Source of the DNA: Arenicellales bacterium
GTDB lineage: Bacteria; Pseudomonadota; Gammaproteobacteria; Arenicellales; JAJDZL01
DNA length: 64,000 bases
Reading direction: 5' to 3'
Assembly: GCA_965202615.1 (NCBI GenBank)
Contig: OZ241837.1
Coordinates: 1,096,347-1,160,346 of the forward strand
Part shown: in pieces, positions 1-64,000 of the stretch
How the letters are laid out: each line of letters opens with the position of its first letter
How positions within the stretch are numbered: position 1 is the first letter of the stretch
Notes under the pieces: model-generated
The model's input: only the letters and a program-made list of their open reading frames with translations
The model's database searches: none
What the model was told of the DNA's origin: nothing
Position numbers and translations under genes: made by a program

Positions 1-327
1 AAGCCAGACATCGTGTTTCCAAAATACCGAGCGGTTATTCTTGTCCATGGGTGTTTTTGGCACGGTCACGGTTGTCACCTGTTCCAGTGGCCAAAAACAC
101 GCGAGGATTTCTGGAGGAAGAAGATTGGTTCGAACATTATGCGAGATCGAAAGCAGTTTTCCGCATTGCGTAAAGCCGACTGGCGTGTGGCTACGATCTG
201 GGAATGTGCGCTGAAGGGCAGGTACAGGCTATCTGTCGAAACGATTGCGGACACTTGTGCGGAATGGTTGTTATCGAACGAAAGTGAACTGGGATTGAGG
301 GGAGATGAAACTCGGCCAATTGCGTGA
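1..327 (+). CDS. vsr: Very short patch repair endonuclease Vsr, C-terminal part (5' end lies upstream of the window)
   Basis: The frame is open from nt 1. The translation PDIVFPKYRAVILVHGCFWHGHGCHLF...TREDFWRKKIGSNIMRDRK...WRVATIWECAL carries the Vsr core motifs I recall (HGCFWHxH, W..KI..N..RD, WEC). Confidence 0.85.
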   Translation, partial: KPDIVFPKYRAVILVHGCFWHGHGCHLFQWPKTREDFWRKKIGSNIMRDRKQFSALRKADWRVATIWECALKGRYRLSVETIADTCAEWLLSNESELGLRGDETRPIA

Positions 328-1519
328 TCACTTTGTTGGGGTTGGTGTCAAACGCCTGTCCGCTGTTGATGCGGACCTCAAAACGTCTAACCAGCACGAG
401 ATTGGAATCAACAAGGACATGCTCGGGTTCCTCGGAGAAAACCGTCGGTCGTATCAAGTTCTGTATATTTGGCTTGGCGATAACCAAGACGGTTTTTCCG
501 TCGAGGGTACCGCGACCCACTACGATGCGCGCGAAAACGTGGAGCACAAGACAGCGGAGTGGCGTCTGTACTATCTATCCAATGCAGTCACTGGAGCCAT
601 GCAGGAAGGGGACACCTTGTTTTTGGCGAAGCACAATGATGGTCAACTGTATTTCATCGTCGCGCCGGAGGGCTCCACTAGTGAACACCAGTTGCTTTGG
701 TTGTTCGGATTGCAACCGTCAGTCCTTAGGAAGAATTTTGTTTCCAGAGAGTTTCTGGATGATGGGCCCGAACTGGATTTTGCCGCACGCTACGTTCTTG
801 ATCAAATTGGTATTGAGTTCGAGAATCCAGAGGCTGACGAGTTTGACAAAATTATCAGCAGGTTCGACACGACGTTTCCAGATACCACTCAATTTTCGAA
901 TGCCGCGCGCCTTGCACTTCCCGAAGTGCGAGCAGAGGATGATCCCGATGCGGCCCTGCTTGCGTGGCTAGCCCATGAGGAGGCAATGTTTCGATGTCTA
1001 GAAAAGCGCATTATTTCACGGCGTCTTGAAGATGGATTTAGCGACGGTGACGAAATTGATGTGGACAGTTTCATCCGCTTCTCTCTCAGTGTCCACAATC
1101 GGCGTAAGTCACGTATGGGCTATTCACTTGAGAATCATCTGGAGGCAGTATTCAAGGCTTTCGGTATCAAATATGATCGGGGTAAGGTGACTGAGAATCA
1201 CCACAGACCCGATTTTCTCTTCCCAAGTGTGGAAGCCTACCGCGCGGCACCTGCTACAGGCTCTGCAGATTTGGCCATGCTTGGGGCCAAGTCAACATGT
1301 AAGGATCGCTGGCGGCAGGTGCTGGCGGAAGCCGCCAAGATACACAGAAAACACCTGCTAACCCTTGAACCCGGAATATCTGAAACACAGACGGAACAAA
1401 TGGCAGTCTCACACCTGCAACTAATCGTACCTGAAGGCATTCAAGACAGCTACACAGAAAAGCAACGAAAATGGTTATGGAATCTCGCGGAATTCGTTCA
1501 ATACCTCGGGCGAATGTAA
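305..1519 (+). CDS. EcoRII-like type IIE restriction endonuclease (CCWGG family)
   Basis: 404 aa, the same length as EcoRII. The C-terminal half (SVHNRRKSRMGYSLENHLE...HHRPDFLFPS...GAKSTCKDRWRQVLAEAAKIH...LLTLE) closely parallels the EcoRII catalytic domain as I remember it (NRRKSRAGKSLELHLE...KKPDFLFPS...VKTTCKDRWRQILNEADKIH). The N-terminal KRLSAVD...NQHEIG resembles the EcoRII effector domain. The start overlaps the vsr stop by 23 nt. Confidence 0.85.
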   Translation: MKLGQLRDHFVGVGVKRLSAVDADLKTSNQHEIGINKDMLGFLGENRRSYQVLYIWLGDNQDGFSVEGTATHYDARENVEHKTAEWRLYYLSNAVTGAMQEGDTLFLAKHNDGQLYFIVAPEGSTSEHQLLWLFGLQPSVLRKNFVSREFLDDGPELDFAARYVLDQIGIEFENPEADEFDKIISRFDTTFPDTTQFSNAARLALPEVRAEDDPDAALLAWLAHEEAMFRCLEKRIISRRLEDGFSDGDEIDVDSFIRFSLSVHNRRKSRMGYSLENHLEAVFKAFGIKYDRGKVTENHHRPDFLFPSVEAYRAAPATGSADLAMLGAKSTCKDRWRQVLAEAAKIHRKHLLTLEPGISETQTEQMAVSHLQLIVPEGIQDSYTEKQRKWLWNLAEFVQYLGRM

Positions 1520-2181
1520 ACCTTAGATTCCTTGGAAATCTGAGTCTGCTACAAGATTGAACGTAACAGATTTCCTATTCGAATCTGCAGCCACATTGTT
1601 TGTAATATCCTTATCAGGCGTGTGTTTGTCGTGCACCTTGGAAGACTCTTAGCCCTTGATCAGGGCTGTGCCCCTCCGACACGACCAAGCATGATATTTG
1701 GCTTTCTAGCGTACTTGAAACCGATGTGAGCTGCCTGTAATTTTCAATGACTATATGCTTGTTCTGTGCCTAGTGTTCAACGTATTTAGGTGCGGTAGTC
1801 CACAATTAAGGATTTAGAGTATGAGGGCTGGATTCCTGAATTTACTTCGTCAGTTGGTATGAGCGTAATAACTATATAAAGCCCGATGTCAATCGCACAT
1901 ATAGCAACCCACAATTGACTGATTTGAAATTGTGTCTCCAAAAATGCAAAAAGAAAAATGGAATTAAACATAAACAATAGTTGCCTAAACAGTCGCTGGG
2001 ATAATTGCGACTTCCACCTGATACGATTGATTTGGGACATAAAGTCGTCAATATACTCCGTCAGATCGGTGGCGCAACCAACAAATAAAGCCATAGATAG
2101 AGTAAAGCCTTACGGCGAGCAGTCAACTCACTTGCAAAACTGTATCATTGGTGGCGATTCTCTGCCTTTCCACGGTTAGAT

Positions 2182-4221
2182 TTGGAGTGTGATGTTGTGA
2201 AAGAGATTTATGATTGGGTTCCTTGGTTTTCAACACTTGCACAGAAAATTGTGACTGGCGGGAAGAATGATTTGGTTGAGAAAGCCAAAAATGTAAATTG
2301 GAACAACGATGAAAATTTGTCCCCACTGCTGAGTTATGATGACAAAAATATCGACCCCTTTTCGTTCTTTTATTTTCTGGCAAGATGCAATTCGAGCAAC
2401 ATACGGCCGATTGTATATCCAAGCATAAGCAGAGAATTTGATCTGGATGAACCGCCATCCTTTGATATAGACGACGCATGGCTTTTTCCGACACCTCTTC
2501 CTACTGCGAAAGTATTGTTTCATTCTGACGGTGAAGGCGATCCTGACTTGATGTGGGAACTTTTTGAGAGTGCTTGTCGAGGATTAGATCAAGTTCGGGA
2601 CTCGGATTTCAATAGAGCTTTAAAGATCAACAACGTCAAGAGGAGAAAACTGACTCAAACGCTTTTCCTCATCAATCCTGAGGAGTTTGTACCATACGAC
2701 AAACATGTGGAGACGCTATTACCTGAAATTGATCCTGACCCATTCAATTTCGAAAAGTACCGGCAGGTGCTTGAAAATCTCCAGAACAAATTTCCGGGTT
2801 GTAGTTTTCATGAGATCAACCATTTCGCTTTCACGAATGGGTACAAAGATTCCGTGAAATCAAAGAGAGAATTCTACCAAGTAAGTACGCGTGTGGGAGG
2901 TTATGAAGATGACGATCATTGGGAAGAATTCAATGAGAATAATTGGGTTCGGACGGGTTGGCCGGGCAGTGAGTCTAAGCGTTATCATTTAAATCGACCA
3001 GAACCGGGTGATATCGTTCTTGTTAGATGCGGTATGGAAGGACGAGGTATCGGAATCGTACACAAGAACGAGTATAAAAATGACTTTGCAGAAAATTGGG
3101 ATGATGATGCAAGAATCCACGTGGTATGGATCAATAAGAACGAGGGACGCCTTGTTACGCGCGAAAGACTTCGCCCAGGATTTAACAGCGCATCCAATTT
3201 CGCTGAGGCATTTCGGAAATCCCCAGCCTATGCACCGACTTTTCAAGTAGTAGACCCTATAGTCAAATCCAAAAAGAAAACAAACGCACAAACCCTCGAA
3301 AAATTAGCAAACGACTTATTTCTACCTGTAGAGTTTCTTGAGAATATCAAGACGCTGTTGAAACAGAAAAAACAAGTAATTTTTCAAGGCCCACCAGGTA
3401 CTGGGAAGACCTACGTCGCTCAAGAGTTGGCAAAACATCTGGTTGATGGAAAAAATCGTTGGGACCTCGTTCAATTTCATCCGTCCTATTCATACGAGGA
3501 TTTCGTTCGCGGCTATCGTCCGACACTGGAAAATGGACAACCGACATTCAAACTTAAGGATGGCCCGTTATTGCGGATAGCAGAAAAGGCTAGAAAAACC
3601 GATGATAATCACAAATTCGTCCTAATCATCGACGAAATTAACCGGGGTAACCTTGCCAAAGTGCTGGGAGAACTCTATTTCCTGCTGGAATACCGAGATA
3701 AACCCATTGAGCTGATGTACCAAGAGGAGAAAGAAGACCCTTTTGTATTGCCGCAGAATCTGTACATCATCGGAACGATGAATACCGCCGACCGATCCAT
3801 AGCACTTGTCGATTTGGCGTTGCGTCGTCGGTTTGCATTTGTGGACTTCAATCCACATGAGAAGCCTATCAGTGACGTTCTCGGTTGGTGGTTGCAGACA
3901 AATAACTTAGTAAAGTTTACATGGCTAGCTGAGTTGGTTTTAAACACCAATATTAAGCTACAAGGCTACAGTGCTGCCGCTATTGGACCAAGCTACTTCA
4001 TGAATAACACCCTTCTCGACAACAGTGACGTTGAGCGTATTTGGAAGCACGAGGTTCTGCCGTACATTGGGGAACAGTTCTTCGGTGATTCTAAGAAGGC
4101 GTCAGAGTTTCAACTAGATTCATTGAAGAAGGCGAACAGCAACTCTGGTTTGAGCGATGCTGCGGAAGGCGCTACGTCAGAAATTTCTCAAGTTCCGAAG
4201 AAAAACGATGCAGGAGATTAA
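2182..4221 (+). CDS. mcrB: McrB-family GTPase (AAA+) subunit of a type IV restriction system, with a long non-canonical N-terminal region
   Basis: Walker A FQGPPGTGKTY, VQFHPSYSYEDFVRGYRP, Walker B/McrB signature LIIDEINRGNLAKVLGELYFLLEYRD, and IIGTMNTADRSIALVDLALRRRFAF. About 370 aa precede the AAA+ core. The start is non-ATG (TTG at 2182 or GTG at 2197), so the 5' end is uncertain. Confidence 0.85.
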   Translation: MECDVVKEIYDWVPWFSTLAQKIVTGGKNDLVEKAKNVNWNNDENLSPLLSYDDKNIDPFSFFYFLARCNSSNIRPIVYPSISREFDLDEPPSFDIDDAWLFPTPLPTAKVLFHSDGEGDPDLMWELFESACRGLDQVRDSDFNRALKINNVKRRKLTQTLFLINPEEFVPYDKHVETLLPEIDPDPFNFEKYRQVLENLQNKFPGCSFHEINHFAFTNGYKDSVKSKREFYQVSTRVGGYEDDDHWEEFNENNWVRTGWPGSESKRYHLNRPEPGDIVLVRCGMEGRGIGIVHKNEYKNDFAENWDDDARIHVVWINKNEGRLVTRERLRPGFNSASNFAEAFRKSPAYAPTFQVVDPIVKSKKKTNAQTLEKLANDLFLPVEFLENIKTLLKQKKQVIFQGPPGTGKTYVAQELAKHLVDGKNRWDLVQFHPSYSYEDFVRGYRPTLENGQPTFKLKDGPLLRIAEKARKTDDNHKFVLIIDEINRGNLAKVLGELYFLLEYRDKPIELMYQEEKEDPFVLPQNLYIIGTMNTADRSIALVDLALRRRFAFVDFNPHEKPISDVLGWWLQTNNLVKFTWLAELVLNTNIKLQGYSAAAIGPSYFMNNTLLDNSDVERIWKHEVLPYIGEQFFGDSKKASEFQLDSLKKANSNSGLSDAAEGATSEISQVPKKNDAGD

Positions 4222-5434
4222 TTTACAGGAGCACCAAGAGAGTGGTCCGCATTCCCTTTCGAGTGAACAGCGGGACGAGTTGATATGTGCCCGGAAAATG
4301 CTTGCCATAGATTTGGGCATTGAACCTATTGCTGGTAGCAACGATCAGTATTTGCTGACCCCGGGAGCGACTATCGGCGCATTCGAGACAGCGAGTTGTT
4401 CAGTATTCATCGCACCCAAGATTACGATCAGGCAATTAGTTTCACTCCTCTGTTTCACTATTAGTCAAGTCAGGTTTCAGGAAGATGAGTTTGATTTTCC
4501 AGAGGAAGCCGCGTTGCCCGATGCTCTAGCGCTTGCATTCGGAGCCGCCGCACGGAGGTGTTTTTCCAGAGGATTGTTCCATGGCTACCGTACCCAAGAA
4601 GAGGCGTTATACGAAGTGCGCGGACGAATTAGGTTTGATGATCAAATTCGTCGTAGAAGCGGTGTGCTGTTGCCGACCGAGGTGCGATACGATGAATTTA
4701 CCGATGACATCTTGCTCAACCGTCTTGTCAAAGCTGCAGCTTGGAGGCTTCGCGGAATGTCGTTAGTCTCGTCTGAAGCATCCAAACAGTTGGCTTGGGT
4801 GACGGGAATGCTCCGTGGTATCGAGCAAGTAGAGTTTCCACGAGATGCAGTCCCGAAAGTGGAATTCAACCGTCTCAATGAACACTACCGGGGTGTGGTG
4901 ACATTGGCACAAATTATTTTGCGGCATGTCGCGTTCGAAGCAAATCGGGGCACTATCCGTGCATCTGGCTTTGTTGTGAACATGTTCCGGTTCTTTCAGG
5001 AGTTTGTGACGGTTGCCTTGAGGCAGTCGTTGAGAATTTCCGAATACGAGAAGTTCGGCGAGCACTACATCGCGTCGCTCGATCTAGAGGGCTCAGTTTC
5101 CTTAAAACCGGATCTGACTTGGTGGAATAGCGATGACTGTCAATTCGTTGGTGATGTAAAGTACAAACAAGGGAATGGAGACGTACCGAACGCTGACCTC
5201 TATCAGTTGCTTGCCTATGTAACCGCGCTTGACCTCCCTGGTGGAATGCTAATCTACGCACAGAACGAAGCCGACGTTGTGACGCACATGGTTCGCCACT
5301 CAGGCAAACGTCTTGTTATAACCGGGCTTGATCTTTCGGACAGCTTGGATCGAGTGCTTTCAAGAGTCGACGAAATTGCGAGGCAAGTAGAGAATTTACG
5401 TATCAATCCTCAGTTCCGTAGTCGCGTGGCATAA
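4208..5434 (+). CDS. mcrC: McrC-family nuclease subunit (PD-(D/E)xK)
   Basis: The ATG at 4208 overlaps the mcrB stop (4219-4221). The position immediately downstream of mcrB is typical. The C-terminal motif SLKPDLTWW...FVGDVKYKQ fits a PD...D/ExK nuclease core. Confidence 0.8.
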   Translation: MQEINLQEHQESGPHSLSSEQRDELICARKMLAIDLGIEPIAGSNDQYLLTPGATIGAFETASCSVFIAPKITIRQLVSLLCFTISQVRFQEDEFDFPEEAALPDALALAFGAAARRCFSRGLFHGYRTQEEALYEVRGRIRFDDQIRRRSGVLLPTEVRYDEFTDDILLNRLVKAAAWRLRGMSLVSSEASKQLAWVTGMLRGIEQVEFPRDAVPKVEFNRLNEHYRGVVTLAQIILRHVAFEANRGTIRASGFVVNMFRFFQEFVTVALRQSLRISEYEKFGEHYIASLDLEGSVSLKPDLTWWNSDDCQFVGDVKYKQGNGDVPNADLYQLLAYVTALDLPGGMLIYAQNEADVVTHMVRHSGKRLVITGLDLSDSLDRVLSRVDEIARQVENLRINPQFRSRVA

Positions 5435-6216
5435 ATCACTAGACCCAAATTCATTCCTGCTTCGCGTGCTAGTCGCAATTCTCAGTCTAGGTACGAAACT
5501 CGGTACTGAATCACTCCTTGACATGTTGGCACACGTTTACGACTACTTTCACCATTCCTGACTATGTACTGGACAACAGGTACTGCTTCTCGCAGTCGAA
5601 AGTACGCCCGTCCTCACCCTACCTCAAGTAAGGAGCTGTACCCCAACATGGATATCTTTAAAAATTATCATACTTGTGTTTCAACATTACTATCAGTAGT
5701 TCTCAAAGAGCTCTAGGTCTTCGAAGTCAAAGTCGCAAAATTCCACACAATTCTTGGGCACGACTGAATTGCAATATTGATCTGACACACCAAGTGGTTG
5801 AATTGAGTTTTGACCAAGTCAGCAACTCGATTCAGCAACTTCAGGACTTTCAATTTAGGGTGGCGACAGCCGCAGTGCCGAGATACCAGGGTTGTGGAAG
5901 TTTGTGACTTGCGAGCCTTGCACTCATGCAGTTGATGATGTTTGATGGGACAAGCCTATTCGTAAACTTAGTTTGGACACCGATGCTGCTCAAGTCCGGA
6001 AATGCATGCTATTTCTTCAGCGAATTTCTTGTGCTATTCGAAAATATAGTTCAGACGACGTTGTGTAGTGCAATGATTTCAAATAAATTAATTAAAACAA
6101 TTAATTAATGCTGTCATTTCTACCATGATTCTTGAACACGTCGATTGGCGTGTTCTGATATTATTTGTAGATGACAGCGATGCTGACTAGAAGACTAAAC
6201 AAATTGGAGAAGTTCG

Positions 6217-6609
6217 ATGTCTGAAGAGACCCCCGACCGAAGACAGGAAGAGACATTTGATGATGCGACAATCGAGCGACGATTGGCCGAAGAGTTGCCC
6301 CACTGGTACTACGAAAACGGTTGGATTCGTCGTCGTTACAAAACTATGGGCTGGAAGGGTACCCTGATGGTCATAAACGCAGTCGGACACCTTGCTGAAG
6401 CCGCATGGCATCACCCCGACATTACTGCATCCTATGCCTTTGTGATCGTAAAACTCATGAATCATGCTGCGAAAGGAATCACTGAAAAGGATTTCGAGCT
6501 CGCCAAGAAAATTGAAGAAATGGTGCACTGGCAGCCTGGACTTGAAGACGGTGCGCTCGAAGGAACACCGACCGATCAGAGATTTCGCTATATTCGATAC
6601 GATTCATAG
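6217..6609 (+). CDS. phhB: Pterin-4-alpha-carbinolamine dehydratase (PCD/DCoH)
   Basis: A small protein with LPHWYYENGWIRRRYKT..W.GTLMVINAVGHLAEAAWHHPDI...VIVKLMNHAAKGITEKD, the typical PCD pattern (..HHPd....y..v.v.l.tH...G.t..D). Confidence 0.8.
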   Translation: MSEETPDRRQEETFDDATIERRLAEELPHWYYENGWIRRRYKTMGWKGTLMVINAVGHLAEAAWHHPDITASYAFVIVKLMNHAAKGITEKDFELAKKIEEMVHWQPGLEDGALEGTPTDQRFRYIRYDS

Positions 6610-6650
6610 CTGAAATTCGCTTGTGCGAATTTCAATTCTGGTGATAGCAA

Positions 6651-7955
6651 ATGGAAGCCGTCATTAGTTTGGGATCGAATATTGGAGACCGCAAGGCGAA
6701 TCTGCACGCCGGGTTGGAGCATCTGAAACGAGCGGGTTTTTCGATTCGACACGTTTCGCCGACGGTCGAATCGCCAGCCCAGTTGCCACCGAATTCTCCA
6801 TCCGAATGGAATCGCCCTTTTCTAAATCTCGTCGTAATCGGTGATTCGACCAAGGAACTTGAGACTTTCTCTCAGGAGACCAAGTCTATCGAATTTGAAA
6901 TTGGAAAACCAGGTGATAGCAAGTGGAGCCCGAGAAAATTGGACATCGATATTGTTTCCTGGGGGAGGAAGACAGTCAAACCCGACCTTGGGAACAACAG
7001 TGTTCCAGAAATTTATATGCGCCCTTATGTGCTATCGCCATTGCTTCATCTGTCGCCGGGTTGGCCGGTTTCACTCGATAGGGAAGTCAGTGCGCTTGGT
7101 TTGAGTGCGTCCCGGGCGGTTGAATTTCACATTCCAACCTGGATGGGCATCATCAACGTCACGCCTGATTCGTTTTCAGATGGCGGGTTGTATAAAAATC
7201 TAGAGGACGTTCAGGCTGCGGTTGAACACATGATCGAAAGCGGTGTCAATATCATTGACATTGGTGCTGAATCGACGCGTCCCAACGCAGTTGCCTTGTC
7301 GGATGAGGAAGAATGGCAGCGATTGGAACCGGTACTCGAAATGGTTGGCGAAATCTGTGCGCATTCTATTCTTCCACCCAGCATCAGTGTCGATACATAC
7401 CATCCATTGAATGCACAGCGAGCATTGGAACATGGGGCAGATATCATCAATGATGTAACTGGATTGCGCGATGAAATGATGCTGGCGATCGCACGGGACA
7501 GCGGGAAAACCTTCATCGCCATGCACAGTGTTACCGTGCCGGTAGACCCTCAGATCAGCATTTGTCCGAAGGATGATGCCTGTGAAGTTTTCGACAAATG
7601 GATCATTGACAGGCGCGAATTATGGGAGTCAAAAGGTCTTGATCTTGACAAAATCGTCATTGATCCTGGTATAGGATTTGGCAAGAGCAGTTTACAGTCG
7701 TTGGAATTGATGCGATCAATTCGTCGATTGCGTTGCTACGGGCATCGTGTGCTCATTGGGCACTCCCGCAAACGGTTTTTGAAGTCATTTTCGAATTTCG
7801 GCAGCGCTGACCTTGATTTGGAAACTATTGGTGCATCCCTGAATCTGTGCGCACAGTCCGTCGATATTTTACGGGTTCACGATGTAGAGGGGCATATCCG
7901 GGCGTTTTTGAGTTGGGCGCATCTGCTTAACAACAAAGACGGCAAATCCGGCTGA
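6651..7955 (+). CDS. folK-folP: Fused HPPK (FolK) - dihydropteroate synthase (FolP)
   Basis: The N-terminus AVISLGSNIGDRKANL...FLNLVV...WSPRKLDIDIV is HPPK-like. The C-terminal part from GIINVTPDSFSDGG...DIGAESTRP...SVDT...INDV...DPGIGFGK is the DHPS pterin-binding signature. Both sit in a single 434-aa ORF. Confidence 0.85.
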   Translation: MEAVISLGSNIGDRKANLHAGLEHLKRAGFSIRHVSPTVESPAQLPPNSPSEWNRPFLNLVVIGDSTKELETFSQETKSIEFEIGKPGDSKWSPRKLDIDIVSWGRKTVKPDLGNNSVPEIYMRPYVLSPLLHLSPGWPVSLDREVSALGLSASRAVEFHIPTWMGIINVTPDSFSDGGLYKNLEDVQAAVEHMIESGVNIIDIGAESTRPNAVALSDEEEWQRLEPVLEMVGEICAHSILPPSISVDTYHPLNAQRALEHGADIINDVTGLRDEMMLAIARDSGKTFIAMHSVTVPVDPQISICPKDDACEVFDKWIIDRRELWESKGLDLDKIVIDPGIGFGKSSLQSLELMRSIRRLRCYGHRVLIGHSRKRFLKSFSNFGSADLDLETIGASLNLCAQSVDILRVHDVEGHIRAFLSWAHLLNNKDGKSG

Positions 7956-7975
7956 TTTGAATCGCTCATTCACCT

Positions 7976-8530
7976 TTATTGATTGCGAAACTCTGATATC
8001 GCGTCAATCAGCCACTTCCAGGCTTCTTCTTCTCTTGGCCCCGCGGTTTTTTCAATGGCGATTTGAAGATACGCCATTTCTGAGTCGATTTTTTCTTTGG
8101 GTAGCATATGCAGTCGACTCACCAGGATTGACGCTTCGATTATTGCGGCTTGTGCGCGATTGAAACCTGGAAATGGTTTGATTGCTTCCTGGTGAACTTC
8201 GGACAGGAAAACCCGAGGGCGAAGTTCGTCATCAACGCGATTCACGACCTGGAGTTCATGGCAGTGTAGAGCCGCCTCCAGTATGCGTCCTTTTACACGG
8301 TTTGCAGGTCGTGTCGGCCAGTCCGATCTGCCTGTCAAACAGCCTGCGTAAATTCGCACATCGTCAGTAACGTTAACGACAGCTGATTGAGTGGCATCGA
8401 GATTCATCAGTGTTTGTGACGGTTTGAATGGCGCAATTACGACGAGGTCATCGGAATGTCGAATACCCATCGGGGCGATATGTACCTTGCCGTTGGTGTC
8501 AACGGTGGTGACGACAACTTCGAGAATCAT
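7976..8530 (-). CDS. DUF447-family protein (methanopterin-cluster associated)
   Basis: The ATG at 8530 lies directly after the stop of the upstream DHPS-like gene (8533). The pattern MILEVVVTTVDTNGKVHIAPMGIR...VVIAPFKPSQT..NL matches the DUF447 pattern I recall. The first 19 codons of the tracked ORF are probably not translated. Confidence 0.6.
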   Translation of the reverse strand: MILEVVVTTVDTNGKVHIAPMGIRHSDDLVVIAPFKPSQTLMNLDATQSAVVNVTDDVRIYAGCLTGRSDWPTRPANRVKGRILEAALHCHELQVVNRVDDELRPRVFLSEVHQEAIKPFPGFNRAQAAIIEASILVSRLHMLPKEKIDSEMAYLQIAIEKTAGPREEEAWKWLIDAISEFRNQ

Positions 8531-8532
8531 GG

Positions 8533-9930
8533 TCAATTTCTGTCTTTTTTCGATGATTGCAGTGTCGCACCCGGTTTCTTGTACCAATCCACCGCCTGTT
8601 TTTCTTCAAAAATACACCCCCACTTCAGTTGGTGATCCTGTACATAGCGTTTCCCAAGTTGCCAGGCAATTTGTGCTTTTGCCAGTTCGACACCAAGATA
8701 GAAGGCATGCGCCCCGTCACTTTCCACATTCAGGTGTGAAAACAGCTCGTAGGGATCAGTCGATTCATGTAATCCATCGCGATTGAATATATGGATGCCA
8801 TCGTCGCTGACTTGGATTCTGAAACTGGGATCCTTGATCATGCTTGCCAGATCCCGGATTTCCTCTGCTGAGGACGGGTATGGTTTTTTATCGTGCAAAG
8901 CCATCAATCCATCACCGTAGTTTGTTGGCAAACTGGAGTCAGTCATGGCCGCGTGCATGATGCGTCGGGCAATATCGGTTTCCTGCACGACGGACCTCGC
9001 GTGTTTGCTGACTTGCGTGGTTAGAATTGCACTGACCCTGAGTTCCGAAGCAATTCCAAGCATGATCGCGTTTATACCGGTGGTGTCCGCATGAGTCAGT
9101 TCGGTAATATTGCCGGTTCCAATCATGATCTCGACTTCGGGGTAGCGGCTCCGCAGTTCAAGGTAGTTTGCGATCGATTCGGTAAACCCGAAGTGAATTG
9201 GATTAAGTATGGCATCGGCCAGGAATGGCATGTTTTTTGCCTGCATGGCGTCAATTGCACGATAAAGTGAATTTTGTCCGCGATCGCCGTATGGAATCAG
9301 AACAGGCACACTTGCAACTTCGTCGGCGATCCAAAGGGACTGCTCGGAAAGGCTTAGCAGATAGTCAGCTCCTGCCTGCCCGCCGCGCAAAAGATCATCG
9401 TCTTCGAGTGAATCAACGCTGGTTTTAAATCCCGCTGATGCCAGCGTCCGAACTGATTCTTCCAGATGAGGAAATTCCTGTCCAGGCAAACACCCCAAAT
9501 CGATGACATCTGCACCACAGTTTCGATAATCTTCAGCGATTTTGACAATCTGTTCAATTGACCGCTGTGGTGCATCGACGATCTCAGCAAAAATCTGTAC
9601 CGAATAATCATCAAGTGATACTGCCCGCTCAGGCGAACCGAAATATTCCGGGAGATCTTTGAGATCGACGGTGCCTCTGACAACTTCCGTGCCAAAGTGT
9701 CGGGATAGCGACTCTACGTCGCCGGCACACAACCCCGGCAGCATGATTTGATCAAATCCGTTTACCTCTCGCAAGCGTCGCTTGATCATCTCAGTTGTAG
9801 CGAGGGCAGCAACGCTGACGCCAATCTGGTGGATTTCATAGGTGAACCCCTTCGATTCAATTCGATCCAGCGTTTTGCGCAGACTGGCTTCAGCCAGTCG
9901 GCCTGTTATGAACAGGATTCGCTCAGGCAT
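8533..9930 (-). CDS. Dihydropteroate-synthase-like pterin-binding protein (H4MPT-biosynthesis type)
   Basis: 465 aa. The central region (ADVIDLGC...SVDS...) looks like a pterin-binding barrel but lacks the canonical FolP N-terminal motif. It is flanked by the flavoprotein and DUF447 genes, as in methylotroph H4MPT clusters. Confidence 0.6.
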   Translation of the reverse strand: MPERILFITGRLAEASLRKTLDRIESKGFTYEIHQIGVSVAALATTEMIKRRLREVNGFDQIMLPGLCAGDVESLSRHFGTEVVRGTVDLKDLPEYFGSPERAVSLDDYSVQIFAEIVDAPQRSIEQIVKIAEDYRNCGADVIDLGCLPGQEFPHLEESVRTLASAGFKTSVDSLEDDDLLRGGQAGADYLLSLSEQSLWIADEVASVPVLIPYGDRGQNSLYRAIDAMQAKNMPFLADAILNPIHFGFTESIANYLELRSRYPEVEIMIGTGNITELTHADTTGINAIMLGIASELRVSAILTTQVSKHARSVVQETDIARRIMHAAMTDSSLPTNYGDGLMALHDKKPYPSSAEEIRDLASMIKDPSFRIQVSDDGIHIFNRDGLHESTDPYELFSHLNVESDGAHAFYLGVELAKAQIAWQLGKRYVQDHQLKWGCIFEEKQAVDWYKKPGATLQSSKKDRN

Positions 9931-10466
9931 TCGATTCTATGATGAACCGCGCTTTGCAACTCATTCATATCTGTGGTGAGGGTAGTGTCCTCGAATTCGC
10001 CGATTTTTCTTGAGCACTCGAGATCAATTTCGCGTGGATAGACGGTAACCATTTTTCCGGGCGCCGGTGTGACAACCACGGGACGGGTATCGCATGCGTA
10101 CACAATAATCGGGATTTTGCATTTGCCGGCTTGTGCGAATATGTTGGTAACCAGCGTATCTGATATCCCGGCAACACATTTGGCAACCGTATTGGATGTT
10201 GCCGGCGCGAGCACCAGGGTATGGTAATTGTTTTCGTAGAATTGACCCACAGGCACAGCGCTGGCCGTGGAATCATGAAACATTCTTATGCCGGCATTGC
10301 GCAGGCGATCGATGTACTTGTACATCACCAGGACTTCCTCGACGGCGCGACTCAGGAACAAGTCAACCCCTTTGAGTTCCATGATAAAGTCAATACATTC
10401 CTCAAGATCATGTCCGGAGCCTGTAAGCCCCCAGGCAAATCTTGCAGTTTCGTACTGGCGAGCCAT
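9906..10466 (-). CDS. Flavoprotein of the AfpA/dihydromethanopterin-reductase-like family
   Basis: FAWGLTGSGH...LVLAPATSNTVAKCVAGISDTLVTN fits the Flavoprotein (PF02441-type) fold pattern. The stop overlaps the start of the DHPS-like gene by 25 nt. Confidence 0.6.
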   Translation of the reverse strand: MARQYETARFAWGLTGSGHDLEECIDFIMELKGVDLFLSRAVEEVLVMYKYIDRLRNAGIRMFHDSTASAVPVGQFYENNYHTLVLAPATSNTVAKCVAGISDTLVTNIFAQAGKCKIPIIVYACDTRPVVVTPAPGKMVTVYPREIDLECSRKIGEFEDTTLTTDMNELQSAVHHRIECLSESCS

Positions 10467-10494
10467 AATTCAGCTCAATATTTGGTGAATTTTT

Positions 10495-11898
10495 TCAGTT
10501 TTTGGTGTTTCTCCATGCGAGCTCTTCGCCAACGATTCGAATTTTCTCTCGCGCGATAGAAACAATATAGAAATCATTAGTATTGGATTCCGCAAATTTC
10601 AGTTGACTGAGCGCAATTTTGAGATCGCCAATTTGAAAATGATAGTCAGCATCCGACAGATAGCCGTCAGCAGCTGCACCGGCCTGGTTGGCAACCTGCG
10701 CATGGATTTTAAGAAGTTGGATATGCTCGGGGTTGCTTGAGAGATGTTTCCTGACGTAACGATAAGCCTGCTCGGCATTTCCCGATTGCAACAAAGCCTT
10801 GGCATAGAGTTCTATGACAGCCGGGTGTGGATCCTCGGCATTGGCTTTCGTTTCAAGCAAAGACAGGGTGGCAGACGTGTTGCCTGCAATCAATTCAAGT
10901 TCCGCTGCCGCCGTAACCACCCACAAATTGTCTGGCTGCTCAGACAGCAGTTGGTCAAAATGCTGCTTTGCCTCGTCAATTCTACCGTCTTTAGCGAGCG
11001 ATAGTGCGTATCCATAGCGATTCACCGACTGCTCGCTCTGGTTTTCGCTTGACAGTTTAATTTCGAAATAGGAATAGGTTTTATTGGGCTCCCAATCAAA
11101 CAAAACCTGGATTCTCGCTTTGAAATAATCAAATTCCGTACTCAGTTGCGGAAAAGTAAGATTGGAGTAGTGTCGTAGCCGAGCGTCAACACTGGCGACA
11201 CGTTCGGGAGTTACGGGGTGGGTATTGTGAATGTTCGTTTGCACCACTCCTGCTTCGCGAATTCTCTTTTCAAGAGCCAGCATCAAATTTTTCGCATACT
11301 TTGGATCATAGTCGGCATCTGCCATAATGCGCAAACCAACGTTGTCGGCTTCGCGCTCATAGCTGAGCGTATGGTCAATTACAGATTCAATTCTTGCCGC
11401 TTGTGCACCTGCAATCGCGGCAATTCCAGCATCTCCGCCGATTATGATTCCAGCCAAAACTGCCAACAGCGAGGGTGTCTGTGTAGCTTTATGTGCTTTC
11501 AATAGCCGTTTCAAATGGTCCTGCTTAAAATGCGCGATCTCGTGTGCCATGACCGACACCAGCTCGGCTTCGTTGTTGACAATATCGACCAATCCCGTAT
11601 TGATGAAAAACGTTGCGCCGGGAGCGGCGAATGCATTGGGTGCGGAGTCGAGGAGAACGAAATACCTCAGCGGGTCTTCGTCCAGATCGGCAGCTCTGGC
11701 AAGTTTTTTCGCCAGCTCAACAACGTACGTGTTAATCAATAAGTCATCGGAGAACTGTTTTGACCTGCGTACGATATTGATAAATTGGCGCGCTTGCCGT
11801 TGAAGAATTTTGGATTCCAGCGAATTTGCCGCAACTGCCAATGAATGCTGATCCATGGTTGGGGGCAAAAACGCGAAAATCGCGAATCCAAAAATCAA
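10495..11898 (-). CDS. bepA: M48-family Zn metalloprotease with C-terminal TPR repeats (BepA/YfgC-like)
   Basis: HEIAHFKQDH (HExxH) is followed by TPR-like repeats (AKALLQSGNAEQAYRYVRKHL...). A signal-peptide-like segment SLTLIFGFAIFAFLPP...SLAVAA is present. The start is uncertain: TTG at 11898 or ATG at 11856. The tracked ORF extension to 12165 runs into the IS inverted repeat and is an artefact. Confidence 0.75.
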   Translation of the reverse strand: MIFGFAIFAFLPPTMDQHSLAVAANSLESKILQRQARQFINIVRRSKQFSDDLLINTYVVELAKKLARAADLDEDPLRYFVLLDSAPNAFAAPGATFFINTGLVDIVNNEAELVSVMAHEIAHFKQDHLKRLLKAHKATQTPSLLAVLAGIIIGGDAGIAAIAGAQAARIESVIDHTLSYEREADNVGLRIMADADYDPKYAKNLMLALEKRIREAGVVQTNIHNTHPVTPERVASVDARLRHYSNLTFPQLSTEFDYFKARIQVLFDWEPNKTYSYFEIKLSSENQSEQSVNRYGYALSLAKDGRIDEAKQHFDQLLSEQPDNLWVVTAAAELELIAGNTSATLSLLETKANAEDPHPAVIELYAKALLQSGNAEQAYRYVRKHLSSNPEHIQLLKIHAQVANQAGAAADGYLSDADYHFQIGDLKIALSQLKFAESNTNDFYIVSIAREKIRIVGEELAWRNTKN

Positions 11899-12033
11899 CG
11901 TAAGTGATTTTGTTAATTTAGATTTAATTGTTCTGCTGGCTGAGCGCCTGGTGGTTACGTTGGAAATAGATTTGCAGTGGAATGCACGATGAAAGAGTAT
12001 TGAAATTTTAGCAACAACACACTCATCTTTATT

Positions 12034-12042
12034 CCAAATCTT
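12034..12042. repeat. Left target-site duplication of the IS (CCAAATCTT)
   Basis: An identical 9-mer is found immediately outside the right inverted repeat at 13477-13485. Confidence 0.85.
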
Positions 12043-13476
12043 GGGTGCGATTGAAAGTGATGCGTCAAATAAAATATAGGGAGCCATTTTTTGATTGATG
12101 CTGAGAGGAGATTGGATGAATTCATCGCATTCTGAGAGAGATGAGAAGTTGCTGAAGTTACTCAATATGAATCCCGAGTTGCGTGATTGTGTTGAAGAGA
12201 TGTTGCAGATTGCAGTAGATCAGGACGATACCATTGAGACTGCTGACGATGCGGAAGATCGGATAGTCGAGCGGGGTCGTGAACTGAGCAAGATGATGCT
12301 TGGAAGTTGGGCTGAGCAGCGGAGCCGTCATACGGAGGCGGTTATGGCAGCGGATCCGGAGTTGCGCCGTGCAGGAAAAAAAAACTCTGGTGGCGCAGCA
12401 CAGTCGGAGACATAGCAGTCGAAGAGAGGCTGTTTCGCAAGGGCAGCCGGCTGGTTCGCGGATTCTCAGAGCAGGCGAAGCTGTCGTGTCGCGGCATGTC
12501 GATGCGGTTGCAGCGAGCGGTCACGGATTTCGGTGCTGAATTGCCGTTCGCCCAGGCACAGCAGCGGTTATGGGATCATTACGGTGTTGAGGTGCCGGTC
12601 AGTGCGGTACGGGCGGTGACCGAGCGGCACGGCAAGGCGATGCATGAGCAGCAGGAGTTGGAGTGCGAATGGCCACAGTGCGACGGTGTCGATCAGGTGA
12701 TTGCGCAGACTGACGGGAGCATGGTTCCGGTGGTGGTTTCGGATTCGGAGGCATCCGACAAGCGCAAGGTCAAGTCATTGAGTTGGAAGGAGATTCGACT
12801 TGTGATTGCGCATGAGCACAAGCGCGTCCAGGTTCACTATGGCGGGAATTTCTCAGGCGGTGTCGAAGAGACCGGGCGGCAGTTGTATGATTGTGCCCGG
12901 CGCGCCGGTTTCGGCTGTCGGACGCAACTGCATGCGGTGGGCGACGGGGCCTCATGGATTTATAACCAAGTAGAAGATAAGTTTGGCAGCAATGGCAGCT
13001 ATCTGGTGGATTTCATGCACCTGTGCGAATATCTGTCAGATGCGGCACCGAGCTGTGCGCCGGATGCGGCGGCGGACTGGCTGTCGCAGCAGAAACAAAG
13101 ACTGAAGGACAATCAGGCGTTGCAGGTGGTTGAGGCGCTGATGGCACATGTCGAGGCGCCTTCGGTTGCCGAGGAGGATGCGCCGGTGCGAAGGGCTCAT
13201 CGGTATCTGCGCAATCGTCTGGATCAGGTGGACTACAAAGGCGCTGCTGAGAGGGAATTGCCAATCGGCTCCGGAGAGATCGAGAGTTCCCATCGCTATG
13301 TCGTTCAGGCCCGGCTCAAGCGGCCGGGAGCCTGGTGGAGTGGCAACAACATTGACAGCATGCTCTCGCTTCGGCTGTGCCGTGCCAACGATCAGTGGGA
13401 TGAATATTGGGCAGGTAGCAGACGGAAAGCTGCTTGACGAACTGATTCGATTTCCGCATCACTTTCAATCGCACCC
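12043..13476 (+). mobile_element. Complete insertion sequence (1434 bp), probably ISKra4-like
   Basis: It has perfect 22-bp terminal inverted repeats: GGGTGCGATTGAAAGTGATGCG at 12043-12064 and its reverse complement at 13455-13476. These are flanked by the 9-bp direct repeat CCAAATCTT (12034-12042 and 13477-13485). The interior encodes a DDE-type transposase. Confidence 0.9.
12116..13437 (+). CDS. IS transposase, split into two frames at an A9 tract (needs a -1 shift at 12376-12384)
   Basis: GAGGAG lies 6 nt upstream of the ATG at 12116. Frame A ends at 12415. The -1 frame is open from the A-run (…KKKLWWRSTVGDIAVEERLFRKG…) through 13437. The motifs QTDGSMVPV, GDGASWIYN and LPIGSGEIESSHRYVVQARLKRPGAWW resemble ISKra4-type transposases from memory. 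Confidence 0.75.
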
Positions 13477-13485
13477 CCAAATCTT
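13477..13485. repeat. Right target-site duplication of the IS (CCAAATCTT)
   Basis: An identical 9-mer is found immediately outside the left inverted repeat at 12034-12042. Confidence 0.85.
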
Positions 13486-13577
13486 TCTTATCGGTTGAAA
13501 GAAATGCGAATTCGGTAAAATGATTGCGACGGTGAATTTACCGGTTCGCGAATGTTGTCCTCATTCACTGATGTTCT

Positions 13578-13970
13578 ATGAAATTCAATCTTCTTGTCAA
13601 CGAAGGCCCGTTTACACACCAGGCCTCAGATACGGCTTACCAGTTTGCCAAGGCCGCACTGAATAGCGGCCATGAAGTCATACGGGTGTTTTTTTATCAC
13701 GATGGCGTGCACAATGCGACCTGCCTTAGCTCACCCCCGGTGGATGATCGTGACGTGATATCGCGTTGGGTGCGGCTTGCTGATGAACACGGCGTCGAAC
13801 TGACAATCTGTATCGCAGCGTCACTTCGGCGGGGTGTGCTGAATGAAGACTCTGCGCGTCTTGGCGACAAGAATATCGCAAATTTAGACGAACACTTCAA
13901 AGTTGCGGGATTCGGACACTTTATTGAGGGAGCGATAGTCGCCGATCGAACTTTGGTTTTTGGCGACTAG
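13578..13970 (+). CDS. tusD: Sulfurtransferase TusD / DsrE
   Basis: MKFNLLVNEGPFTHQASDTAYQFAKAAL..GHEV..VFFYHDGV.NA...ICIAASLRRGV parallels E. coli TusD (VFFYREGVYNA...ICVAAALRRGV). Confidence 0.85.
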   Translation: MKFNLLVNEGPFTHQASDTAYQFAKAALNSGHEVIRVFFYHDGVHNATCLSSPPVDDRDVISRWVRLADEHGVELTICIAASLRRGVLNEDSARLGDKNIANLDEHFKVAGFGHFIEGAIVADRTLVFGD

Positions 13971-13998
13971 ATCTGCACGATACTCGGGTACATGATCA

Positions 13999-14382
13999 AT
14001 GACCAAGCGGATTATGTTTGTCAATCGAAGAGCGCCTTATGGCACCGTGTATGGTTTGGAGGCACTCGATGCAATGCTTGCCGCATCGGCATTTGATCAG
14101 GATATATGTGCGGCGTTCGTGGACGACGGTGTGTTTCAGCTGAAACAGGATCAGAATCCTTCCGTTCTGGATATGAAACACTATACGAAAACTTTCGCAG
14201 TTCTACCTGATTTCGGAATAGATCATCTCTTTGTTGAAAAGGAATCAATGACTGATAGGGGAGTTTCCAAAGATGACTTGATTGAGGTGTTGCGCGACGA
14301 TGGAAGTGATGCTGTTTCGATCATTTCGGCAGATTCTCTTTCTGAAATCATGGAATCTCAGCATGTCGTATTGCAGTTTTAG
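13999..14382 (+). CDS. tusC: Sulfurtransferase TusC / DsrF
   Basis: It is the second gene of the tusDCB-type operon. Its size (127 aa) and the pattern RRAPYGT..GLEALDA.LA..AFDQD...F.DDGVFQL are typical of DsrF/TusC. Confidence 0.8.
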   Translation: MTKRIMFVNRRAPYGTVYGLEALDAMLAASAFDQDICAAFVDDGVFQLKQDQNPSVLDMKHYTKTFAVLPDFGIDHLFVEKESMTDRGVSKDDLIEVLRDDGSDAVSIISADSLSEIMESQHVVLQF

Positions 14383-14387
14383 TCAAA

Positions 14388-14690
14388 ATGTTGCATACCG
14401 TCAACAAGTCAATAACCGATAAGCCCAGTTTATTGAGTTGCCTGCGACTTGCCGCGGCTGGCAGTGATATTCTTTTGATTGAAGATGCGGTTTACTCTGC
14501 AGTCAGGGGAACAAAACATACTTCGACGTTGGAAAGCGCGCTGACCAGATATCGAATTTATGCACTTCAACCTGACCTTGAGTGCAGAGGCGTCAAAAAT
14601 GATCAACTGATTGCCGGAATCAAGACGGTTGACTACCAGGGGTTCGTAAAATTAGCCGTGGAAAACGAGACGGTTAACGCCTGGCTTTAG
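14388..14690 (+). CDS. tusB: Sulfurtransferase TusB / DsrH
   Basis: It is the third gene of the operon, 100 aa, with MLHTVNKS...LLIEDAVY typical of DsrH/TusB. Confidence 0.75.
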   Translation: MLHTVNKSITDKPSLLSCLRLAAAGSDILLIEDAVYSAVRGTKHTSTLESALTRYRIYALQPDLECRGVKNDQLIAGIKTVDYQGFVKLAVENETVNAWL

Positions 14691-14702
14691 AATGGGTCTG
14701 GA

Positions 14703-15038
14703 ATGATGTCGATTGAGTTTAACGGAAAAATTTACGAAACTGACACCGATGGATTTTTGCAGAATCCGGATGAATGGTCTGTTGAATTGGCGACGAAAAT
14801 GGCCGCTGACGATGACTGTGATTTAGGACCGGATCATTGGGAAGCCATTAATTTTCTCAGGGACTACTACGCAAATTACGCAATCGCCCCGCCTGTGCGT
14901 ATCCTCGTGCGCAACATGGGAAAACGTTTAGGCAAGGAGAAAGGGAACACTCCATACCTGTACGAACTGTTTCCGTTTGGCCCGGCCAAGCAAGCCTGCC
15001 GATACGCCGGGCTACCAAAGCCGACAGGCTGCATATAG
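14703..15038 (+). CDS. TusE/DsrC-family sulfur relay protein (two C-terminal cysteines, CX10C)
   Basis: ETDTDGFLQNPDEWS...HWEAINFLRDYY...LFPFGPAKQACRYAGLPKPTGCI matches the TusE/DsrC C-terminal arm. Both the penultimate-arm Cys and the terminal Cys are present. Confidence 0.85.
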   Translation: MMSIEFNGKIYETDTDGFLQNPDEWSVELATKMAADDDCDLGPDHWEAINFLRDYYANYAIAPPVRILVRNMGKRLGKEKGNTPYLYELFPFGPAKQACRYAGLPKPTGCI

Positions 15039-15120
15039 GCACAATGTGAATCGCACATTGCAGCCGAGGAGCCTGTTTGGGAGAATATTCTTTGCGATTC
15101 GTTCGTGACTTGCCAGGCAA

Positions 15121-15774
15121 TCAGTACGTGCTGGCATGCGATTCGTGACCGACTATCAGGACATCAGCGGGCCGTGCCGCGAAAATTCCGTTGCAGACCA
15201 CGCCAGCCAAGTCGTTGAGCGCTGATTCAACCCCAACAGCGTCAGTCAGGTCAAGATTTCTAACGTCAATGATGATATTGCCGTTATCGGTGGTAAATCT
15301 CGCTCTTAACTCCGGCAATCCGCCCAATTTGATGATTGCGCGGCTGACCAGACTCTGTGCAATGGGTATGACTTCGACGGCAACTGGAAAATTGCCAAGC
15401 ACGCTGGTCAATTTGGTTTCGTCAACAATACAGACAAATTTTTCGCTGGCCGCAGCGACGATTTTCTCGCGCGTCAGCGCGCCACCGCCGCCTTTGATCA
15501 GGTGCTTGTTGCGAGTTGCTTCGTCGGCGCCGTCTACATAGATGGGCAAAGAGCCTGTACGATTAAGATCATAAACCGGAATTCCGTGTCCGCGCAACTG
15601 GTCCTCTGTTGCTTTGGAACTTGCCACTGTTCCGTCAATTTTGCCTTTAATCTTCGGCAGCAAATCAATAAATGCGTTGGCCGTCGAACCGGTGCCTACC
15701 CCAACAATATCACCGAGGTCGATATAGTCGAGGGCCGCTTCAGCGGCATTTCTTTTCATTTGTTCGGCTTTCAT
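15121..15774 (-). CDS. rpiA: Ribose-5-phosphate isomerase A
   Basis: From the ATG at 15774: [34 protein letters not shown]...YVDGADE...[16 protein letters not shown] are the RpiA signatures. The upstream 37 codons of the tracked ORF are unlikely to be coding. Confidence 0.9.
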
Positions 15775-16009
15775 CTTAGAACCTTTGTTTGCTTGGCAAA
15801 TATTACGCTCTCTTGTAACTGTGAATTTGTTCAATTTTGCAGACCGATCACTCACTAAATGTTCAGCAACCAATACTGTAACCAATGACGAGCATCAACC
15901 CCAGGTTTTGGATTAGAACGCTGTTTGACAAGTTTTGAAATTTGTTGAATCCTGCCTTTCTGGAACCTTCATGATGCACACCTTTAGCTTGTTCCTAATG
16001 CTTCGCGGC

Positions 16010-17668
16010 TCATGTGTTTTCTGTGATCTCAACTATTGTCAGTATGTGTTTGGCTCGCGAGCAGGCAACGTAGTTGAGTCGTCGTTCCCTGTCTTTGGTA
16101 TCGGCAATCGGGGCGGTTAGTATGATGACGGCATCGGCTTCGAGTCCCTTGAACCGGGCATGGGATTCGATCAGGATCCCCTGATTATTGCGCCAGGCAT
16201 CAAGATCGCCTACTACTGAGATTTTTTTGAATCGTGCAGGCCAGTCATTTACTGGATATCCAGGAACCAGTACTGCAATTTGTGAGGGTTTCAAGCCACC
16301 GCTTCTTGGATTGGACAGCTGATTGACAATTTCTGAGATTTTTTTGAATCCTTCCTTTCTGGAATTCACCTGATACACGTCAAGAGAGTGATTCCCACCG
16401 TCAGATTCACCGTCGATCAGCATTTCGCAGTACTCGGCAATTTGCAGAGAATTGCGACAATTTTTATGCAGCAGATAAGGGGCGCCAAGTTCACTCGGCA
16501 TCCTCAGACCTTCCTTGAGATACAGATTTTGGTTTGGGTCGAAAAAAACGTAGAAACAATTTTTATTCTGCGGATTCGCAAAGACTGAATCCAGACTATC
16601 CCACCACAAATCGCGAAAATCCTGCCCTTCATCCACAATCACCGCATCAAATCGAGACGAATCCGGCAAAAAATCACAGGCCTGCATCAGCAATTCGGGA
16701 GCTTGCTCATTCCAGAATTGCTGTCCGTTTTGAGCATTTTCCGGATTGAATTCAATGTGAGCTTGTTTGCAAAAATCATGCACCAATTCGTGATAGGTTT
16801 TTATCTTTAACTCATGGCCGAAGTCTGCTTTTGCTGTATGGTTGAGCCACTCCCGCAGCGGACGGTTGTAGCACAAAAAGAGTGTTCGCATTCCTGATTG
16901 TGCGGCTTGTTGGGCTTTGGCCAGAGCCAATAGAGTTTTGCCGGTTCCGGCACCGCCTTTAATGGAGGCAATGGTTTGATTTGACAAGTTGTCAAGCAGA
17001 TTCTTTTGTTCTTCTGTCAGCCGATGAAGTCTCTGTTCCTGTTCTTCAATAACTTTCCACAAGACCGGGACAATATCGAACTTAGGGAACAATGCCCATT
17101 CGATGTTACTGATTTCATCCTTGGTCAATTGCTTGGGGCTTCCTCTTTGAAACAGTTTAAATATCGTGGAGACTCGTTTGTCTACCCTGTCCAAATCGTT
17201 GGCATCCATAATTTGCGTTCGCGTAACGCTGGGTGGAACATGACCCTGAAACATCCCGTCTGGAAAAACAACTGCGTAGCCGTAAGTGCAATGCAATTTT
17301 TGAAGCTTGAGGCGCTCATTCAAATGTTTCACAATGTAGTACATGTTATCCTGTACTTGTTCGAACGGGTCTTTGTTCAGCGAAACTTTGGTCTTATAGG
17401 GTGACAATCGCCACCATTCCTTGGTCGCCGGATCAAAGCCCAGTATTCCACCCTTGACTTCAAGAAATAACAGACCGTAAAGCGGGTGGATGACAACGAG
17501 ATCACATTCGCCTTCCATTAAGGGACCTGAGCGTTTCCTGTTCACCCAGTTCAAACTGTGGATTACCGTAATTTGGTCGGAAAGTTGCACAGACAGGGCG
17601 ACGGCGACTTTACGCTCACTCGAATTTGCGATCTTTTCTGGATCGATTGAAGGGATGAATCTGGCCAT
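16010..17668 (-). CDS. NERD-domain protein fused to a UvrD/PcrA-like superfamily-1 helicase core
   Basis: The N-terminus SERKVAVAL...IHSLNW...ECDLVVIHPLYGLLFLEVKGG is a NERD-like PD-(D/E)xK pattern. Walker A is IKGGAGTGKTLLA and Walker B is AVIVDEGQDF. The C-terminus RFKGLEADAVIIL...YVACSRAKHILTIV is UvrD_C-like. Confidence 0.75.
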   Translation of the reverse strand: MARFIPSIDPEKIANSSERKVAVALSVQLSDQITVIHSLNWVNRKRSGPLMEGECDLVVIHPLYGLLFLEVKGGILGFDPATKEWWRLSPYKTKVSLNKDPFEQVQDNMYYIVKHLNERLKLQKLHCTYGYAVVFPDGMFQGHVPPSVTRTQIMDANDLDRVDKRVSTIFKLFQRGSPKQLTKDEISNIEWALFPKFDIVPVLWKVIEEQEQRLHRLTEEQKNLLDNLSNQTIASIKGGAGTGKTLLALAKAQQAAQSGMRTLFLCYNRPLREWLNHTAKADFGHELKIKTYHELVHDFCKQAHIEFNPENAQNGQQFWNEQAPELLMQACDFLPDSSRFDAVIVDEGQDFRDLWWDSLDSVFANPQNKNCFYVFFDPNQNLYLKEGLRMPSELGAPYLLHKNCRNSLQIAEYCEMLIDGESDGGNHSLDVYQVNSRKEGFKKISEIVNQLSNPRSGGLKPSQIAVLVPGYPVNDWPARFKKISVVGDLDAWRNNQGILIESHARFKGLEADAVIILTAPIADTKDRERRLNYVACSRAKHILTIVEITENT

Positions 17669-17909
17669 CTAACTGATCAAGTAGCGCAAAGAGAGCTGAA
17701 AGTTTTTTGTAAAGTTGTTGACTTCGGCTATGAACCCGGACTTGGCGGCACTGAGTCGAAGTCTATCGAGCGGAATTTGTCTATTTTAAGACTTTTGGAG
17801 CGATTCGGTTTTCCTAAAGGTTCCATCAAGTGCGCTTGCAGTTTAACGCAAAGAGCGAATCGACAAAGCCGACTTATACGTCACAATAGAATGAATCTGT
17901 CAGACTACT

Positions 17910-18812
17910 TCAGATCTCAATCGGTTTGGAGTATTGCGGCATTTTAACCCGGCGCGGGGTAAACTCGCCGCTGGCGACAACGCTCTCGACATGTGCTGCG
18001 ATGTTCTCCATCGAGGCGAACCAGACGTCACCATAGCTCAACACCTGTTCGAGAAATTCTGTCACGACAACCCATCTCGACAACCGTCCGGTTGCAAAAG
18101 GATGGAGAACCGGCACCCAAAGCCCGCCATGTCTGTAAGCCGCTTCGAACTCCTGTACAAATGCTTCCCATCCCGCCCGCGGGGCCCGAATTGGCATCAT
18201 GTAATCGAGGTCCAGCGAATGGACGTATGGCGGCCAGTCATCAAGACCCCAATGTGAGGGAATCTCGACCAAGCTGCCATTTTCCGCTTCGATCAGATAG
18301 GGGACATCGTCTCCCATCAGTGACGCATCATAGCGAAAACCGCGTTCTACCAGCATCTCGGCAGAGTGATTCGAGAAATTGTAAAGCGGTGCACGCCAGC
18401 CCCGAGGTTTTTGCCCGGTCATGCGTTCGATTACATCGATTGAGCGATCCATCCACTCAACCTGCTCCTCGCGTGTTTGCGCAACGGGATTCTCGTGCAG
18501 GTAACCATGGTGTCCGATCTCATGCCCGCCTTCCAATATGGTTTCGACTGCTTGCGGATAAGTTTCCATGCACCAGGCCGGGATGAAAAAAGTCTGTTGA
18601 ATGCCCAACTGGCGATAGGTTTCCACGATTCTGGGGACCGCAATATGTGGCCCGTACTGCAACATTGAAATACCTGAAGTACGCCGATGGCCATCTTTGG
18701 GGTGCTCAAGATGTATCAGGCTGTCAGCATCCATGTCGAAGGTGAGACAGCAAGCACATTTGGCGCCGTTGGGCCAGGGAACTGGGTTTTTGATCATCGA
18801 TTGCTCCGGCAC
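17910..18812 (-). CDS. Polysaccharide-deacetylase (NodB-fold) family hydrolase, PuuE/allantoinase-like
   Basis: WPNGAKCACCLTFDMDADS...TFFIPAWCMETYP..V..I.EGGHEIGHHGYLHE is the NodB-homology motif set. It lies next to a nucleoside/purine-type ABC transporter. Confidence 0.65.
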   Translation of the reverse strand: MPEQSMIKNPVPWPNGAKCACCLTFDMDADSLIHLEHPKDGHRRTSGISMLQYGPHIAVPRIVETYRQLGIQQTFFIPAWCMETYPQAVETILEGGHEIGHHGYLHENPVAQTREEQVEWMDRSIDVIERMTGQKPRGWRAPLYNFSNHSAEMLVERGFRYDASLMGDDVPYLIEAENGSLVEIPSHWGLDDWPPYVHSLDLDYMMPIRAPRAGWEAFVQEFEAAYRHGGLWVPVLHPFATGRLSRWVVVTEFLEQVLSYGDVWFASMENIAAHVESVVASGEFTPRRVKMPQYSKPIEI

Positions 18813-18894
18813 GCTCGCTAAGGCTCTGCTGTATGCTGATTCAACGCTAATTTGATACTATGCGAAATTGACGTTCGGACGCGCGAATCGGCAT

Positions 18895-19836
18895 TCACTT
18901 GCCTTCACGATTATAGCGAACGCCAATCGCCGCAGGTGGGCGAACCTTGCCTGCAAAAAACACCAGAGCCAGGAACGATGCGATAAATGGCACCATGGAA
19001 AACAGCTGGTAGGGCACCTCTGGACTGTTAAATTGAAGCCTCAGCTGAAACGCGTCCGATAGTCCGAAAAATAAACAAGCGAGCAGCGCCCCGATCGGAT
19101 TCCAGCGCCCTAGTATCAATGCAGCCAGCGCGATGAAGCCCTTGCCCGCGCTCATGTGCTCGGTAAATACAAAAACTTGTGCAAGCACGAGATAGCAGCC
19201 TCCGAGCCCAGCCATACCACAACTGCACAGCACAGCAATCAGACGCACTTTGGGGACGCTGATACCGGCACTGTCGGCAGCAACCGGGTAATCGCCAATG
19301 GCTCGCAGACTAAGACCCCAGGGAGTCTTATAGATTACCCACCATGCCAACGGCACAAGCAGATACATGATGTATACCAATATGTCCTGGTTGAAAAGCA
19401 CCGGTCCGAGTACGGGAATGGCGGCCAGTCCGGGAATACTGATCGGATAAAAACCAGGCAGCGTTGAGGTTGCGTCCGCGCCAAGAATAAGCCTCGCCAG
19501 ATACGAGGTGAGGCCGAGCATCAGTATGTTGATGGCGATGCCCGCGACCAGCTGGTTTATGGCCAAGCCAACAGCAAGACCCGCAAGTATCAGCCCGGCA
19601 ATCAGTGCCACGGAAATGCCCAGAGCCAGCCCACCGAACGGAGTGCCAGTCAGATACGCACCGACAGCGGCACCGAACGCACCGCCCAGAATGCAACCCT
19701 CGAGCGAAATATTGAAAACACCCGAGCGTTCCGCAATGACCCCGCCTACCGCAGCAAAAATGATAGGAACCGATAACCGAAGGCTGGTCGACAGGAAGTC
19801 AGTAGCGACTTGGGGGTTGGTGATCAACTCAATCAT
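18895..19836 (-). CDS. ABC transporter permease (BMP/nucleoside uptake family)
   Basis: A polytopic membrane protein that is last in a four-gene ABC operon. Its start overlaps the upstream permease stop by 4 nt. Confidence 0.75.
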   Translation of the reverse strand: MIELITNPQVATDFLSTSLRLSVPIIFAAVGGVIAERSGVFNISLEGCILGGAFGAAVGAYLTGTPFGGLALGISVALIAGLILAGLAVGLAINQLVAGIAINILMLGLTSYLARLILGADATSTLPGFYPISIPGLAAIPVLGPVLFNQDILVYIMYLLVPLAWWVIYKTPWGLSLRAIGDYPVAADSAGISVPKVRLIAVLCSCGMAGLGGCYLVLAQVFVFTEHMSAGKGFIALAALILGRWNPIGALLACLFFGLSDAFQLRLQFNSPEVPYQLFSMVPFIASFLALVFFAGKVRPPAAIGVRYNREGK

Positions 19837-20939
19837 GGCCCGTCGCCCGATTTCCGAAAGCTGTCCCCCAATTCGGCATCAAGATTCCGTCGGGAGCGTA
19901 TAACCCGAGCAACCCAATTCGTTGCATCGTTTCTAAATCCGAGACTGGCTGCAACAAAAATGATCACCAGTCCCTGAATCGCCTCAACCACCGTACTTTC
20001 AAGTCCGACCGCCCGCTGCATACCGAGGGCGCCGGCTTTCAGTCCAGCCAGAAAGAACGCTGCCAGCGGTGCCAGGAAGGGATTCAGTGTCGCCAGGAAG
20101 GCAACCACGATTCCGTCGAACCCGTACCCGGGTGAGAAGTGGTGGTAGAGTCGGTATTTGAGTCCGAGCACCTCAAATGTTCCCGCAAGTCCGCCCAAGG
20201 CGCCGGCGACAAACATAACTCCCACGATATAGGGTTTGACCGGAATGCCAGCATAGCGCGCGGCGACGGCATTCTTCCCGATTGTATTCAGCGCGTAACC
20301 GACGGTTGAGTAGCGCAAGACGAAGAACATCATCATCGCCAGTAGCAATCCGATAATCACCCCGGCATGCGCATCGGTTGCCGGCAGTATCCAAGGAAGC
20401 CACAGCTCTTGGCGAATTTCCTCCGAATAAGGATAGGGCGCACCTTCTTGCATCATCGGTCCGCCAGCTACGTAGCTGACGATATTGATGGCGATAAAGT
20501 TCAGCAAAAGCGTGAGAATCACTTCGTTCATGCCGTGATAGGCCTTCAGATAGCCGGGAATCAGCCCCCAAATCCCACCACCGATGGCACCTGCAAGTAC
20601 GCATATCGGAATGTGGATGAGTGGCGGCATCTCGGGCAGTAGCAGCGCGGCCATGGCCGCAAATAGACCGCCCATGTAGATTTGTCCCTCGGCACCGATA
20701 TTCAGAAGTCCCGCACGCAAGGGCAGAATCACGGCTAAACCTGCGAGCAGGATCGGTGAGGTTTTAACTAATGTGCTTGCAACGCCCCAGTAGTCCAAGA
20801 ACGCACCCTTGAGGAGTTCTGCATAGGCTGACAACGGCGACACATCGGCAAAAAGTATTAGTGTGGAACCGATCAGAAGCGCCAGCAGTACGGCCCAGAC
20901 CGGACGCAGCGCATAGGCAAATTGCAAAACAGCATGCAT
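19833..20939 (-). CDS. ABC transporter permease (BMP/nucleoside uptake family)
   Basis: A polytopic membrane protein. Its ATG at 20939 shares one base with the stop codon (20939-20941) of the ATPase gene. Confidence 0.75.
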   Translation of the reverse strand: MHAVLQFAYALRPVWAVLLALLIGSTLILFADVSPLSAYAELLKGAFLDYWGVASTLVKTSPILLAGLAVILPLRAGLLNIGAEGQIYMGGLFAAMAALLLPEMPPLIHIPICVLAGAIGGGIWGLIPGYLKAYHGMNEVILTLLLNFIAINIVSYVAGGPMMQEGAPYPYSEEIRQELWLPWILPATDAHAGVIIGLLLAMMMFFVLRYSTVGYALNTIGKNAVAARYAGIPVKPYIVGVMFVAGALGGLAGTFEVLGLKYRLYHHFSPGYGFDGIVVAFLATLNPFLAPLAAFFLAGLKAGALGMQRAVGLESTVVEAIQGLVIIFVAASLGFRNDATNWVARVIRSRRNLDAELGDSFRKSGDGP

Positions 20940-22471
20940 CAGCTCACACCTGTTTCTAGAAGACCACCCATCAGCGCACCAATTCTTTCTTCCGTTACCT
21001 CATCTGGTGTCAGAATGCCGGTAATCTCTCCTGCGCACATGACGGCAATTCGGTCAGCGACAGTCATGATGTGCTCAAGTTCGGTCGAAATGTACAGAAT
21101 CGCCTTGCCAGCGGCACGTTGCGACATGACGGTACGCTGCACCGACTCGATTGCGCCGACATCCAGACCCTTGCAGGGTTGCATTACAACGAAAATGAGA
21201 GGTTCGCATTCGACTTCACGCGCAAAGATGAGTTTCTGTTGATTGCCACCTGAGAGAAACCTTGCTTTCTGGTCAATCGACTGCATCCGCACGTCATAAC
21301 GATCAACCCAGTCCTTGGCCGTTTTGCGGATTTGCGAGTTCTGTATTATGCCTTTCGCGCAAAAAGGCGGCACATTGAAATCCCGCAGCACTGCGTTTTG
21401 CGCGACGGAGAAATCCAGTACCAAGCCGGTGTGCTGACGGTCTTCTGGCACGTAGGAAAGACGATGATGGTGTCGCCGCGCATGTACCGAACTCTTGGTG
21501 ACGTCTTGTCCATTGATTGTCACACTGCCGGCTTCAGGCGTCAGCAGCCCTGCAACCACTTTCGCGAGCTCTGCCTGGCCATTGCCGTCCACTCCGGCGA
21601 TGCCCAGCACTTCTCCAGCGCGTATCTCGATCGAAACACCTTTCAGCGCCTCTACACCTCGCTGATCGCGGACATGCAACCCCTCAGCCTTGAACACGAC
21701 TTTGCCTGGCTTGCTGTTGCCGCTGTCCATGCGTTCATGCACCACCTCGCGGCCGATCATCAAGCGGGCCATTTCCTTCGCGCTGGTATCTGCTACGCTG
21801 ACCTCAGCGCTGACCTTGCCGTGCCGCATGATGGTGACAACATCAGCTACTGCTTTAACTTCGTTGAGCTTGTGAGTAATGAAAATGACTGTCTTGCCGC
21901 TATCTCGCAGTCGCTTGAGCCCTTCGAGGAAACTTGAAATTTCATTTGGCGCCAGAACACTTGTGGGCTCATCGAATATGATGATTTCTGCGTCCCGGAA
22001 CAGAACCTTCAGAATTTCAATCCGTTGCTGCATGCCCAAAGGCAGTTTCCAAATCTCCTGATGCGGATCTATGTCAAATTCGAACTGCTCGGACAGGGCA
22101 GTTAACTTGCGCGCAATCGCCTTCAGGTTCAGCGATAGTCCCTGACCACGCAGGCCAAGTACAACGTTTTCAGCGACAGTCAAGGTATCGACCAGCATGA
22201 AGTGCTGATGAATCATACCGATACCCAATTCCATAGCGGCTCTCGGTGAAGGGATGATGGTCGTCTTTCCGTTCAGGACAATCTCACCTTCGTCCGGCTG
22301 ATACAGTCCAAATAGAACGTTCATCAGCGTTGTCTTGCCAGCCCCGTTCTCGCCGAGAATGGCATGTATCGTCCCGTCTTCGATCTCCATATCAATGCGA
22401 TCAAGAGCCCGAAACGTCCCGAACAGTTTTGAGATTCCGCACAAAGAAAGAGCCATGGCACTCGTTCCCAT
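20939..22471 (-). CDS. ABC transporter ATP-binding protein with duplicated ATPase domains
   Basis: It has two nucleotide-binding domains: GENGAGKTTL plus LPLGMQQRIEILK...IIIFDEPT, and a second LSGGNQQKLIFARE...VVMQPCKGLDVGA. Confidence 0.85.
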   Translation of the reverse strand: MGTSAMALSLCGISKLFGTFRALDRIDMEIEDGTIHAILGENGAGKTTLMNVLFGLYQPDEGEIVLNGKTTIIPSPRAAMELGIGMIHQHFMLVDTLTVAENVVLGLRGQGLSLNLKAIARKLTALSEQFEFDIDPHQEIWKLPLGMQQRIEILKVLFRDAEIIIFDEPTSVLAPNEISSFLEGLKRLRDSGKTVIFITHKLNEVKAVADVVTIMRHGKVSAEVSVADTSAKEMARLMIGREVVHERMDSGNSKPGKVVFKAEGLHVRDQRGVEALKGVSIEIRAGEVLGIAGVDGNGQAELAKVVAGLLTPEAGSVTINGQDVTKSSVHARRHHHRLSYVPEDRQHTGLVLDFSVAQNAVLRDFNVPPFCAKGIIQNSQIRKTAKDWVDRYDVRMQSIDQKARFLSGGNQQKLIFAREVECEPLIFVVMQPCKGLDVGAIESVQRTVMSQRAAGKAILYISTELEHIMTVADRIAVMCAGEITGILTPDEVTEERIGALMGGLLETGVS

Positions 22472-22535
22472 GGTGCTTGTTTTGGTAATGAGTAGCGCAG
22501 AAAGGCGCGCTCAAGCGCGCCTTTCTGCACTGGAG

Positions 22536-23504
22536 TCAGTGGGTTACAACATTTCCGGCGATGATATTTTCGATCAGTGTGGTGACTTCTGCCTGAGTAT
22601 CCGCTGATACACGGTCAGCATAGCTTCCTATGCGAGCTGCTACGGGTGTTTCCAAGCCGAAAATATAGGATATGCCTTCAATTTCTCCCGCCTTCGCTTT
22701 GGAAATCACCTCTCCCAAACCGCTGCGCATATCAAATATTGCAGACTGTATTATCGTGTCGGGCCAGTCCGCGATTGCGTCATAGTAGATGCCAATACCC
22801 ATGGCACCTTTTTCCTTGACGCCTTGGAGGCTGCCTACAACTGCATTGTCCATTGAGGGAAAAATGACATCCGCGCCTTGACTGATCAGATTCAGTGCTG
22901 CTTCTTTCCCCTTAGCAACATCATCCCAGTCATTAGTCCAGGCGGTGAACACCTCGCCGTCCGGACGTGCAGCCATGAAGCCCTTTTCAAAGCCCTGGCC
23001 AAGCTGAACGTAGAACAGCAGTTTCTGCGCGCCGACGTATCCAGCCTTGCCTGTCTCGGAAGTTTTACCGGAAATGTATCCCATGACATAGCCCAGTCCG
23101 GGGAAGTCGAAACTCATCGTAGAAACATTGCCGCCTGGTTCGGTTCCATTGACGATCACAAACTTGGTATCCGGAAATCGTTTTGCTACGCGGGTGACAG
23201 ATTCTTGAAACTCGCCGCCGTGACCGATCACCAGGTTATAGCCTCGACGCGCATAATCAGACAGAGCCTCAGGTTGGTCGGGCTGGGCTGTCTTTTCGGA
23301 ATATGCAAATTCAATGCCGAGCTCGCTGGCTGCGCGCTCAACGCCTTCGTAGCCAGCCTGATTGAAGGATTTGTCAGTGATTACCCCCGGCAAAACAATT
23401 GCGACCTTGAAATCGTCGGCAAGTGCCGAAGTTGCCGCAACGAAAGCAAGCAACACTACCGTTGCTAGCATTTTGCACGTTAAAAACATTCGCTGTACAA
23501 ACAT
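22536..23504 (-). CDS. BMP-family (PnrA/Med-like) substrate-binding lipoprotein/periplasmic protein
   Basis: A signal peptide is followed by FKVAIVLPGVITDKSFNQAGYEGVERA, the characteristic BMP-family N-terminus. The exact start is uncertain because there are several in-frame Met codons. Confidence 0.8.
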   Translation of the reverse strand: MFVQRMFLTCKMLATVVLLAFVAATSALADDFKVAIVLPGVITDKSFNQAGYEGVERAASELGIEFAYSEKTAQPDQPEALSDYARRGYNLVIGHGGEFQESVTRVAKRFPDTKFVIVNGTEPGGNVSTMSFDFPGLGYVMGYISGKTSETGKAGYVGAQKLLFYVQLGQGFEKGFMAARPDGEVFTAWTNDWDDVAKGKEAALNLISQGADVIFPSMDNAVVGSLQGVKEKGAMGIGIYYDAIADWPDTIIQSAIFDMRSGLGEVISKAKAGEIEGISYIFGLETPVAARIGSYADRVSADTQAEVTTLIENIIAGNVVTH

Positions 23505-23758
23505 CGTTTCCCTCCAGTTTATTTGATTGTGTAGACTACTATATATATATCAATGAGTGTGCCGTCACCACGATTTGTATTTGTTTTAAGCGAAAATTTC
23601 AGTCGAACGGAAATCAACCGACATCTTGGTGGCTGGCGAAGACTCTTCAACTTTGATCTCGTTGAATTTATGAATTCAGCAAACAATGTAAAGCAGACTT
23701 GCGCGGAACTAATACACGCAAGACAACTCAAATATTGTGAGCACTTAACTCCAAATTA

Positions 23759-25114
23759 GTGGATTCCGATTTGCACACCACGGCCATACAAATTTTAATT
23801 GCAGCACTTAGTTTGCTCCCAGCCGCTTCGGCAACGGCCGACAGTGGTGCGGCTCTGTCTTTTTCAGTGCTTGAGTGGTGGGTGGTCATCGGTTCGTTGT
23901 TTATTGGTGTATTGATTTCCGCATCAAGGGAGCGTCAGCCGCTGCAATCAAATCAGGTCGGTCTTGATAGTGAAATAGCAAATGGCTCAGACACTCGCCA
24001 ACAAAGCAAAACCGCACAAACGCGCAAAATGTTGTACTTTGCCGCGAGTGGAGTATTTGCGGGATTGCTCGCTTCAATTTCAACGCTATTCCCAGCAGTC
24101 TGTACTTTGGGGACTGTTGCAATTTTGTTGTTTGGTTTTGCCGTTTCTCTACTGGGTGTGTCTCCAATCAGCCTCTCCTCGATCCTACAATCCGATCACT
24201 TGGAGCGATTTTCAGACAGTTGGACTTCAGGATTGGTCGTTGCTTTAATTCTGGCATCTGTTACATCTTGGGTAATCAATCCTTTGATTGGCACCAGTCT
24301 TGTCGACAGCGATTTTCAACTGGTTGCTGGCATTATCGCAGGATTGACAGTCGGTGCAATCATTGGCGAGCTTTGGACCAGCCATGCGAAAACTGACAGT
24401 GCAGACGATTTTCGGCGATTGATGCGTCGTTTTTCCGCAGTTGCCATGATTGCCTTGGCAATATACGTGGCTGGCAGAATTCCTGAGGTTCCCGTGTTGT
24501 TTCTCTGGGCTGTATTTCTAGTGGTTCTCTCAGTGTACTGTGGCGCAACGACCCGACTCGCGCAGCCCGCCAGCGGTGAGCGACAACTGCTTAAGGGTTT
24601 GGGTGTTGTGATGCTGATTTTCGGAGTGATAGGACTGACCAGCGCTTCGGTCGGCTCCCGAAATTTGAACGAGTCATTCACCCAATTTTCGGCCTTTATA
24701 ACCGCGGGTGGGGGACTCGACGGTACCCTGTCCGGGGAATCCAAGTCAGAGGTGTTCGTTTACGCCAGGTCCATGGATGAGTTTGACCAAATGCTTGCGC
24801 AGGCGAAGCAAGCAGGTAAACCGGCTGCAGTAGATTTGTATGCTGACTGGTGTCTCGACTGTAAACGAATGGACCGAACAACATTCAAAGAACCGTCAAT
24901 CGTAACTGAATTGACCGAAACCTTTGACAGCATCAAAATAGATATTACCGATCCCAACGATAGATTTGGCCGTGCGTTAAGAAAGCGCTTCAAGGTGTTC
25001 GGCCCGCCTGCACTGCTGTTCTTTGACCGAGACGGAAATGTTTCGGCAAACTCTCCTGTCTATGGCTACCTTGATGTTGACGAATTGACCGTTCTGCTCG
25101 CGCAGGTCAAGTAG
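23759..25114 (+). CDS. dsbD: DsbD-family thiol:disulfide interchange protein (membrane region plus C-terminal thioredoxin domain; atypical N-terminus)
   Basis: The C-terminus GKPAAVDLYADWCLDCKRMDRTTF...FGPPALLFFDRDG parallels E. coli DsbD-gamma ([24 protein letters not shown]...LGLPTILFFD). Several hydrophobic helices lie upstream. I see no recognisable DsbD-alpha domain. The start codon is GTG. Confidence 0.65.
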   Translation: MDSDLHTTAIQILIAALSLLPAASATADSGAALSFSVLEWWVVIGSLFIGVLISASRERQPLQSNQVGLDSEIANGSDTRQQSKTAQTRKMLYFAASGVFAGLLASISTLFPAVCTLGTVAILLFGFAVSLLGVSPISLSSILQSDHLERFSDSWTSGLVVALILASVTSWVINPLIGTSLVDSDFQLVAGIIAGLTVGAIIGELWTSHAKTDSADDFRRLMRRFSAVAMIALAIYVAGRIPEVPVLFLWAVFLVVLSVYCGATTRLAQPASGERQLLKGLGVVMLIFGVIGLTSASVGSRNLNESFTQFSAFITAGGGLDGTLSGESKSEVFVYARSMDEFDQMLAQAKQAGKPAAVDLYADWCLDCKRMDRTTFKEPSIVTELTETFDSIKIDITDPNDRFGRALRKRFKVFGPPALLFFDRDGNVSANSPVYGYLDVDELTVLLAQVK

Positions 25115-25621
25115 AAATTGTGTCCTACGGACTATTGAAGCGTTGACTTCATTCAGGAAATAGATTACCGAATCTGCCTAGTCCTACAACAAGTTTGATA
25201 GTTGTGAAGAACCTGAAAATTATTGCTTCTCCTGAAGACTCTATTTTCCTAAACCAACTAGACAATTGACCGTCACGAAACGATAAAGAAAATTGTAGAA
25301 TACTTGACTAAAGTTGACGATGCTCGCAGAAAACTGTGCGGTTGTTGCACAGCGCACACGGGAGGCTTGAGAACAGTTTAGTACTATGAAAAGTTGAATG
25401 AAACTTGATGGGGAATGCCAAATTGCAGTCAATTCAAAACGACTACCAAAGACCTACAGGGCAGAGTACAAGATCGCTACTCCCGAACAGGTTGCAAAAT
25501 ACTCTTACTACATAATCCATTAAAGTCAGATTATTCCAAAAGATCACAAATGTGGAAATGAAATTTTTGGACGTCAATCTAAATATTCAACTCCCAAAAT
25601 GAAATACAAGGTTACCCTACT

Positions 25622-26392
25622 ATGGCGACACTTAAATTAGATGAATGGCAAGTCGAGAATTTGCGGTTCACTGTTTTTCCAACGGAGAGTGTTAGTATGG
25701 CCGTTCGATTTTGGGAGTCTCTGATTGGAAGTCCCCCAGATGATCAACACAGCCAACCAAATAAGGGTTTATTTACGGAGGAGGGTACATACGAAGATAC
25801 CAAACTTGGAGTTCAAATTGCTCCCCAAAGAATTGATTGGTTACTATACCCAGATATCCAAAAAATTAGTGGAACATTACCAACTTTTGGTAATTACGAA
25901 TCTTGGAGTCAGCGATTCCTCGAGTTGATGCTGAAATGGTTAGCGGAGTGTCCCTCTGTAAACAGATTGGCATATGGTTGTATACTTTTGCACCCGTGTA
26001 ACAATTTAAATGTTGCTTATGAAACACTCAAACCTTTACTTCCAACTGTCTCGATTGGAGATGGTAATTTTTCCGATTTGAGTTTCAGAATAAACCGTCC
26101 GAGAACAAAAAAGTTTGGAAAAGAGGACGTGAATTTCAATCGCCTTTCCACTTGGTCGGCTAGGGATTTGATTTCTGGCAATATTCAAATTTCAAGTGAT
26201 ATTCGGGAAACTGGGCATAACCTGAATATACCAATTCATCAAATTGCATCGCAGAGTTGTATTAGGCTGGAATCAGACATTAATACTACGCACTATAGAA
26301 ACGAATCCTTTGCCAAAAATAAACTTCCACATATTTTCGAAACACTTGTGGAGTACGGCAATGAAATTGCTAGCAATGGAGATGTTCCATGA
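25622..26392 (+). CDS. Hypothetical protein A of a three-gene operon (no family recognised)
   Basis: 256-aa ORF in an AT-richer islet. Its stop overlaps the start of the next gene (ATGA at 26389-26392). There are no TM segments and no motif I can assign. Confidence 0.6.
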   Translation: MATLKLDEWQVENLRFTVFPTESVSMAVRFWESLIGSPPDDQHSQPNKGLFTEEGTYEDTKLGVQIAPQRIDWLLYPDIQKISGTLPTFGNYESWSQRFLELMLKWLAECPSVNRLAYGCILLHPCNNLNVAYETLKPLLPTVSIGDGNFSDLSFRINRPRTKKFGKEDVNFNRLSTWSARDLISGNIQISSDIRETGHNLNIPIHQIASQSCIRLESDINTTHYRNESFAKNKLPHIFETLVEYGNEIASNGDVP

Positions 26393-27300
26393 CTTTTGAT
26401 CGTTCTGCCTCAACAAATTTCGCTGAAGGTTATGAGTTCTTGTCGTTTGAAATTTTCGAAGATTCAAATATGCCTTGTTTCTCTGGAGTTATAAGCGGTC
26501 AATATTCACCATTTAATGAGTTGCCTGAATTCAATACTGTATTCCTACGGTATTTCTCAGGCCAACCCGAAGCAGATAGTTCGAATCAATCTTTTTTGAT
26601 TAGTAGTGAGGGGTTGGACCGAGCGAGTTTTGCTATTGTTAAAGTTCACTCTGGTCAACTCCGAGAAATTTCTCGCAATGCAATTTTAGGCATTGGCTTC
26701 AACAGTGAATTTTCGGATAAACTTCAAAGGTCATGGAAAAATTTGTTTATTGATCAATCGCCGGAGTTCCACGCTCCATTAATTTCCTATTATTCTGACC
26801 AATCCGAAGCAGATAGTCCGAATCAAACTTTTTTGACTAGTAGCGAGAGGTCAGGTCGCACAAGCTTTGCTATCGTCGAAAAGCGTATTGATCAACTCTA
26901 CGAAGTTGCTCGAAATGAAGTTTTCAAAGTCGGTTACAACAGTCAGTTTTCAAGTGATTTACAAAGGTTATTTGAGCAATTCCCTTTTGATGTTATGCGA
27001 ATTTTGAAAAAAATATTGGCTTCAAATAAAAAGGATACAGAAATTTTGGCAGAAATACTGCGCTGGGTATCACGTCAGGAATCGCTTTCGGTCAGGAATT
27101 TGGTGATCGATATTCTGTCCACTGGGCTTTATCACCAGTCATCTTTAGTGAGAGATGCGGCAGCGAATGGTATTGCCGATATCGACGAAAAAATTGCTGT
27201 TGGACACATTGAACTTGCAATCGATAGAGAAAAAGTCCCTGAACTTCGCACTGATATGCGAGATCTTTTGCGCTCTTTATCTGATAACTTGAGTAAATGA
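26389..27300 (+). CDS. Hypothetical protein B: internal 79-aa tandem duplication plus a HEAT/ARM-like C-terminus
   Basis: 303-aa ORF with overlapping start and stop on both sides. The repeat YFSGQPEADSSNQSFLISSEG..SFAIV... recurs as YYSDQSEADSPNQTFLTSSER..SFAIV.... The C-terminal segment LVIDILSTGLYHQSSLVRDAAANGIADI looks like a HEAT repeat. Confidence 0.6.
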   Translation: MTFDRSASTNFAEGYEFLSFEIFEDSNMPCFSGVISGQYSPFNELPEFNTVFLRYFSGQPEADSSNQSFLISSEGLDRASFAIVKVHSGQLREISRNAILGIGFNSEFSDKLQRSWKNLFIDQSPEFHAPLISYYSDQSEADSPNQTFLTSSERSGRTSFAIVEKRIDQLYEVARNEVFKVGYNSQFSSDLQRLFEQFPFDVMRILKKILASNKKDTEILAEILRWVSRQESLSVRNLVIDILSTGLYHQSSLVRDAAANGIADIDEKIAVGHIELAIDREKVPELRTDMRDLLRSLSDNLSK

Positions 27301-27788
27301 TTCTTAGAAAACTGAGTCAGCGGAGAAATTGGGATAAAGAAAAGTGGCTAGGGTCAGATGAAGTGCAAGGAAATGCTCTTCATTGTCTTCTACCAAAATG
27401 CAACCGATTATCCATATTTAAAATTGACCAAAAATTACAGCGAGAGCGAACGGTTGCTGCCTTGGCGCTGACGAGAGATAACCTCTCGTACTTGGATCTG
27501 GCTGAATTTAATGAAGAATTGATTAGTTCTTTGGATATTCGTACTGAAGAGGTGCTCGCGAATACTCCCGATTATGAAGTTAACGGGTGGCACATAGATC
27601 TTGTAGAATTGACGGTGTCCAAGATTGCAAGGATTGCTATATCGATTCGAAACGAGGGAAAAGTAATGCGCTATCCCCAAGGAGATGTGATTAAATTCAT
27701 TTCAAATTCCATTCGAGATAAGTGCATCAATCTGGAGGAAATTAATCCACAAATGCAATCCTCATTGAGGAAAAGAAACGTGCTCTGA
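27297..27788 (+). CDS. Hypothetical protein C of the three-gene operon
   Basis: 163-aa ORF whose ATG overlaps the stop of gene B (ATGA at 27297-27300). I recognise no motif. Confidence 0.55.
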   Translation: MILRKLSQRRNWDKEKWLGSDEVQGNALHCLLPKCNRLSIFKIDQKLQRERTVAALALTRDNLSYLDLAEFNEELISSLDIRTEEVLANTPDYEVNGWHIDLVELTVSKIARIAISIRNEGKVMRYPQGDVIKFISNSIRDKCINLEEINPQMQSSLRKRNVL

Positions 27789-28070
27789 GATGGAGTTTTT
27801 AGGTTAGTTTGATCCTTTATGACATCAAATGAGAATTGCGATTGAACCGAAAGATGAATTCGCATAAACCACCGCGACACAATCTTTCTCATTTGCCCCT
27901 CCACTTACATCTCACAGTCGGTGACACCACGCTTGTAATTGTCGCTTTTCACAAACACGTCGTCAACGCACCAGCTGATTACGCATTGCATCCCTGCAAT
28001 TCGATGTCAGACGCAATTTTGCGCTCAATGTCGCACACTGCCCTGTCGATTTTTCACAGCAATTGAGCAA

Positions 28071-28548
28071 ACCAGTGCTTTGATCGGTTCCCGGAATTTT
28101 AACGAGTCATTCACTCTATTTATCAGCCTTAATTACCGCGGGTGGGGGACTCGACAGTGCCCTGTCCGGGGAATCCGAATCAGAGGTGTTTGTTTACGCT
28201 AGGTCCATGGATGAGTTTGACCAAATGCTTGCACAGGCGAAGCAAGCGGGTAAACCGGCTGCAGTAGATTTGTATGCTGACTGGTGTCTCGACTGTAAAC
28301 GAATGGACCGAACAACATTCAAAGAACCGTCAATCGTAACTGAAATGACTGAAACCTTTGACAGCATCAAGATTGATATTACCGATCCCAACGATAGATT
28401 TGGCCGTGCGTTAAGAAAGCGCTTCAAGGTGTTCGGCCCGCCTGCACTGCTGTTCTTTGATCGAGACGGAAACGTTTCGGCAAACTCTCCTGTCTATGGC
28501 TACCTTGATGTTGACGAATTGACCGTTCTGCTTGCACAGGTCAAGTAG
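28071..28548 (+). pseudogene. Partial duplicate of the dsbD 3' end (copy B), retaining an intact thioredoxin-domain reading frame
   Basis: 28071-28655 aligns with 24638-25220. The 5' part carries a 1-nt indel relative to dsbD near 28120-28135. From the GTG at 28186 the 120-codon frame is intact and differs from DsbD at one residue (L to M). Confidence 0.8.
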
Positions 28549-28880
28549 AAATTGTGTCCTACGGACTATTGAAGCGTTCACTTCATTCAGATAATCAGAT
28601 TTCAGGGTCTGTGCAGCCCACAACATGTTGAATTGTTTCGAAGAACCTGAATTTTCCTGATAATCCATAATGCGCCGTTTACCAAGACGATCTCAAACAT
28701 TCCATAATTTAACCCTGCAAATTAGAAATTTCATTTCTAATTTGCAGGCATATTGAGCCACATCTCGCCAGTCCCATTCTTAATGCATTGGTAACCATGA
28801 CAACTTGCTGGCTCCCCAGTAGTTGGTGCAAGTTGAGAAGCGTTCGTGATTGAAAATTGGAAGGTTCTGCCGATCGGTAT

Positions 28881-29279
28881 TCAGATTAAATCTTCAAGGT
28901 CCACATTCAATGATCTGGCAAGTTTGGCCATAGTCTGGGTTGGTCCGGTACGTCTGCCTGTTTCAATCTGTGAAAGATAGACTGTATTGATTCCAACCTC
29001 CTGTGCCAGCTGTTTCTGTGTTATTCCGCGATGAACACGGTAGAACTTGACCGCGTTTTCTCCAGCTAGCAAACGGTCTGCTACATCAATTGGAAACGAC
29101 TCTTCATCAGCAGACTTGGCACTGTCATATAGCTCTTCGTCGCTTAGGTATAAATCGGAATGGAATTCGCTCAAACGCTTATACAGGTGCCATGGGTTAA
29201 CGGCATAAGCTGGTTGTCCTTTTTCATCGAGAATAACTTGCGTTTTAGTCAATTTAGTTCTCCTACTGTTTATAGACAT
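28881..29279 (-). CDS. XRE-family HTH protein with a Phd/YefM-like N-terminal segment (antitoxin/regulator-like)
   Basis: The C-terminus RVHRGITQKQLAQEVGINTVYLSQIETGRRTGPTQTMAKLARSLNV is a classic XRE HTH. The N-terminus QVILDEKGQPAYAV.PWHLY resembles Phd-type antitoxins. ATG at 29279. Confidence 0.7.
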   Translation of the reverse strand: MSINSRRTKLTKTQVILDEKGQPAYAVNPWHLYKRLSEFHSDLYLSDEELYDSAKSADEESFPIDVADRLLAGENAVKFYRVHRGITQKQLAQEVGINTVYLSQIETGRRTGPTQTMAKLARSLNVDLEDLI

Positions 29280-29626
29280 TGCTTCTGAGACTGATTCGCA
29301 ATACCTCAATTTCCAGAATCTAATTTTCTAGGTCGAAGATTACGCACCTTGAAGTCACTAGGCAATAGTTGCTTCGTATTCGCGTCCTTCTTCAAAACTA
29401 CCTGCATTTGCATGGAACTCGAACGGCAGTCGAGAACTTAACCTTCAAGAAAGCAATGATCAAATCAGTGATAGCTAGTTAGCACGAAATCCACTCTCGT
29501 GCACTTGGGAGGGAATCAATGAGGCGATCTCAATGAATTCCAGTGGTCTAGCAATTTTTTTCGGAGTCTATCAAAAGCTTGCTTCTCCTTAGTGTTCAAA
29601 TCCTTTTCGTTCGCAACAGTCTGCAA

Positions 29627-29809
29627 TTAGCCAATAACAATTTCAACTGCTGCCGTAAAAGGTAAATCCTCTAGACGACGAAGAATGGCGTCGAATGATC
29701 CGGCGAGTGACGTAAGCAGTGTATGAACGGATTTGCCGGGAAAACTGGCTGTGGGATGAGGAATATTCATAGTAGTTTCGCAAATTACGTATACCATTTG
29801 ATAGTTCAA
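29627..29809 (-). CDS. Small hypothetical protein (60 aa) coupled to the lipoprotein gene
   Basis: Its start overlaps the lipoprotein stop by 4 nt (29806-29809). There is no other support. Confidence 0.3.
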   Translation of the reverse strand: MNYQMVYVICETTMNIPHPTASFPGKSVHTLLTSLAGSFDAILRRLEDLPFTAAVEIVIG

Positions 29810-30471
29810 TTTTTTAGCATAAATGCGTAAGCATATCCAGCACTTTCTATGTGTGCAGAACCTACGTTGGACAACAGAATTTCTATTTTTCTACGACGAG
29901 ACAGTTCAAATTCTGTGTGCTCAATTGGCCTACTGTCAACAAAAGCACTTAATACGGTGACAATTTCAGTTTGCTTTTCACTATGCAAAATTAGTTTAAC
30001 GTCCGAGTTAGCTATGTTTAGCGACTGATCAAACTCATCGGAAACTCGTTCATTCAGAACTTCAAATTTATCCAAGTCGGTCGCGAAAAATACATCTATT
30101 CCCATATTCGATTCCACAGCTACTATGCCTAAAAGCGAATTTGCTTGATTCCATGAATTAAATCCATTCACAATAGGAATATCTGCATCGAGTACGAGGT
30201 ACGTATCAAAATCTTTCCGTACACATCCTCTTGTTGAAATTTTAGAGATAAATCCCTTCAATAAATTAGCTATTTGAGTTGCATTTTTTTTGCACTCTTC
30301 ATTAGAAATCATTTCTAATTTCAATGTCGCTAATGTCACCAAATTAGCATTTTCATTTGCGACAACATCACGTAAATCACTTGTATACAAATCTGAAGTT
30401 ACATTGAAATCACACGCTGACAACACCGTAATCGCGAAAATTAGCAGTATTGAATTCCATTTCTTTTTCAC
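29806..30471 (-). CDS. Hypothetical lipoprotein
   Basis: It has a signal peptide with a lipobox, MKKKWNSILLIFAITVLSAC|DF. The 221-aa ORF lies 12 nt downstream of the membrane-protein gene. Confidence 0.6.
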   Translation of the reverse strand: MKKKWNSILLIFAITVLSACDFNVTSDLYTSDLRDVVANENANLVTLATLKLEMISNEECKKNATQIANLLKGFISKISTRGCVRKDFDTYLVLDADIPIVNGFNSWNQANSLLGIVAVESNMGIDVFFATDLDKFEVLNERVSDEFDQSLNIANSDVKLILHSEKQTEIVTVLSAFVDSRPIEHTEFELSRRRKIEILLSNVGSAHIESAGYAYAFMLKN

Positions 30472-30483
30472 AACGTCTTTACC

Positions 30484-30858
30484 TCATAAACTTTGTTTTC
30501 CTTCAGAGGAAGAACTGTTTTTTGAACTCTTAACCTTAGGAGCAAAAATTATCAAAATTCCTCCAACTAGTGCTAGCGCCATACAGATAGCAACAAATGT
30601 TCCACCAAGCATTGCACCTGCTAAGGAACTAACTACAATCAAGACACCAACTATTTTTCTTTCTACACCAACTGCTACTGCACCTAGAACTATCGTAAGA
30701 AAAGAAAATAGGAGTCCTCCCCAACCAAAGCCTATGAGGGTGTCTGCTCCTTCTGCCTCGAGTGCGCTACCCAACCCTCCAAATAACAATGTAATTACAG
30801 CGGGAAAAACGCCAAAAATTCCTGCTACGAGCGCAACGATCCCTCCTGCTTTTTTCAT
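30484..30858 (-). CDS. Small glycine-rich integral membrane protein
   Basis: 124 aa with four hydrophobic Gly-rich segments (GGIVALVAGIFGVFPAVITLLFGGLG...) and a polar Ser/Lys tail. Confidence 0.55.
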   Translation of the reverse strand: MKKAGGIVALVAGIFGVFPAVITLLFGGLGSALEAEGADTLIGFGWGGLLFSFLTIVLGAVAVGVERKIVGVLIVVSSLAGAMLGGTFVAICMALALVGGILIIFAPKVKSSKNSSSSEGKQSL

Positions 30859-31487
30859 AGTTTTCTTACCTGAATTGTTTGAAAATTCGACGCCAAAGGC
30901 GTCGGGTTATTGCAAACAAATTCCAAGTAACAGGAAAGTAGTTCTCGCCTATTCGCTCGGTGAGAGTAGCTAATTCTCACTATAAAAGCTGTCGTATTCA
31001 GCGAGTAACCCGACCTAGCGGGAACTCGGAATTTGATTGCAGGAAAAATTTTAGAGCAAATCCACGGTGAGAACAACTAAATTTGCTCATCAGGTACAGG
31101 CGAGTCGATCAGGTGGCCAGTGCGGTGATTTCGCTGTAGCTTTTGTGCGCAGTTGCTGCAACAGCTTCAGTTTGTACTAGTGTTGCTAGGTGCAACTACA
31201 AAGTGTGCAACCGCTTTGCTGAATCGGTAAATTCTTGGATGTAGATGTATTGTTTACATCGAGTGGTTTTCTGTGGGGTTTGTTTTGGGGAATACGCGCT
31301 GTGGTACCTGATTTGTTTTTCAGTCGGTTCCCGAAAGTCGTATTCCGAATGAAAACAGACTGAGTGTCTCATTTATACCTGAGCCACTACGAACCATTTG
31401 CAAATTGAGCGCGATTATTCATTGACAGTTTATAGAATCTGAAAGTTGCTTCTCACGGTTTCAAGTTTATGTGCAACTTCAAATTTC

Positions 31488-31705
31488 GGTGAGTTGCTCT
31501 TGAAAAATGAAATTGCGGGAGATAGCTGGCAACCGATCCGTCGTGTTGCTTGTGTCGCCATGATTGTCCTTGCAACATATGTGGCTGGCAGGATTACTGA
31601 GGTTCCCGTGTTGTTTCTCTGGGCTGTATTTCCAGTTGTCCTCTCAGTGTATTGTGGTGCAACGACCCGACTGGCGCAGCCCGCCAGTAATGAGCGGCTA
31701 CTGGA
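31488..31705 (+). pseudogene. Fragment of a diverged dsbD membrane-domain segment (copy C)
   Basis: The translation GELLLKN...VAMIVLATYVAGRITEVPVLFLWAVFPVVLSVYCGATTRLAQPASNER parallels DsbD residues encoded at about 24367-24585. The nucleotide identity is obvious across 31557-31700. Confidence 0.8.
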
Positions 31706-31907
31706 AACGGAATTCACGGCGTGGAGTGAGGCACTGGCTTATGGTGAAAACCGCCAGCAAACAGACTTCCCCATCGTCCTGCCATTCACCGCGCCAGTAG
31801 TCGACTCTACCACTCTTAGGTAAAATTAACGCAAACTTTAATTTGACAAACGGAGGCTAAAACTCATTCAATAGACACAAACAATCGCGAGAAAACGCCT
31901 GAATCAA

Positions 31908-31993
31908 AGCGAAATGTTCAAATTGATGCGAAAGGGTGTTCAAATAAAATGCGAATCCGTGTACAAATTCTTGCGAATATGCATAGTGATCTG
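31908..31993. repeat. Iteron-like direct repeats (3-4 units, about 22-bp period)
   Basis: The units are GCGAAATGTTCAAATTGA, TGCGAAAGGGTGTTCAAATAAAA, TGCGAATCCGTGTACAAATTCT and TGCGAATATGCATAG. The GCGAA cores sit at 31909, 31928, 31951 and 31973. Confidence 0.5.
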
Positions 31994-32040
31994 AACTTTG
32001 TCTGTATAGAATGCGTAAAGGATTTTGCATTTGCACAAAC

Positions 32041-32145
32041 CCTCTTGTCTATGGCTACTTTGGTGTTGACGAATTGAAGTGACCTTTCTGCTTGAGAAAT
32101 TGAAGTAGAATTTGTCCTATGGACAATTGAATAGTGAAGCAGTTT
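32041..32145 (+). repeat. Diverged copy of the dsbD 3' terminus plus downstream tail (copy D)
   Basis: CCTCTTGTCTATGGCTACTTTGGTGTTGACGAATTGA...GAAGTAGAATTTGTCCTATGGACAATTGAA aligns with 25052-25150 (CTCCTGTCTATGGCTACCTTGATGTTGACGAATTGA...CAAGTAGAAATTGTGTCCTACGGACTATTGAA). Confidence 0.75.
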
Positions 32146-32300
32146 AATTGAAACTGTGATGCTCCGTTGTCTTGGGCACCACCTACAGTCCGATCAAAAA
32201 TCAGTCTAATGCGTAGGATTGACTACACAGGCTGGAAACAATCCCTTGCTGCATAGTGGCATTGTTCGATTTACAGCCTTGATAAGGAGATAAGACCGAT

Positions 32301-34244
32301 ATGGAAGTCAGCAGTCAGATCAACAATGAACTCAAATCATTAGATGAGATATTCGGACAAGGAAAACGCGTTTTCAGAATCCCTGATTACCAGCGTGGTT
32401 ACTCCTGGGAAGAGCAACAGCGCACCGACCTTTTAACTGATATTGAATACCTAATCAAAAGTGGATACCAGTACCGTCACTATACTGGAACTATCGTTGC
32501 TTCCTTGAACGAGAAGGAAACCAGTGAGAGAGACGGGCAATACGAGATTTTTGATATTGTAGATGGGCAGCAAAGATTGACATCCTTGATATTACTCCTG
32601 TCTGTAATTTGCCGATTAGTAAAGAAATCCACGGAAAAGAGCAAGTTCGAGCATACAGAGATTTTCTCGGCATTCATCCAGGGCGGCCCTGAAGGAAATA
32701 CGGTGCACAAATTGAATTTAGGGAAAGACCAGGACAAAATCTTTAAATCCTTGGTGGAGGAAGGTACTGCCACGGAAGCATCCACCACCTCCAAGTCCGA
32801 CCAAAATCTCAAAGATGCGGTTATCCAATACCAAGACTGGCTGAATAGCCAAGATATCGATGATGTATTGAGGTGTGTTCGTGAAAACCTTGGGTTTCTG
32901 TTCTACGCTCCAGAGAATAACAAAGAGATTGGCATTATGTTCGAAGTGATAAACAACCGGGGTAAGGCTCTGAGTGAACTCGAAAAAATCAAGAACTATC
33001 TTATTTACTATGCCGATAAAAATGACAAGCGTGATATCAGGATACACGTGAATTACTCATGGCCAGAAATCTTAAGCAATCTGAACAAAATTGAATACAC
33101 CAGCAATGAAAATGAGGACCGATACCTGCGAAATTGTTGGATTGTGTTTATGGATACACATAAGAGCCGGAGTCACAATGTATATGACAACCTCAAACTA
33201 GAGTGGCCACCGGACAGCGAAAACACTAAAAAAATCATCGAGTTCATTAAGTTTTTGGAATACGCCGCTGATTTTTATGCAAAGTATCTGAAAAGGGAAG
33301 GCGTGACGGATACACATGAAAAATATTGGTTGGAGCGAATCAGCTGCCATCCGGCAGCTGCTTCCATAACACCGCTAATTTTGGCCGTTTTCGGTAGAGT
33401 CAAAGATCAGAACGATAGGAACGAACTTTTCGAACTACTGGAAAAATTGAATTTTCGATTCTATGGAACAGGAATTGCAGGTAGGTCGGATTCCGGGCAA
33501 GGAGACCTCTTCTGGTATGCCAACAAATTTTTCAATTATTTTGGAAAAGAAGAAGACGGAAAAGAAATTGGTGTCCCATGGCTGAAGGAGGAGTTGACAA
33601 AATTTATCGATCAACGAGCCAATGACAAGTCTTTCATTGAATACCTTACCCTCGACTTGGATGAAGCAGGAGATTATTACAGCTGGGTTGGTCTGAAATT
33701 TTTCCTTGCAAGTTACGAGGAGCATCTGAGGGAGAAAATAAATGAAAGTATCGACCTTCAACGGATTATGGCATCCAGAAACCCGGATGCACCTAATGAT
33801 TTCTATCATAAAGAACATATTTGGGCGGTGAAAGATCTTCGAATTGAAGACAAGGAAAATTCAGACGTAAATAAACGCAGGTTGGGCAACTTTCTGCTTT
33901 TGAAGGAGAGCTTGAACATTAAGGTAAGTAATAAACCGCCTGAAGAAAAAGTGGAGCTCTATTTCGATGACTGGAAAAATGCTCCTAATACCTTGATGAT
34001 TCGAGAGCTAAAGGAATTATTTGATAAAGCAATAGAATTGGAAGAGGAATCAAAGAATTGGAAACGCAAATCTAAGAATTACTGGCTTAAAGTCTACAAG
34101 CGCTTCCTCGATGGGAGAGAGGAAAAAATGGTAAATTTCGCTTTGAAAAGATGGAAAGTATCTGGACTCAACAGTAGTATTTCAAAGGTAAAGTTAGACA
34201 GCTTGGGTTCTCATAACGAGATATGGTCAAAAAGTGGTGAGTGA
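32301..34244 (+). CDS. GmrSD-family type IV (modification-dependent) restriction enzyme, DUF262 + DUF1524
   Basis: The N-terminus FRIPDYQRGYSWEEQQ...FDIVDGQQRLTS is the DUF262/ParB-like NTPase signature. The C-terminus HKEHIWAV...NKRRLGNFLLL is the DUF1524 His-Me finger pattern. Confidence 0.8.
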   Translation: MEVSSQINNELKSLDEIFGQGKRVFRIPDYQRGYSWEEQQRTDLLTDIEYLIKSGYQYRHYTGTIVASLNEKETSERDGQYEIFDIVDGQQRLTSLILLLSVICRLVKKSTEKSKFEHTEIFSAFIQGGPEGNTVHKLNLGKDQDKIFKSLVEEGTATEASTTSKSDQNLKDAVIQYQDWLNSQDIDDVLRCVRENLGFLFYAPENNKEIGIMFEVINNRGKALSELEKIKNYLIYYADKNDKRDIRIHVNYSWPEILSNLNKIEYTSNENEDRYLRNCWIVFMDTHKSRSHNVYDNLKLEWPPDSENTKKIIEFIKFLEYAADFYAKYLKREGVTDTHEKYWLERISCHPAAASITPLILAVFGRVKDQNDRNELFELLEKLNFRFYGTGIAGRSDSGQGDLFWYANKFFNYFGKEEDGKEIGVPWLKEELTKFIDQRANDKSFIEYLTLDLDEAGDYYSWVGLKFFLASYEEHLREKINESIDLQRIMASRNPDAPNDFYHKEHIWAVKDLRIEDKENSDVNKRRLGNFLLLKESLNIKVSNKPPEEKVELYFDDWKNAPNTLMIRELKELFDKAIELEEESKNWKRKSKNYWLKVYKRFLDGREEKMVNFALKRWKVSGLNSSISKVKLDSLGSHNEIWSKSGE

Positions 34245-34259
34245 CAAGTATTTTGCGCG

Positions 34260-34347
34260 GCGTATCTGGACGTTGAGCATGAAAGTGTCGCCCACCCGTA
34301 ACTGAATTTGTTCAGACTGACCAGTCTGTTTGCGCAGGTCAAGTAGA
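34260..34347 (+). repeat. Most decayed copy of the dsbD 3' terminus (copy E), next to ilvA
   Basis: GACTGACCAGTCTGTTTGCGCAGGTCAAGTAGA aligns with 25082-25115 (GAATTGACCGTTCTGCTCGCGCAGGTCAAGTAGA). Upstream, TATCTGGACGTTGAG resembles TACCTTGATGTTGAC. Confidence 0.65.
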
Positions 34348-34608
34348 GAACCGCTTGTCGATAAATATTTCCTTTGGCTACAATACTTGGGACGAACAGC
34401 TGTCAGTCAGATGGTATGCAGAGAATTCCAAGTTAATCTCCCAACTAAAGACATCAATCCGCACTGGCGTTCTCAGTTCTGCGTTGCGTGACTGCTATAA
34501 TTTGCACCAGTCGCTTTCTTTTGAATTTTTCTGGCGATTCAGGAGATCAAGCTTGGCCGATCCACTTTTTTTCATGCACTCTGTTGCTCTAACTCATCGC
34601 TAACCGCT

Positions 34609-36120
34609 TTGGACTCAGATTATCTGCAACGTATTCTGCTGGCGCGGGTTTATGATGTCGCGCAAGACACTGCACTGGACTATGCTTCCAACCTGTCTCG
34701 AAGGTTGAAACACGATATTTGGCTAAAACGCGAAGATCAACAGCCGATTTTCTCCTTCAAAATTCGCGGCGCCTACAACAAAATGTCGCGTATTTCTCCA
34801 AAAGTCTTGAAAAAAGGCGTTGTTGCGGCTTCTGCAGGCAATCACGCTCAGGGTGTTGCGCTGGCTGGCAAAACACTCGGCTGTCCGGTAACCATCTTCA
34901 TGCCCGTTACAAGCCCGGAAATCAAGGTGAAATCAGTGCTCGGACTAGATGCAAAAGTCAAGCTTGTCGGAGACAGCTATGCAGAGGCTGGTGCTGCAGC
35001 CAGTGATTTCTGCAAGCGCAACAAACTTAAGCTGATCCCGCCATACGACGATCCTGATGTCATTGCAGGCAATGGGACGGTTGGACTTGAGATCATGCGC
35101 TCAATGACGGGTAATGTAGAAGCAATTTTTGTGCCGGTTGGCGGCGGTGGCCTGATTGCAGGCGTTGCAGCTTATGTCAAGAGTATCAGCAGTCGAGTAA
35201 AGGTCATTGGTGTCGAACCCATGGATTCCGATGCGATGTGGCAATCTGTTGAAGCGAAAAGGCGCGTTAAGCTGAAAGAGGTTGGAATTTTTGCAGATGG
35301 TGTGGCGGTCAAACAGGTTGGCAAAGAAACTTTCCGTCTAGTTCAAAAATACGTCGATGAGATAGTTCGGGTTGATACAGACGAGATTTGTGCCGCGATC
35401 AAAGATATTTTCGAGGATACCCGCACGATCGTAGAACCTTCCGGTGCACTGGCGGTTGCCGGACTTAAACAATTCTGCGCCAGGTCGAATAGAACCGATA
35501 AAGGTTTCGTTGCGATTAATTCCGGTGCCAACATGAATTTCGATCGATTGCGGCACGTTTCCGAACGCGCTGAAATCGGAGAGCGCCGGGAGGCAATACT
35601 CGCAGTCACAATTCCTGAGCGTCCCGGAAGTTTCCGTCAGTTCTGCTCAACCATCGGTGAGCGGAACATCACTGAATTCAACTACCGTTATGCAGATGCT
35701 GACAGCGCGCATGTGTATGCCGGAATACAAGTCAGCAACCGTGAAGAAGTGTCCAGCATGATCAAGGCACTTGAAGAAAAAAAATATCCGGTCATTGACT
35801 TGACTGACAATGAAATGGCTAAAATTCACGTTAGACACATGGTCGGCGGTCCGGCGCCGAACGCAGAAAACGAAAAAGTCTATCGTTTCGAATTCCCCGA
35901 GCGGCCAGGAGCCTTGCTGGGATTTCTGGAAAAGATGGGCAGTTCCTGGAATATCAGCATGTTTCACTATCGAAACCATGGTACGGATTTTGGTCGGGTT
36001 TTGTGTGGTATACAGGTTCCGTCTGAGGAAATGCCACAGTTCAGAGATTTTCTTAAGATTGTCGGATATCGATACACGGAAGAAACCGATAATCCGGTTT
36101 ATAAAATGTTTTTAACCTAA
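34609..36120 (+). CDS. ilvA: Biosynthetic threonine ammonia-lyase (threonine dehydratase)
   Basis: FSFKIRGAYNKM (PLP lysine motif), ASAGNHAQGVA, and GGGGLIAG are followed by two C-terminal regulatory ACT-like repeats. The start codon is TTG. Confidence 0.9.
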   Translation: MDSDYLQRILLARVYDVAQDTALDYASNLSRRLKHDIWLKREDQQPIFSFKIRGAYNKMSRISPKVLKKGVVAASAGNHAQGVALAGKTLGCPVTIFMPVTSPEIKVKSVLGLDAKVKLVGDSYAEAGAAASDFCKRNKLKLIPPYDDPDVIAGNGTVGLEIMRSMTGNVEAIFVPVGGGGLIAGVAAYVKSISSRVKVIGVEPMDSDAMWQSVEAKRRVKLKEVGIFADGVAVKQVGKETFRLVQKYVDEIVRVDTDEICAAIKDIFEDTRTIVEPSGALAVAGLKQFCARSNRTDKGFVAINSGANMNFDRLRHVSERAEIGERREAILAVTIPERPGSFRQFCSTIGERNITEFNYRYADADSAHVYAGIQVSNREEVSSMIKALEEKKYPVIDLTDNEMAKIHVRHMVGGPAPNAENEKVYRFEFPERPGALLGFLEKMGSSWNISMFHYRNHGTDFGRVLCGIQVPSEEMPQFRDFLKIVGYRYTEETDNPVYKMFLT

Positions 36121-36142
36121 TTATCCAGTCGCAGAGGAGAGA

Positions 36143-36367
36143 ATGAATACTTCAACAGATGGTGTGCAATTTATCGGACTTTACGTCATTCCAGGCGAAG
36201 GAACGGTCGCAGCGATCAGGGTCAATGCTGAGACCCAACTGTTCGATAAGCAGGGCTTGGAATGGAAAATTGTAGAAAAGAAAAAGATCGGTGCAGATAC
36301 CAGCGTTGAAGAACAGGCGCTCGCCCAGGTCAAGCAAAATGATGATTCCGGTAACGGATTCTACTGA
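36143..36367 (+). CDS. Small hypothetical protein (74 aa)
   Basis: The ORF has GGAGAG 5 nt upstream of the ATG, directly downstream of ilvA. I recognise no homology. Confidence 0.35.
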   Translation: MNTSTDGVQFIGLYVIPGEGTVAAIRVNAETQLFDKQGLEWKIVEKKKIGADTSVEEQALAQVKQNDDSGNGFY

Positions 36368-36389
36368 TCACTCGCCATTTGCATAAGCG

Positions 36390-37124
36390 ATGATTTGCGC
36401 CGCTCCCTGGCCAAAATCGTCGAACCCACCACCACTTCTGCCGGGAGAGGTTCATCTGTGGTCAGCTTCTCTGGTTGCCGGCAAAGAACAGTTTGAGCTG
36501 TACGAGAAATTCATGGACATGCGGGAGAAAGCCCGCGCCGACCGCTACTTGATGGACCTGTCCCGCACTCGCTTTATCAGCGCACGGGCGATACTCAAGC
36601 AGTTGCTTTCCAAATACACTGGGGGCGATCCTGCCGAAATAAGTTTTCGTCTCGGGCCGCAGGGTAAACCATATTTGCCGGCGAAATCTTCGCCGATGCT
36701 CCAGTTCAACTCGACCGATACGCAAGAAGAAGCGTTGTACGCGTTTTGCCTGGATGCTGAAATTGGCGTCGACATTGAATACAAAACGCGGCAGGTCCGA
36801 CACGAAATCATTGCAAAACGCAAATTGACAAAGCAGGAAAACGATCTGTACCTTGCATGTCCAGAAAGCCAGCGCAAGCAGTATTTTTTATCTTTATGGA
36901 CTCGAAAGGAAGCTTATGGAAAGGCGCTTGGTGTCGGTATCAAGTATCGTCTGAATGAAGTTAACCTGGTATCCGCTGATTCTGCGGATCGCGTAGTGGT
37001 TAGAGACGATGAGGATATTCAGTGGGATGTCGTGCAGGTGGAACCGGCCGCAGACCTGATCGCATGCGTTGTTACCCAGGGAACAGGATGGCGATTGCGC
37101 TGCTTCAGGCTAGAACCGGAGTAA
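36390..37124 (+). CDS. 4'-phosphopantetheinyl transferase (Sfp/EntD type)
   Basis: GKPYL....FNSTDT...IGVDIE...LWTRKEAYGKALGVG matches the PPTase motifs (G.P, (V/I)G(V/I)D, W..KEA..K). Confidence 0.8.
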   Translation: MICAAPWPKSSNPPPLLPGEVHLWSASLVAGKEQFELYEKFMDMREKARADRYLMDLSRTRFISARAILKQLLSKYTGGDPAEISFRLGPQGKPYLPAKSSPMLQFNSTDTQEEALYAFCLDAEIGVDIEYKTRQVRHEIIAKRKLTKQENDLYLACPESQRKQYFLSLWTRKEAYGKALGVGIKYRLNEVNLVSADSADRVVVRDDEDIQWDVVQVEPAADLIACVVTQGTGWRLRCFRLEPE

Positions 37125-37166
37125 GCAAGACTGCGGTCGATTTCCAAATTTCAGGCTGGCGAGAAG

Positions 37167-37634
37167 TCATTCTTCGTTGGCCATCGACAAAATATATTCC
37201 CATTCCTCTCGGGCAACAGGTGTGACCGACAGTCGATTGCCGCGTTGAAGGACTCGCATCCCCGAAAGCGCGGGCTGTGTTCTCAGGTCGCTTAACGACA
37301 CAATGTGAGCAAATTTTCTTTCAAGTTTAACGTCGACCATCAGCCAGCGCGGGTTATCCGGGTCGCTTTTGGAGTCGTAATATTTTTCGGTTGCATCAAA
37401 GGCGGTATGGTCAGGATAAGCTTCGCTGACGATATGCATGGTTCCGACGATTCCGGGCACCTTGCAGCGCGAATGGTAGAAAAATGCCAGGTCACCCACG
37501 GACATCTCGTCGCGAAAGAAATTCCGAACCTGATAGTTGCGAATTCCGTCCCAGTAGTCGGTTTGTTCCGGTTGCTCAGCCAGGTCGTCTATCGAATAGA
37601 CGTCCGGCTCACTTTTCATCAGCCAATATTTCAT
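37167..37634 (-). CDS. EVE-domain (PUA-like) protein
   Basis: MKYWLMKSEPDVYSIDDL......WDGIRNYQVRNFFRDEMSVGDLAFFYHS is the canonical EVE-domain N-terminus. Confidence 0.85.
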   Translation of the reverse strand: MKYWLMKSEPDVYSIDDLAEQPEQTDYWDGIRNYQVRNFFRDEMSVGDLAFFYHSRCKVPGIVGTMHIVSEAYPDHTAFDATEKYYDSKSDPDNPRWLMVDVKLERKFAHIVSLSDLRTQPALSGMRVLQRGNRLSVTPVAREEWEYILSMANEE

Positions 37635-37644
37635 ATGCACATTC

Positions 37645-38241
37645 TCAAGTATTGAAATGGTAAACCTGTTTGTCTGTTATCGCGCCTCGCAACGGAACAT
37701 CCCAGGCATTTCGACCGATGGAGTCAACGTGTTGAAACTCGTGGGCGAGACCGATCACATACGGTCTTTGCCAGTTGCGGTCGTGTCGCAGTTGGCGCAG
37801 TGAACTGTCATAAAAGCCGCCACCCATGCCGATGCGATTTCCCTGGTCATCAAAGGCAACAAGAGGCGCAAGTATGAGGTCAAGCTGATTCGCAAATACC
37901 CAACCATATTTTGCAATATCGGGCTCTGGAATTCCGAATCGATTTGGTTTCATCTGGTCCGGTGAAAAAGTACGACCGAACAAAAGACGATTTTCTCCGC
38001 CTCGATAGAGTACCGGCAGGTAGCAACTTTTTCCGCGCACAAGTGCATCTGTGAGTGATGGAGTCGGATCGATTTCACCGTCGTTCGGCAAGTAAAAGGC
38101 AATTCGGCGACTGTTCAAATAAAGCGGATGTTTCAGAATCTGTTTCAGTAATTCTTGCGCTGCTATCCGTTGCTGGCCCGGGGTCAAGGCTCGGCGTACC
38201 GCTCGCATTTCCCTGCGGACTGTGGACTGAAACGATGACAT
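37645..38241 (-). CDS. ygfA: 5-formyltetrahydrofolate cyclo-ligase
   Basis: IAFYLPNDGEIDPTP...CYLPVL...FGIPEP...LDLILAPLVAFDDQGNRIGMGGGFYD are the MTHFS motifs. It shows the conserved zapA-ssrS-ygfA synteny. ATG at 38241. Confidence 0.85.
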   Translation of the reverse strand: MSSFQSTVRREMRAVRRALTPGQQRIAAQELLKQILKHPLYLNSRRIAFYLPNDGEIDPTPSLTDALVRGKSCYLPVLYRGGENRLLFGRTFSPDQMKPNRFGIPEPDIAKYGWVFANQLDLILAPLVAFDDQGNRIGMGGGFYDSSLRQLRHDRNWQRPYVIGLAHEFQHVDSIGRNAWDVPLRGAITDKQVYHFNT

Positions 38242-38249
38242 CACCGATG

Positions 38250-38456
38250 AGACTAAATTGAAATGCCGCCCGCACGTGCCGTACCAGTCCCTATAACCTT
38301 GAACCGCGATGTTCAAGTGGGCAACTGGTGAGACAGCATCAGGTGCTTTGCTACGTGGCAACGCTCACAACAACTGCCTCAGTTTGTTCCCTGGTTATTT
38401 CTTTAGGTTCGAAGGGATTTAGACTGAGTCGAACACTACAGGCGGCGTTCAAACCA
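38250..38456 (-). ncRNA. ssrS: 6S RNA (boundaries approximate)
   Basis: It lies between zapA and ygfA, as in E. coli. The minus strand reads ...CACUUGAACAUCGCGGUUCAAGGUUAUAG...GUGCGGGCGGCAUUUC, resembling the E. coli 6S 3' half (CACCUUGAACCAAGGGUUCAAGGGUUACAG...CUGCGGCGGCAUCUC). 5' GCCGCC (38441-38446) can pair with 3' GGCGGC (38265-38270). A TATAAT box sits at 38463-38468 on the minus strand, just upstream. Confidence 0.6.
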
Positions 38457-38471
38457 CTAAAAATTATAGAA

Positions 38472-38789
38472 TTATTCCTCCAGAACTGACTCTATTTTGT
38501 CAACCAGTCGAGAAATTTGACTGCTGAATTCGTCATCAGATTCGATTGGACTTTGGTTTTTCCGCCGAAGCAGGTCACCGGCTAAATTCAACGCGACAAC
38601 GACCGCACCGGTTTCCAGCGAGACTGGCGGTGAATTCGGGTCGGTTTGCAGGCTGGATATTTCTGAATTGAGCAGTTCCGCTGCCGCATACAAATCATCG
38701 CGTTCGTCGGGCCCACAGCCAATATGGAAATCTCGCCCGCCTATATTGACCGTCAGGCTTGATGATGAGCCTTCATTTGGGTCGTTCAT
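38472..38789 (-). CDS. zapA: Cell division protein ZapA
   Basis: LTVNIGGRDFHIGCGPDERDDLYAAAELLNSEI matches the ZapA pattern (v.I.gr.y.i.c...e...l..aa..l...), and the synteny fits. Confidence 0.85.
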   Translation of the reverse strand: MNDPNEGSSSSLTVNIGGRDFHIGCGPDERDDLYAAAELLNSEISSLQTDPNSPPVSLETGAVVVALNLAGDLLRRKNQSPIESDDEFSSQISRLVDKIESVLEE

Positions 38790-38797
38790 GGGTTAAC

Positions 38798-39013
38798 TCA
38801 ACCTGAAGTCGAAATTTGTTGCAACGTTTCGACTGCTTCCCGAACTTGTTTACTTGCGTTCTCATTTTTTGTGAGCAACTCTGTACACTGCGCGTCCGAT
38901 GCAGCAAATTCTCGCTTAAGTCTCGTATTTTCTTCTCTCAGTGATTGGCAGTGGTCAATCAATTCTGAAACCCTTTTCTCAAGTCGATCAAGTTGTTCAA
39001 TTGAATTGGCCAT
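38798..39013 (-). CDS. Coiled-coil ZapB-like / TIGR02449-type protein
   Basis: A 71-aa heptad-rich protein (LDRLEKRVSELIDHCQSLREENTRLKRE) immediately upstream of zapA. Confidence 0.6.
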   Translation of the reverse strand: MANSIEQLDRLEKRVSELIDHCQSLREENTRLKREFAASDAQCTELLTKNENASKQVREAVETLQQISTSG

Positions 39014-39166
39014 TGCGAATCGTTCTTCTGTGCCGGGGTGAATATTAGAATACGCGCAATGCGCACTTTTGTCAAATAGAATATACGCTATCTCAAAATC
39101 AATTCAACAATTTGAATTCGATTTGAATTCCTGTTTCCAGTTGAACAGTATTTCATTTAAATTCTT

Positions 39167-39601
39167 ATGTTTTCAAGAATTTACCAGAATATGCCACCTC
39201 TGATTGCAGGAATTACCGTTGCGAAAACGGCGGCTTTTGGGATCGGAATTGTTGCTTTCTTGTGCTTGCCGTTGTTTGTTTCGGATCTCGATCAAACGAA
39301 GAAGTGGGCATTGTTGCTCTGGTATCCCACAATTGCCGGTGTTGCAGGGGCTTCAAATGTATCAGAAATGGTTCCGATGAAGTTTTTGCGACCACCTTGG
39401 TGGTTGCGTGCGCCACTCATCGGCGCATGGCTGAATCTGGTTGTCGTATTGTTTGCATCGGGAACCATGCAGGATTTTTCAATGGTGGTTCACTTGAGTT
39501 TCGGCCATTTGGCTTCACAGTTCTGGTTTGTTCTAGACGGGGCAATCCTCGGTTTCTTGGCAGGATTTATTTCATTTAGGGTTTGGCAAAAGCGCGCTTG
39601 A
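39167..39601 (+). CDS. Hypothetical integral membrane protein
   Basis: 144 aa with four hydrophobic segments. I recognise no family. Confidence 0.45.
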   Translation: MFSRIYQNMPPLIAGITVAKTAAFGIGIVAFLCLPLFVSDLDQTKKWALLLWYPTIAGVAGASNVSEMVPMKFLRPPWWLRAPLIGAWLNLVVVLFASGTMQDFSMVVHLSFGHLASQFWFVLDGAILGFLAGFISFRVWQKRA

Positions 39602-39836
39602 ACTCAAGATTGATGTCCATTGAAATTCTTGGTTTCGGACACATTATGACTGATAGAATTACGGTCTTTCGCGGCTGATCAACGCCCCATATCGGATTGA
39701 AATACCTAAAATTCCGATAGATGGCAACCAAACAAGGTATGATGATTGACGTTGGCACTGCAATTGAGGTTTTCGCGGGCTGAGTTTCGAAGTCTCGCTT
39801 GTGTCTTGATCAAATAAAGTATTCCCTTAGTCTCTT

Positions 39837-40379
39837 ATGGAACTGGAATTTAGAGAAGTCGAGCAAACGCTGAGACAACACGAACTCAATATTGACGCAG
39901 CCTATTTTCACGGCATGTTGTCGGGACTGATCTGTGCCGGAATTGGGGATGACGATGTCGATGACTGGTTGCCGGCGCTGTTCTCCGAACGTTTTCTGGC
40001 TGAGCCGGATTACAAACAGCTTTCAGACAATGTACTGAGTGCGTTTTATGCAGTGCAGACAGAATTGGATCAGGACGGTTTTGGTTTCAGAATACTGTTG
40101 CCTGACGATGCCTGTGCGTTGGATCACCGCGTATTCATGATGGGATCCTGGTGCAGGGGCTATCTGGTCGCGCTGATTGACTATGGGGAGACCTCAGTCG
40201 AATCGCTATCGGATGATTGTGCCGAGTTTGTCAGTGACGTTGAGCAGATTGTCGAGCTGGAAATCGATGAAGATGAACCTGACGATAACTTGGACGAGTC
40301 GTTCGTGTTACTGGAAGAGCACCTCAGAGTCGGGGTTCAACTGATTTACGAGCACTTGAATCCACTACAGCAGAGCTAA
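39837..40379 (+). CDS. ygfB: UPF0149 family protein YgfB
   Basis: YFHGMLSGLICAG...W..L resembles E. coli YgfB (EMHGLISGMICGG). It has an acidic C-terminal half and lies upstream of pepP as in E. coli. Confidence 0.8.
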   Translation: MELEFREVEQTLRQHELNIDAAYFHGMLSGLICAGIGDDDVDDWLPALFSERFLAEPDYKQLSDNVLSAFYAVQTELDQDGFGFRILLPDDACALDHRVFMMGSWCRGYLVALIDYGETSVESLSDDCAEFVSDVEQIVELEIDEDEPDDNLDESFVLLEEHLRVGVQLIYEHLNPLQQS

Positions 40380-40391
40380 CGGATTAATTCA

Positions 40392-41693
40392 ATGTCTACC
40401 CCGATGATGAACGGAAAACGTCGCGCGAAAGTCTTGGAAAAGATCGGAAACGGAATTGCTGTCATTCCGACTGCCCCGCATCAGCGCCGTAATTCGGATG
40501 TGCTGTTTCCTTATCGACCGGACAGCGATTTTTACTTTCTGACACAATTTCCCGAGCCTGAAGCGGTTGCCGTACTGGCTCCCGGCAGTGATTCCGGAGA
40601 CTACATGCTTTTTTGCCGGGAAAAGGACCCTAAAAAAGAAATCTGGGATGGCTACCGGGCGGGAGTTGAAGGTGCCGTTGCAGATTATCAGGCTGACGCT
40701 GCTTATCCGATTTCGGAGCTGGATTCAGTTTTGCCGAAGCTGATGGAGAACCGCGACCGGATCTATTGCAACATCGGTCGTTATCCTGATTTTGACACCA
40801 AGGTTGTCGGTTGGCTGAACAAGGTACGCCAGCGCGTTCGCTCGGGCATCAGCGCACCCGGTGAAATCGTTGAACTTGGGCAGATCATTCACGAAATGCG
40901 CCTTTTCAAGCAGCCTGATGAGATTGAGAAAATTCAGCATGCAGCGGATATTGCCGCAGCCGCGCATATGCACGCGATGCAAAAGTGCTCACCCGGTATG
41001 ACAGAGTTTCAGATTCAGGCAGAAATTGAGTACATCTTCAGGTCGCATGGATGCGTGCCCGCCTATCCGAGTATTGTCGCATCCGGGCAGAACGCTTGTA
41101 TCCTGCACTATATCGAGAATTCGAAGGAGTTGGCAGACGGGGACTTGCTGCTGATAGACGCGGGTGCCGAATATGACTGCTATGCCAGCGATATTACCCG
41201 TACATTTCCGATCAACGGCAAATTCAGCGATGCCCAGCGTGCAGTCTACGAAGTCGTTCTTGAAGCGCAGAAACGTTCAATTGATGCCGTCAAACCGGGC
41301 AACCGCTACAGCGATGTTGCCGATGTGGCAACTGAAACAATTGTCGAGGGGCTGATTGACCTGAACATCCTCAAGTGCGACAAACAAGAAGCGCTGGAAG
41401 AAGAGAAATTCAAGCCTTACTATATGCACAAGGTGGGACATTGGCTTGGTTTGGACGTACATGACGTCGGTACGTATCGCAATGAACAGAATTGGCGAGT
41501 GCTCAAACCGGATATGTACATGACAATCGAACCGGGAATTTACTTGTCACCTTCTGAAGAGCTTGACGAAAAATGGCACGGTATTGGAATTCGAATTGAG
41601 GATGATGTGGTGATTACAGAAACCGGCAACCGGGTCACCACCGCACAAGTCCCAAAAGAAATCAATGAGATTGAGCGGTTGATGGCCCGATAG
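40392..41693 (+). CDS. pepP: Xaa-Pro aminopeptidase
   Basis: YPSIVASGQNACILHY, LIDAGAEYDCYASDITRTFP, HKVGHWLGLDVHD, EPG and IRIEDD are the M24B metal-ligand motifs. Confidence 0.9.
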   Translation: MSTPMMNGKRRAKVLEKIGNGIAVIPTAPHQRRNSDVLFPYRPDSDFYFLTQFPEPEAVAVLAPGSDSGDYMLFCREKDPKKEIWDGYRAGVEGAVADYQADAAYPISELDSVLPKLMENRDRIYCNIGRYPDFDTKVVGWLNKVRQRVRSGISAPGEIVELGQIIHEMRLFKQPDEIEKIQHAADIAAAAHMHAMQKCSPGMTEFQIQAEIEYIFRSHGCVPAYPSIVASGQNACILHYIENSKELADGDLLLIDAGAEYDCYASDITRTFPINGKFSDAQRAVYEVVLEAQKRSIDAVKPGNRYSDVADVATETIVEGLIDLNILKCDKQEALEEEKFKPYYMHKVGHWLGLDVHDVGTYRNEQNWRVLKPDMYMTIEPGIYLSPSEELDEKWHGIGIRIEDDVVITETGNRVTTAQVPKEINEIERLMAR

Positions 41694-41724
41694 TCAGGTC
41701 TCATCATATCAACCGGTAAAACTG

Positions 41725-42954
41725 ATGATGGATGCACAGTACGATCTGATCATCAATGGTGGTGGCATGGTTGGTGCAAGCCTTGCCTGTGCCTTAGCGG
41801 ACTGCGGACTTCGCGTTGCAGTCATCGAAGCGGCCGCATACGACAGCTCCGGTCAGCCCAGTTTCGATACACGCACAATTGCGCTCACCTACAGTTCGGG
41901 ATTGATTTTTCGTAATCTGGGCATCTGGCAAGGTTTGAGTGCCTCAGAGGCGACTGCAATCCGGCATATTGACGTGAGTGATGAATCGGCTGGTGGTCGA
42001 GTGCGTTTGCGAAGCCAGGATGTCGGACGCGAAGCATTGGGTTGGAACGTTGAAGCGCGAGCATTGGGAAACCGCTTGTACGAGACGCTCGGAGAGTTTG
42101 AGAATGTTTCGATTTACAGCCCAATGACACTTCACACTTTCTCGATTTCCAATAACGGTGTGTTTGTAGAGGTTGGCAAAGAAGGTTCGTCCACGGCCAA
42201 CCGTTTGTTCGCAAAATTACTGGTGGTGGCGGATGGTTCGAATTCAAAACTGCGTGATCAATTAGGTTTCAGTGCCCGGCGAATTTCATACAGTCAAAGC
42301 GCACTTGTATGCAGGGTGGAGTCCAACACTTTCAATCGAGGCGGTGCGTACGAGCACTTCACGCGCTCGGGTCCCCTCGCATTGCTGCCGGTCGGTGAAA
42401 AGGGTTTCTCGGTTGTCTGGACCCAGCACCAGCAAGAACTGGATGCCGCCTTGCAATTGTCAAGAAGTGAATTTGTGAACGAACTGCAAGCGCGGGTCGA
42501 AGATTGTGCCGTTCAAATCGAAAATCTGGTGGGAGAGCGCAAGACCTATCCGCTCGTTCTGAACCACCTCAAGAAGTTTGTTCGTCCCAGAGTTGTGGTG
42601 GCTGGCAATGCCTCTCATACTGTTCACCCGGTTGCAGGACAAGGGTTTAACCTGGCACTTCGTGATGTCGCCGCGCTGACGCAAGTGCTGAAAAACCATC
42701 GCAGACGAAACTGGGATATAGGAAGTTATGACGTGCTGGCAAAGTACGAACGTTGGCGCATTCGGGAGAGCAATAATGTAACCTGGTTTACCGACAGCAT
42801 GGTCCGGACATTTTCCAATCAATTTCCAATACTGACACCAGCACGTAATTGGAGTCTTGATCTTCTTCAAACGGTACCGCCTTTAAAGCGGTGGCTGCTC
42901 TACCGCACCATGGGAATGTACGGCCGGCAGCCTGAACTCGCCAGGGAAATCTGA
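41725..42954 (+). CDS. ubiH: FAD-dependent ubiquinone biosynthesis hydroxylase UbiH
   Basis: YDLIINGGGMVGASLA (GxGxxG), VVADGSNSKLR, and GNASHTVHPVAGQGFNLALRD. It sits after pepP as in E. coli. Confidence 0.8.
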   Translation: MMDAQYDLIINGGGMVGASLACALADCGLRVAVIEAAAYDSSGQPSFDTRTIALTYSSGLIFRNLGIWQGLSASEATAIRHIDVSDESAGGRVRLRSQDVGREALGWNVEARALGNRLYETLGEFENVSIYSPMTLHTFSISNNGVFVEVGKEGSSTANRLFAKLLVVADGSNSKLRDQLGFSARRISYSQSALVCRVESNTFNRGGAYEHFTRSGPLALLPVGEKGFSVVWTQHQQELDAALQLSRSEFVNELQARVEDCAVQIENLVGERKTYPLVLNHLKKFVRPRVVVAGNASHTVHPVAGQGFNLALRDVAALTQVLKNHRRRNWDIGSYDVLAKYERWRIRESNNVTWFTDSMVRTFSNQFPILTPARNWSLDLLQTVPPLKRWLLYRTMGMYGRQPELAREI

Positions 42955-42969
42955 ATATTTATAGTAGTC

Positions 42970-44187
42970 TTGATGAGTGAAATCGATTATGACATTGTTG
43001 TAGTAGGTGCAGGAGCAGTCGGCTTGGCGTTTGTGGCAGCCGTTAAAGATTCCGGATACCGACTGTTGATACTCGAATCCGGTGCGTTGCCTCAATTGGA
43101 CAATTCCCACTACGATCTTCGTGTGAACACGCTCAATCTGGCTTCCGAGACATTTCTAAATTCCCTTCGGGTTTGGCAATCCATGGTCGACAAAAGGGTG
43201 AGCTCCTTTGATCGAATTGACGTGTGGGATTCGGCAGGTGGACGCATTCAGTTTCTCGCCAGTGAAATCGGTGAGCATCACCTTGGACATGTTGTCGAAT
43301 CGAGTGTGCTGACGACATCACTCCTGGAAGCAATCGAAAACCATGAAAACGTCACTACGAAAACCGGTGTACAGTTGCAATCAGTATTGCAGCAACCAGA
43401 CCGGGTCTGCTTGTATTTGGCTTCGGGCGAGCGAATTGGCTGTCGTCTGGTAGTCGGTGCGGATGGCGGCGAATCGACGGTACGTGAAACCGGTGAGTTT
43501 TCAGTGTCGCAGCGCAGCTATAACCAAAAAGCGCTGGTTGCCCAAATTGAGGCATCGGACTCGATAACACAGACCGCTTTGCAAGCGTTTTTGCCAACGG
43601 GCCCGCTTGCGTTTCTTCCACTGGCAGATGGTACGTTTTCGATCGTATGGAGTTGCGAGCAATCATTTGCGGAAAATCTCCTTAATCTGTCTCAATCAGA
43701 ATTTGAACAACAGCTGTCCGTTGCGATTGACCATCGTCTCGGTGACGTGCGGGTCATGAGTCAAATTGTTTCATTCGAATTGCGTAAACTCGAGGCAGAG
43801 CCTTATTTTTTGGACCGGACAGTACTTGTGGGAGACTCGGCACATATCATTCACCCACTCGCGGGGATGGGTGTCAATCTCGGGCTGATGGATGCGGCTG
43901 CGCTAAGCGAAGTGCTGACCGAGGGGAAATTCGATCCCGAATGCGACCCGGCGCAACACCTTAGATTGCGAAAATACGAACGCTGGCGAAAATCGGTAAA
44001 CGTTCCAACCGGCTTCATTATGGATGGATTCGATTTCGGGTTTCGAACACCGTCTAAATTCATGCAAGGAATTTTGGGAGTTGGGTTGACGGCAACCAAT
44101 CGGATCGCGTTCGCGAAACAGGAAATAATTCGCTTGGCCTGTGGGTTATCGGGCGACTTGCCATCCATTGCGAGGCGCCAACAATAG
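42970..44187 (+). CDS. ubiI: FAD-dependent ubiquinone biosynthesis hydroxylase (UbiI/VisC or UbiF type)
   Basis: YDIVVVGAGAVGLAF, VGADGGESTVR, and GDSAHIIHPLAGMGVNLGLMD. It follows ubiH as visC does in E. coli. The paralogue assignment rests on synteny only. Confidence 0.7.
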   Translation: MMSEIDYDIVVVGAGAVGLAFVAAVKDSGYRLLILESGALPQLDNSHYDLRVNTLNLASETFLNSLRVWQSMVDKRVSSFDRIDVWDSAGGRIQFLASEIGEHHLGHVVESSVLTTSLLEAIENHENVTTKTGVQLQSVLQQPDRVCLYLASGERIGCRLVVGADGGESTVRETGEFSVSQRSYNQKALVAQIEASDSITQTALQAFLPTGPLAFLPLADGTFSIVWSCEQSFAENLLNLSQSEFEQQLSVAIDHRLGDVRVMSQIVSFELRKLEAEPYFLDRTVLVGDSAHIIHPLAGMGVNLGLMDAAALSEVLTEGKFDPECDPAQHLRLRKYERWRKSVNVPTGFIMDGFDFGFRTPSKFMQGILGVGLTATNRIAFAKQEIIRLACGLSGDLPSIARRQQ

Positions 44188-44240
44188 TTCAATTCGGCGC
44201 ATTATGAGTCACATGCAAGACTCAAATCGCTGCGAATAAA

Positions 44241-44768
44241 CTACACCTCGTTTTCGCGAAAAGTAACCAGGCTGTGCAGCAGAATTGGGGCGATTTTGTC
44301 CCGGCCACCAAGATCAGTCAGCTCGACAATGACCGAGCAACCAATCACTGAAGCGCCGAGTTTCTCAACAACTTCGGCCGTGGCGCAGATTGAACCGCCA
44401 GTCGCGATCAAATCGTCAATGATCGCGATGCGAGAGCCCGATTCAAGCGCGTCCGTATGCATTTCGAGCCGGCTTGTGCCATATTCGAGCTCGTAGTCGG
44501 TACCAATCGTATCTCCTGGCAGTTTACCTTCCTTTCGAATCAGGCAAACCGGCACGTGGAGTTGATACGCCAGTGGCGAGGCGAACAGAAATCCGCGAGA
44601 ATCAATCGCGACCAGGGCATCGAGTTCAGTATTCTGGTAATGCTGGTAGAGGAGGTCGATGCTGTAACGAAAAGCCTCCGGGAATTGCAATAGGGTCGTA
44701 ATATCCCGAAACCGCACCCCCGGCTTGGGATAGTCGACAATTGTTCTGATGCTGTGCTTCAAATCCAT
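44241..44768 (-). CDS. apt: Adenine phosphoribosyltransferase
   Basis: IRTIVDYPKPGVRFRDITTLL plus the PRPP motif IAIIDDLIATGGS. Confidence 0.9.
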   Translation of the reverse strand: MDLKHSIRTIVDYPKPGVRFRDITTLLQFPEAFRYSIDLLYQHYQNTELDALVAIDSRGFLFASPLAYQLHVPVCLIRKEGKLPGDTIGTDYELEYGTSRLEMHTDALESGSRIAIIDDLIATGGSICATAEVVEKLGASVIGCSVIVELTDLGGRDKIAPILLHSLVTFRENEV

Positions 44769-44867
44769 GATTGGACGCGAAGAGTTAATTTCCTACATCG
44801 ACAGGAACTCGTACAGTCAAATGGTTCATTTTGGCGCAACCGGCTTTAGGGATTCAAACACTCCTTT

Positions 44868-46214
44868 CTATACGCCAATTACATCAATCGTGGCAGCGCG
44901 CAATATCGCAACCAGACGGTCGATTTCAGAATTTTCAATAACAATCGGAGGCGCAAGACAGAATACATCGCCGCGCACTCGACTGAACAGTCCGCGTTCG
45001 ATAGCGGCACTGAGTATTTTCTCTCCGATTTTGTCTGCTGGATCAAAAGGTTCCTTTGTTGACTTGTCCTTGACGTATTCGACACCCGCCAAAAGTCCCA
45101 GACCGCGAATATCGCCGACATGAGGGTGATCGCCCAGTGCGCTGTTCAGGTTATCCATCAGCCGTGCACCTTTTGCAGAGGCTTGACCAGGAAAATCCTC
45201 TCGTTCGACCAATTCGATCATGGCGCAAGCGATCGCACTTCCGATTGGATGTGCACTGTAGGTGTAGGCATGCATAAAGGGTTCCGAACTATCGTCCATT
45301 GTGCTGACAATTTCATCACTGATACCAATGCCGCCGAACGGAAAGTACCCCGAGGTTATGGCTTTGGCAAACTGAACAATGTCGGGTTCAATCCCCCAGT
45401 GATCGAGCGCAAACAATTTGCCGGTTCTGCCGAAGCCCGTAATCACTTCATCTGCAACCAGCAGTACTTCATACTTGTCACAAATTTCGCGAATTCTGGG
45501 GAAATAGTCATCCTGTGGCGGAATGACACCACCCGAACCCTGAACGGGCTCAGCGATAAACATGGCGACCGTTTCCGGACCTTCCTCAAGTATTCTTTTT
45601 TCCAACTCGTTTGCGGCCGCGATACCTTGAGACACATCCGGTTCATTGGATTCATATCGATATGGATAGGGGGAAGGAATGAACGAAAACCCCGGAATAC
45701 GAGGTTCAAACATCGGCCAGTACGGTGGGATTCCAGTCGCGCACATTGCGGCAAAGGTTACCCCGTGATAGCCCAGCATACGGGAGATGACTTTTGTTTT
45801 ATCCGGTTTCCCTTTGAGTTTCCAGTAATATCTGGACATCTTGATTGATGTATCGGTCGCCTCTCCGCCTCCAGAAGTCAAATAGAAGCGATTGATCTGA
45901 GGATATGTGATTCTTGCCAATTTTTCGGCAAGTTCGATCGCTCTTTCGTTGGAACTGCCGACATAACCGGACGCATATGGGAGTTTCGAGTATTGGGTTG
46001 CAGCCGCATCGATCAGTTCCTGGGCGCTGTGTCCCGCAGTGTTGTTCCACAGTCCGGCAAGTCCATCAATGTACTCTTTGCCTTCAATGTCGACGAGTGT
46101 CGAATCATAGCCACTTGCCCAGATCCGGGCGTTGTCATGTGCACCGCGAGCGTGCAACGGATGAATCAGATGAGTCTGATCAAGTGCCAACATTTGTGCT
46201 CTCGCAACTGTCAT
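44868..46214 (-). CDS. Class III (omega) aminotransferase, PLP-dependent
   Basis: LVADEVITGFGRTGKLFA, and AKAITSGYFPFGG with the PLP lysine context. 448 aa. The substrate cannot be inferred from sequence. Confidence 0.8.
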   Translation of the reverse strand: MTVARAQMLALDQTHLIHPLHARGAHDNARIWASGYDSTLVDIEGKEYIDGLAGLWNNTAGHSAQELIDAAATQYSKLPYASGYVGSSNERAIELAEKLARITYPQINRFYLTSGGGEATDTSIKMSRYYWKLKGKPDKTKVISRMLGYHGVTFAAMCATGIPPYWPMFEPRIPGFSFIPSPYPYRYESNEPDVSQGIAAANELEKRILEEGPETVAMFIAEPVQGSGGVIPPQDDYFPRIREICDKYEVLLVADEVITGFGRTGKLFALDHWGIEPDIVQFAKAITSGYFPFGGIGISDEIVSTMDDSSEPFMHAYTYSAHPIGSAIACAMIELVEREDFPGQASAKGARLMDNLNSALGDHPHVGDIRGLGLLAGVEYVKDKSTKEPFDPADKIGEKILSAAIERGLFSRVRGDVFCLAPPIVIENSEIDRLVAILRAATIDVIGV

Positions 46215-46301
46215 TCAATTAACCTCCTGTGTCGCTGTAACTCTTGCGCGGTACCATCATTGGTGATTGGCCGCCAAACGTGCTTAAAAAATACTGTCAG
46301 T

Positions 46302-47039
46302 CTACATTGAAATTTCTATCGATGCGATCGCTCCACTCCAACCATGAACTTCAGGATCGAGTGCAGAGCCTTCGCCTCCAGTTATACCGGGATGCCTGTC
46401 TACGCTTCCTTCAGCAGATTGCCCGGAAATTCCCGGTGCGTTTGCGTTTGCTTTCCCGCCCGGGTCCGCTGGAATTCCCGGTGTGCTTGGCGCACCACCG
46501 CCGGTGATTTGCTCATCATTGGCTTCGGTTCCCGCGTCGATTGCATACAGGAACTGGGCACCTTCGCGCAGATTTGCGTTGTCTAGAGCAATGAATCCGT
46601 CATTTGTCGGCAGAATCATCGAGACCAGCGAAATACGCGTATTTTCAATGGAAAGATTGAATGTGGTTGATTCGCCGGGACCCAAGAGGCCGCCCGCAGG
46701 GTTCCTGATTACCTCGGCGCCCGCAGCTTCAAATTGAGCGGCAAGCGGTTCAATGTTGCCGCCTTCAGCCACTGCCTGCAATTCAGGTGAAGCTGCTTTT
46801 CCGTAGGCAAAAATTCTGGTTTGGTGGTCGCTATGCCCGGCAACCAGTAGCGGAGTCAAGTAAGTGCCACTTGAATTGTTGGTTACAGTAATTGTGAATT
46901 GGTCAGAATCGCGATCCCAAAATTTCACCTTCTCTGTAAATTTACCCCAGCCTTCCTTAAAGCCTTCCTTGTTCATGTTTTGGCATCCTGCCAGCGACAA
47001 GCTAAGCAAAACCGTAAAAATCACCGCCAGTTTTTTCAT
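46302..47039 (-). CDS. Lipoprotein, possibly spondin-N-like domain
   Basis: The lipobox is LLSLSLAGC. FTITVTNNSSGTYLTPLLVAGH resembles bacterial spondin-domain proteins from memory, so the domain call is weak. Confidence 0.45.
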   Translation of the reverse strand: MKKLAVIFTVLLSLSLAGCQNMNKEGFKEGWGKFTEKVKFWDRDSDQFTITVTNNSSGTYLTPLLVAGHSDHQTRIFAYGKAASPELQAVAEGGNIEPLAAQFEAAGAEVIRNPAGGLLGPGESTTFNLSIENTRISLVSMILPTNDGFIALDNANLREGAQFLYAIDAGTEANDEQITGGGAPSTPGIPADPGGKANANAPGISGQSAEGSVDRHPGITGGEGSALDPEVHGWSGAIASIEISM

Positions 47040-47504
47040 TGCAGCCCCCTTAATAACTTGGCCTCACTCATTGGTTACACGTGTTTGATTCAGCCTTGAT
47101 TTGAAATTGCGAAGACTTCGATTGAACACTGTAAAGTTCGATAAATAATAACACGCGACAAGCGTTAATCGGTACAGAATTCGCCATTATGTGTATTGTT
47201 CCTGCACCACAAACAAGAACGCACTTGAGTTTTCAAGATACACCCGGTACCAGGCATCTAGGACGGGTGCGAAAGCAACTTTTTTTATCCTTGCCTGAAG
47301 TTGTTGTGGCGTGTATTTTTTGTGGAAAACAGTCTTAAAATTTGGTAATATTGTTACCGACATGATCTACTTGAGTGCGAAAATTTCGCGTTGCATCCTG
47401 TGAACGATCCCCTGTTGAGAACACAGAGTCAATGCAACCCGTCAAAAACAATAAAGCCACTCCAAGAAATTCCACTCCGAACACTTCTTTGGGACTCTAA
47501 ATCA

Positions 47505-47711
47505 ATGCACGAAAATTATTCTGAGGATCTTCAATCTAGAATAGAAAAATTGAAAACTGAACATCGAGATCTTGATGACGTTTTGAAACGACTGGCGGAA
47601 GACCGCAGTACGGACGAACTGCAAATCCGACGCTTGAAGAAACGTAAATTGCAGCTCAAAGACTCGATCGCCATGCTGGAAAGCCAGGCGTTGCCTGACT
47701 TATCCGCCTGA
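47505..47711 (+). CDS. DUF465 (YdcH-like) small coiled-coil protein
   Basis: From the ATG at 47505: LKTEHRDLDDVLKRL.......ELQIRRLKKRKLQLKDSI fits the DUF465 pattern. The upstream 38 codons of the tracked ORF are probably non-coding. Confidence 0.65.
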   Translation: MHENYSEDLQSRIEKLKTEHRDLDDVLKRLAEDRSTDELQIRRLKKRKLQLKDSIAMLESQALPDLSA

Positions 47712-47718
47712 ATAAACT

Positions 47719-47750
47719 GCCCAAACTTGGCGGCATTGCCAAGTTTGGGC
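47719..47750. terminator. Bidirectional hairpin terminator between the DUF465 gene and ahcY
   Basis: A perfect 13-bp inverted repeat, GCCCAAACTTGGC-ggcatt-GCCAAGTTTGGGC, sits between two convergent genes. Confidence 0.7.
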
Positions 47751-47760
47751 AACCCCAAAA

Positions 47761-49071
47761 CTAGTATCTGTAGTAGTCAGGCTTGTAAGGGCCTGCTACC
47801 GGAACCCCGATATATTTTGCCTGCTCGTCGGTAAGGCGGGTGAGTTTGGCGCCGACTTTGTTCAGGTGCAATTGCGCCACCTCTTCGTCCAATACCTTCG
47901 GAAGAACATAGACCTTGTTCTCATATTGGTCGGTGTTGGTCCAAAGCTCAATTTGCGCCAGCACCTGGTTCGTGAATGAGTTCGACATGACGAAACTTGG
48001 ATGCCCGGTCGCACATCCCAGGTTGACCAACCGTCCCTCGGCAAGCAGTATCAATCGTTTTCCGTCAGGAAAGATGACATGGTCAACTTGTGGCTTAATG
48101 TTCTCCCATTCCAGTTTTCGTAACGATTCGATATCGATTTCACCATCAAAGTGTCCGATGTTGCACACGATTGCCTGATCTTTCATGACGTTCATGTGAT
48201 CCATCGTGATGACATGCCAATTGCCGGTTGCGGTAACGAATATGTCCGCGACCGTTGCCGCTTCCTCCATGGTCACTACACGATACCCCTCCATTGATGC
48301 CTGTAGAGCGCAGATCGGATCAATTTCGGTGATCAGTACGGTCGCACCCTGACCGCGAAGCGATTGAGCGCAGCCCTTGCCGACATCACCATATCCGCAT
48401 ACCACCGCGATTTTGCCCGCAATCATCGTATCGGTTGCCCGCTTGATTCCATCCAGAAGCGACTCGCGGCAACCGTAGAGATTGTCAAACTTGCTTTTGG
48501 TAACAGAGTCATTGACGTTGAAAGCCGGGCACAGTAAGGAGTCCTCCGACATCATTTCGTAGAGACGGTGAACGCCGGTGGTTGTCTCCTCGGTCAATCC
48601 TTTCACGTCTTTCATCAGATCAGGATACTTCTGATGCAGCACCAATGTGAGATCGCCGCCGTCATCAAGCAGCATATTCGGTCGCCAGTTGTCAGGACCA
48701 AAAATTGTCTGCTCAACACACCACCAGTATTCCTCTTCCGTTTCCCCTTTCCAGGCAAATACCGGAGTACCGGTCGCGGCAATTGCAGCAGCAGCATGAT
48801 CCTGGGTGGAAAAGATGTTGCAGGACGACCAGCGGATATCGGCGCCGAGTAACTGCAGGGTTTCAATCAGTACGGCCGTCTGAATCGTCATATGCAGGCA
48901 GCCCGCGATTCGCGCGCCTTTGAGCGGGTCGTCCTTAGAGTATTTGTTACGAACCGCCATCAGCCCTGGCATTTCGGTTTCAGCGATGGCAATTTCTTTG
49001 CGGCCCCATGCTGCCAGGTCAATATCGGCAATCTTGTAGTCCTGGGTCACGGTTTTCAGTGCTGTTGGCAT
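47761..49071 (-). CDS. ahcY: Adenosylhomocysteinase
   Basis: [29 protein letters not shown] and the NAD-binding [18 protein letters not shown] are classic AhcY motifs. Confidence 0.95.
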
Positions 49072-49119
49072 TTTGCCCGCCTCTTTTGAAGTTGTGAAAA
49101 AAGGTTGAATATTGTTGGG

Positions 49120-50319
49120 TTAACTTACGGCTGCAACCAGGTCGTCAACTTTGTCCGATTCCTCCCAGGAGAATCCTTCTTCGGTACGTCCAAAGTGCCC
49201 ATAAACAGCGGTTTGCTGATAAATCGGCCGCAACAAATCAAGATCTCTAATGATGCTTTTCGGTTGAAGGTCGAATACCGCGGAGACGATTTGTGACAGC
49301 TTTGCATCATCAAGTCCTGGCTTTGCAGTCGCGAAACTGTTGACCATCATCGAAACCGGCTTTGCAACGCCGATCGCGTACGCGATCTGAATTTCGCATC
49401 GTTCTGCCAGTCCTGCTTTCACCAGATTTTTTGCGACATGACGTGCCGCATACGCTGCAGAACGGTCGACTTTGGAAGGATCTTTGCCGGAAAACGCGCC
49501 ACCGCCGTGTCGGGCCATACCGCCATAGGTGTCGACGATGATTTTGCGTCCGGTCAACCCGCAATCAGCTTTGGGTCCGCCTTCAATAAACTTGCCGGTT
49601 GGATTAATCAGAATATTTTCATCAGAGGAAGGCATCCAACTCTCCTCAATTATCGGTTTGATAATTTCCTCAATCACGCCTTCCTTAAGCGTGCTGCGAC
49701 TGGCAGATTCATCATGCTGAGTCGACAACACAATCTTGGAGATCGAAACCGGTCTATCGTCTTCATATACGACACTGACCTGCGCTTTTGCATCCGGCCC
49801 CAGCCAGTCAAGAATGCCGTCCTTTCTTACTTTTGCCTGACGTTGCACAAGCCGATGCGCATAAGTGATCGGCAATGGCATGAGCACATCAGTTTCGTCG
49901 CATGCGTATCCAAACATCAGGCCCTGGTCGCCTGCTCCTTGTTCCTTGTCTTCGCCTTCACCTTCATTAATACCCTGGGCGATATCGGGCGACTGTTCGT
50001 TAAGCAAGTTGGTGATCTTGACCGTTTGCCAGTCGTAACCTCTGGCATCGCTGTCATATCCAATTTTTCTGATTGTCTGGCGTACGATTTCTTCGTAGTC
50101 TGTATCGATCGCCTGCGTGCTGATTTCGCCGGCAATCAAGGCATGATGCGTCAGTTCACCGCCGCTATTGGTCGATTTGACAAGGGTTTCGCAAGCAACC
50201 CGGCTGTTTTTGTCTTCTGAAATCAGCGCATCAAGGATTGCATCCGAAATCTGGTCGGCCATTTTGTCTGGATGCCCCTCCGAAACCGACTCGGAGGTGA
50301 AGATGTAATTCTTTGGCAT
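49120..50319 (-). CDS. metK: S-adenosylmethionine synthetase
   Basis: [37 protein letters not shown], and [28 protein letters not shown]. Confidence 0.95.
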
Positions 50320-50548
50320 TTAGGCTATTCCGCAAAGGGTAATAATGTTGTTGATGAGTTGAAGAATTCGAAAGTTCATTTTATCAGTTTCGAAAATCAG
50401 TGTGCGTTTGTCAAGGTGCCAAATCACAATACAGACACCACGCCAACACACAGGTGAATGCGAACATGAACTAACCCCTGACGCCGGGCAAGACGTCGGT
50501 CTATCGAATGGTTTAGGCAACCTGGATCAACGAGATGATGCAGAAAAA

Positions 50549-51946
50549 CTATAGTTCCCTGGATTTTCGTGCAACGGTATTGCGCCCCCAGCCGAGAATT
50601 TCGGATGCTCTTTGTATTTTTCCATCCGTGTGCCTTAGCACCGACTTGAGCATTCCCCGCTCGACAATTTCACTGAGTTCACCATCTTTGAGACCATCCG
50701 AGCTGTGCAGCAGTCGATTGATCGCATTTTGCAGAATGGCTTCAGGATCAAGTGCCATGTCGTCCGCGTCCTGGTAATGACCAAATACGAAGGGCAAATC
50801 CTCAAGAACGATGTGTTTTGCAGGGGTCATTACCGTCACCGAGCGACAGAAATTTTCAATTTCCCGCACGTTGCCCGGCCATTCATATGCAATCAAGAAA
50901 TCCATAACCTCGTCTGAAAGTGTCTTTGGCACTGTTTTGAGTTGCCTGGCAGCCTGTTTCATGAAGTACTGGATCAAGAGCGGAATATCTTCAATTCGGG
51001 CGCGAACCGGGGCTAGCGCGATTCGCACAACGTTCAACCGATGAAACAGGTCGCTGCGAAACCGGTTGTTTCGAACCAGTTCTTCAAGGTCTTGGTTGGT
51101 CGCTGCGATGATGCGCACATCAACAGAGATCTCGGTAACGCCACCCACACGATAGAACTTGCCTTCAGACATGACCCTGAGCAGCCTGCTTTGCAGATCG
51201 TGCGGCATGTCCCCGATCTCGTCCAGAAACAGCGTCCCCTTTTCCGCCTGCTCAAATCGGCCGATGCGGCGTTGATTGGCACCGGTGAAAGCCCCTTTTT
51301 CGTGACCGAACAGTTCGGATTCAAGCAGATCAGCGGGGATGGCCGCTGCATTGATCGCGACAAATACCTGGTCGCGTCGAACACTGTTATCGTACAAGGC
51401 TCTCGCGACCAACTCTTTCCCGGTCCCTGATTCACCGGTAATCAGGACATTGAGATCAGACTTTGAAAGCCTGCCTATTGCGCGAAACAGCTCCTGCATG
51501 GCCGTTGATTCACCAATCATGCGGGTTTTGGTTCGATTGTCTGAAGGCGCCATTTCCGGTTTATCTTCGACATCCTGCAAAACGCGTTGCACCAGATTGA
51601 CCGCAACATCAATATCAAAGGGTTTGGCAAGGTGTTCTCGCGCTCCTCTTTGGAAAGACTCAACGGTTGTGTCCAGATCGGAATAGGCAGTCATGACAAT
51701 AACCGGCACTTGCGGATGCTCTGCCTGCACCCAACGCAGGAATTCAAGCCCGCTGCGACCCTCCATTCGTATGTCGGTCACTATGATCGTCGGCAGTTCA
51801 TGAGCGAACATCGCAAGCGCTTCATCCGCGCTGCTGAACTGTCTGCTGCCGATTCCCTCCTGTTTTAGGGCTTGCGCCAGCACCCAGCGAATTGAGTCGT
51901 CGTCATCGACGATCCAGATCATCGATTTTCCTGATTCTGCGCTCAT
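50549..51946 (-). CDS. glnG: Nitrogen regulation response regulator NtrC (sigma54 activator)
   Basis: The receiver domain is [14 protein letters not shown]...TDIRM. The AAA+ domain is [11 protein letters not shown]...GAFTGA. A C-terminal Fis-type HTH is present. It overlaps the ntrB stop by 4 nt. Confidence 0.9.
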
Positions 51947-53064
51947 TTGGCAAAAGAATTGTTATGGCCGCAACCGTTTGATCCGGCAAATTTCAGGATT
52001 GTGGTAAAACAGGTTCGTCCCGGTCTGCTCTCACAACTGATGCTTCCGCTATGGCGGGCGATGATTTGGTGAACGATTGACAGCCCGAGACCTTCACCCT
52101 TGGGTTTGCCGGATATCATCGGGTAAAACACCTGGTCAACAATTTCGTCTGGAATTCCGCACCCATCATCTTCAATGTCAATTCTGGCGGCGCTCAAGTA
52201 ACGGGTTTTGCCAAGGGTCACCTGTCGTTCAACGCGCGTGCGCAACGTTATTCTGCCTGACGCTTCACATGCTTCGATCGCGTTTCGCATCATGTTTACA
52301 AACGCTTGAATCAGCTGTTCTCGGTCACCCAGCACTGGCGGCAGACTCGGATCATAGTCTCGAACGATTTTGAGAGTGCCATGAACCTCGGCAAGGGCAA
52401 GCCGATAGACGTGCTCGAGAACTTCATGGATATTGATTTCTTCAAGCTGCATGGTTGCTTGTGTGTAGGACATACCATCGACCAGCCCGCAAAGCCGATC
52501 TGTTTCCCGAATGATGATTTCGGTATATGGCTGTAAATCGGGGTGTTTGGCGAGTTGTCGGTCCAGCAGCTGGGCGGCGCCGCGAAGCCCGCCCAAAGGA
52601 TTTTTGATTTCGTGCGCAATCGATCGAATGACAGCAGAGTTTGCGTGTTGTCCGATTTCCATTGTGTCTTCTTCAAGCTGTCGCACTGCCTTGTTGACTT
52701 CGTTGATTTCCAGAATCAGGCAACTTGCCCCTTCAAACTGAATTGGAGTCAGGATGCAGTCGACCAGTTTCGGCCGACGGTTGGACGACAGCAGTTCCGT
52801 ACGGCGCAGAGTCGTCGCCTGCGAGGTGGCAAGAGACCTCAGCAGGATCTCTTTAATGTCTTTATGCTGGAGGAAACCAAGAACGCTTTCACCAGTCGCC
52901 TGGTTTTCACTGAATTGAAACAGCGACTGTGCGGCGGGGTTGGTAGACTCAATGACCAGATCTGAGTTGCAAAAAATAATTGCGGTACTGAGTTCTTGCA
53001 GCAAATCCAGGTGTGTTCCCGGCAGCGGGCGGTCGAAACGAATGTGGTTCTCAGAAGCCATCAT
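51943..53064 (-). CDS. glnL: Nitrogen regulation sensor histidine kinase NtrB
   Basis: It has an N-terminal PAS domain, the H-box SIAHEIKNPLGGLRGAAQLL, and ATP-binding N/G boxes (NAIEA...DDGCGIP...GLGLSI). Confidence 0.9.
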   Translation of the reverse strand: MMASENHIRFDRPLPGTHLDLLQELSTAIIFCNSDLVIESTNPAAQSLFQFSENQATGESVLGFLQHKDIKEILLRSLATSQATTLRRTELLSSNRRPKLVDCILTPIQFEGASCLILEINEVNKAVRQLEEDTMEIGQHANSAVIRSIAHEIKNPLGGLRGAAQLLDRQLAKHPDLQPYTEIIIRETDRLCGLVDGMSYTQATMQLEEINIHEVLEHVYRLALAEVHGTLKIVRDYDPSLPPVLGDREQLIQAFVNMMRNAIEACEASGRITLRTRVERQVTLGKTRYLSAARIDIEDDGCGIPDEIVDQVFYPMISGKPKGEGLGLSIVHQIIARHSGSISCESRPGRTCFTTILKFAGSNGCGHNNSFAK

Positions 53065-53127
53065 TCAGGATCAGTGAAGTGACAAATGGTCATCGGGTTT
53101 TGCTCACAAATCTGCGGCAAGGATATT

Positions 53128-53157
53128 GACTTGGCGACCTCTGGAGGCCGCCAAGTC
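53128..53157 (-). other. GC-rich hairpin in the glnA-ntrB spacer (possible attenuator or 3'-UTR processing element)
   Basis: GACTTGGCG-a-CCT-ctgg-AGG-c-CGCCAAGTC forms 9+3 bp. No U-tract follows on the coding (minus) strand, so it is not a canonical intrinsic terminator. Confidence 0.35.
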
Positions 53158-53234
53158 GTCCAATCAATTTCAGGCGATTATGGACTGCGGAAAATCCTGA
53201 ATCCAGGCATGCATCGTTCCATTCTCGCCGGATA

Positions 53235-54683
53235 TCAATTGCTGTAGTACATCTCAAATTCTAGAGGATGCGTAACCAGTCGCATAGCCTTGACGTCTTC
53301 ATTGAGCAGATCAATGTATGCATCAATGGCCGTGTCCGTAAACACTCCGCCTTCCTTGAGAAAATCCCGATCATATTTCAGTGCAATCAGCGCCTGATTC
53401 AAGGATGGGGCGACATGCGGTATGTTCTTTTCCTCTTCCGCCGAGATTTCGTAGAGATCTCCTTCAGCAGGCGGTCCCGGGTCTATCTTGTTCTTGATGC
53501 CATCGATACCTGCCATCAGCATTGCTGCAAACGCCAGATATGGATTCGCCAGCGGGTCCGGGAAACGGATCTCGACACGTCTTTGTGATTCGGGCGTGAA
53601 CGGAATTCGGCAAGATGCCGAGCGGTTGTGTGCAGAGTACTGCAGAAGAACCGGCGCTTCAAATCCCGGCACCAGTCGCTTGTAGCTGTTGGTTGACGGA
53701 TTCGTGAACGCGTTGAGCGCCCGGGCGTGCTTGAATATGCCGCCGATGTACCACAAGGCTTCCTGACTCAATCCGCAGTGTTCATCTCCGGCAAACATTG
53801 ATTTGCCGTCTCTGACCAGAGACTGATGGACATGCATGCCCGAACCGTTGTCTCCGACCAGCGGCTTCGGCATGAACGTTGCAGTATAGCCGTGAGCATT
53901 GGCGACGTTTTTCACGCAGTACTTGTACAGCTGTGTCCGGTCGGCCATATTGACCAGAGTGTTATAGCGAATTCCAATTTCCGCCTGACCTGCGGTGCCG
54001 ACTTCGTGGTGATGTTTTTCAACATCAACGCCCATGTCGAGCATGGCCTGACACATGGCAGAGCGAATGTCGACAAATGAATCGATCGGTGGAACCGGGA
54101 AGTATCCGCCCTTGATGTTGGGGCGATGTCCAAGATTTGGTCCATGATCAAAATCCTGGTTGCTGTTCCAAGCGCCTTCGTACGAATTAATCTCATAGAA
54201 AACGCTTTCCATGTGCGTACTCCAGCGCACACCGTCGAATATAAAAAATTCCGGCTCGGGGCCAAAATATGCTGTGTCGGCGATACCCGTCGAAGCGAGA
54301 TAGTCTTCGGCCTTCTGACCGATGCTTCGCGGATCCTTTTCATACCACTCGTCCTTTCCAGGATTGTAGATGCTGCAGCGAATGGTGACAGTCGTCTCCT
54401 GCAGGAAAGGATCTACCACGCAAGCCCGCGGGTCCAAAATCATGCACATGTCCGATTCGTTAATAGGCTGCCAGCCTGCAATTGAGGACCCGTCAAACAT
54501 GACGGGGCCGTCAAACATTTCTTCAGAAAAATTCGAAACCGGCCAGCTTAAATGCTGAACCATGCCTCGGGTATCGGTAAAACGAAAACTGACCCATTTG
54601 GCATTACTGTCACGGATCAGTTTCATCGCGCTTTCTACCGCTTTAGGATCTTTAATCGATTCAATAGCCTTTTCGACAGACAT
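53235..54683 (-). CDS. glnA: Glutamine synthetase type I
   Basis: KWVSFRFTDTRGMVQH, MFDGSSIAGWQPINESDM, GSGMHVHQSL, and the adenylylation-site region NPYLAFAAMLMAGIDG. Confidence 0.95.
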   Translation of the reverse strand: MSVEKAIESIKDPKAVESAMKLIRDSNAKWVSFRFTDTRGMVQHLSWPVSNFSEEMFDGPVMFDGSSIAGWQPINESDMCMILDPRACVVDPFLQETTVTIRCSIYNPGKDEWYEKDPRSIGQKAEDYLASTGIADTAYFGPEPEFFIFDGVRWSTHMESVFYEINSYEGAWNSNQDFDHGPNLGHRPNIKGGYFPVPPIDSFVDIRSAMCQAMLDMGVDVEKHHHEVGTAGQAEIGIRYNTLVNMADRTQLYKYCVKNVANAHGYTATFMPKPLVGDNGSGMHVHQSLVRDGKSMFAGDEHCGLSQEALWYIGGIFKHARALNAFTNPSTNSYKRLVPGFEAPVLLQYSAHNRSASCRIPFTPESQRRVEIRFPDPLANPYLAFAAMLMAGIDGIKNKIDPGPPAEGDLYEISAEEEKNIPHVAPSLNQALIALKYDRDFLKEGGVFTDTAIDAYIDLLNEDVKAMRLVTHPLEFEMYYSN

Positions 54684-54729
54684 TGATTTTTCCTCCAGAA
54701 TTTAGAAAATGAACTACGCCAGAATAAAC

Positions 54730-54745
54730 AGCAATTCTCATGCCA
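54730..54745 (-). promoter_or_regulatory. Sigma54 (-24/-12) promoter of glnA
   Basis: The minus strand reads TGGCAT-GAGAA-TTGCT (consensus TGGCAC-N5-TTGCA), about 45 nt upstream of the glnA ATG. Confidence 0.75.
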
Positions 54746-54814
54746 GAAATTGCAACGGATTTTAGCGTATAAATCCAACAAATCGCGCCATTATAGTGCG
54801 TGAAATTTGCAGAA

Positions 54815-54831
54815 CGCACCAAAATGGTGCA
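54815..54831. promoter_or_regulatory. NtrC enhancer-binding site
   Basis: CGCACCAAAATGGTGCA is a near-perfect match to the NtrC palindrome TGCACC-N5-GGTGCA. It lies about 70-85 bp upstream of the sigma54 promoter. Confidence 0.7.
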
Positions 54832-54920
54832 TCAAGCGCCAGACAAGGTAAACAGGTTGACTGGGGTGCGGGAAGTCGGGAGCAGATGAATGGTGAGACC
54901 AAATTCGACAGTGAATTAGG

Positions 54921-55154
54921 CTATGCACAAATCTGCAAAAGCACCGTAGATTCGTCGTCGTCGGTTTCAGTCGAGATGACCCGGTGTCCATGAATTCGGC
55001 ACCAGGCGGGAATATCAGACAACGCACCCGGATCGGTACATCGCACCTTAAGTATTTCCCCGTTTTCCAGCTCGGCAACCCGTTGCTGGGTGCGAATGAC
55101 CGGCATCGGACAGATCAGGTTCCTGGCATCCAGGATGTGATTTATACGTACCAC
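54921..55154 (-). CDS. tusA: TusA/SirA-family sulfurtransferase
   Basis: LDARNLICPMPVIRTQQRV carries the CPxP active-site motif. 77 aa. Confidence 0.85.
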   Translation of the reverse strand: MVRINHILDARNLICPMPVIRTQQRVAELENGEILKVRCTDPGALSDIPAWCRIHGHRVISTETDDDESTVLLQICA

Positions 55155-56185
55155 GGTTCTTGCACTTCAGCGGGTTTCATCGGGGCGACAGACAGCATGC
55201 GCTGATTGCCATTCGCATCGGTGAATTGCACATCAACCTTGTCGGCGTTTCGGGAACTGCCGAATCGGGCAACCAATCGCGCAGCCATTTCGACGTCTTC
55301 TTCGGGGATGGGTCCGTCAACCAGACTCAATGGACCCGAGTGACTGGTAATGCAAAGGTGTGCAAATTTCGAACGATAGCCGCGCAAGTACTGGGTTTCA
55401 CCGGAATCACGTGCAATGATCAGTTTCCAGCCAGTACCGGGTCGCAGGTGTCGGCCGACCTTGAGCAACATAATGTCATCGAATTCGTAGTTCTTGTGGT
55501 CCCGATGATCCCAGAAATCCTGGAGTTTGCGAGAATAGGATTTATCGGTCAGGAAACAGCACCCGCCGGCCGGCTGCGAGTACTCCTCAATCCCAAATTC
55601 TTTGGCCAACGCGATTTGCATGTGGCGGCCTCGTCCTGTTATGTTGAACAGTTTCTCCCGGTCAACCCAGCCCGCTCTTTCGGGCAGGCTCGGGGGGAGC
55701 AGTTTTGCGCTCAAGGGGCGCAGCAATCGGTCGAATGCACCGGATTCTCTGGCGACAACCGGAAATGTGCTTCGTCGTTGTGATTTTGGGCGCTGTCCCA
55801 GCACTTCACCGGTAACGATAAAGTCGAACTCATTGTGCTCCATCCACTCTTTTGCTTTACCCACCATAAATCCTTTACAGTCAAGGCAAGGATTCAGATG
55901 TGCGCCATAGCCATGCTTTGGATTGAGAACGATCTCCTTGTAGGGCTCAATCGCCTCGATGATGTGCAATTTGATGCCGATCTGCTCCGCAGACCAAAGC
56001 GCATTGTTGCGTTTAGCCCTGTTTTTATCGCGATTTCTGATCGCGTGGGTATGGCCTTCGACACAAAAGCCCGTAAATATGTTGAGCCCTTCCACATGAA
56101 TGTCCTGCTCAAGCATAATTCGGGCGGCCAGCATTGAATCAAGCCCCCCTGATATCAGCGCAATGGCTTTTCGTTTCTTTGCCAT
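55142..56185 (-). CDS. PP-loop ATP pyrophosphatase of the ThiI/MnmA-like tRNA sulfurtransferase superfamily
   Basis: The N-terminus KAIALISGGLDSMLAA carries the SGGxDS PP-loop. Conserved cysteines are NPCLDCK and GGCCF. Its 3' end overlaps the tusA start by 13 nt. Confidence 0.65.
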   Translation of the reverse strand: MAKKRKAIALISGGLDSMLAARIMLEQDIHVEGLNIFTGFCVEGHTHAIRNRDKNRAKRNNALWSAEQIGIKLHIIEAIEPYKEIVLNPKHGYGAHLNPCLDCKGFMVGKAKEWMEHNEFDFIVTGEVLGQRPKSQRRSTFPVVARESGAFDRLLRPLSAKLLPPSLPERAGWVDREKLFNITGRGRHMQIALAKEFGIEEYSQPAGGCCFLTDKSYSRKLQDFWDHRDHKNYEFDDIMLLKVGRHLRPGTGWKLIIARDSGETQYLRGYRSKFAHLCITSHSGPLSLVDGPIPEEDVEMAARLVARFGSSRNADKVDVQFTDANGNQRMLSVAPMKPAEVQEPWYV

Positions 56186-56894
56186 TGGTCCCGGAAATAG
56201 TAGTAGAAACTGAGAATTTGATATTTTACTTCACAGTGATTAAATCCCCTCTACCGTGGAAAAGGTCAATATTGTTCGACGTGTGATTTTGTAGCTTAAG
56301 GGATGTCTGCAGCAAAAGCCGCAGTAGCATGCTAGGCGCACCGTGCGTTTAGTCGCGTATAGCCTCGATCGCGAATGCCATGAAGTCGAGTGCAGTGATG
56401 ACTCCTTGTTTCGCCAGATGTTTGCAAGCACAAAGTGGGTAAAAGTTTGCACAGCGCACGGCGGTTATCAAGCTCGTCAACTGAAGATTTAGGAATGCTT
56501 AAGTATCTGGTTTCGAGGTATGTGCATTTTTGAGGGTGCGACTAAATGCAAGTCACTGCGGTACCATCAACTTTTTTCCTTTGGCACATCGCCGCAGGAG
56601 CACATTGATGTAAAAAATGAAACAATTCCGATAAGTACCGAAAATTCTGGATTACTCCTGATAACGCTTCAGTCGAGGTATGATTCGTAGAGCACGCTGG
56701 TCGAATGAATTTGAGTGTCCACGATTTGATTCAGATTTAGTCATCGCTTAGACAACTACAAATCCATGCCCTTCCTTTGCTATAGCTACAGAGACTGCTG
56801 TAAGCGATTCAGCACAAAACAGCATATTTATAGAATGTGCTAAAATCGAAATAAAATTAATTCGTTACAACTTACATTCTACTCGGAGGTAATC

Positions 56895-57149
56895 ATGGCA
56901 ACTCTATCAGAGGAGATTGTTGCCTATGAATCCATGCAACGATCACTCGAATTAGACCACTTTGGGAAATGGGTAGTAATCCACAATAAAGAACTATCAG
57001 GAGTTTTTGATTCGTTTGAAGATGCTGCAGAAGACGCTGTTGAGCGATTTGGTTCTGGGCCATACCTTATTCGCGAGGTGGGGGCTTCTTCAGTCACCCT
57101 TCCAGCCTCTGTACTATATCGTCCAGTGTTTGACAATGCTACAGGTTGA
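56895..57149 (+). CDS. Small protein (84 aa), DUF5678-like
   Basis: GGAGG lies 6 nt upstream of the ATG. GKWVVIHNKELSGVFDSFEDAAEDAVERFGSGPYLIREVG resembles the DUF5678 pattern I recall. It overlaps the downstream protease gene. Confidence 0.55.
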   Translation: MATLSEEIVAYESMQRSLELDHFGKWVVIHNKELSGVFDSFEDAAEDAVERFGSGPYLIREVGASSVTLPASVLYRPVFDNATG

Positions 57150-57597
57150 GTGCGGATTTATTGATAAGACTGAACTGTTGGTTCATTTCGGACCCTCCAT
57201 AAGTGTACAAATTGGGTTTGATTCAAGCTACCGCCCTAAAAGTAGTTCAAAACCTAAATTGCCAACTAATGAATATCACGCTTTGATTGATACTGGAGCG
57301 CAATTGAATTGTATTGATTCAGCTGTTGCCGCAGGCTTGAAACTTCCAATCATTAACGAGGTGTCTGTTTCAGGAGCGCATGGTTCTGGTAAAGTAAATG
57401 TTCATCTCGCACAAATTCATATTCCAGCATTCCCTTACACAATATATGGAGCATTTTGTGGTGTCCATTTGCATGTGGGTGGTCAAACTCATAGTGCGCT
57501 TTTGGGACGAACATTTCTTCAAAGTATGAAAATGACTTATGAAGGTAATACTGGGTCTGTAGTTCTTTCATATCAACCACATCGCTTACCGAGTTAA
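57136..57597 (+). CDS. Retropepsin-like (clan AA) aspartic protease
   Basis: HALIDTGAQLNCID contains the D-T-G-A catalytic motif in a hydrophobic context. LLGRTFL near the C-terminus is typical of the dimerising retropepsin fold. The ATG at 57136 overlaps the upstream gene by 14 nt. Confidence 0.65.
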   Translation: MLQVECGFIDKTELLVHFGPSISVQIGFDSSYRPKSSSKPKLPTNEYHALIDTGAQLNCIDSAVAAGLKLPIINEVSVSGAHGSGKVNVHLAQIHIPAFPYTIYGAFCGVHLHVGGQTHSALLGRTFLQSMKMTYEGNTGSVVLSYQPHRLPS

Positions 57598-57643
57598 TTT
57601 ATCTATTCTTTTCGGTGCTAAACAAAATAACTCTCAAAAAAGC

Positions 57644-57663
57644 GCCTCTGAGAGGCTTTTTTT
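57644..57663 (+). terminator. Rho-independent terminator after the protease gene
   Basis: GCCTC-tga-GAGGC is followed by TTTTTTT. An A-run precedes it, so it may act bidirectionally. Confidence 0.7.
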
Positions 57664-58083
57664 CGATTGGTGTTGTTTGACTACATCAGCACTGCGGTCA
57701 ATGATAGGCCTCCAATTCATTGCGAGTAGTAATCGGAAGGTTCCACTCGTGTTCACAGGGGTTCTCTGGAAAATTAGACTGAAATTTTGTTTGAATTCTT
57801 ATTGGAAATATTTGATTAGTTTTCATAACACCTGAAATAACGAATATCAATCCAATATTTACTAACGGCCCCATTTTTCACTGAATGTGGCCTCTGGAGC
57901 GACTAAATGAATATCACCGACCTGATCACGCAATCGGGGATTAGTGAGCGACTTAACGGCATAGAGCACCCCCAATCTTTTGGATCGGAGACTTGTTCAA
58001 AAAGATCAAATTGTGGGTAGCAGGAAGGAACGATGCGTCATACGTGATCATCTAAACGACTGACCGGAAACTGGCCAAATCGA

Positions 58084-58485
58084 TCACGAACCACCGCATT
58101 GAGCATCAAGGAATTTTCTAACTGTAGCCAAGTCCACTACCTGTCCAGCCAGTAACCGTTTCATCGGCGCGGTTCCATGAAACAGCGGGTTGTCATTGGG
58201 CATATATAACCACTGGTCAGAAATGTTCGGATCAGGCAACAGCATTTGCAATGACCTGTAGATGCCGAGAATGTAACTTGCGCGTTCAAGTAAGTCTGTT
58301 GTCAATCTGGCTTTTTCCGGTTGTTTTTTCCAGTTGTACAGGGTTTTCTCATTGCTAATCCCCAACAGCGTCATTTGCTGTGTGCCAGTCAGACGCCACC
58401 GACTGAAAATTTCAAATATGGCAGGTAGCAATGAACCCGAGACGACCGAATTGTGTTGCAAAAATTTTTCCGCATGAATCGCCAT
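58084..58485 (-). CDS. MbcA/ParS/Xre-type antitoxin (DUF2384) without an intact partner toxin
   Basis: The HTH-like LLGISNEKTLYNWKK is followed by RASYILGIYRSLQMLLPDP..SDQWLYMPN..F.G..P...L..G, the DUF2384 toxin-binding pattern. Confidence 0.7.
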   Translation of the reverse strand: MAIHAEKFLQHNSVVSGSLLPAIFEIFSRWRLTGTQQMTLLGISNEKTLYNWKKQPEKARLTTDLLERASYILGIYRSLQMLLPDPNISDQWLYMPNDNPLFHGTAPMKRLLAGQVVDLATVRKFLDAQCGGS

Positions 58486-58988
58486 AAACTCTTGTACGCT
58501 TATCCGCTCTTTAATAAAGCAGGGGCTACTCTACAGCAGCCCCTGAGCCGACAGCACGCTGACGGCGGGTAGACTGAATACGAGTATATGGTTTCGACAG
58601 TAGTAATGCAACTAATGTAGTTTCTTGTGGACATCCTGTGCGCGAGGATCATCATGGTTCGGGGACTGATTGAATTGCCCTCCATAGACGAAGCTTGGTA
58701 TAAGACCACAACCTGTCTCATTCATCGTTTCGCAATGGATAATTGCAATTTGGGAGGACTTCATATCATTGCGTATACATCCAATAGCACTACAAATTTA
58801 ACCGCGGTTCATATCTAATCCATCTTGTTTCGGTGTAAATTGCAAGGTGATGATGTCAGATATAATTTTTTGCGATCAGAACGACGATTCTCATCATGAC
58901 GTTGCCGATTCTGCGGCCTTCAGTTGACCAACATCTGCACACGCGGAATTAGTTCCAATTCAATAGTACATTTGCCTGTAGATTCCCG

Positions 58989-61900
58989 TTGAATTTCCAA
59001 CAAATCATTTTCGCTCTCAATCAGTATTGGGGGGAGCAGGACTGCGTCATTCTGCAGCCCTACGATATGGAGGTCGGTGCCGGGACGTTTCATCCGGCCA
59101 CCTTTCTCGGTGCGGTCGGACCCGAACCGACTCGCGCAGCGTACGTACAGCCATCGCGGCGGCCAACCGACGGACGATACGGTGACAATCCGAACCGGTT
59201 GCAGCACTATTTCCAATATCAGGTCGTTCTGAAACCATCTCCGACTGATTTTCAGGAACTCTATCTTGAATCGTTGCGTCGACTCGGGATTGACCCGCTG
59301 CTGGATGACATAAGGTTCGTGGAGGATGACTGGGAATCGCCCACGCTTGGCGCCTGGGGCCTTGGTTGGGAGGTCTGGCTGAATGGTATGGAAATTACAC
59401 AGGTAACCTATTTTCAGCAAGTCGGGGCATTGGAATGCCGGCCTGTCACGGGCGAGATCACTTACGGACTTGAGCGCATAGCAATGTATGTGCAGGGTGT
59501 TGACGATGTTTTCGATCTTGTCTGGAACGATGACGTCAGTTATGGCGATTTATACCGCCAAAACGAATACGAGCAATCCAAGTACAACTTTGAAACTGCA
59601 GATACGGAAAACCTGTTTTTGCAGTTCGATGCCTGTGAAGCCCAGAGCAACAAGTTGACTGAACTCAAGCTGCCGTTGCCGGCCTATGAACAGGTCTTGC
59701 GTGCATCACACATCTTCAACCTGTTGGATGCGAGACGCACGATCGGCGTGACTGAGCGGGCTGTTTACATCGGCCGCGTTCGTAAATTGGCCCGAAGCGT
59801 CGCGCAATGTTATTTCGAGAGTCGGCAATCGAACAATTTCCCGAGACTTCGAGATGGCGCATTTACCCAACCAAAAACATCATCAACCACAACCGAATTA
59901 TCGGCGCCGGATCAGGTGGAGTCCTCAGCACCGCTGCTCGTTGAAATTGGAACAGAAGAGCTTCCGCCGCAAGCGGTCTCCAAACTCGGTGCCGCGCTTG
60001 AATACGAGATGAAAAGGGCGTTGTCGGAGGTTCAACTTATCGCCTCAGTCGATGAACCTTCCAAGTGGTTTGCGACCCCTCGTCGAATTACCGTTGCAAT
60101 TGAAAATGTTCAATCTCGGCGCGATGATGTTGAAAAAATCAGAAGGGGACCGCCCCTTGAAAAAGCATTTGAAGCAGACGGGTCTGCATCGAGGGCGGCG
60201 CAGGGTTTTGCCAGAGCCTGTGGTGTTGCATTCGATGCACTTGAAACGTTGGAAACCGAAAATGGCAAGTTTTTAGCTTTCCGCTTTATCGAACACGGCA
60301 AATCGGCAGCAGAACTAATCCCGAGCTGTGTGCAATCCGCGGTGTCGCGTCTTCCGGTCCCCAAACGTATGCGTTGGGGGGATTTAGAGCATGAGTTCGT
60401 TCGCCCCGTGCATTGGGTGATGTTGCTTCACGGTGAACAGGTTATCCCCTGTGAGCTGTTTGGCATCACATCGGGAAGACAAACTGAAGGGCACCGATTT
60501 CACGGCAAGAGACGAATTTCGATGAAGAGCGTGGCGGACTATGCTGACGGTTTGCTCAATGAAGGATTTGTTATGGCCGACCGCAATGCTCGAAAAGCCG
60601 CGATTCTACGACAGATACTCGCACTTGAATCACAAATTAAGGGAACGGCATTGAGAGATGACGATCTGCTTGACGAAGTAACCGACCTGGTAGAGTGGCC
60701 GATTACATTCTGCGGGACCTACGGCGCGGAATTTCTGAAGTTGCCGCCCGAAGTGCTGATCAGTTCGATGCGAAAGCATCAGAAATACTTTCCGGTTTTC
60801 GACAAACCGGGAAGATTGCTTCCAAAGTTCCTCGGTGTGGCGAATATCGAGCCCGCTGGCGACGCGGAAACGCAAAGAATCGCTCACGGAAATGAGCGCG
60901 TGCTTCGGGCCAGGCTCTCGGATGCAAAATTCTTCTGGGAGCAGGACTGCAAAACCTTGTTGGAAGACAAGCTCCCCTTGCTTGAACATTTGGTGTTTCA
61001 CAGGAAACTCGGATCGGTTTCGGAAAAAGTGGAGCGTATTGCGAAACTGGCAGCACAGATCGCGACAAAAACAGGGACCGATGAAAAAATAGTTCATGAT
61101 TCGGCGCGCTTGGCGAAGGCGGACCTTGTCAGTGAGATGGTTGGAGAATTCCCCGATTTGCAGGGTGTCATGGGACGCTACTATGCGCAAATCGACGAAT
61201 ACCCCGAAGCGGTATGTTTAGCGATTGAGGAACACTACATGCCTGTTTCGTCAAGCGGTGAGTTGCCTCAATCAGATTGTGGCATCGTGGTCGCAATCGC
61301 CGACCGGGTTGATTCACTCGTTGGGCTTACCTGTGCGGGAGAGGTTGCGAAAGGGGACCGTGATCCATTTTCGATTCGACGGATGGCACTCGCGGTACTG
61401 ACCATCATCATTGAACGCGAAGTCGATCTGGACTTGATGGAATTGCTTCAGATGTCGGCAGAAATTTATGCGGAACAATCGCAGAGTCGGGATAGCGGCA
61501 TTGCAGTTTCACCGACTTCAAACGATCTGGAGCGATTGTTTGAGTTTATGCTGGAGCGTCTGCGTCATTACTATCTCGAACAAGGCTATGCGTCCGATGA
61601 ATTCAACGCAGTATACGAACTCAGGCTCACCCGACCGCTCGAGTTTGACAAACGCCTGCGAGCAGTTCGACAGTTTCGCGACCTGGAGGAATATTCCGAT
61701 TTGATTGCGGCGAACAAGCGAATCCGCAATATTTTGAATCGCGCCGAAATTCCGAACGGTACCGAGATCGACCCGGGTCTCTTGACGGAAAACGCAGAGC
61801 TTGCGCTATACAAAAAGGCGATCGAATTGCGCGATCAGGTTTCTCCTTTGGTCAAGCAATCGAAACACGGTGAAATTTTGCACATGTTGTCCGTTCTGCG

Positions 61901-62054
61901 AGATCCGATTGATCAGTTTTTCGACCATGTTCTGGTGATGGATGAAAATCCCGAAATACAAAGAAACCGCATCGCCTTGGTGGATTTTGTCTATGGACTT
62001 TTTCGCGAGGTGGCAGAGCTGTCAAAACTACAACCCACAAAGGCCAAGTCATGA
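58989..62054 (+). CDS. glyQS: Fused glycyl-tRNA synthetase alpha-beta (GlyQ-GlyS in one polypeptide)
   Basis: The N-terminus [37 protein letters not shown] is GlyQ-like. After a Ser/Thr/Pro-rich linker (about 59860-59930), [14 protein letters not shown] starts a full-length GlyS. It is a single 1021-codon ORF with a TTG start. Confidence 0.9.
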
Positions 62055-62392
62055 ATCGAGATTCTTTTGATCAAATGCTGAGTGCAGTACAAGACTTCCA
62101 TCACAAGCACGACATGGAAAACTCCGGCGGACATGATCTCAAGTTCAGGATTGCGCTGATGGCCGAAGAACTCGGTGAAATATCCGCTGCGGTCACCAAG
62201 GGCCAAGGGCGCGACAAAATTGCCGAAGAGTGTGCGGACCTGCTGATTCTGCTGCTTGGGACCTCGATTGCAGCCAGATTTGATTTGAATCAGTCATTCT
62301 GGCAAAAGATGGAAAAGATATTGCTTCGCGAGGGAAAGGTGATTGACGGTACCCTGAGAGTCTCTGAATTCGATTTCAAGTCTGCCTGCTGA
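62051..62392 (+). CDS. MazG-like nucleotide pyrophosphohydrolase domain protein
   Basis: [13 protein letters not shown]...[14 protein letters not shown] carries the EExxE/D metal-binding helices of small MazG-family proteins. Its start overlaps the glyQS stop (ATGA). Confidence 0.65.
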
Positions 62393-62440
62393 GGCAATTC
62401 ACTCGGCAAATTCACGGCAGTCAGCGGGTAGGGAACAGCA

Positions 62441-63163
62441 ATGAGTACGCTCAGGTCGCTTGTCTTCATGACACTTTTGATCCTGCAGACACTGCTGTAT
62501 TGGCCGATCGCGGTCTCGGTTTATTTTTGCGAACCGAAATTTCGGTCTCGTGTCATTGGCGTATGGGCCCATTCTGCGATCTGGATGCTGAGAGTCATTT
62601 GCGGCTTGCGTCACGAGGTTGAGGGACTGGAAAATCTCCCGGATGAACCTGCAGTCATTTTTTCCAAGCATCAGTCCGCCTGGGAAACGATCGCTTATCA
62701 GACAATATTCCCGCCTCAGGCCTGGGTGCTGAAACGCTCCTTGCTTTATATCCCGTTCTTCGGCTGGGGACTCGCGGCGACAGGACCGATAAAGATTGAC
62801 CGGACGACCGCTCGAAAGGCATTGGAACAGGTCGTTAAACAAGGTATTGAAGTTCTAAAGGAGGGGCGTTGGGTCGTTGTTTTTCCGGAGGGAACCCGAA
62901 TTCCTCCGGGTGAACACGGTACTTACCTTGCCAGCGCTTCTCTTTTGGCGATTCGTGCCGGGGCGCCGCTGGTGCCTGTTGCACACAATGCGGGCGATTA
63001 CTGGCGCCGCCGCGAGCTGACCAAAAGTCCCGGTGTCATTCGCGTCAGGATCGGTGAACCGATTTTCCCGCAAAACATCAAACCCAGGGAAATGAACAAC
63101 CGCGCTGAAGCCTGGATCCGAAAGACAATGCCGGAAATCAGTGACGCGTACACACGGGATTGA
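62441..63163 (+). CDS. plsC: 1-acyl-sn-glycerol-3-phosphate acyltransferase
   Basis: An N-terminal TM helix, the motif I variant KHQSAWET, and motif III VVFPEGTR. Confidence 0.85.
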   Translation: MSTLRSLVFMTLLILQTLLYWPIAVSVYFCEPKFRSRVIGVWAHSAIWMLRVICGLRHEVEGLENLPDEPAVIFSKHQSAWETIAYQTIFPPQAWVLKRSLLYIPFFGWGLAATGPIKIDRTTARKALEQVVKQGIEVLKEGRWVVVFPEGTRIPPGEHGTYLASASLLAIRAGAPLVPVAHNAGDYWRRRELTKSPGVIRVRIGEPIFPQNIKPREMNNRAEAWIRKTMPEISDAYTRD

Positions 63164-63289
63164 CGTTGGCGTCGTGTCTTCACAGTCGGTTCAAGATACT
63201 GAAACTACCGATATATTGACCCACGGAAGAACATAGCGGGTCAGCGGCTTGCACATTGTGGCAAGGTTTACGACGACTGAATGTGCAGA

Positions 63290-63859
63290 TTATTCACCGA
63301 TCTTGTGGCACATTGATTCGACGGGAAAAATCAGTTGCGCGGGCGGGATTGCGCGAATCAGATATTCTTCGTTATCAAATTCGTAGGCAAAATCAGCCGT
63401 CTCGTCATCAGGATTGACCACTTGAGCAGAGTCCAGATCAACCGCCTGACCTGGTGTCAGATAAATCGCTGTCGCTCTCACGGGCGCATAACCATCCTTG
63501 ACTCGACCAAAACTGATTGATTCATCGATCTCAAGTGGTATCAGCCTTTCGCGGACGTCTGGTTTCCAGAAAAAGATCAGTTTTCCGCGAATATTCTGAT
63601 TGGTCAAGAATACGGCTATCCCTGCACTTTCGCGCTTGTCGCGAAGATGAAACTGATTTTGCTGGTACTGAAGAAATTCCTGCCTGGAAATGACATTTGG
63701 AATGCTGCTGACATAACGTTCCGGATCAACCAAAAAATTGGCCATCATCAGCTGATCGAATTCATCATAGACCACGCTGCAATCAAAGAAATTTGCACGC
63801 GCTGGCAATATCGCTGTCATGCAAATCACTAAAAACAGAACCAAGCGAAGTTTAATCAT
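63290..63859 (-). CDS. Hypothetical secreted protein
   Basis: AGGAGA lies 4 nt upstream of the ATG at 63859. The signal peptide is MIKLRLVLFLVICMTAILPARA. I recognise no family. Confidence 0.5.
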   Translation of the reverse strand: MIKLRLVLFLVICMTAILPARANFFDCSVVYDEFDQLMMANFLVDPERYVSSIPNVISRQEFLQYQQNQFHLRDKRESAGIAVFLTNQNIRGKLIFFWKPDVRERLIPLEIDESISFGRVKDGYAPVRATAIYLTPGQAVDLDSAQVVNPDDETADFAYEFDNEEYLIRAIPPAQLIFPVESMCHKIGE

Positions 63860-64000
63860 GAATCTCCTGCACATTGCCCTTGTTCTTTGCGTTGTTCAAG
63901 ATTGCGCAATCCGCTAGTCTAATATAGTGTTCAACGCCCAAGTTTTGTGCGCGTAAATTTGCATCAATTCCTGCATCGTTAAAGACAGACTCATCTATCG

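Follow-up and report, generated by a model that had tools for sequence, protein, structure and literature searches.

Three small islets stacked between dsbD and ilvA in an uncultured Arenicellales bacterium, each closed by a leftover of the dsbD 3′ end

In the 64,000-nt stretch of Arenicellales DNA that we analysed (the window), the interval between a DsbD-like gene (dsbD) and ilvA is a real insertion hotspot that holds three small stacked islets, with a leftover of the dsbD end closing each. The islets are foreign, and their cargo consists mostly of defence or toxin-antitoxin genes; their GC content is 0.40–0.42, compared with 0.50–0.51 for dsbD and the flanks, in agreement with the AT-richness that an earlier note on this DNA had claimed for the stretches between copies of the dsbD end. 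We consider it probable that the 3′ end of dsbD is a hotspot in this uncultured lineage, at which islets lacking a recombinase piled up in tandem, through a site-specific and a homologous layer of events. Only the copy nearest the gene body is the working gene end.

The dsbD–ilvA interval and its repeated gene ends

The target gene is full length, and its homologues in the relatives are 89–94% identical and alike at the C-terminus. Pfam thioredoxin families match residues 339–444 of its product, and the NCBIfam DsbD model (PRK00293) covers only residues 227–449, with a score below its cutoff. At the other border, ilvA synteny is kept in all relatives. The window contains no tRNA or tmRNA gene, so the hotspot is not a tRNA-type site; Rfam matched only 6S RNA, outside the array. 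Promoter and terminator scans gave no higher enrichment than in shuffled sequences. To map the copies of the gene end, we searched positions 23500–25650 against the whole window with blastn, and all matches lay on the + strand. The features of the locus are as follows.

23759–25114 (+): DsbD-like gene, intact, the hotspot target; 451-aa ORF with a membrane part and a C-terminal thioredoxin domain; its end is copy A
25042–25114 (+): final 73 nt of dsbD, repeated downstream as short remnants; identical (100%) to L009 8269–8341, the remnant there
25115–25273 (+): left end of islet 1 (LE′); motif AAATTGTGTCCTACGGACTATTGAA followed by about 135 nt resembling the left end of the HTH islet at 75–80%
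25622–27788 (+): islet 1 cargo, three overlapping ORFs (256, 303 and 163 aa); candidate defence module
28071–28548 (+): copy B, dsbD 3′ fragment from −477 to the stop (repeat search, blastn, tblastn)
28549–28856 (+): left end of islet 2 (LE); motif at 28549–28573, 72-nt AAA_14/DUF4143 relic at 28785–28856
28881–29309 (−): HigA-like HTH antitoxin or regulator (Pfam HTH_3; phrog_7241 regulator, 7e-27; tblastn, 88.6% identical)
29266–29343 (−): RelE/HigB-like toxin relic, 26 aa, with an in-frame stop (tblastn)
29627–31076 (−): extra islet 2 cargo; DUF7424 ORF, small membrane protein and two short ORFs
29806–30471 (−): DUF7424 lipoprotein-like ORF (Pfam DUF7424, 2e-21)
30484–30858 (−): small membrane protein within the extra islet 2 cargo
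31502–31703 (+): fragment C, internal dsbD piece; residues 211–277, 727 to 525 nt before the stop (blastn, tblastn)
31986–32035 (+): right arm of islet 2; 77% identical to L009 8157–8208, the DNA left of the L009 remnant (blastn)
32036–32131 (+): fragment D and LE″; dsbD-end remnant of about 73 nt, then the 25-nt motif of the next islet
32301–34244 (+): islet 3 cargo, GmrSD-family type IV restriction enzyme (Pfam GmrSD_N, 4e-34, and GmrSD_C)
34318–34347 (+): fragment E, the last 30 nt of the ancestral dsbD end (blastn; 20-mer scan; collinear with L007 and L009)
34609–36120 (+): ilvA, threonine dehydratase, the conserved right neighbour of the hotspot (Pfam PALP and Thr_dehydrat_C)

The earlier note had claimed four downstream recurrences of dsbD sequence, and blastn recovered all of them (E = 0 to 8e-4): copy B (28071–28651 = 24638–25217, 91.9% over 582 nt, E = 0), fragment C (31502–31703 = 24388–24589, 80.7%, E = 2e-49), fragment D (32036–32131 = 25047–25139, 78.6%, E = 7e-17) and fragment E (34318–34347 = 25086–25115, 26 of 30 bases, E = 8e-4). 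A repeat search and tblastn agreed with blastn on these copies, while a 20-mer from the gene end, allowed up to two mismatches, matched A, B and E only and had no match in 100 shuffles.

Copy B is decayed only over its left ~130 nt, where identity falls to 76% and where its frameshift and clustered amino-acid changes are found. The remainder is of the intact allele type, with a 120-aa thioredoxin ORF (28186–28548) still open, and the thioredoxin parts of A and B differ to the same extent as those of different strains (dS 0.158, dN/dS 0.10). Compared with L006, L010 and L019, copy B showed a mismatch gradient falling from 10–13% to 0%, with 0–3 mismatches in its last 100 nt plus the next ~90 nt. 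The DNA after copy A differs by about 25% from the DNA after copy B.

Fragment C had been taken for a dsbD 3′ end, which it is not: it is an internal piece of the gene and sits inside islet 2, with both flanks not dsbD-like. Its frame is open and its constraint relaxed (dN/dS 0.46 against A, 0.36–0.72 against relatives), and over 150 nt it is 90% identical to L006, L007 and L010. We also rejected the idea that C and D are one simply decayed copy, because nothing in the 332 nt that separate them resembles dsbD (z = −1.0) and because the left flank of D corresponds to the right arm of the L009 islet.

Fragment D is composed of 39 nt at 90% identity, a 5-nt insertion and 29 nt at 76%, with the frame kept. 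Its last 29 nt encode VTFLLEKLK*, compared with LTVLLAQVK* at the gene end, and the stop stands at the same place. Mismatches are more frequent in this last part (7/29) than before it (4/39), an excess that is not significant by a rough estimate, and D and E share a break at −30. The D-type C-terminus, LTFLLEKLK, was absent from the C-termini of the first 60 DsbD homologues retrieved. The right arm to the left of D aligned locally with the L009 flank at z = 11.8 against shuffles. Given this homology between the left flanks of D and of the L009 remnant, D marks the right end of one islet joined to the left end of the following one, a hybrid junction such as tandem accretion makes.

For fragment E the earlier note had claimed 88 nt, of which 30 nt are supported, or perhaps 49 at 75%; the DNA left of 34318 is not dsbD-like (z = 1.8). 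The match is weak alone and is validated by its position, as 34318–37499 runs collinear, at 95.6% identity, with the final 30 nt of dsbD and the intergenic DNA of the empty-site locus L007 (11316–14494), and also with L009 8312–11492. Fragment E is still attached to the ancestral dsbD–ilvA intergenic DNA. The progressive decay of copies with distance that had been proposed holds roughly, with the reservations that most of B is an ordinary strain allele and that decay is not clearly greater in E (87% over 30 nt) than in D. Since the left ends of the repeats differ, lying at −30 (E), about −73 (D and L009), −477 (B) and −727 (C), a single fixed att core is not established.

Relatives, cargo and a shared left-end motif

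We compared ten close relatives, nine of which span the dsbD–ilvA interval (L010 stops soon after dsbD). The presence/absence polymorphism predicted in the earlier note was found: the interval is empty in L007 (259 nt), measures about 1.2 kb in L005, L006, L008 and L019, which carry just an HTH gene, and reaches 2.0–2.8 kb in L009, L011 and L018, which carry an AAA_14/DUF4143 gene with or without a HigBA-like pair; in the window it is 9.5 kb. L001 and L002 are also empty, with dsbD directly before ilvA, and distant Arenicellales genomes likewise have ilvA immediately after dsbD. In L009, one islet lies between 73-nt direct repeats of the dsbD end (97% identical to each other) that extend precisely to the stop codon. 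Past the remnant, L009 has the same DNA as the L007 empty site, and taking away the islet together with one copy of the repeat turns L009 into L007. The locus therefore shows what is expected of a genomic island at a gene's 3′ end, namely a flanking repeat of the target end beside an intact dsbD (L009, D and E) and a precise empty site in relatives (L007, L001 and L002). Most relatives seem to be eroded, judging from the loss of the right-hand remnant. A 55-nt repeat in L010 was dismissed as a biological feature; it flanks a run of N, which marks a scaffold gap.

The cargo was as described earlier from the open reading frames: a three-gene operon of unknown function, membrane/lipoprotein genes with an HTH gene, and GmrSD (Pfam, PADLOC). 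The islet 1 ORFs had no match in Pfam, PADLOC or NCBIfam, and an AF2 model of the first (pLDDT 86) gave no convincing PDB match and a fold that is not that of a recombinase. A collinear operon at 41–47% amino-acid identity is present in L012–L017, beside AbiEii, SIR2 and TA genes; conserved, without known domains and located in the defence islands of other genomes, the three-gene operon is a candidate new defence system. The islet 2 antitoxin is an orphan; the counterpart of its toxin relic in L009, orf86, is a RelE-like toxin (6e-16). The extra cargo of islet 2 matched phrog_3832 and phrog_6780, neither of known function, and positions 29349–31985 of the window have a counterpart in none of the relatives. 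We found no second HigB relic near C, as would be expected of a fourth element. The islet 3 gene matched HEC-06, Orf5 and SspE-like in PADLOC. Across loci, the same position thus holds GmrSD, a HigBA-like pair, AAA_14/DUF4143 or the three-gene operon, as in a defence hotspot.

Each islet begins right after a dsbD stop codon with a common motif of about 25 nt, AAATTGTGTCCTACGGACTATTGAA. Wherever an islet comes after a dsbD end or remnant, this motif stands between them (at A, B and D of the window, and in eight relatives), whereas neither the empty site nor the distant relatives have it; a scan found it solely directly after dsbD ends, on the + strand only. Homology between L005 and the islet 1 left end extends to 25273. 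The islet 2 left end is collinear with the DNA 3′ of dsbD in L009, L018, L019, L005, L006 and L010, and its AAA_14/DUF4143 relic (19 aa) was detected by tblastn. Twice, independently, similarity to the other left ends breaks off at +25 to +27, namely in the GmrSD islet and in the outgroup L011. At the right ends, only islet 2 matches L009.

How the stack may have formed

In line with the earlier note, which had seen no integrase or recombinase ORF, none of the window ORFs scanned, those of the array included, had a recombinase domain. Translated in six frames, five non-coding array stretches (25100–32320) contained no recombinase relic, and none was called in the dsbD–ilvA interval of the nine close relatives that span it. 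The array ORFs include no integrase beside a putative att site, and our searches returned no integrase, excisionase, attP-bearing element or circular junction. The DsbD protein had no match in a JGI metagenome scan, the 33-nt core pattern had none in JGI metagenomes or IMG/VR, and the left-end motif had none in IMG/VR; the lineage is absent from both collections. By BLAST, the core plus left end gave only chance-level 40-nt matches, to Acinetobacter phages, in a phage collection, and the copy-B core plus left end gave nothing among plasmids.

Separately, L019 carries three tandem tyrosine recombinases upstream of dsbD, with no link to the islets.

We propose that two layers of events built the array. 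In the first, the short remnants, namely E (30 nt), D (~73 nt) and the 73-nt repeat of L009, look like att scars of site-specific integration, going by the form of the scars. Recombination would have occurred within the last 30–73 nt of dsbD, and dsbD would stay intact because each arriving element brings a gene end with it. Since the islets are without a recombinase, the enzyme would have acted in trans or been lost. The last 73 nt of dsbD are a candidate recombination core; an inverted repeat noticed within the last 30 nt (25085–25114), TTGACC-14 nt-GGTCAA, is not statistically compelling and could be due to chance.

In the second layer, the newest islet (the three-gene operon with the 477-nt copy B) most likely came from another strain by homologous recombination, as the allele patterns suggest. 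The arms would have been the donor dsbD and an older, decayed dsbD remnant behind the donor islet, both pairing with the recipient's single dsbD. The donor gene end and islet would thereby enter, and the recipient gene end would be displaced downstream, still joined to its HigA-type islet. An islet lying between dsbD and a dsbD remnant could in this way stack ahead of resident content with no need for an integrase. Later deletions may then have worn the islets down, at the expense of the AAA_14 gene and the HigB toxin and, for most relatives, of the right-hand remnant as well. The earlier suggestion of repeated integration, with a replacement end supplied and the old end displaced, agrees with the functional-type allele of B and with the in-frame variant in the last 29 nt of D.

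In favour of the homologous import, the window is 99–100% identical to L010 at 22000–22900 but 4–11% different inside dsbD. A search for a clean crossover inside dsbD from allele patterns succeeded only in part because the population is a mosaic; the alleles are noisy, for example at 24393–24542, and the position of the left crossover in the proposed import is not sharp. An element that had picked up 477 nt of dsbD shortly before its site-specific insertion would also produce this map, and as to the order of events, D might just as well have been there first, the GmrSD islet entering it afterwards. Neither layer accounts for fragment C.

Homologous and illegitimate recombination might also have acted by themselves, with the dsbD–ilvA junction as a passive hotspot that no site-specific recombinase ever used, islets passing between strains through recombination in the flanking homology, and the dsbD fragments as scars of homology-facilitated illegitimate joins or of Campbell-type insertion of circularised fragments. 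The lack of a recombinase in the ten loci and the window ORFs scanned, the varying left ends of the repeats, the frequent recombination seen in allele patterns and a possible 7–8-nt microhomology, GATTTT(T)C, at the junction of islet 1 and copy B all speak for this, and the left-end motif could merely accompany each imported dsbD end. We nevertheless regard it as unlikely, given that the L009 repeat extends precisely to the stop codon and that a precise loss accounts for the empty site, that the right-hand joins fall inside the dsbD end in 3/3 cases and not elsewhere downstream, that similarity breaks off at one and the same position (+25 to +27) in two left ends of independent origin, and that the variant gene end of D retains its frame and stop. 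RecA-type pairing, moreover, has a minimal length that exceeds 30 nt at 76% identity, a stretch too short and too diverged for it.

A bolder idea, which we rate as quite improbable, is that the dsbD end and the 25-nt motif form the dedicated site of a recombinase encoded elsewhere in the genome, the islets being recombinase-free defence cassettes of an integron- or IMEX-like kind, collected and stacked behind a protein-coding gene, whose dsbD remnants double as homology arms; if true, these remnants would let whole cassettes pass between strains by plain recombination. We find it less plausible still, and very unlikely, that this is a cassette system served by a chromosomal host recombinase, with islets that are recombinase-free by design, like integron cassettes or Xer-exploiting elements. 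Such a system would agree with the lack of a recombinase in any islet of any strain, the conserved motif in a single orientation at each islet start, growth of the array next to the functional gene end, and the defence and toxin-antitoxin cargo. However, no integron-type integrase lies beside dsbD or among the window ORFs scanned, and the single-stranded core plus motif folds no better than shuffles (z −0.5 to −0.9). Nor is there a dif-like site: the sequence closest to the 28-mer dif of E. coli has 10 mismatches (10/28) and lies elsewhere, in a window without the skew turnover that marks a terminus. Islets 1 and 3 have right ends with nothing in common, either between themselves or with islet 2, and the loss of the right-hand remnant in most relatives suggests decay, not an active system. 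A Tn7-like or other transposon is likewise disfavoured: the motif occurs on the + strand only, with no inverted copy at the right ends that would make terminal inverted repeats, no transposase was found, and the duplications, at 30–580 nt, count against a short transposon target duplication.

That the array is a local tandem duplication, or strains joined by the assembler at a shared repeat, is hardly credible: the source is metagenomic and assemblers do break at dsbD repeats, as the same-strain contig L004 starts inside copy C, but the A–B differences match those between strains' alleles under purifying selection (the dS values oppose local duplication), the left ends after A and B are ~25% apart, the junctions of cargo to dsbD −477 and of right arm, D, motif and GmrSD lie in sequence that strains do not share, so that an assembler had no reason to jump there, and L004 independently carries C, D, GmrSD, E and ilvA in that order at 100% identity.

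Comparison with known systems

The dsbD array, with its site-specific and homologous layers as proposed here, is a new example of the known tandem accretion of integrase-less islets. The earlier note knew of no description of dsbD as an integration hotspot, and our search of the literature found none for a DsbD-like gene as an insertion site. Replacement of a gene end is familiar from phage 21 and e14, which integrate inside the 3′ end of icd in E. coli, supply a diverged functional end and leave the original distal. In contrast with the dsbD islets, these are prophages that encode an integrase themselves and are not known to stack in tandem.

Close parallels are found among the CIMEs related to ICESt1/ICESt3 at the fda 3′ end of Streptococcus thermophilus, which have lost integration and transfer genes and kept attL and attR (PMC5704250). 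As in those elements, the target is the 3′ end of a protein-coding gene that stays intact, the stack is in tandem and att sites are hybrid (PMC5704250); at dsbD, junctions are kept at A, B, D and E, integration and transfer genes are absent, and D joins an L009-like right arm, a core of ~73 nt and the 25-nt motif of the GmrSD islet. Unlike CIMEs, the dsbD array has no known cognate integrase-bearing element, its repeats are unequal (30, 73 and 477 nt), its newest join looks homologous, and its islets are tiny (2–3.5 kb) with no relaxase or oriT. The ssrA islands of Dehalococcoides resemble it in being tandem and low in GC, with short 3′-end direct repeats and a conserved element-side motif, and some of them lack an integration module and were proposed to be cis-mobilizable (PMC3146451). 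Their target is a tmRNA gene, their repeat is fixed at 20 bp and many carry a serine-recombinase module next to attL (PMC3146451), whereas the dsbD array has a protein-coding target, no recombinase in any island and repeats of variable length. Prochlorococcus tycheposons (bioRxiv 10.1101/2020.12.28.424599) share repeated integration at one site that pushes older elements deeper into the island, scattered partial target copies, degenerate elements and adaptive cargo, but they encode a tyrosine recombinase themselves and insert mainly at tRNA genes, neither of which is seen at dsbD (bioRxiv 10.1101/2020.12.28.424599).

Here, one natural population displays the empty site, a single islet with intact repeats, eroded forms and a triple stack, and the array is a readable record of the stepwise build-up of a small defence island.

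Defence hotspots flanked by core genes in Pseudomonas aeruginosa and E. coli hold, at a fixed chromosomal position, defence cargo that varies between strains, often with no mobility genes, and are thought to be exchanged by homologous recombination. Exchange through flanking core genes replaces the cargo, whereas dsbD remnants inside the array allow stacking and leave a series of scars. Our analysis suggests that leftovers of a target gene can serve as homology arms, which could help to explain defence hotspots that carry no mobility genes.

dsbD-derived copies and the DNA between them

Using blastn with positions 23500-25650 as the query against the whole window, we found four further stretches derived from dsbD beyond the intact gene (copy A), all on the + strand, and repeat finding and tblastn recovered the copies in accord with blastn. 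The coordinates that the earlier note had assigned to the copies were essentially right, as was its observation that the DNA between them is AT-richer (GC 0.40-0.42, vs. 0.50-0.51 in dsbD and its flanks). A 20-mer from the gene end, with ≤2 mismatches allowed, matched at copies A, B and E only, and gave 0 matches in 100 shuffles.

Features of the dsbD-ilvA array (window positions)
23759-25114, +: DsbD-like gene, 451 aa, with a C-terminal thioredoxin domain (ORF, profile matches)
25115-28070: islet 1, three overlapping ORFs of 256, 303 and 163 aa
25622-27788: three-gene operon (counterparts at L012 3900-6021 and L013 1717-3774)
28071-28651, +: copy B, = 24638-25217, 92%, E = 0
28549-32035: islet 2, HigA-like HTH, toxin relic, AAA_14/DUF4143 relic and an extra block
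28881-29309, -: HigA-like HTH protein of islet 2
31502-31703, +: copy C, = 24388-24589, 81%, E = 2e-49
32036-32131, +: copy D, = 25047-25139, 79%, E = 7e-17
32109-34317: islet 3, GmrSD-family type IV restriction enzyme
34318-34347, +: copy E, = 25086-25115, 26/30 bases, E = 8e-4
from 34609: ilvA, the next gene after islet 3

Copy E, previously described as 88 nt long, is supported over only 30 nt, or perhaps 49 nt at 75%, and copy C, taken for a dsbD 3′ end, is instead an internal piece of the gene (727-525 nt before the stop). The 332 nt separating C from D showed no relation to dsbD (z = -1.0 vs. shuffles); fragment C, otherwise unexplained, may be the leftover of another long, B-like remnant.

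A series of progressively decayed gene ends had also been proposed, a description that does not suit copy B, which is mostly an ordinary strain allele with decay limited to its left ~130 nt, where a frameshift and four of the five amino-acid changes fall and the first 70 nt are 76% identical. The thioredoxin part of copy B (423 nt) differs from copy A with a dS of 0.158 and a dN/dS of 0.10, and comparison of A or B with the alleles of other strains gave dS values of 0.05-0.28 and ratios of 0.02-0.15. Against three relatives (L006, L010 and L019), copy B shows 0-3 mismatches over its last 100 nt plus the ~90 nt beyond, and the DNA after copy A is ~25% different over that post-stop stretch. Judging by these distances, we read copy B as a strain allele, not a local duplicate gone to decay. 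Upstream of dsbD, at 22000-22900, the window and L010 differ by 0-2 mismatches per 150 nt, and inside dsbD by 4-11%. An apparent 55-nt duplication in the L010 dsbD (6409-6508) was rejected, as it flanks a run of Ns marking a scaffold gap, which also explains the truncated 276-aa dsbD call there.

The three islet 1 ORFs had no match in Pfam, PADLOC or NCBIfam. A collinear operon with 41-47% amino-acid identity was found in six other metagenome contigs (L012-L017), where its neighbors include AbiEii, SIR2 (SIR2_2), antitoxin-like (MqsA-like) and IS genes, and the operon may reasonably be regarded as a candidate defence system of an undescribed type. The AlphaFold (AF2) model of the first ORF was confident (pLDDT 86), with no convincing PDB match and no recombinase fold. 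A repeat of ~60 aa within the middle protein was visible by eye. Within islet 2, the truncated toxin gene (RelE/HigB-like, partner of the HigA-like protein) is reduced to a 26-aa relic and the AAA_14/DUF4143 gene to 72 nt, the same relic as in L019; the extra block, which the relatives do not carry, comprises a DUF7424 lipoprotein-like gene and a small membrane protein.

The dsbD-ilvA interval and its junctions in relatives

The nearest named genomes, Arenicellales MAGs (DsbD 45%, IlvA 84%), have ilvA directly after dsbD, followed by the same downstream genes as the window. Closer relatives (DsbD 70-94%) were found via the protein database and their contigs then retrieved. The presence/absence polymorphism that the earlier note had set as a test of its reading was found among them, from an empty site in L007 to the three islets of the window.

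Length and content of the dsbD-ilvA interval
L007: 259 nt, empty
L005, L006, L008, L019: ~1200 nt, HTH gene only
L011 (outgroup): 2032 nt, AAA_14
L018: 2438 nt, AAA_14 + HTH
L009: 2783 nt, AAA_14 + HigBA
Window: 9494 nt, three islets

The L009 islet lies between two direct copies of the 73-nt dsbD end, at 5746-5818 and 8269-8341 and 97% identical to each other; the second of them matches window 25043-25115 at 100%. Because the DNA after this second copy is identical to the post-stop DNA of L007, taking the islet and one of the copies out of L009 gives L007. An unbroken alignment joins window 34318-37499 to L007 11316-14494 and to L009 8312-11492, and we interpret copy E as the ancestral dsbD end, still attached to its ancestral intergenic DNA.

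At the other boundary, wherever a dsbD end or remnant stands before an islet, the motif AAATTGTGTCCTACGGACTATTGAA (or a close variant) directly follows it, at A, B, D and in eight relatives. It was absent from the empty site and from distant genomes, and had no other occurrence in the examined loci, on either strand. The GmrSD islet and L011 cease to resemble the other left ends at +25 to +27 (nt after the stop), and the DNA after copy A stays left-end-like to about +160 at 75-80% identity. Three contigs (L009 5680-6000, L018 11207-11527 and L019 11279-11599, all on the - strand) have a called ORF of 106 aa that begins in the islet left end and runs antisense to the dsbD end; it has no domain match and may be spurious.

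The left flank of copy D is homologous to that of the L009 remnant (z = 11.8), which places D at the right-hand end of islet 2, with the left end of islet 3 coming next; D is thus a hybrid junction as expected in a tandem stack. D consists of 39 nt at 90%, a 5-nt insertion and 29 nt at only 76%, the latter retaining frame and stop (VTFLLEKLK* vs. LTVLLAQVK*). D and E share a break at -30 (nt before the stop), where the dsbD match of E begins after unrelated DNA. Few bases are involved, and they are suggestive of a crossover near -30, with the GmrSD islet supplying its own last ten codons.

Right-hand remnants were kept only in L009 and the window. In L005, L006, L008, L018 and L019 the right arm (islet DNA left of the remnant), the remnant and 55-80 nt of ancestral intergenic DNA have been lost, with two different end points, and no AAA_14 gene was called in this interval in L005, L006 or L008.

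Gene content upstream of dsbD varies as well (window 17910-23504 vs. L006 1016-7612, L019 4048-9670, L007, L009 and L011). A polysaccharide deacetylase and Bmp-type ABC transporter operon is present there in the window, L005, L008, L010 and L018 and missing from L007, L009 and L011; L006 has Cas3-like, Cas_GSU0053 and Cas_GSU0054 genes instead. Adjoining this region is a NERD-domain and helicase protein of 552 aa (16010-17668, -), conserved in relatives, with weak NCBIfam matches (helicase or HelD-like). Just downstream of the hotspot, an EVE-domain protein (37167-37640, -; PF01878 in the relatives' annotation) is kept in all relatives. Elsewhere in the window we noted a second defence cluster at 305-5434 (EcoRII-C domain protein, 305-1519; McrB-like AAA_5 ATPase, 2182-4221; McrC-family protein, 4157-5434), a fused GlyQS (58989-62054, +; a single 1021-aa ORF with glycyl-tRNA synthetase alpha and beta subunit domains), and a 6S RNA (38263-38447, -; Rfam RF00013, 60.5 bits). 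The 6S RNA lies between a 5-formyltetrahydrofolate cyclo-ligase gene and the region holding zapA in relatives, as is usual for ssrS-ygfA.

A probable two-layer history of the array

The array is real, and the overall reading of the earlier note, repeated insertion at the dsbD 3′ end, is largely right. We consider it probable that the array has a two-layer history, with site-specific scars at the dsbD 3′ end and a newest islet brought in by homologous recombination. Remnants of short length, a boundary falling exactly at the stop codon, a precise empty site and a common element-side motif are typical traces of site-specific insertion at a gene end, and argue for a first layer of that kind, by a recombinase that would since have gone. 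Consistent with what had been noted before, the array ORFs yielded no integrase or recombinase, nor did six-frame translations of five non-coding stretches (25100-32320) or the window ORFs scanned, and the relatives have none called between dsbD and ilvA. Three tandem tyrosine recombinases are present in L019 upstream of dsbD, replacing the ABC transporter operon, in an arrangement like that of "recombinase in trio" elements. Other site types were rejected: there was no tRNA or tmRNA gene (and no Rfam family inside the array), the single-strand fold was no better than shuffles for an attC-like site, and we found no dif-like site and no terminal inverted repeats of transposon type.

For the second layer, the resident chromosome would have been L010-like (dsbD, left end, HigA), and part of it would have been exchanged, through a homologous double crossover, for a segment from another strain. 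The donor segment would have run from within dsbD through the gene end, left end and three-gene operon to an old decayed remnant starting at -477. With the right crossover between that remnant and the resident dsbD, the resident 3′ end would have remained behind the new islet. The proposal that each arrival supplies a replacement end and displaces the old one fits the allele pattern of copy B, and no integrase is needed for that step. This is the simplest reading of allele patterns in a mosaic population, with the left crossover only loosely placed. The dsbD remnant would apparently act as a portable homology arm, islets being stacked rather than replaced.

The main rival, a history of recombination alone with no site-specific step, would account for the missing recombinases and for repeats of such unequal length. 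It has difficulty with the boundary placed exactly at the stop codon, with the coincident +25/+27 boundary and with a join at a 30-nt stretch whose length and identity both fall short of what RecA pairing requires; we regard this rival as unlikely. A dedicated cassette system relying on a host recombinase has nothing speaking positively for it and seems to us improbable. Local duplication or assembly artefact is very unlikely given the allele distances between A and B and a second contig of the same strain (L004), which carries C-D-GmrSD-E-ilvA at 100% identity.

Comparison with known systems

Three described systems come closest, the first being cis-mobilizable elements (CIMEs) with tandem accretion at the 3′ ends of genes (PMC5704250). 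The dsbD array shows the structural features of a CIME-type stack, but not an integrase in the island. In the tandem ssrA islands of Dehalococcoides, a conserved element-side motif lies beside the repeat (PMC3146451), as one adjoins the repeat in the dsbD array. In tycheposons, repeated integration drives older elements inward and partial target copies remain (bioRxiv 10.1101/2020.12.28.424599). A full-text literature search returned no paper in which integration at dsbD is described. Structures of this kind are already known; what is new is the target gene, as far as that search reaches, and the lineage, and the apparent role of a remnant as homology arm adds a modest new twist.

What the first reader, a model, noticed from the sequence alone, without database searches (positions are those of the whole stretch)
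25622..27788. Translationally coupled three-gene operon of unassignable proteins in islet 1: candidate undescribed (defence?) system
Three ORFs of 256, 303 and 163 aa are chained by ATGA start/stop overlaps at 26389-26392 and 27297-27300. About 500 bp of non-coding AT-rich DNA precedes them. They are the only cargo of the first islet at the dsbD hotspot.

Two further nuclease or TA-type modules lie in the same array (GmrSD; an HTH/Phd-like regulator), and McrBC/EcoRII lie elsewhere in the window. That is the guilt-by-association context used to discover defence systems.

I cannot find any catalytic motif I know in the three proteins: no P-loop, HNH, PD-(D/E)xK, TIR, SIR2, HEPN RxxxxH or DTG. 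Protein B has an internal duplication and a HEAT-like C-terminus, suggesting a scaffold or sensor. The N-terminus of protein A (VENLRFTVFP) is faintly reminiscent of TIGR04255-type proteins, but I cannot confirm that.
Basis: inference. Interest (0 to 1): 0.72.

Follow-up and report, generated by a model that had tools for sequence, protein, structure and literature searches.

The report
Three-gene toxin–antitoxin-like module, uncharacterised families
The three overlapping genes are a real, widely spread but undescribed gene cassette that looks like a three-part toxin–antitoxin or anti-phage module, in which a constant first protein is teamed with exchangeable "antidote + poison" pairs, here with a poison of unknown type.

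Summary
Three ORFs (256, 303 and 163 aa) are chained by ATGA overlaps. They are the only cargo of a low-GC islet bracketed by two copies of the dsbD 3' end.

No Pfam, NCBIfam or PADLOC model matches A, B or C, nor does any PDB sequence profile; TIGR04255 is not matched. The trio is still conserved in order and coupling in 65 loci across at least 8 phyla. Distant versions are the sole cargo of 4–7 kb plasmids in Klebsiella, Enterobacter and Acinetobacter. The A family has about 3,490 clusters at 50% identity.

In 19 further loci the same A is followed by other gene pairs. Their last gene is a classical toxin (RES, PIN or HEPN, each above the Pfam cut-off), a retropepsin-like protein, or an unknown. 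These pairs have been swapped repeatedly behind A. C is the gene that decays first.

Best reading: a tripartite toxin–antitoxin / abortive-infection module. C is a toxin of new fold with an invariant His. B is an antitoxin with a variable N-terminal region and a HEAT-like C-terminal domain. A, possibly TBP-like, is a constant accessory hub, analogous in logic but unrelated in sequence to SecB-type TAC systems. No function has been tested experimentally.

The parts
25115..25621 (+). Upstream non-coding leader of the operon (507 bp, GC about 0.41). The promoter presumably lies here but was not identified.
   Evidence: Only ORFs of 63 aa or less. Sigma-70-like matches are at chance level (8 found, 7.0 expected). 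No Rfam match at E<=1.
25622..26392 (+). Gene A (256 aa). It is the constant first gene of the module. It is predicted as a two-lobed alpha+beta protein, possibly TBP-like, with conserved Arg/Asp/Asn/Trp residues on its strands: R15, R70, D72, W73, R115, N158, R159, R161, N173, R174, W178, E217, D219.
   Evidence: AF2 pLDDT 85.9, pTM 0.85. Foldseek: AdoMetDC/prozyme E=3e-4 but TM 0.29; BFVD best hit E=1.5e-6 with TMt 0.50, plus giant-virus TBPs at E=6e-3 to 0.1. There are 3,490 clusters at E<=1e-3. No Pfam, NCBIfam or PDB match.
26389..27300 (+). Gene B (303 aa), the predicted antitoxin/adaptor. It has a variable, S/T/P/G-rich N-terminal part and a conserved helical, HEAT-like C-terminal domain.
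   Evidence: Only the C-terminal ~140 aa are conserved. B length ranges 169-356 aa; S+T+P+G is 0.31 in the N part and 0.20 in the C part. The profile hits alphaRep/HEAT-like repeat proteins at E=0.003. It sits where antitoxins sit in RES/PIN/HEPN sister operons.
26527..26991 (+). Internal tandem duplication within B (aa 47-122 and aa 126-201). The second copy includes the first conserved helices of the C-terminal domain.
   Evidence: BLASTP of the two halves gives 47% identity over 76 aa, E=5e-23.
26881..27297 (+). Conserved C-terminal domain of B (aa ~165-303), HEAT-like. It is the predicted C-binding, neutralising domain.
   Evidence: Invariant columns run from L170 to P284. Pfam HEAT matches aa 240-265 weakly. 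hhalign to the plasmid second genes gives P=0.0011 over 132 columns.
27297..27788 (+). Gene C (163 aa), the predicted toxin/effector. It is an alpha/beta protein with no detectable structural relative. Invariant residues are W12, L38-S39, A55 and H99; near-invariant are R4, G88, N96 and D101 (motif TPD..N.WH.DL).
   Evidence: AF2 pLDDT 87.8, pTM 0.84. Best Foldseek PDB E=0.45. Matches phrog_10743 (unknown function) at 1.4e-10. Conservation. It occupies the toxin slot and decays preferentially.
24618..25160 (+). Left boundary of the islet: the 3' end of the intact dsbD-like gene plus ~45 nt downstream, forming an att-like repeat.
   Evidence: Direct repeats D1, D3 and D4 and the three-way alignment.
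28051..28595 (+). Right boundary of the islet: a displaced second copy of the dsbD 3' end plus the same downstream core.
   Evidence: An ORF at 28186-28548 reproduces the last 120 aa of dsbD.

Best explanation
The operon is a tripartite toxin–antitoxin-type conflict module. It would act as an abortive-infection defence, as an addiction cassette, or as both.

C is the toxin or effector. It is probably an enzyme built around an invariant His99, with Ser39, Arg4, Asn96 and Asp101 nearby. B is its antitoxin: the conserved HEAT-like C-terminal domain binds and neutralises C, while the variable N-terminal part makes B dependent on A.

A is a constant accessory 'hub'. It is made in fixed proportion with B through translational coupling. 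I infer that A holds or stabilises B in the resting state and acts as the trigger sensor. When A is diverted or its conserved charged surface is engaged, for example by a phage product or a nucleic acid, B is lost and C is released to arrest the cell.

The logic is that of SecB-type toxin–antitoxin–chaperone (TAC) systems, but it is built from three unrelated, uncharacterised protein families.

Shown here: the conservation and coupling of the trio; the modular exchange of gene-2/gene-3 cassettes behind A; bona fide toxin domains in C's slot; preferential decay of C; carriage as sole plasmid cargo.

Inferred, not shown: the toxicity of C, neutralisation by B, every aspect of A's role, and any anti-phage phenotype.
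For: 1. Synteny. A-B-C occurs in the same order in 65 loci. These span Binatia, Cyanobacteria, Alpha-, Beta- and Gammaproteobacteria, Acidobacteriota, Planctomycetota, Chloroflexota, Nitrospirota and Spirochaetia. The A/gene-2 junction is a 4-nt overlap in 77 of 108 cases.

2. Co-divergence. Spearman correlations are 0.59-0.71, Mantel p=0.001.

3. Alternative pairs. In 19 loci A is followed by other pairs. The third gene is RES (37.1 bits, cut-off 23.2), PIN (23.8, cut-off 23.6), HEPN (30.2, cut-off 22), retropepsin-like (below cut-off), or one of several unknown families. Second-gene clusters co-vary with third-gene clusters. The RES partner has a weak Xre-like antitoxin HTH match.

4. Cassette swapping. 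A proteins of alternative operons are interspersed among canonical ones. For example, L034's A is 63% identical to a canonical A but only 35% to its own type.

5. Asymmetric decay. In 51 loci with enough room, C is truncated, frameshifted or absent in at least 6 independent cases while A and B stay intact. B was never defective with C intact. C makes up only about a quarter of the coding length.

6. Plasmid cargo. Distant homologous trios are essentially the only cargo of 4.4-7.5 kb ColE1/MOBQ plasmids. hhalign gives 1e-24 for C, P=0.0011 for B and P=0.0015 for A, with controls at P about 0.3.

7. Neighbourhood. Neighbours often include GmrSD, Mrr, SIR2, DISARM DrmA, MmeI, type I RM, a DRT reverse transcriptase, AriA, PD-T4-6, AbiEii and TacA.

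8. Local setting. The trio sits in a low-GC islet at an att-like site, next to a GmrSD islet.

9. Precedent. TAC systems show that a constant third component can both stabilise an antitoxin and sense phage proteins, with interchangeable TA 'warheads'.
Against: - No experiment of any kind supports this.
- C has no recognisable toxin fold or motif.
- B's HEAT assignment is below the curated threshold.
- A's many invariant charged residues fit a specific ligand-binding or catalytic site better than a generic chaperone. The variable N-termini of gene-2 products share no motif that A could recognise (information content 7.65, against 7.1-7.6 for shuffled sequences).
- A is not SecB-like by sequence or fold search.
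- The immediate neighbours (two genes on each side) are mostly housekeeping genes, and I had no matched control for the defence enrichment.
- Nothing was found in viral contigs or phage genomes. That is neutral for defence, but it means the PHROG hit for C is unexplained.
- Some frameshifts counted as decay of C could be metagenome assembly errors.
Confidence: 0.55

Rival explanations
1. The module is a classical type II TA pair (B antitoxin, C toxin), and A is a separate DNA-binding autoregulator of the operon. This would resemble the three-component omega-epsilon-zeta or paaR-paaA-parE systems. A's possibly TBP-like beta-sheet with conserved Arg/Asn would bind the operator, replacing the DNA-binding domain that these antitoxins lack.
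For: A has weak structural resemblance to TBPs and other TBP-like folds. Its conserved basic and polar residues lie on beta strands. The gene-2 N-termini have no recognisable DNA-binding domain. A is the first gene in the operon in all loci.
Against: The fold assignment is weak (TM 0.2-0.5). No operator-like repeat or significant promoter was found upstream. The RES-type partner still carries an Xre-like HTH of its own, which would make a separate regulator redundant. Strict 4-nt translational coupling to gene 2 suggests a stoichiometric protein complex.
Confidence: 0.15
2. The architecture is the same, but the selected function is purely selfish. The module would be a post-segregational-killing or addiction cassette that stabilises small plasmids and integrase-less islets, with no role in phage defence.
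For: It is the sole cargo of 4.4-7.5 kb plasmids. It is the sole cargo of an islet at an att-like site. Many chromosomal copies sit among housekeeping genes rather than in defence islands.
Against: Strong defence genes adjoin it repeatedly, about 10% of the nearest neighbours, which I estimate is well above a typical genome-wide density of defence genes (general knowledge, not measured here). TAC and many other TA systems once thought selfish are now known to be anti-phage. The two roles are not exclusive.
Confidence: 0.2
3. A is a substrate-recruiting subunit of the effector, like the tandem TBP-like domains that RnlA needs to bind RNA. Under this reading A would not be a regulator of the antitoxin.
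For: RnlA's TBP1/TBP2 domains precede a HEPN RNase and are required for RNA binding. A is possibly TBP-like and has a conserved basic surface. PIN and HEPN RNases are among A's partners.
Against: A also partners with RES, an NAD+-targeting family by established knowledge, and with protease-like effectors. These do not need an RNA-binding subunit. RnlA and LsoA are not among A's top 50 Foldseek PDB hits. A is coupled to gene 2, not to the toxin gene.
Confidence: 0.08
4. It is not a conflict system but an ordinary, accessory metabolic or regulatory operon of unknown function that happens to be horizontally mobile.
For: There is no catalytic motif or known family, and most immediate neighbours are housekeeping genes.
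Against: Toxin domains (RES, PIN, HEPN) occupy the equivalent slot in sister operons. C decays preferentially. The trio is carried as sole cargo on plasmids. Its phyletic pattern is patchy.
Confidence: 0.05

Closest known systems
Toxin–antitoxin–chaperone (TAC) systems, e.g. M. tuberculosis HigBA-SecB(TA), E. coli HigBAC and CmdTAC
   Same: Both are three-gene modules. In both, a constant third component is teamed with interchangeable TA 'warheads'. In both, the antitoxin carries an extra, poorly conserved extension beyond its neutralising domain. TAC systems are found on mobile elements and are known to act in abortive anti-phage defence, with the third component acting as the phage sensor.
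   Different: A is not SecB-like: no Pfam or PDB-profile match, and no SecB among the top 50 Foldseek hits. The antitoxin extension is N-terminal here, not a C-terminal ChAD element. A is the first gene and is coupled to the antitoxin gene. C, the principal toxin, belongs to no known toxin family. PADLOC models, which I recall include CmdTAC under its earlier name PD-T4-9, do not match.
Hyperpromiscuous TA partners such as the Panacea (PanA) antitoxin domain
   Same: One conserved protein module is found with many unrelated toxin families, which implies repeated partner swapping (title and abstract of PMC8832971 as listed; here).
   Different: By the abstract listed, PanA is itself the neutralising antitoxin domain of the systems it occurs in. 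A is an additional third protein, and the neutralising domain in gene 2 changes together with the toxin. There is no sequence relationship.
RES–Xre, VapBC (PIN) and HEPN-type toxin–antitoxin pairs
   Same: Sister operons of this family contain exactly these toxin domains as the last gene, preceded by a cognate partner. The order is the same (antitoxin upstream, toxin downstream) and the genes overlap tightly.
   Different: In the window the toxin slot is filled by C and the antitoxin slot by a HEAT-like domain, and neither is related to those families. All A-linked versions have an extra upstream gene and, going by my recollection of typical antitoxin sizes (not measured here), a long extra N-terminal region on the antitoxin.
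RnlA/LsoA anti-phage toxins (tandem TBP-like domains + HEPN)
   Same: A tandem pair of TBP-like alpha+beta domains is associated with a toxin in an anti-phage TA system. A is predicted to be a two-lobed, possibly TBP-like protein.
   Different: In RnlA the domains are fused to the toxin and serve RNA binding. A is a separate protein coupled to the antitoxin gene. No sequence or significant structural match to RnlA was found.

Membership tests
TAC (toxin–antitoxin–chaperone) | The third component is a SecB-like chaperone | tested here: not met
   A has no Pfam, NCBIfam or PDB-profile match. SecB is not among the top 50 Foldseek PDB hits.
TAC (toxin–antitoxin–chaperone) | The antitoxin carries a C-terminal chaperone-addiction (ChAD) extension | tested here: not met
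   The non-conserved extension of B, and of the alternative gene-2 products, is N-terminal. The C-terminus is the conserved domain.
TAC (toxin–antitoxin–chaperone) | A constant third component combined with interchangeable TA units | tested here: met
   At least 8 gene-2/gene-3 cassette types occur behind interspersed A proteins. This is a similarity of logic only.
TAC (toxin–antitoxin–chaperone) | The third component stabilises the antitoxin and is displaced by a phage protein | not testable with these tools
   This needs biochemistry and phage assays.
Type II toxin–antitoxin system | Adjacent co-transcribed genes with the antitoxin upstream of the toxin, tightly coupled | tested here: met
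   B and C overlap by 4 nt. The order is the same in all loci.
Type II toxin–antitoxin system | The toxin belongs to a recognised toxin family or has a demonstrable toxic activity | tested here: not met
   C has no match in Pfam, NCBIfam, PADLOC, PDB sequences or PDB folds. Indirect support comes from RES, PIN and HEPN in the same slot and from preferential decay of C.
Type II toxin–antitoxin system | The antitoxin binds and neutralises the toxin | not testable with these tools
   No complex prediction or experiment was available.
   None of 10 A-family members matched at E<=10. HMMER's filters drop most matches above about 0.1.
Known or candidate anti-phage systems in PADLOC-DB 2.0 | Match of any component to a system HMM | tested here: not met
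   There were 0 families for A, B and C at E<=1. Models newer than 2023 (current DefenseFinder or PADLOC) could not be run.
HEAT-repeat proteins (B C-terminus) | Pfam HEAT/HEAT_2 match above the gathering score | tested here: inconclusive
   HEAT scores 12.9 bits against a cut-off of 23.5. The family profile hits alphaRep designs at E=0.003. The related L128 gene-2 product hits HEAT_2 at 17.2 bits against 27.7.
TBP-like fold (A) | Two beta-alpha-beta4-alpha lobes forming a pseudo-symmetric saddle, with a significant structural match to TBP-like proteins | tested here: inconclusive
   The secondary structure has two sheet+helix halves. Giant-virus TBPs match at E=6e-3 to 0.1 with TM 0.20-0.25, and the best BFVD hit has TMt 0.50. 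AdoMetDC matches at E=3e-4 with TM 0.29. There is no sequence similarity between the halves (P=0.08).

The most novel reading that the evidence does not exclude
A defines a new family of 'hub' sensor proteins, unrelated to SecB and numbering thousands of clusters. These proteins would gate a set of interchangeable toxin cassettes: C, RES, PIN, HEPN, a retropepsin-like protease and several unknowns. Together they would form a modular immune/addiction system class parallel to TAC. C would be a toxin with a previously unseen fold and chemistry. A's conserved Arg/Asp/Asn surface would be the site that recognises an infection signal.
Probability: 0.35. Interest if true: 0.8.

Novelty: new variant of a known kind. 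Interest (0 to 1): 0.68.

Why it matters
If this reading is right, the finding adds three things.

1. A large protein family (A, ~3,490 clusters at 50% identity) that no library I could search (Pfam, NCBIfam, PADLOC) models. It would act as a common partner of many toxin types. That would give a second, independent solution to the 'constant sensor plus exchangeable warhead' design known from SecB-type TAC systems.

2. A candidate new toxin fold, C.

3. Several further unassigned effector families, found here by their position behind A. One of them is an aspartyl-protease-like protein in a toxin slot.

The system is also practical to study. Distant versions are the only cargo of 4–5 kb ColE1-type plasmids from clinical Klebsiella and Enterobacter, so toxicity, neutralisation, plasmid-stability and phage assays are straightforward. 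A-linked operons could also serve as a guide for finding new toxins and antitoxins.

Tried and rejected
- **TIGR04255 relationship for A.** No NCBIfam hit for any of 10 members, and no paper mentions the family.
- **Curated families.** Pfam, NCBIfam, PADLOC and PHROGs were run on A, B and C. Only C matched, to phrog_10743 of unknown function. Per-member Pfam scans of 81 A and 28 C sequences gave noise only.
- **PDB sequence profiles.** A (10 and 81 sequences) and C (7 and 28 sequences) gave 0 hits.
- **Fold search for C.** Nothing significant. The Tpt1 match (TM 0.32, E=4.4) is too weak to support an ADP-ribosyltransferase-like idea suggested by the R4/S39/D101 pattern.
- **Shared N-terminal docking motif in gene-2 products.** The apparent 'N/A-S-T' element is not above shuffled controls.
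- **Internal duplication of A at sequence level.** Not significant.
- **Informative domain fusions of A.** The long forms are over-called starts or a read-through from an Mrr-like gene.
- **Phage origin.** There are no A or C relatives in IMG/VR contigs or INPHARED phages.
- **An RNA element or obvious promoter or terminator in or around the operon.** None found above chance.
- **Relationship of C to the other unknown third-gene families.** Not related, except that L029 is probably a divergent C (P=0.006).
- **Source organism.** The organism stays unidentified.
- **E. coli homologues of the plasmid version.** None found.
- **Literature on the plasmid proteins' accession numbers.** None found.
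Full report
**Observation.** The three ORFs exist exactly as described. A is 25622-26392 (256 aa), B is 26389-27300 (303 aa) and C is 27297-27788 (163 aa). Both junctions are ATGA overlaps. The 507 bp upstream contain only ORFs of 63 aa or less. The whole islet has GC 0.37-0.44, against about 0.52 for the neighbouring host genes.

The islet lies between an intact dsbD-like gene (23759-25114) and a displaced second copy of that gene's last ~500 bp (28051-28548). A third, shorter copy lies near 32000, ahead of a GmrSD gene. The trio is therefore the sole cargo of islet 1.

**What the proteins are not.** A, B and C match no model in Pfam, NCBIfam or PADLOC 2.0. The only library hit is C to phrog_10743, which has unknown function. 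Family profiles of A (10 and 81 sequences) and C (7 and 28 sequences) hit no PDB sequence. Scanning 81 A and 28 C homologues one by one against Pfam gives only noise.

B's family profile weakly resembles alphaRep artificial HEAT-like repeat proteins (E=0.003). Its Pfam HEAT score is below threshold. B's internal duplication is real (aa 47-122 vs 126-201, E=5e-23).

**Structure.**
- AF2 models of A (pLDDT 86, pTM 0.85) and C (pLDDT 88, pTM 0.84) are confident.
- A is made of two sheet-plus-helix halves.
- Its only notable PDB resemblance is to the AdoMetDC/prozyme sandwich (E=3e-4, but TM 0.29).
- Against viral models, A's best hit has TMt 0.50, and several giant-virus TATA-box-binding proteins appear.
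- I therefore call A 'possibly TBP-like', with low confidence. The two halves show no sequence similarity.
- Across 81 diverse homologues the invariant or near-invariant residues are mostly charged or aromatic and lie on strands: R15, R70, D72, W73, R115, N158, R159, R161, N173, R174, W178, E217 and D219. This suggests a specific binding or catalytic surface.
- C has no significant structural neighbour (best E=0.45).
- C's conserved core is small: W12, L38-S39, A55, an absolutely invariant H99, and near-invariant R4, G88, N96 and D101.

**The trio is a conserved unit.** The word-indexed search found only 6-10 clusters per protein. The exhaustive profile search found 3,490 A-family clusters at 50% identity, 1,645 of them at E<=1e-30.

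Contexts were fetched from metagenome assemblies, 36 species-representative genomes and 80 JGI contigs. They show A-B-C in the same order in 65 loci. The phyla include Binatia, Cyanobacteria, Proteobacteria, Acidobacteriota, Planctomycetota, Chloroflexota, Nitrospirota and Spirochaetia.

The A/gene-2 junction is a 4-nt overlap in 77 of 108 cases. Divergences of A, B and C correlate (Spearman 0.59-0.71, Mantel p=0.001). No relatives were found in IMG/VR or in phage genomes.

**The key functional clue.** In 19 further loci the same A protein is followed by a different coupled gene pair. The third gene of these pairs is one of the following:
- a RES domain (37.1 bits against a cut-off of 23.2);
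- a PIN domain (23.8 against 23.6);
- a HEPN domain (30.2 against 22);
- a retropepsin-like protein (below cut-off);
- one of several unknown families.

Second-gene clusters co-vary with third-gene clusters. The RES partner shows a weak Xre-like antitoxin HTH match.

A proteins of these alternative operons are not a separate clade. For example, L034's A is 63% identical to a canonical A but only 35% to the A of its own cassette type, while canonical A proteins have a median identity of 38% to each other. Gene-2/gene-3 cassettes have therefore been exchanged repeatedly behind a conserved A.

By position, then, C is a toxin or effector and B's conserved C-terminal domain is its neutraliser. Every gene-2 product also carries a variable, S/T/P/G-rich N-terminal part. 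In B this part has a median length of 104 aa, and B's total length ranges from 169 to 356 aa.

**Independent support for 'C = toxin'.** Among 51 loci with room for all three genes, C is truncated, frameshifted or missing in at least 6 independent cases while A and B are intact. B is never defective with C intact. C makes up only about a quarter of the coding length, so six of six defects in C would occur by chance with probability about 0.25^6. Some of these frameshifts could be assembly errors.

**Plasmid versions.** A more central C sequence finds distant homologues on small plasmids:
- In a 4,375-bp Klebsiella ColRNAI plasmid (genes at 220-909, 911-1510 and 1510-2031) three tightly packed genes of A-, B- and C-like size are the main cargo.
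- The same holds in a 7,513-bp Acinetobacter MOBQ plasmid.
- The same holds in a 5,042-bp Enterobacter ColE1-like plasmid. There the first gene runs across the record origin and is missing from the gene table.

Profile comparisons link all three components to the A, B and C families: 1e-24 for C, P=0.0011 for B and P=0.0015 for A, with mismatched controls at P about 0.3. All are annotated 'hypothetical protein', and no paper in the library cites their accessions.

**Neighbourhoods.** Pfam-annotated contexts show the following neighbours:
- GmrSD_N, AAA_14/DUF4143 and an HNH-methyltransferase;
- Mrr_cat;
- SIR2_2;
- a DISARM-like MZB/helicase/PLD set with MmeI and AAA_15;
- AbiEii and TacA.

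A scan of 149 nearest neighbours (two genes on each side, about 40 loci) is mixed. Most are housekeeping singletons. There is a clear minority of strong defence hits: DrmA x2, a DRT reverse transcriptase, type I RM subunits, NsnA, PD-T4-6, AriA x2, MADS components and PDC candidates. I had no matched control for this scan.

In the window itself the trio's islet is followed by an HTH_3/DUF7424 islet and a GmrSD islet. McrBC is confirmed at 2182-5434 but is distant.

**Mechanism.** The best-supported reading is a tripartite toxin–antitoxin-type module with these roles:
- C is the toxin.
- B is the antitoxin. Its C-terminal HEAT-like domain neutralises C, and its N-terminal part ties it to A.
- A is a constant accessory hub, made stoichiometrically with B.

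The closest known logic is the SecB-type TAC system. There a chaperone stabilises an antitoxin through a disordered addiction element and senses phage structural proteins, and the TA 'warheads' are modular.

Membership in TAC fails on its defining features. A is not SecB-like, and the extension is N-terminal rather than a C-terminal ChAD element. The claim is therefore 'works like', not 'is a'.

A's role is the weakest part of the model. Its invariant charged surface argues for a specific ligand, nucleic acid or catalytic function rather than generic chaperoning, and no shared docking motif exists in gene-2 N-termini.

Rival readings are:
- A as a TBP-like DNA-binding autoregulator;
- a purely selfish addiction role;
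- A as an RNA-recruiting subunit like RnlA's TBP domains;
- a non-conflict operon.

**Novelty and verdict.** All three protein families are uncharacterised and are absent from the libraries I could search. The A family is large. The architecture is a new variant of the tripartite TA/TAC theme, built from unrelated parts and with a probable new toxin fold. Nothing has been tested experimentally, and newer defence-system catalogues could not be searched. Interest 0.68.

Noticed in passing
window 24560-25200, 27993-28634, 31560-32180: The dsbD 3' end is present three times. The shared core is about 110 nt: the last ~60 nt of dsbD plus ~45 nt downstream, including a GTCCTACGGAC palindrome. This looks like an att site at which three integrase-less islets have accreted in tandem. 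Islet 1 carries A-B-C, islet 2 carries HTH_3 and DUF7424, and islet 3 carries GmrSD. Each islet brought its own replacement dsbD 3' end.
   Followed up: partly
window 28881-29309 (-) and 29806-30471 (-): Islet 2 carries an HTH_3 (Xre-type) protein with a ~85-aa N-terminal extension, and a DUF7424 protein. This could be another small conflict or TA-like pair. It was not analysed further.
   Followed up: no
L038 11399-11875; L051 3551-4027; L076 2092-2571: A retropepsin-like protein carrying a D-T-G/A-A motif sits in the toxin slot behind A. Pfam gag-asp_proteas scores 21 bits, below the cut-off. It is paired with a conserved partner whose C-terminus reads '...WVALKQGVxLGS...MFVRxG'. This would be an aspartyl protease used as a TA-type effector.
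   Followed up: partly
L026 1832-2266; L034 11583-12020; L092 7424-7846 (and partners L026 1137-1841, L092 6750-7427): Another unassigned ~145-aa third-gene family has the motif 'H..RY...AF.LR...LSVNW.E' and a conserved 'HS' near its C-terminus. It has its own partner family. It has no Pfam match and is not related to C by hhalign.
   Followed up: partly
L033 11198-12031; L045 11354-12028: A third-gene family of 224-277 aa carries a 'GL(N/T)C(A/S)TF' motif suggestive of a cysteine peptidase or amidase-type nucleophile. It has no Pfam match.
   Followed up: no
L131 (NZ_CP083817.1) 4862->524 across the record origin: The A-like first gene of the Enterobacter plasmid trio is missing from the PLSDB gene table because it spans the start of the circular record. 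It overlaps the next gene by 4 nt.
   Followed up: yes
L018 10723-11862: A 379-aa ORF whose N-terminus looks like an IS630-type transposase (judged by eye, not tested) is inserted between A and B. C is also broken downstream. This is an example of a decaying locus.
   Followed up: no
L032, L036, L037 (Oscillatoria): A plus a short B (178 aa) are retained without any C gene in three related cyanobacterial loci. This may be a toxin-less remnant or an A-B pair with another role.
   Followed up: partly
P0043 (417 aa): An A homologue appears fused behind an N-terminal region that looks like an Mrr-type restriction-endonuclease domain (judged by eye, not tested). The A part is truncated at both ends, so this is probably a read-through or mis-call. 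It again places A next to a restriction gene.
   Followed up: partly
window 2182-5434: McrB (E=7e-52 to PDB McrB) and McrC (E=3e-11) are confirmed. McrB has a ~350-aa N-terminal region that is unrelated to the E. coli DNA-binding domain.
   Followed up: partly
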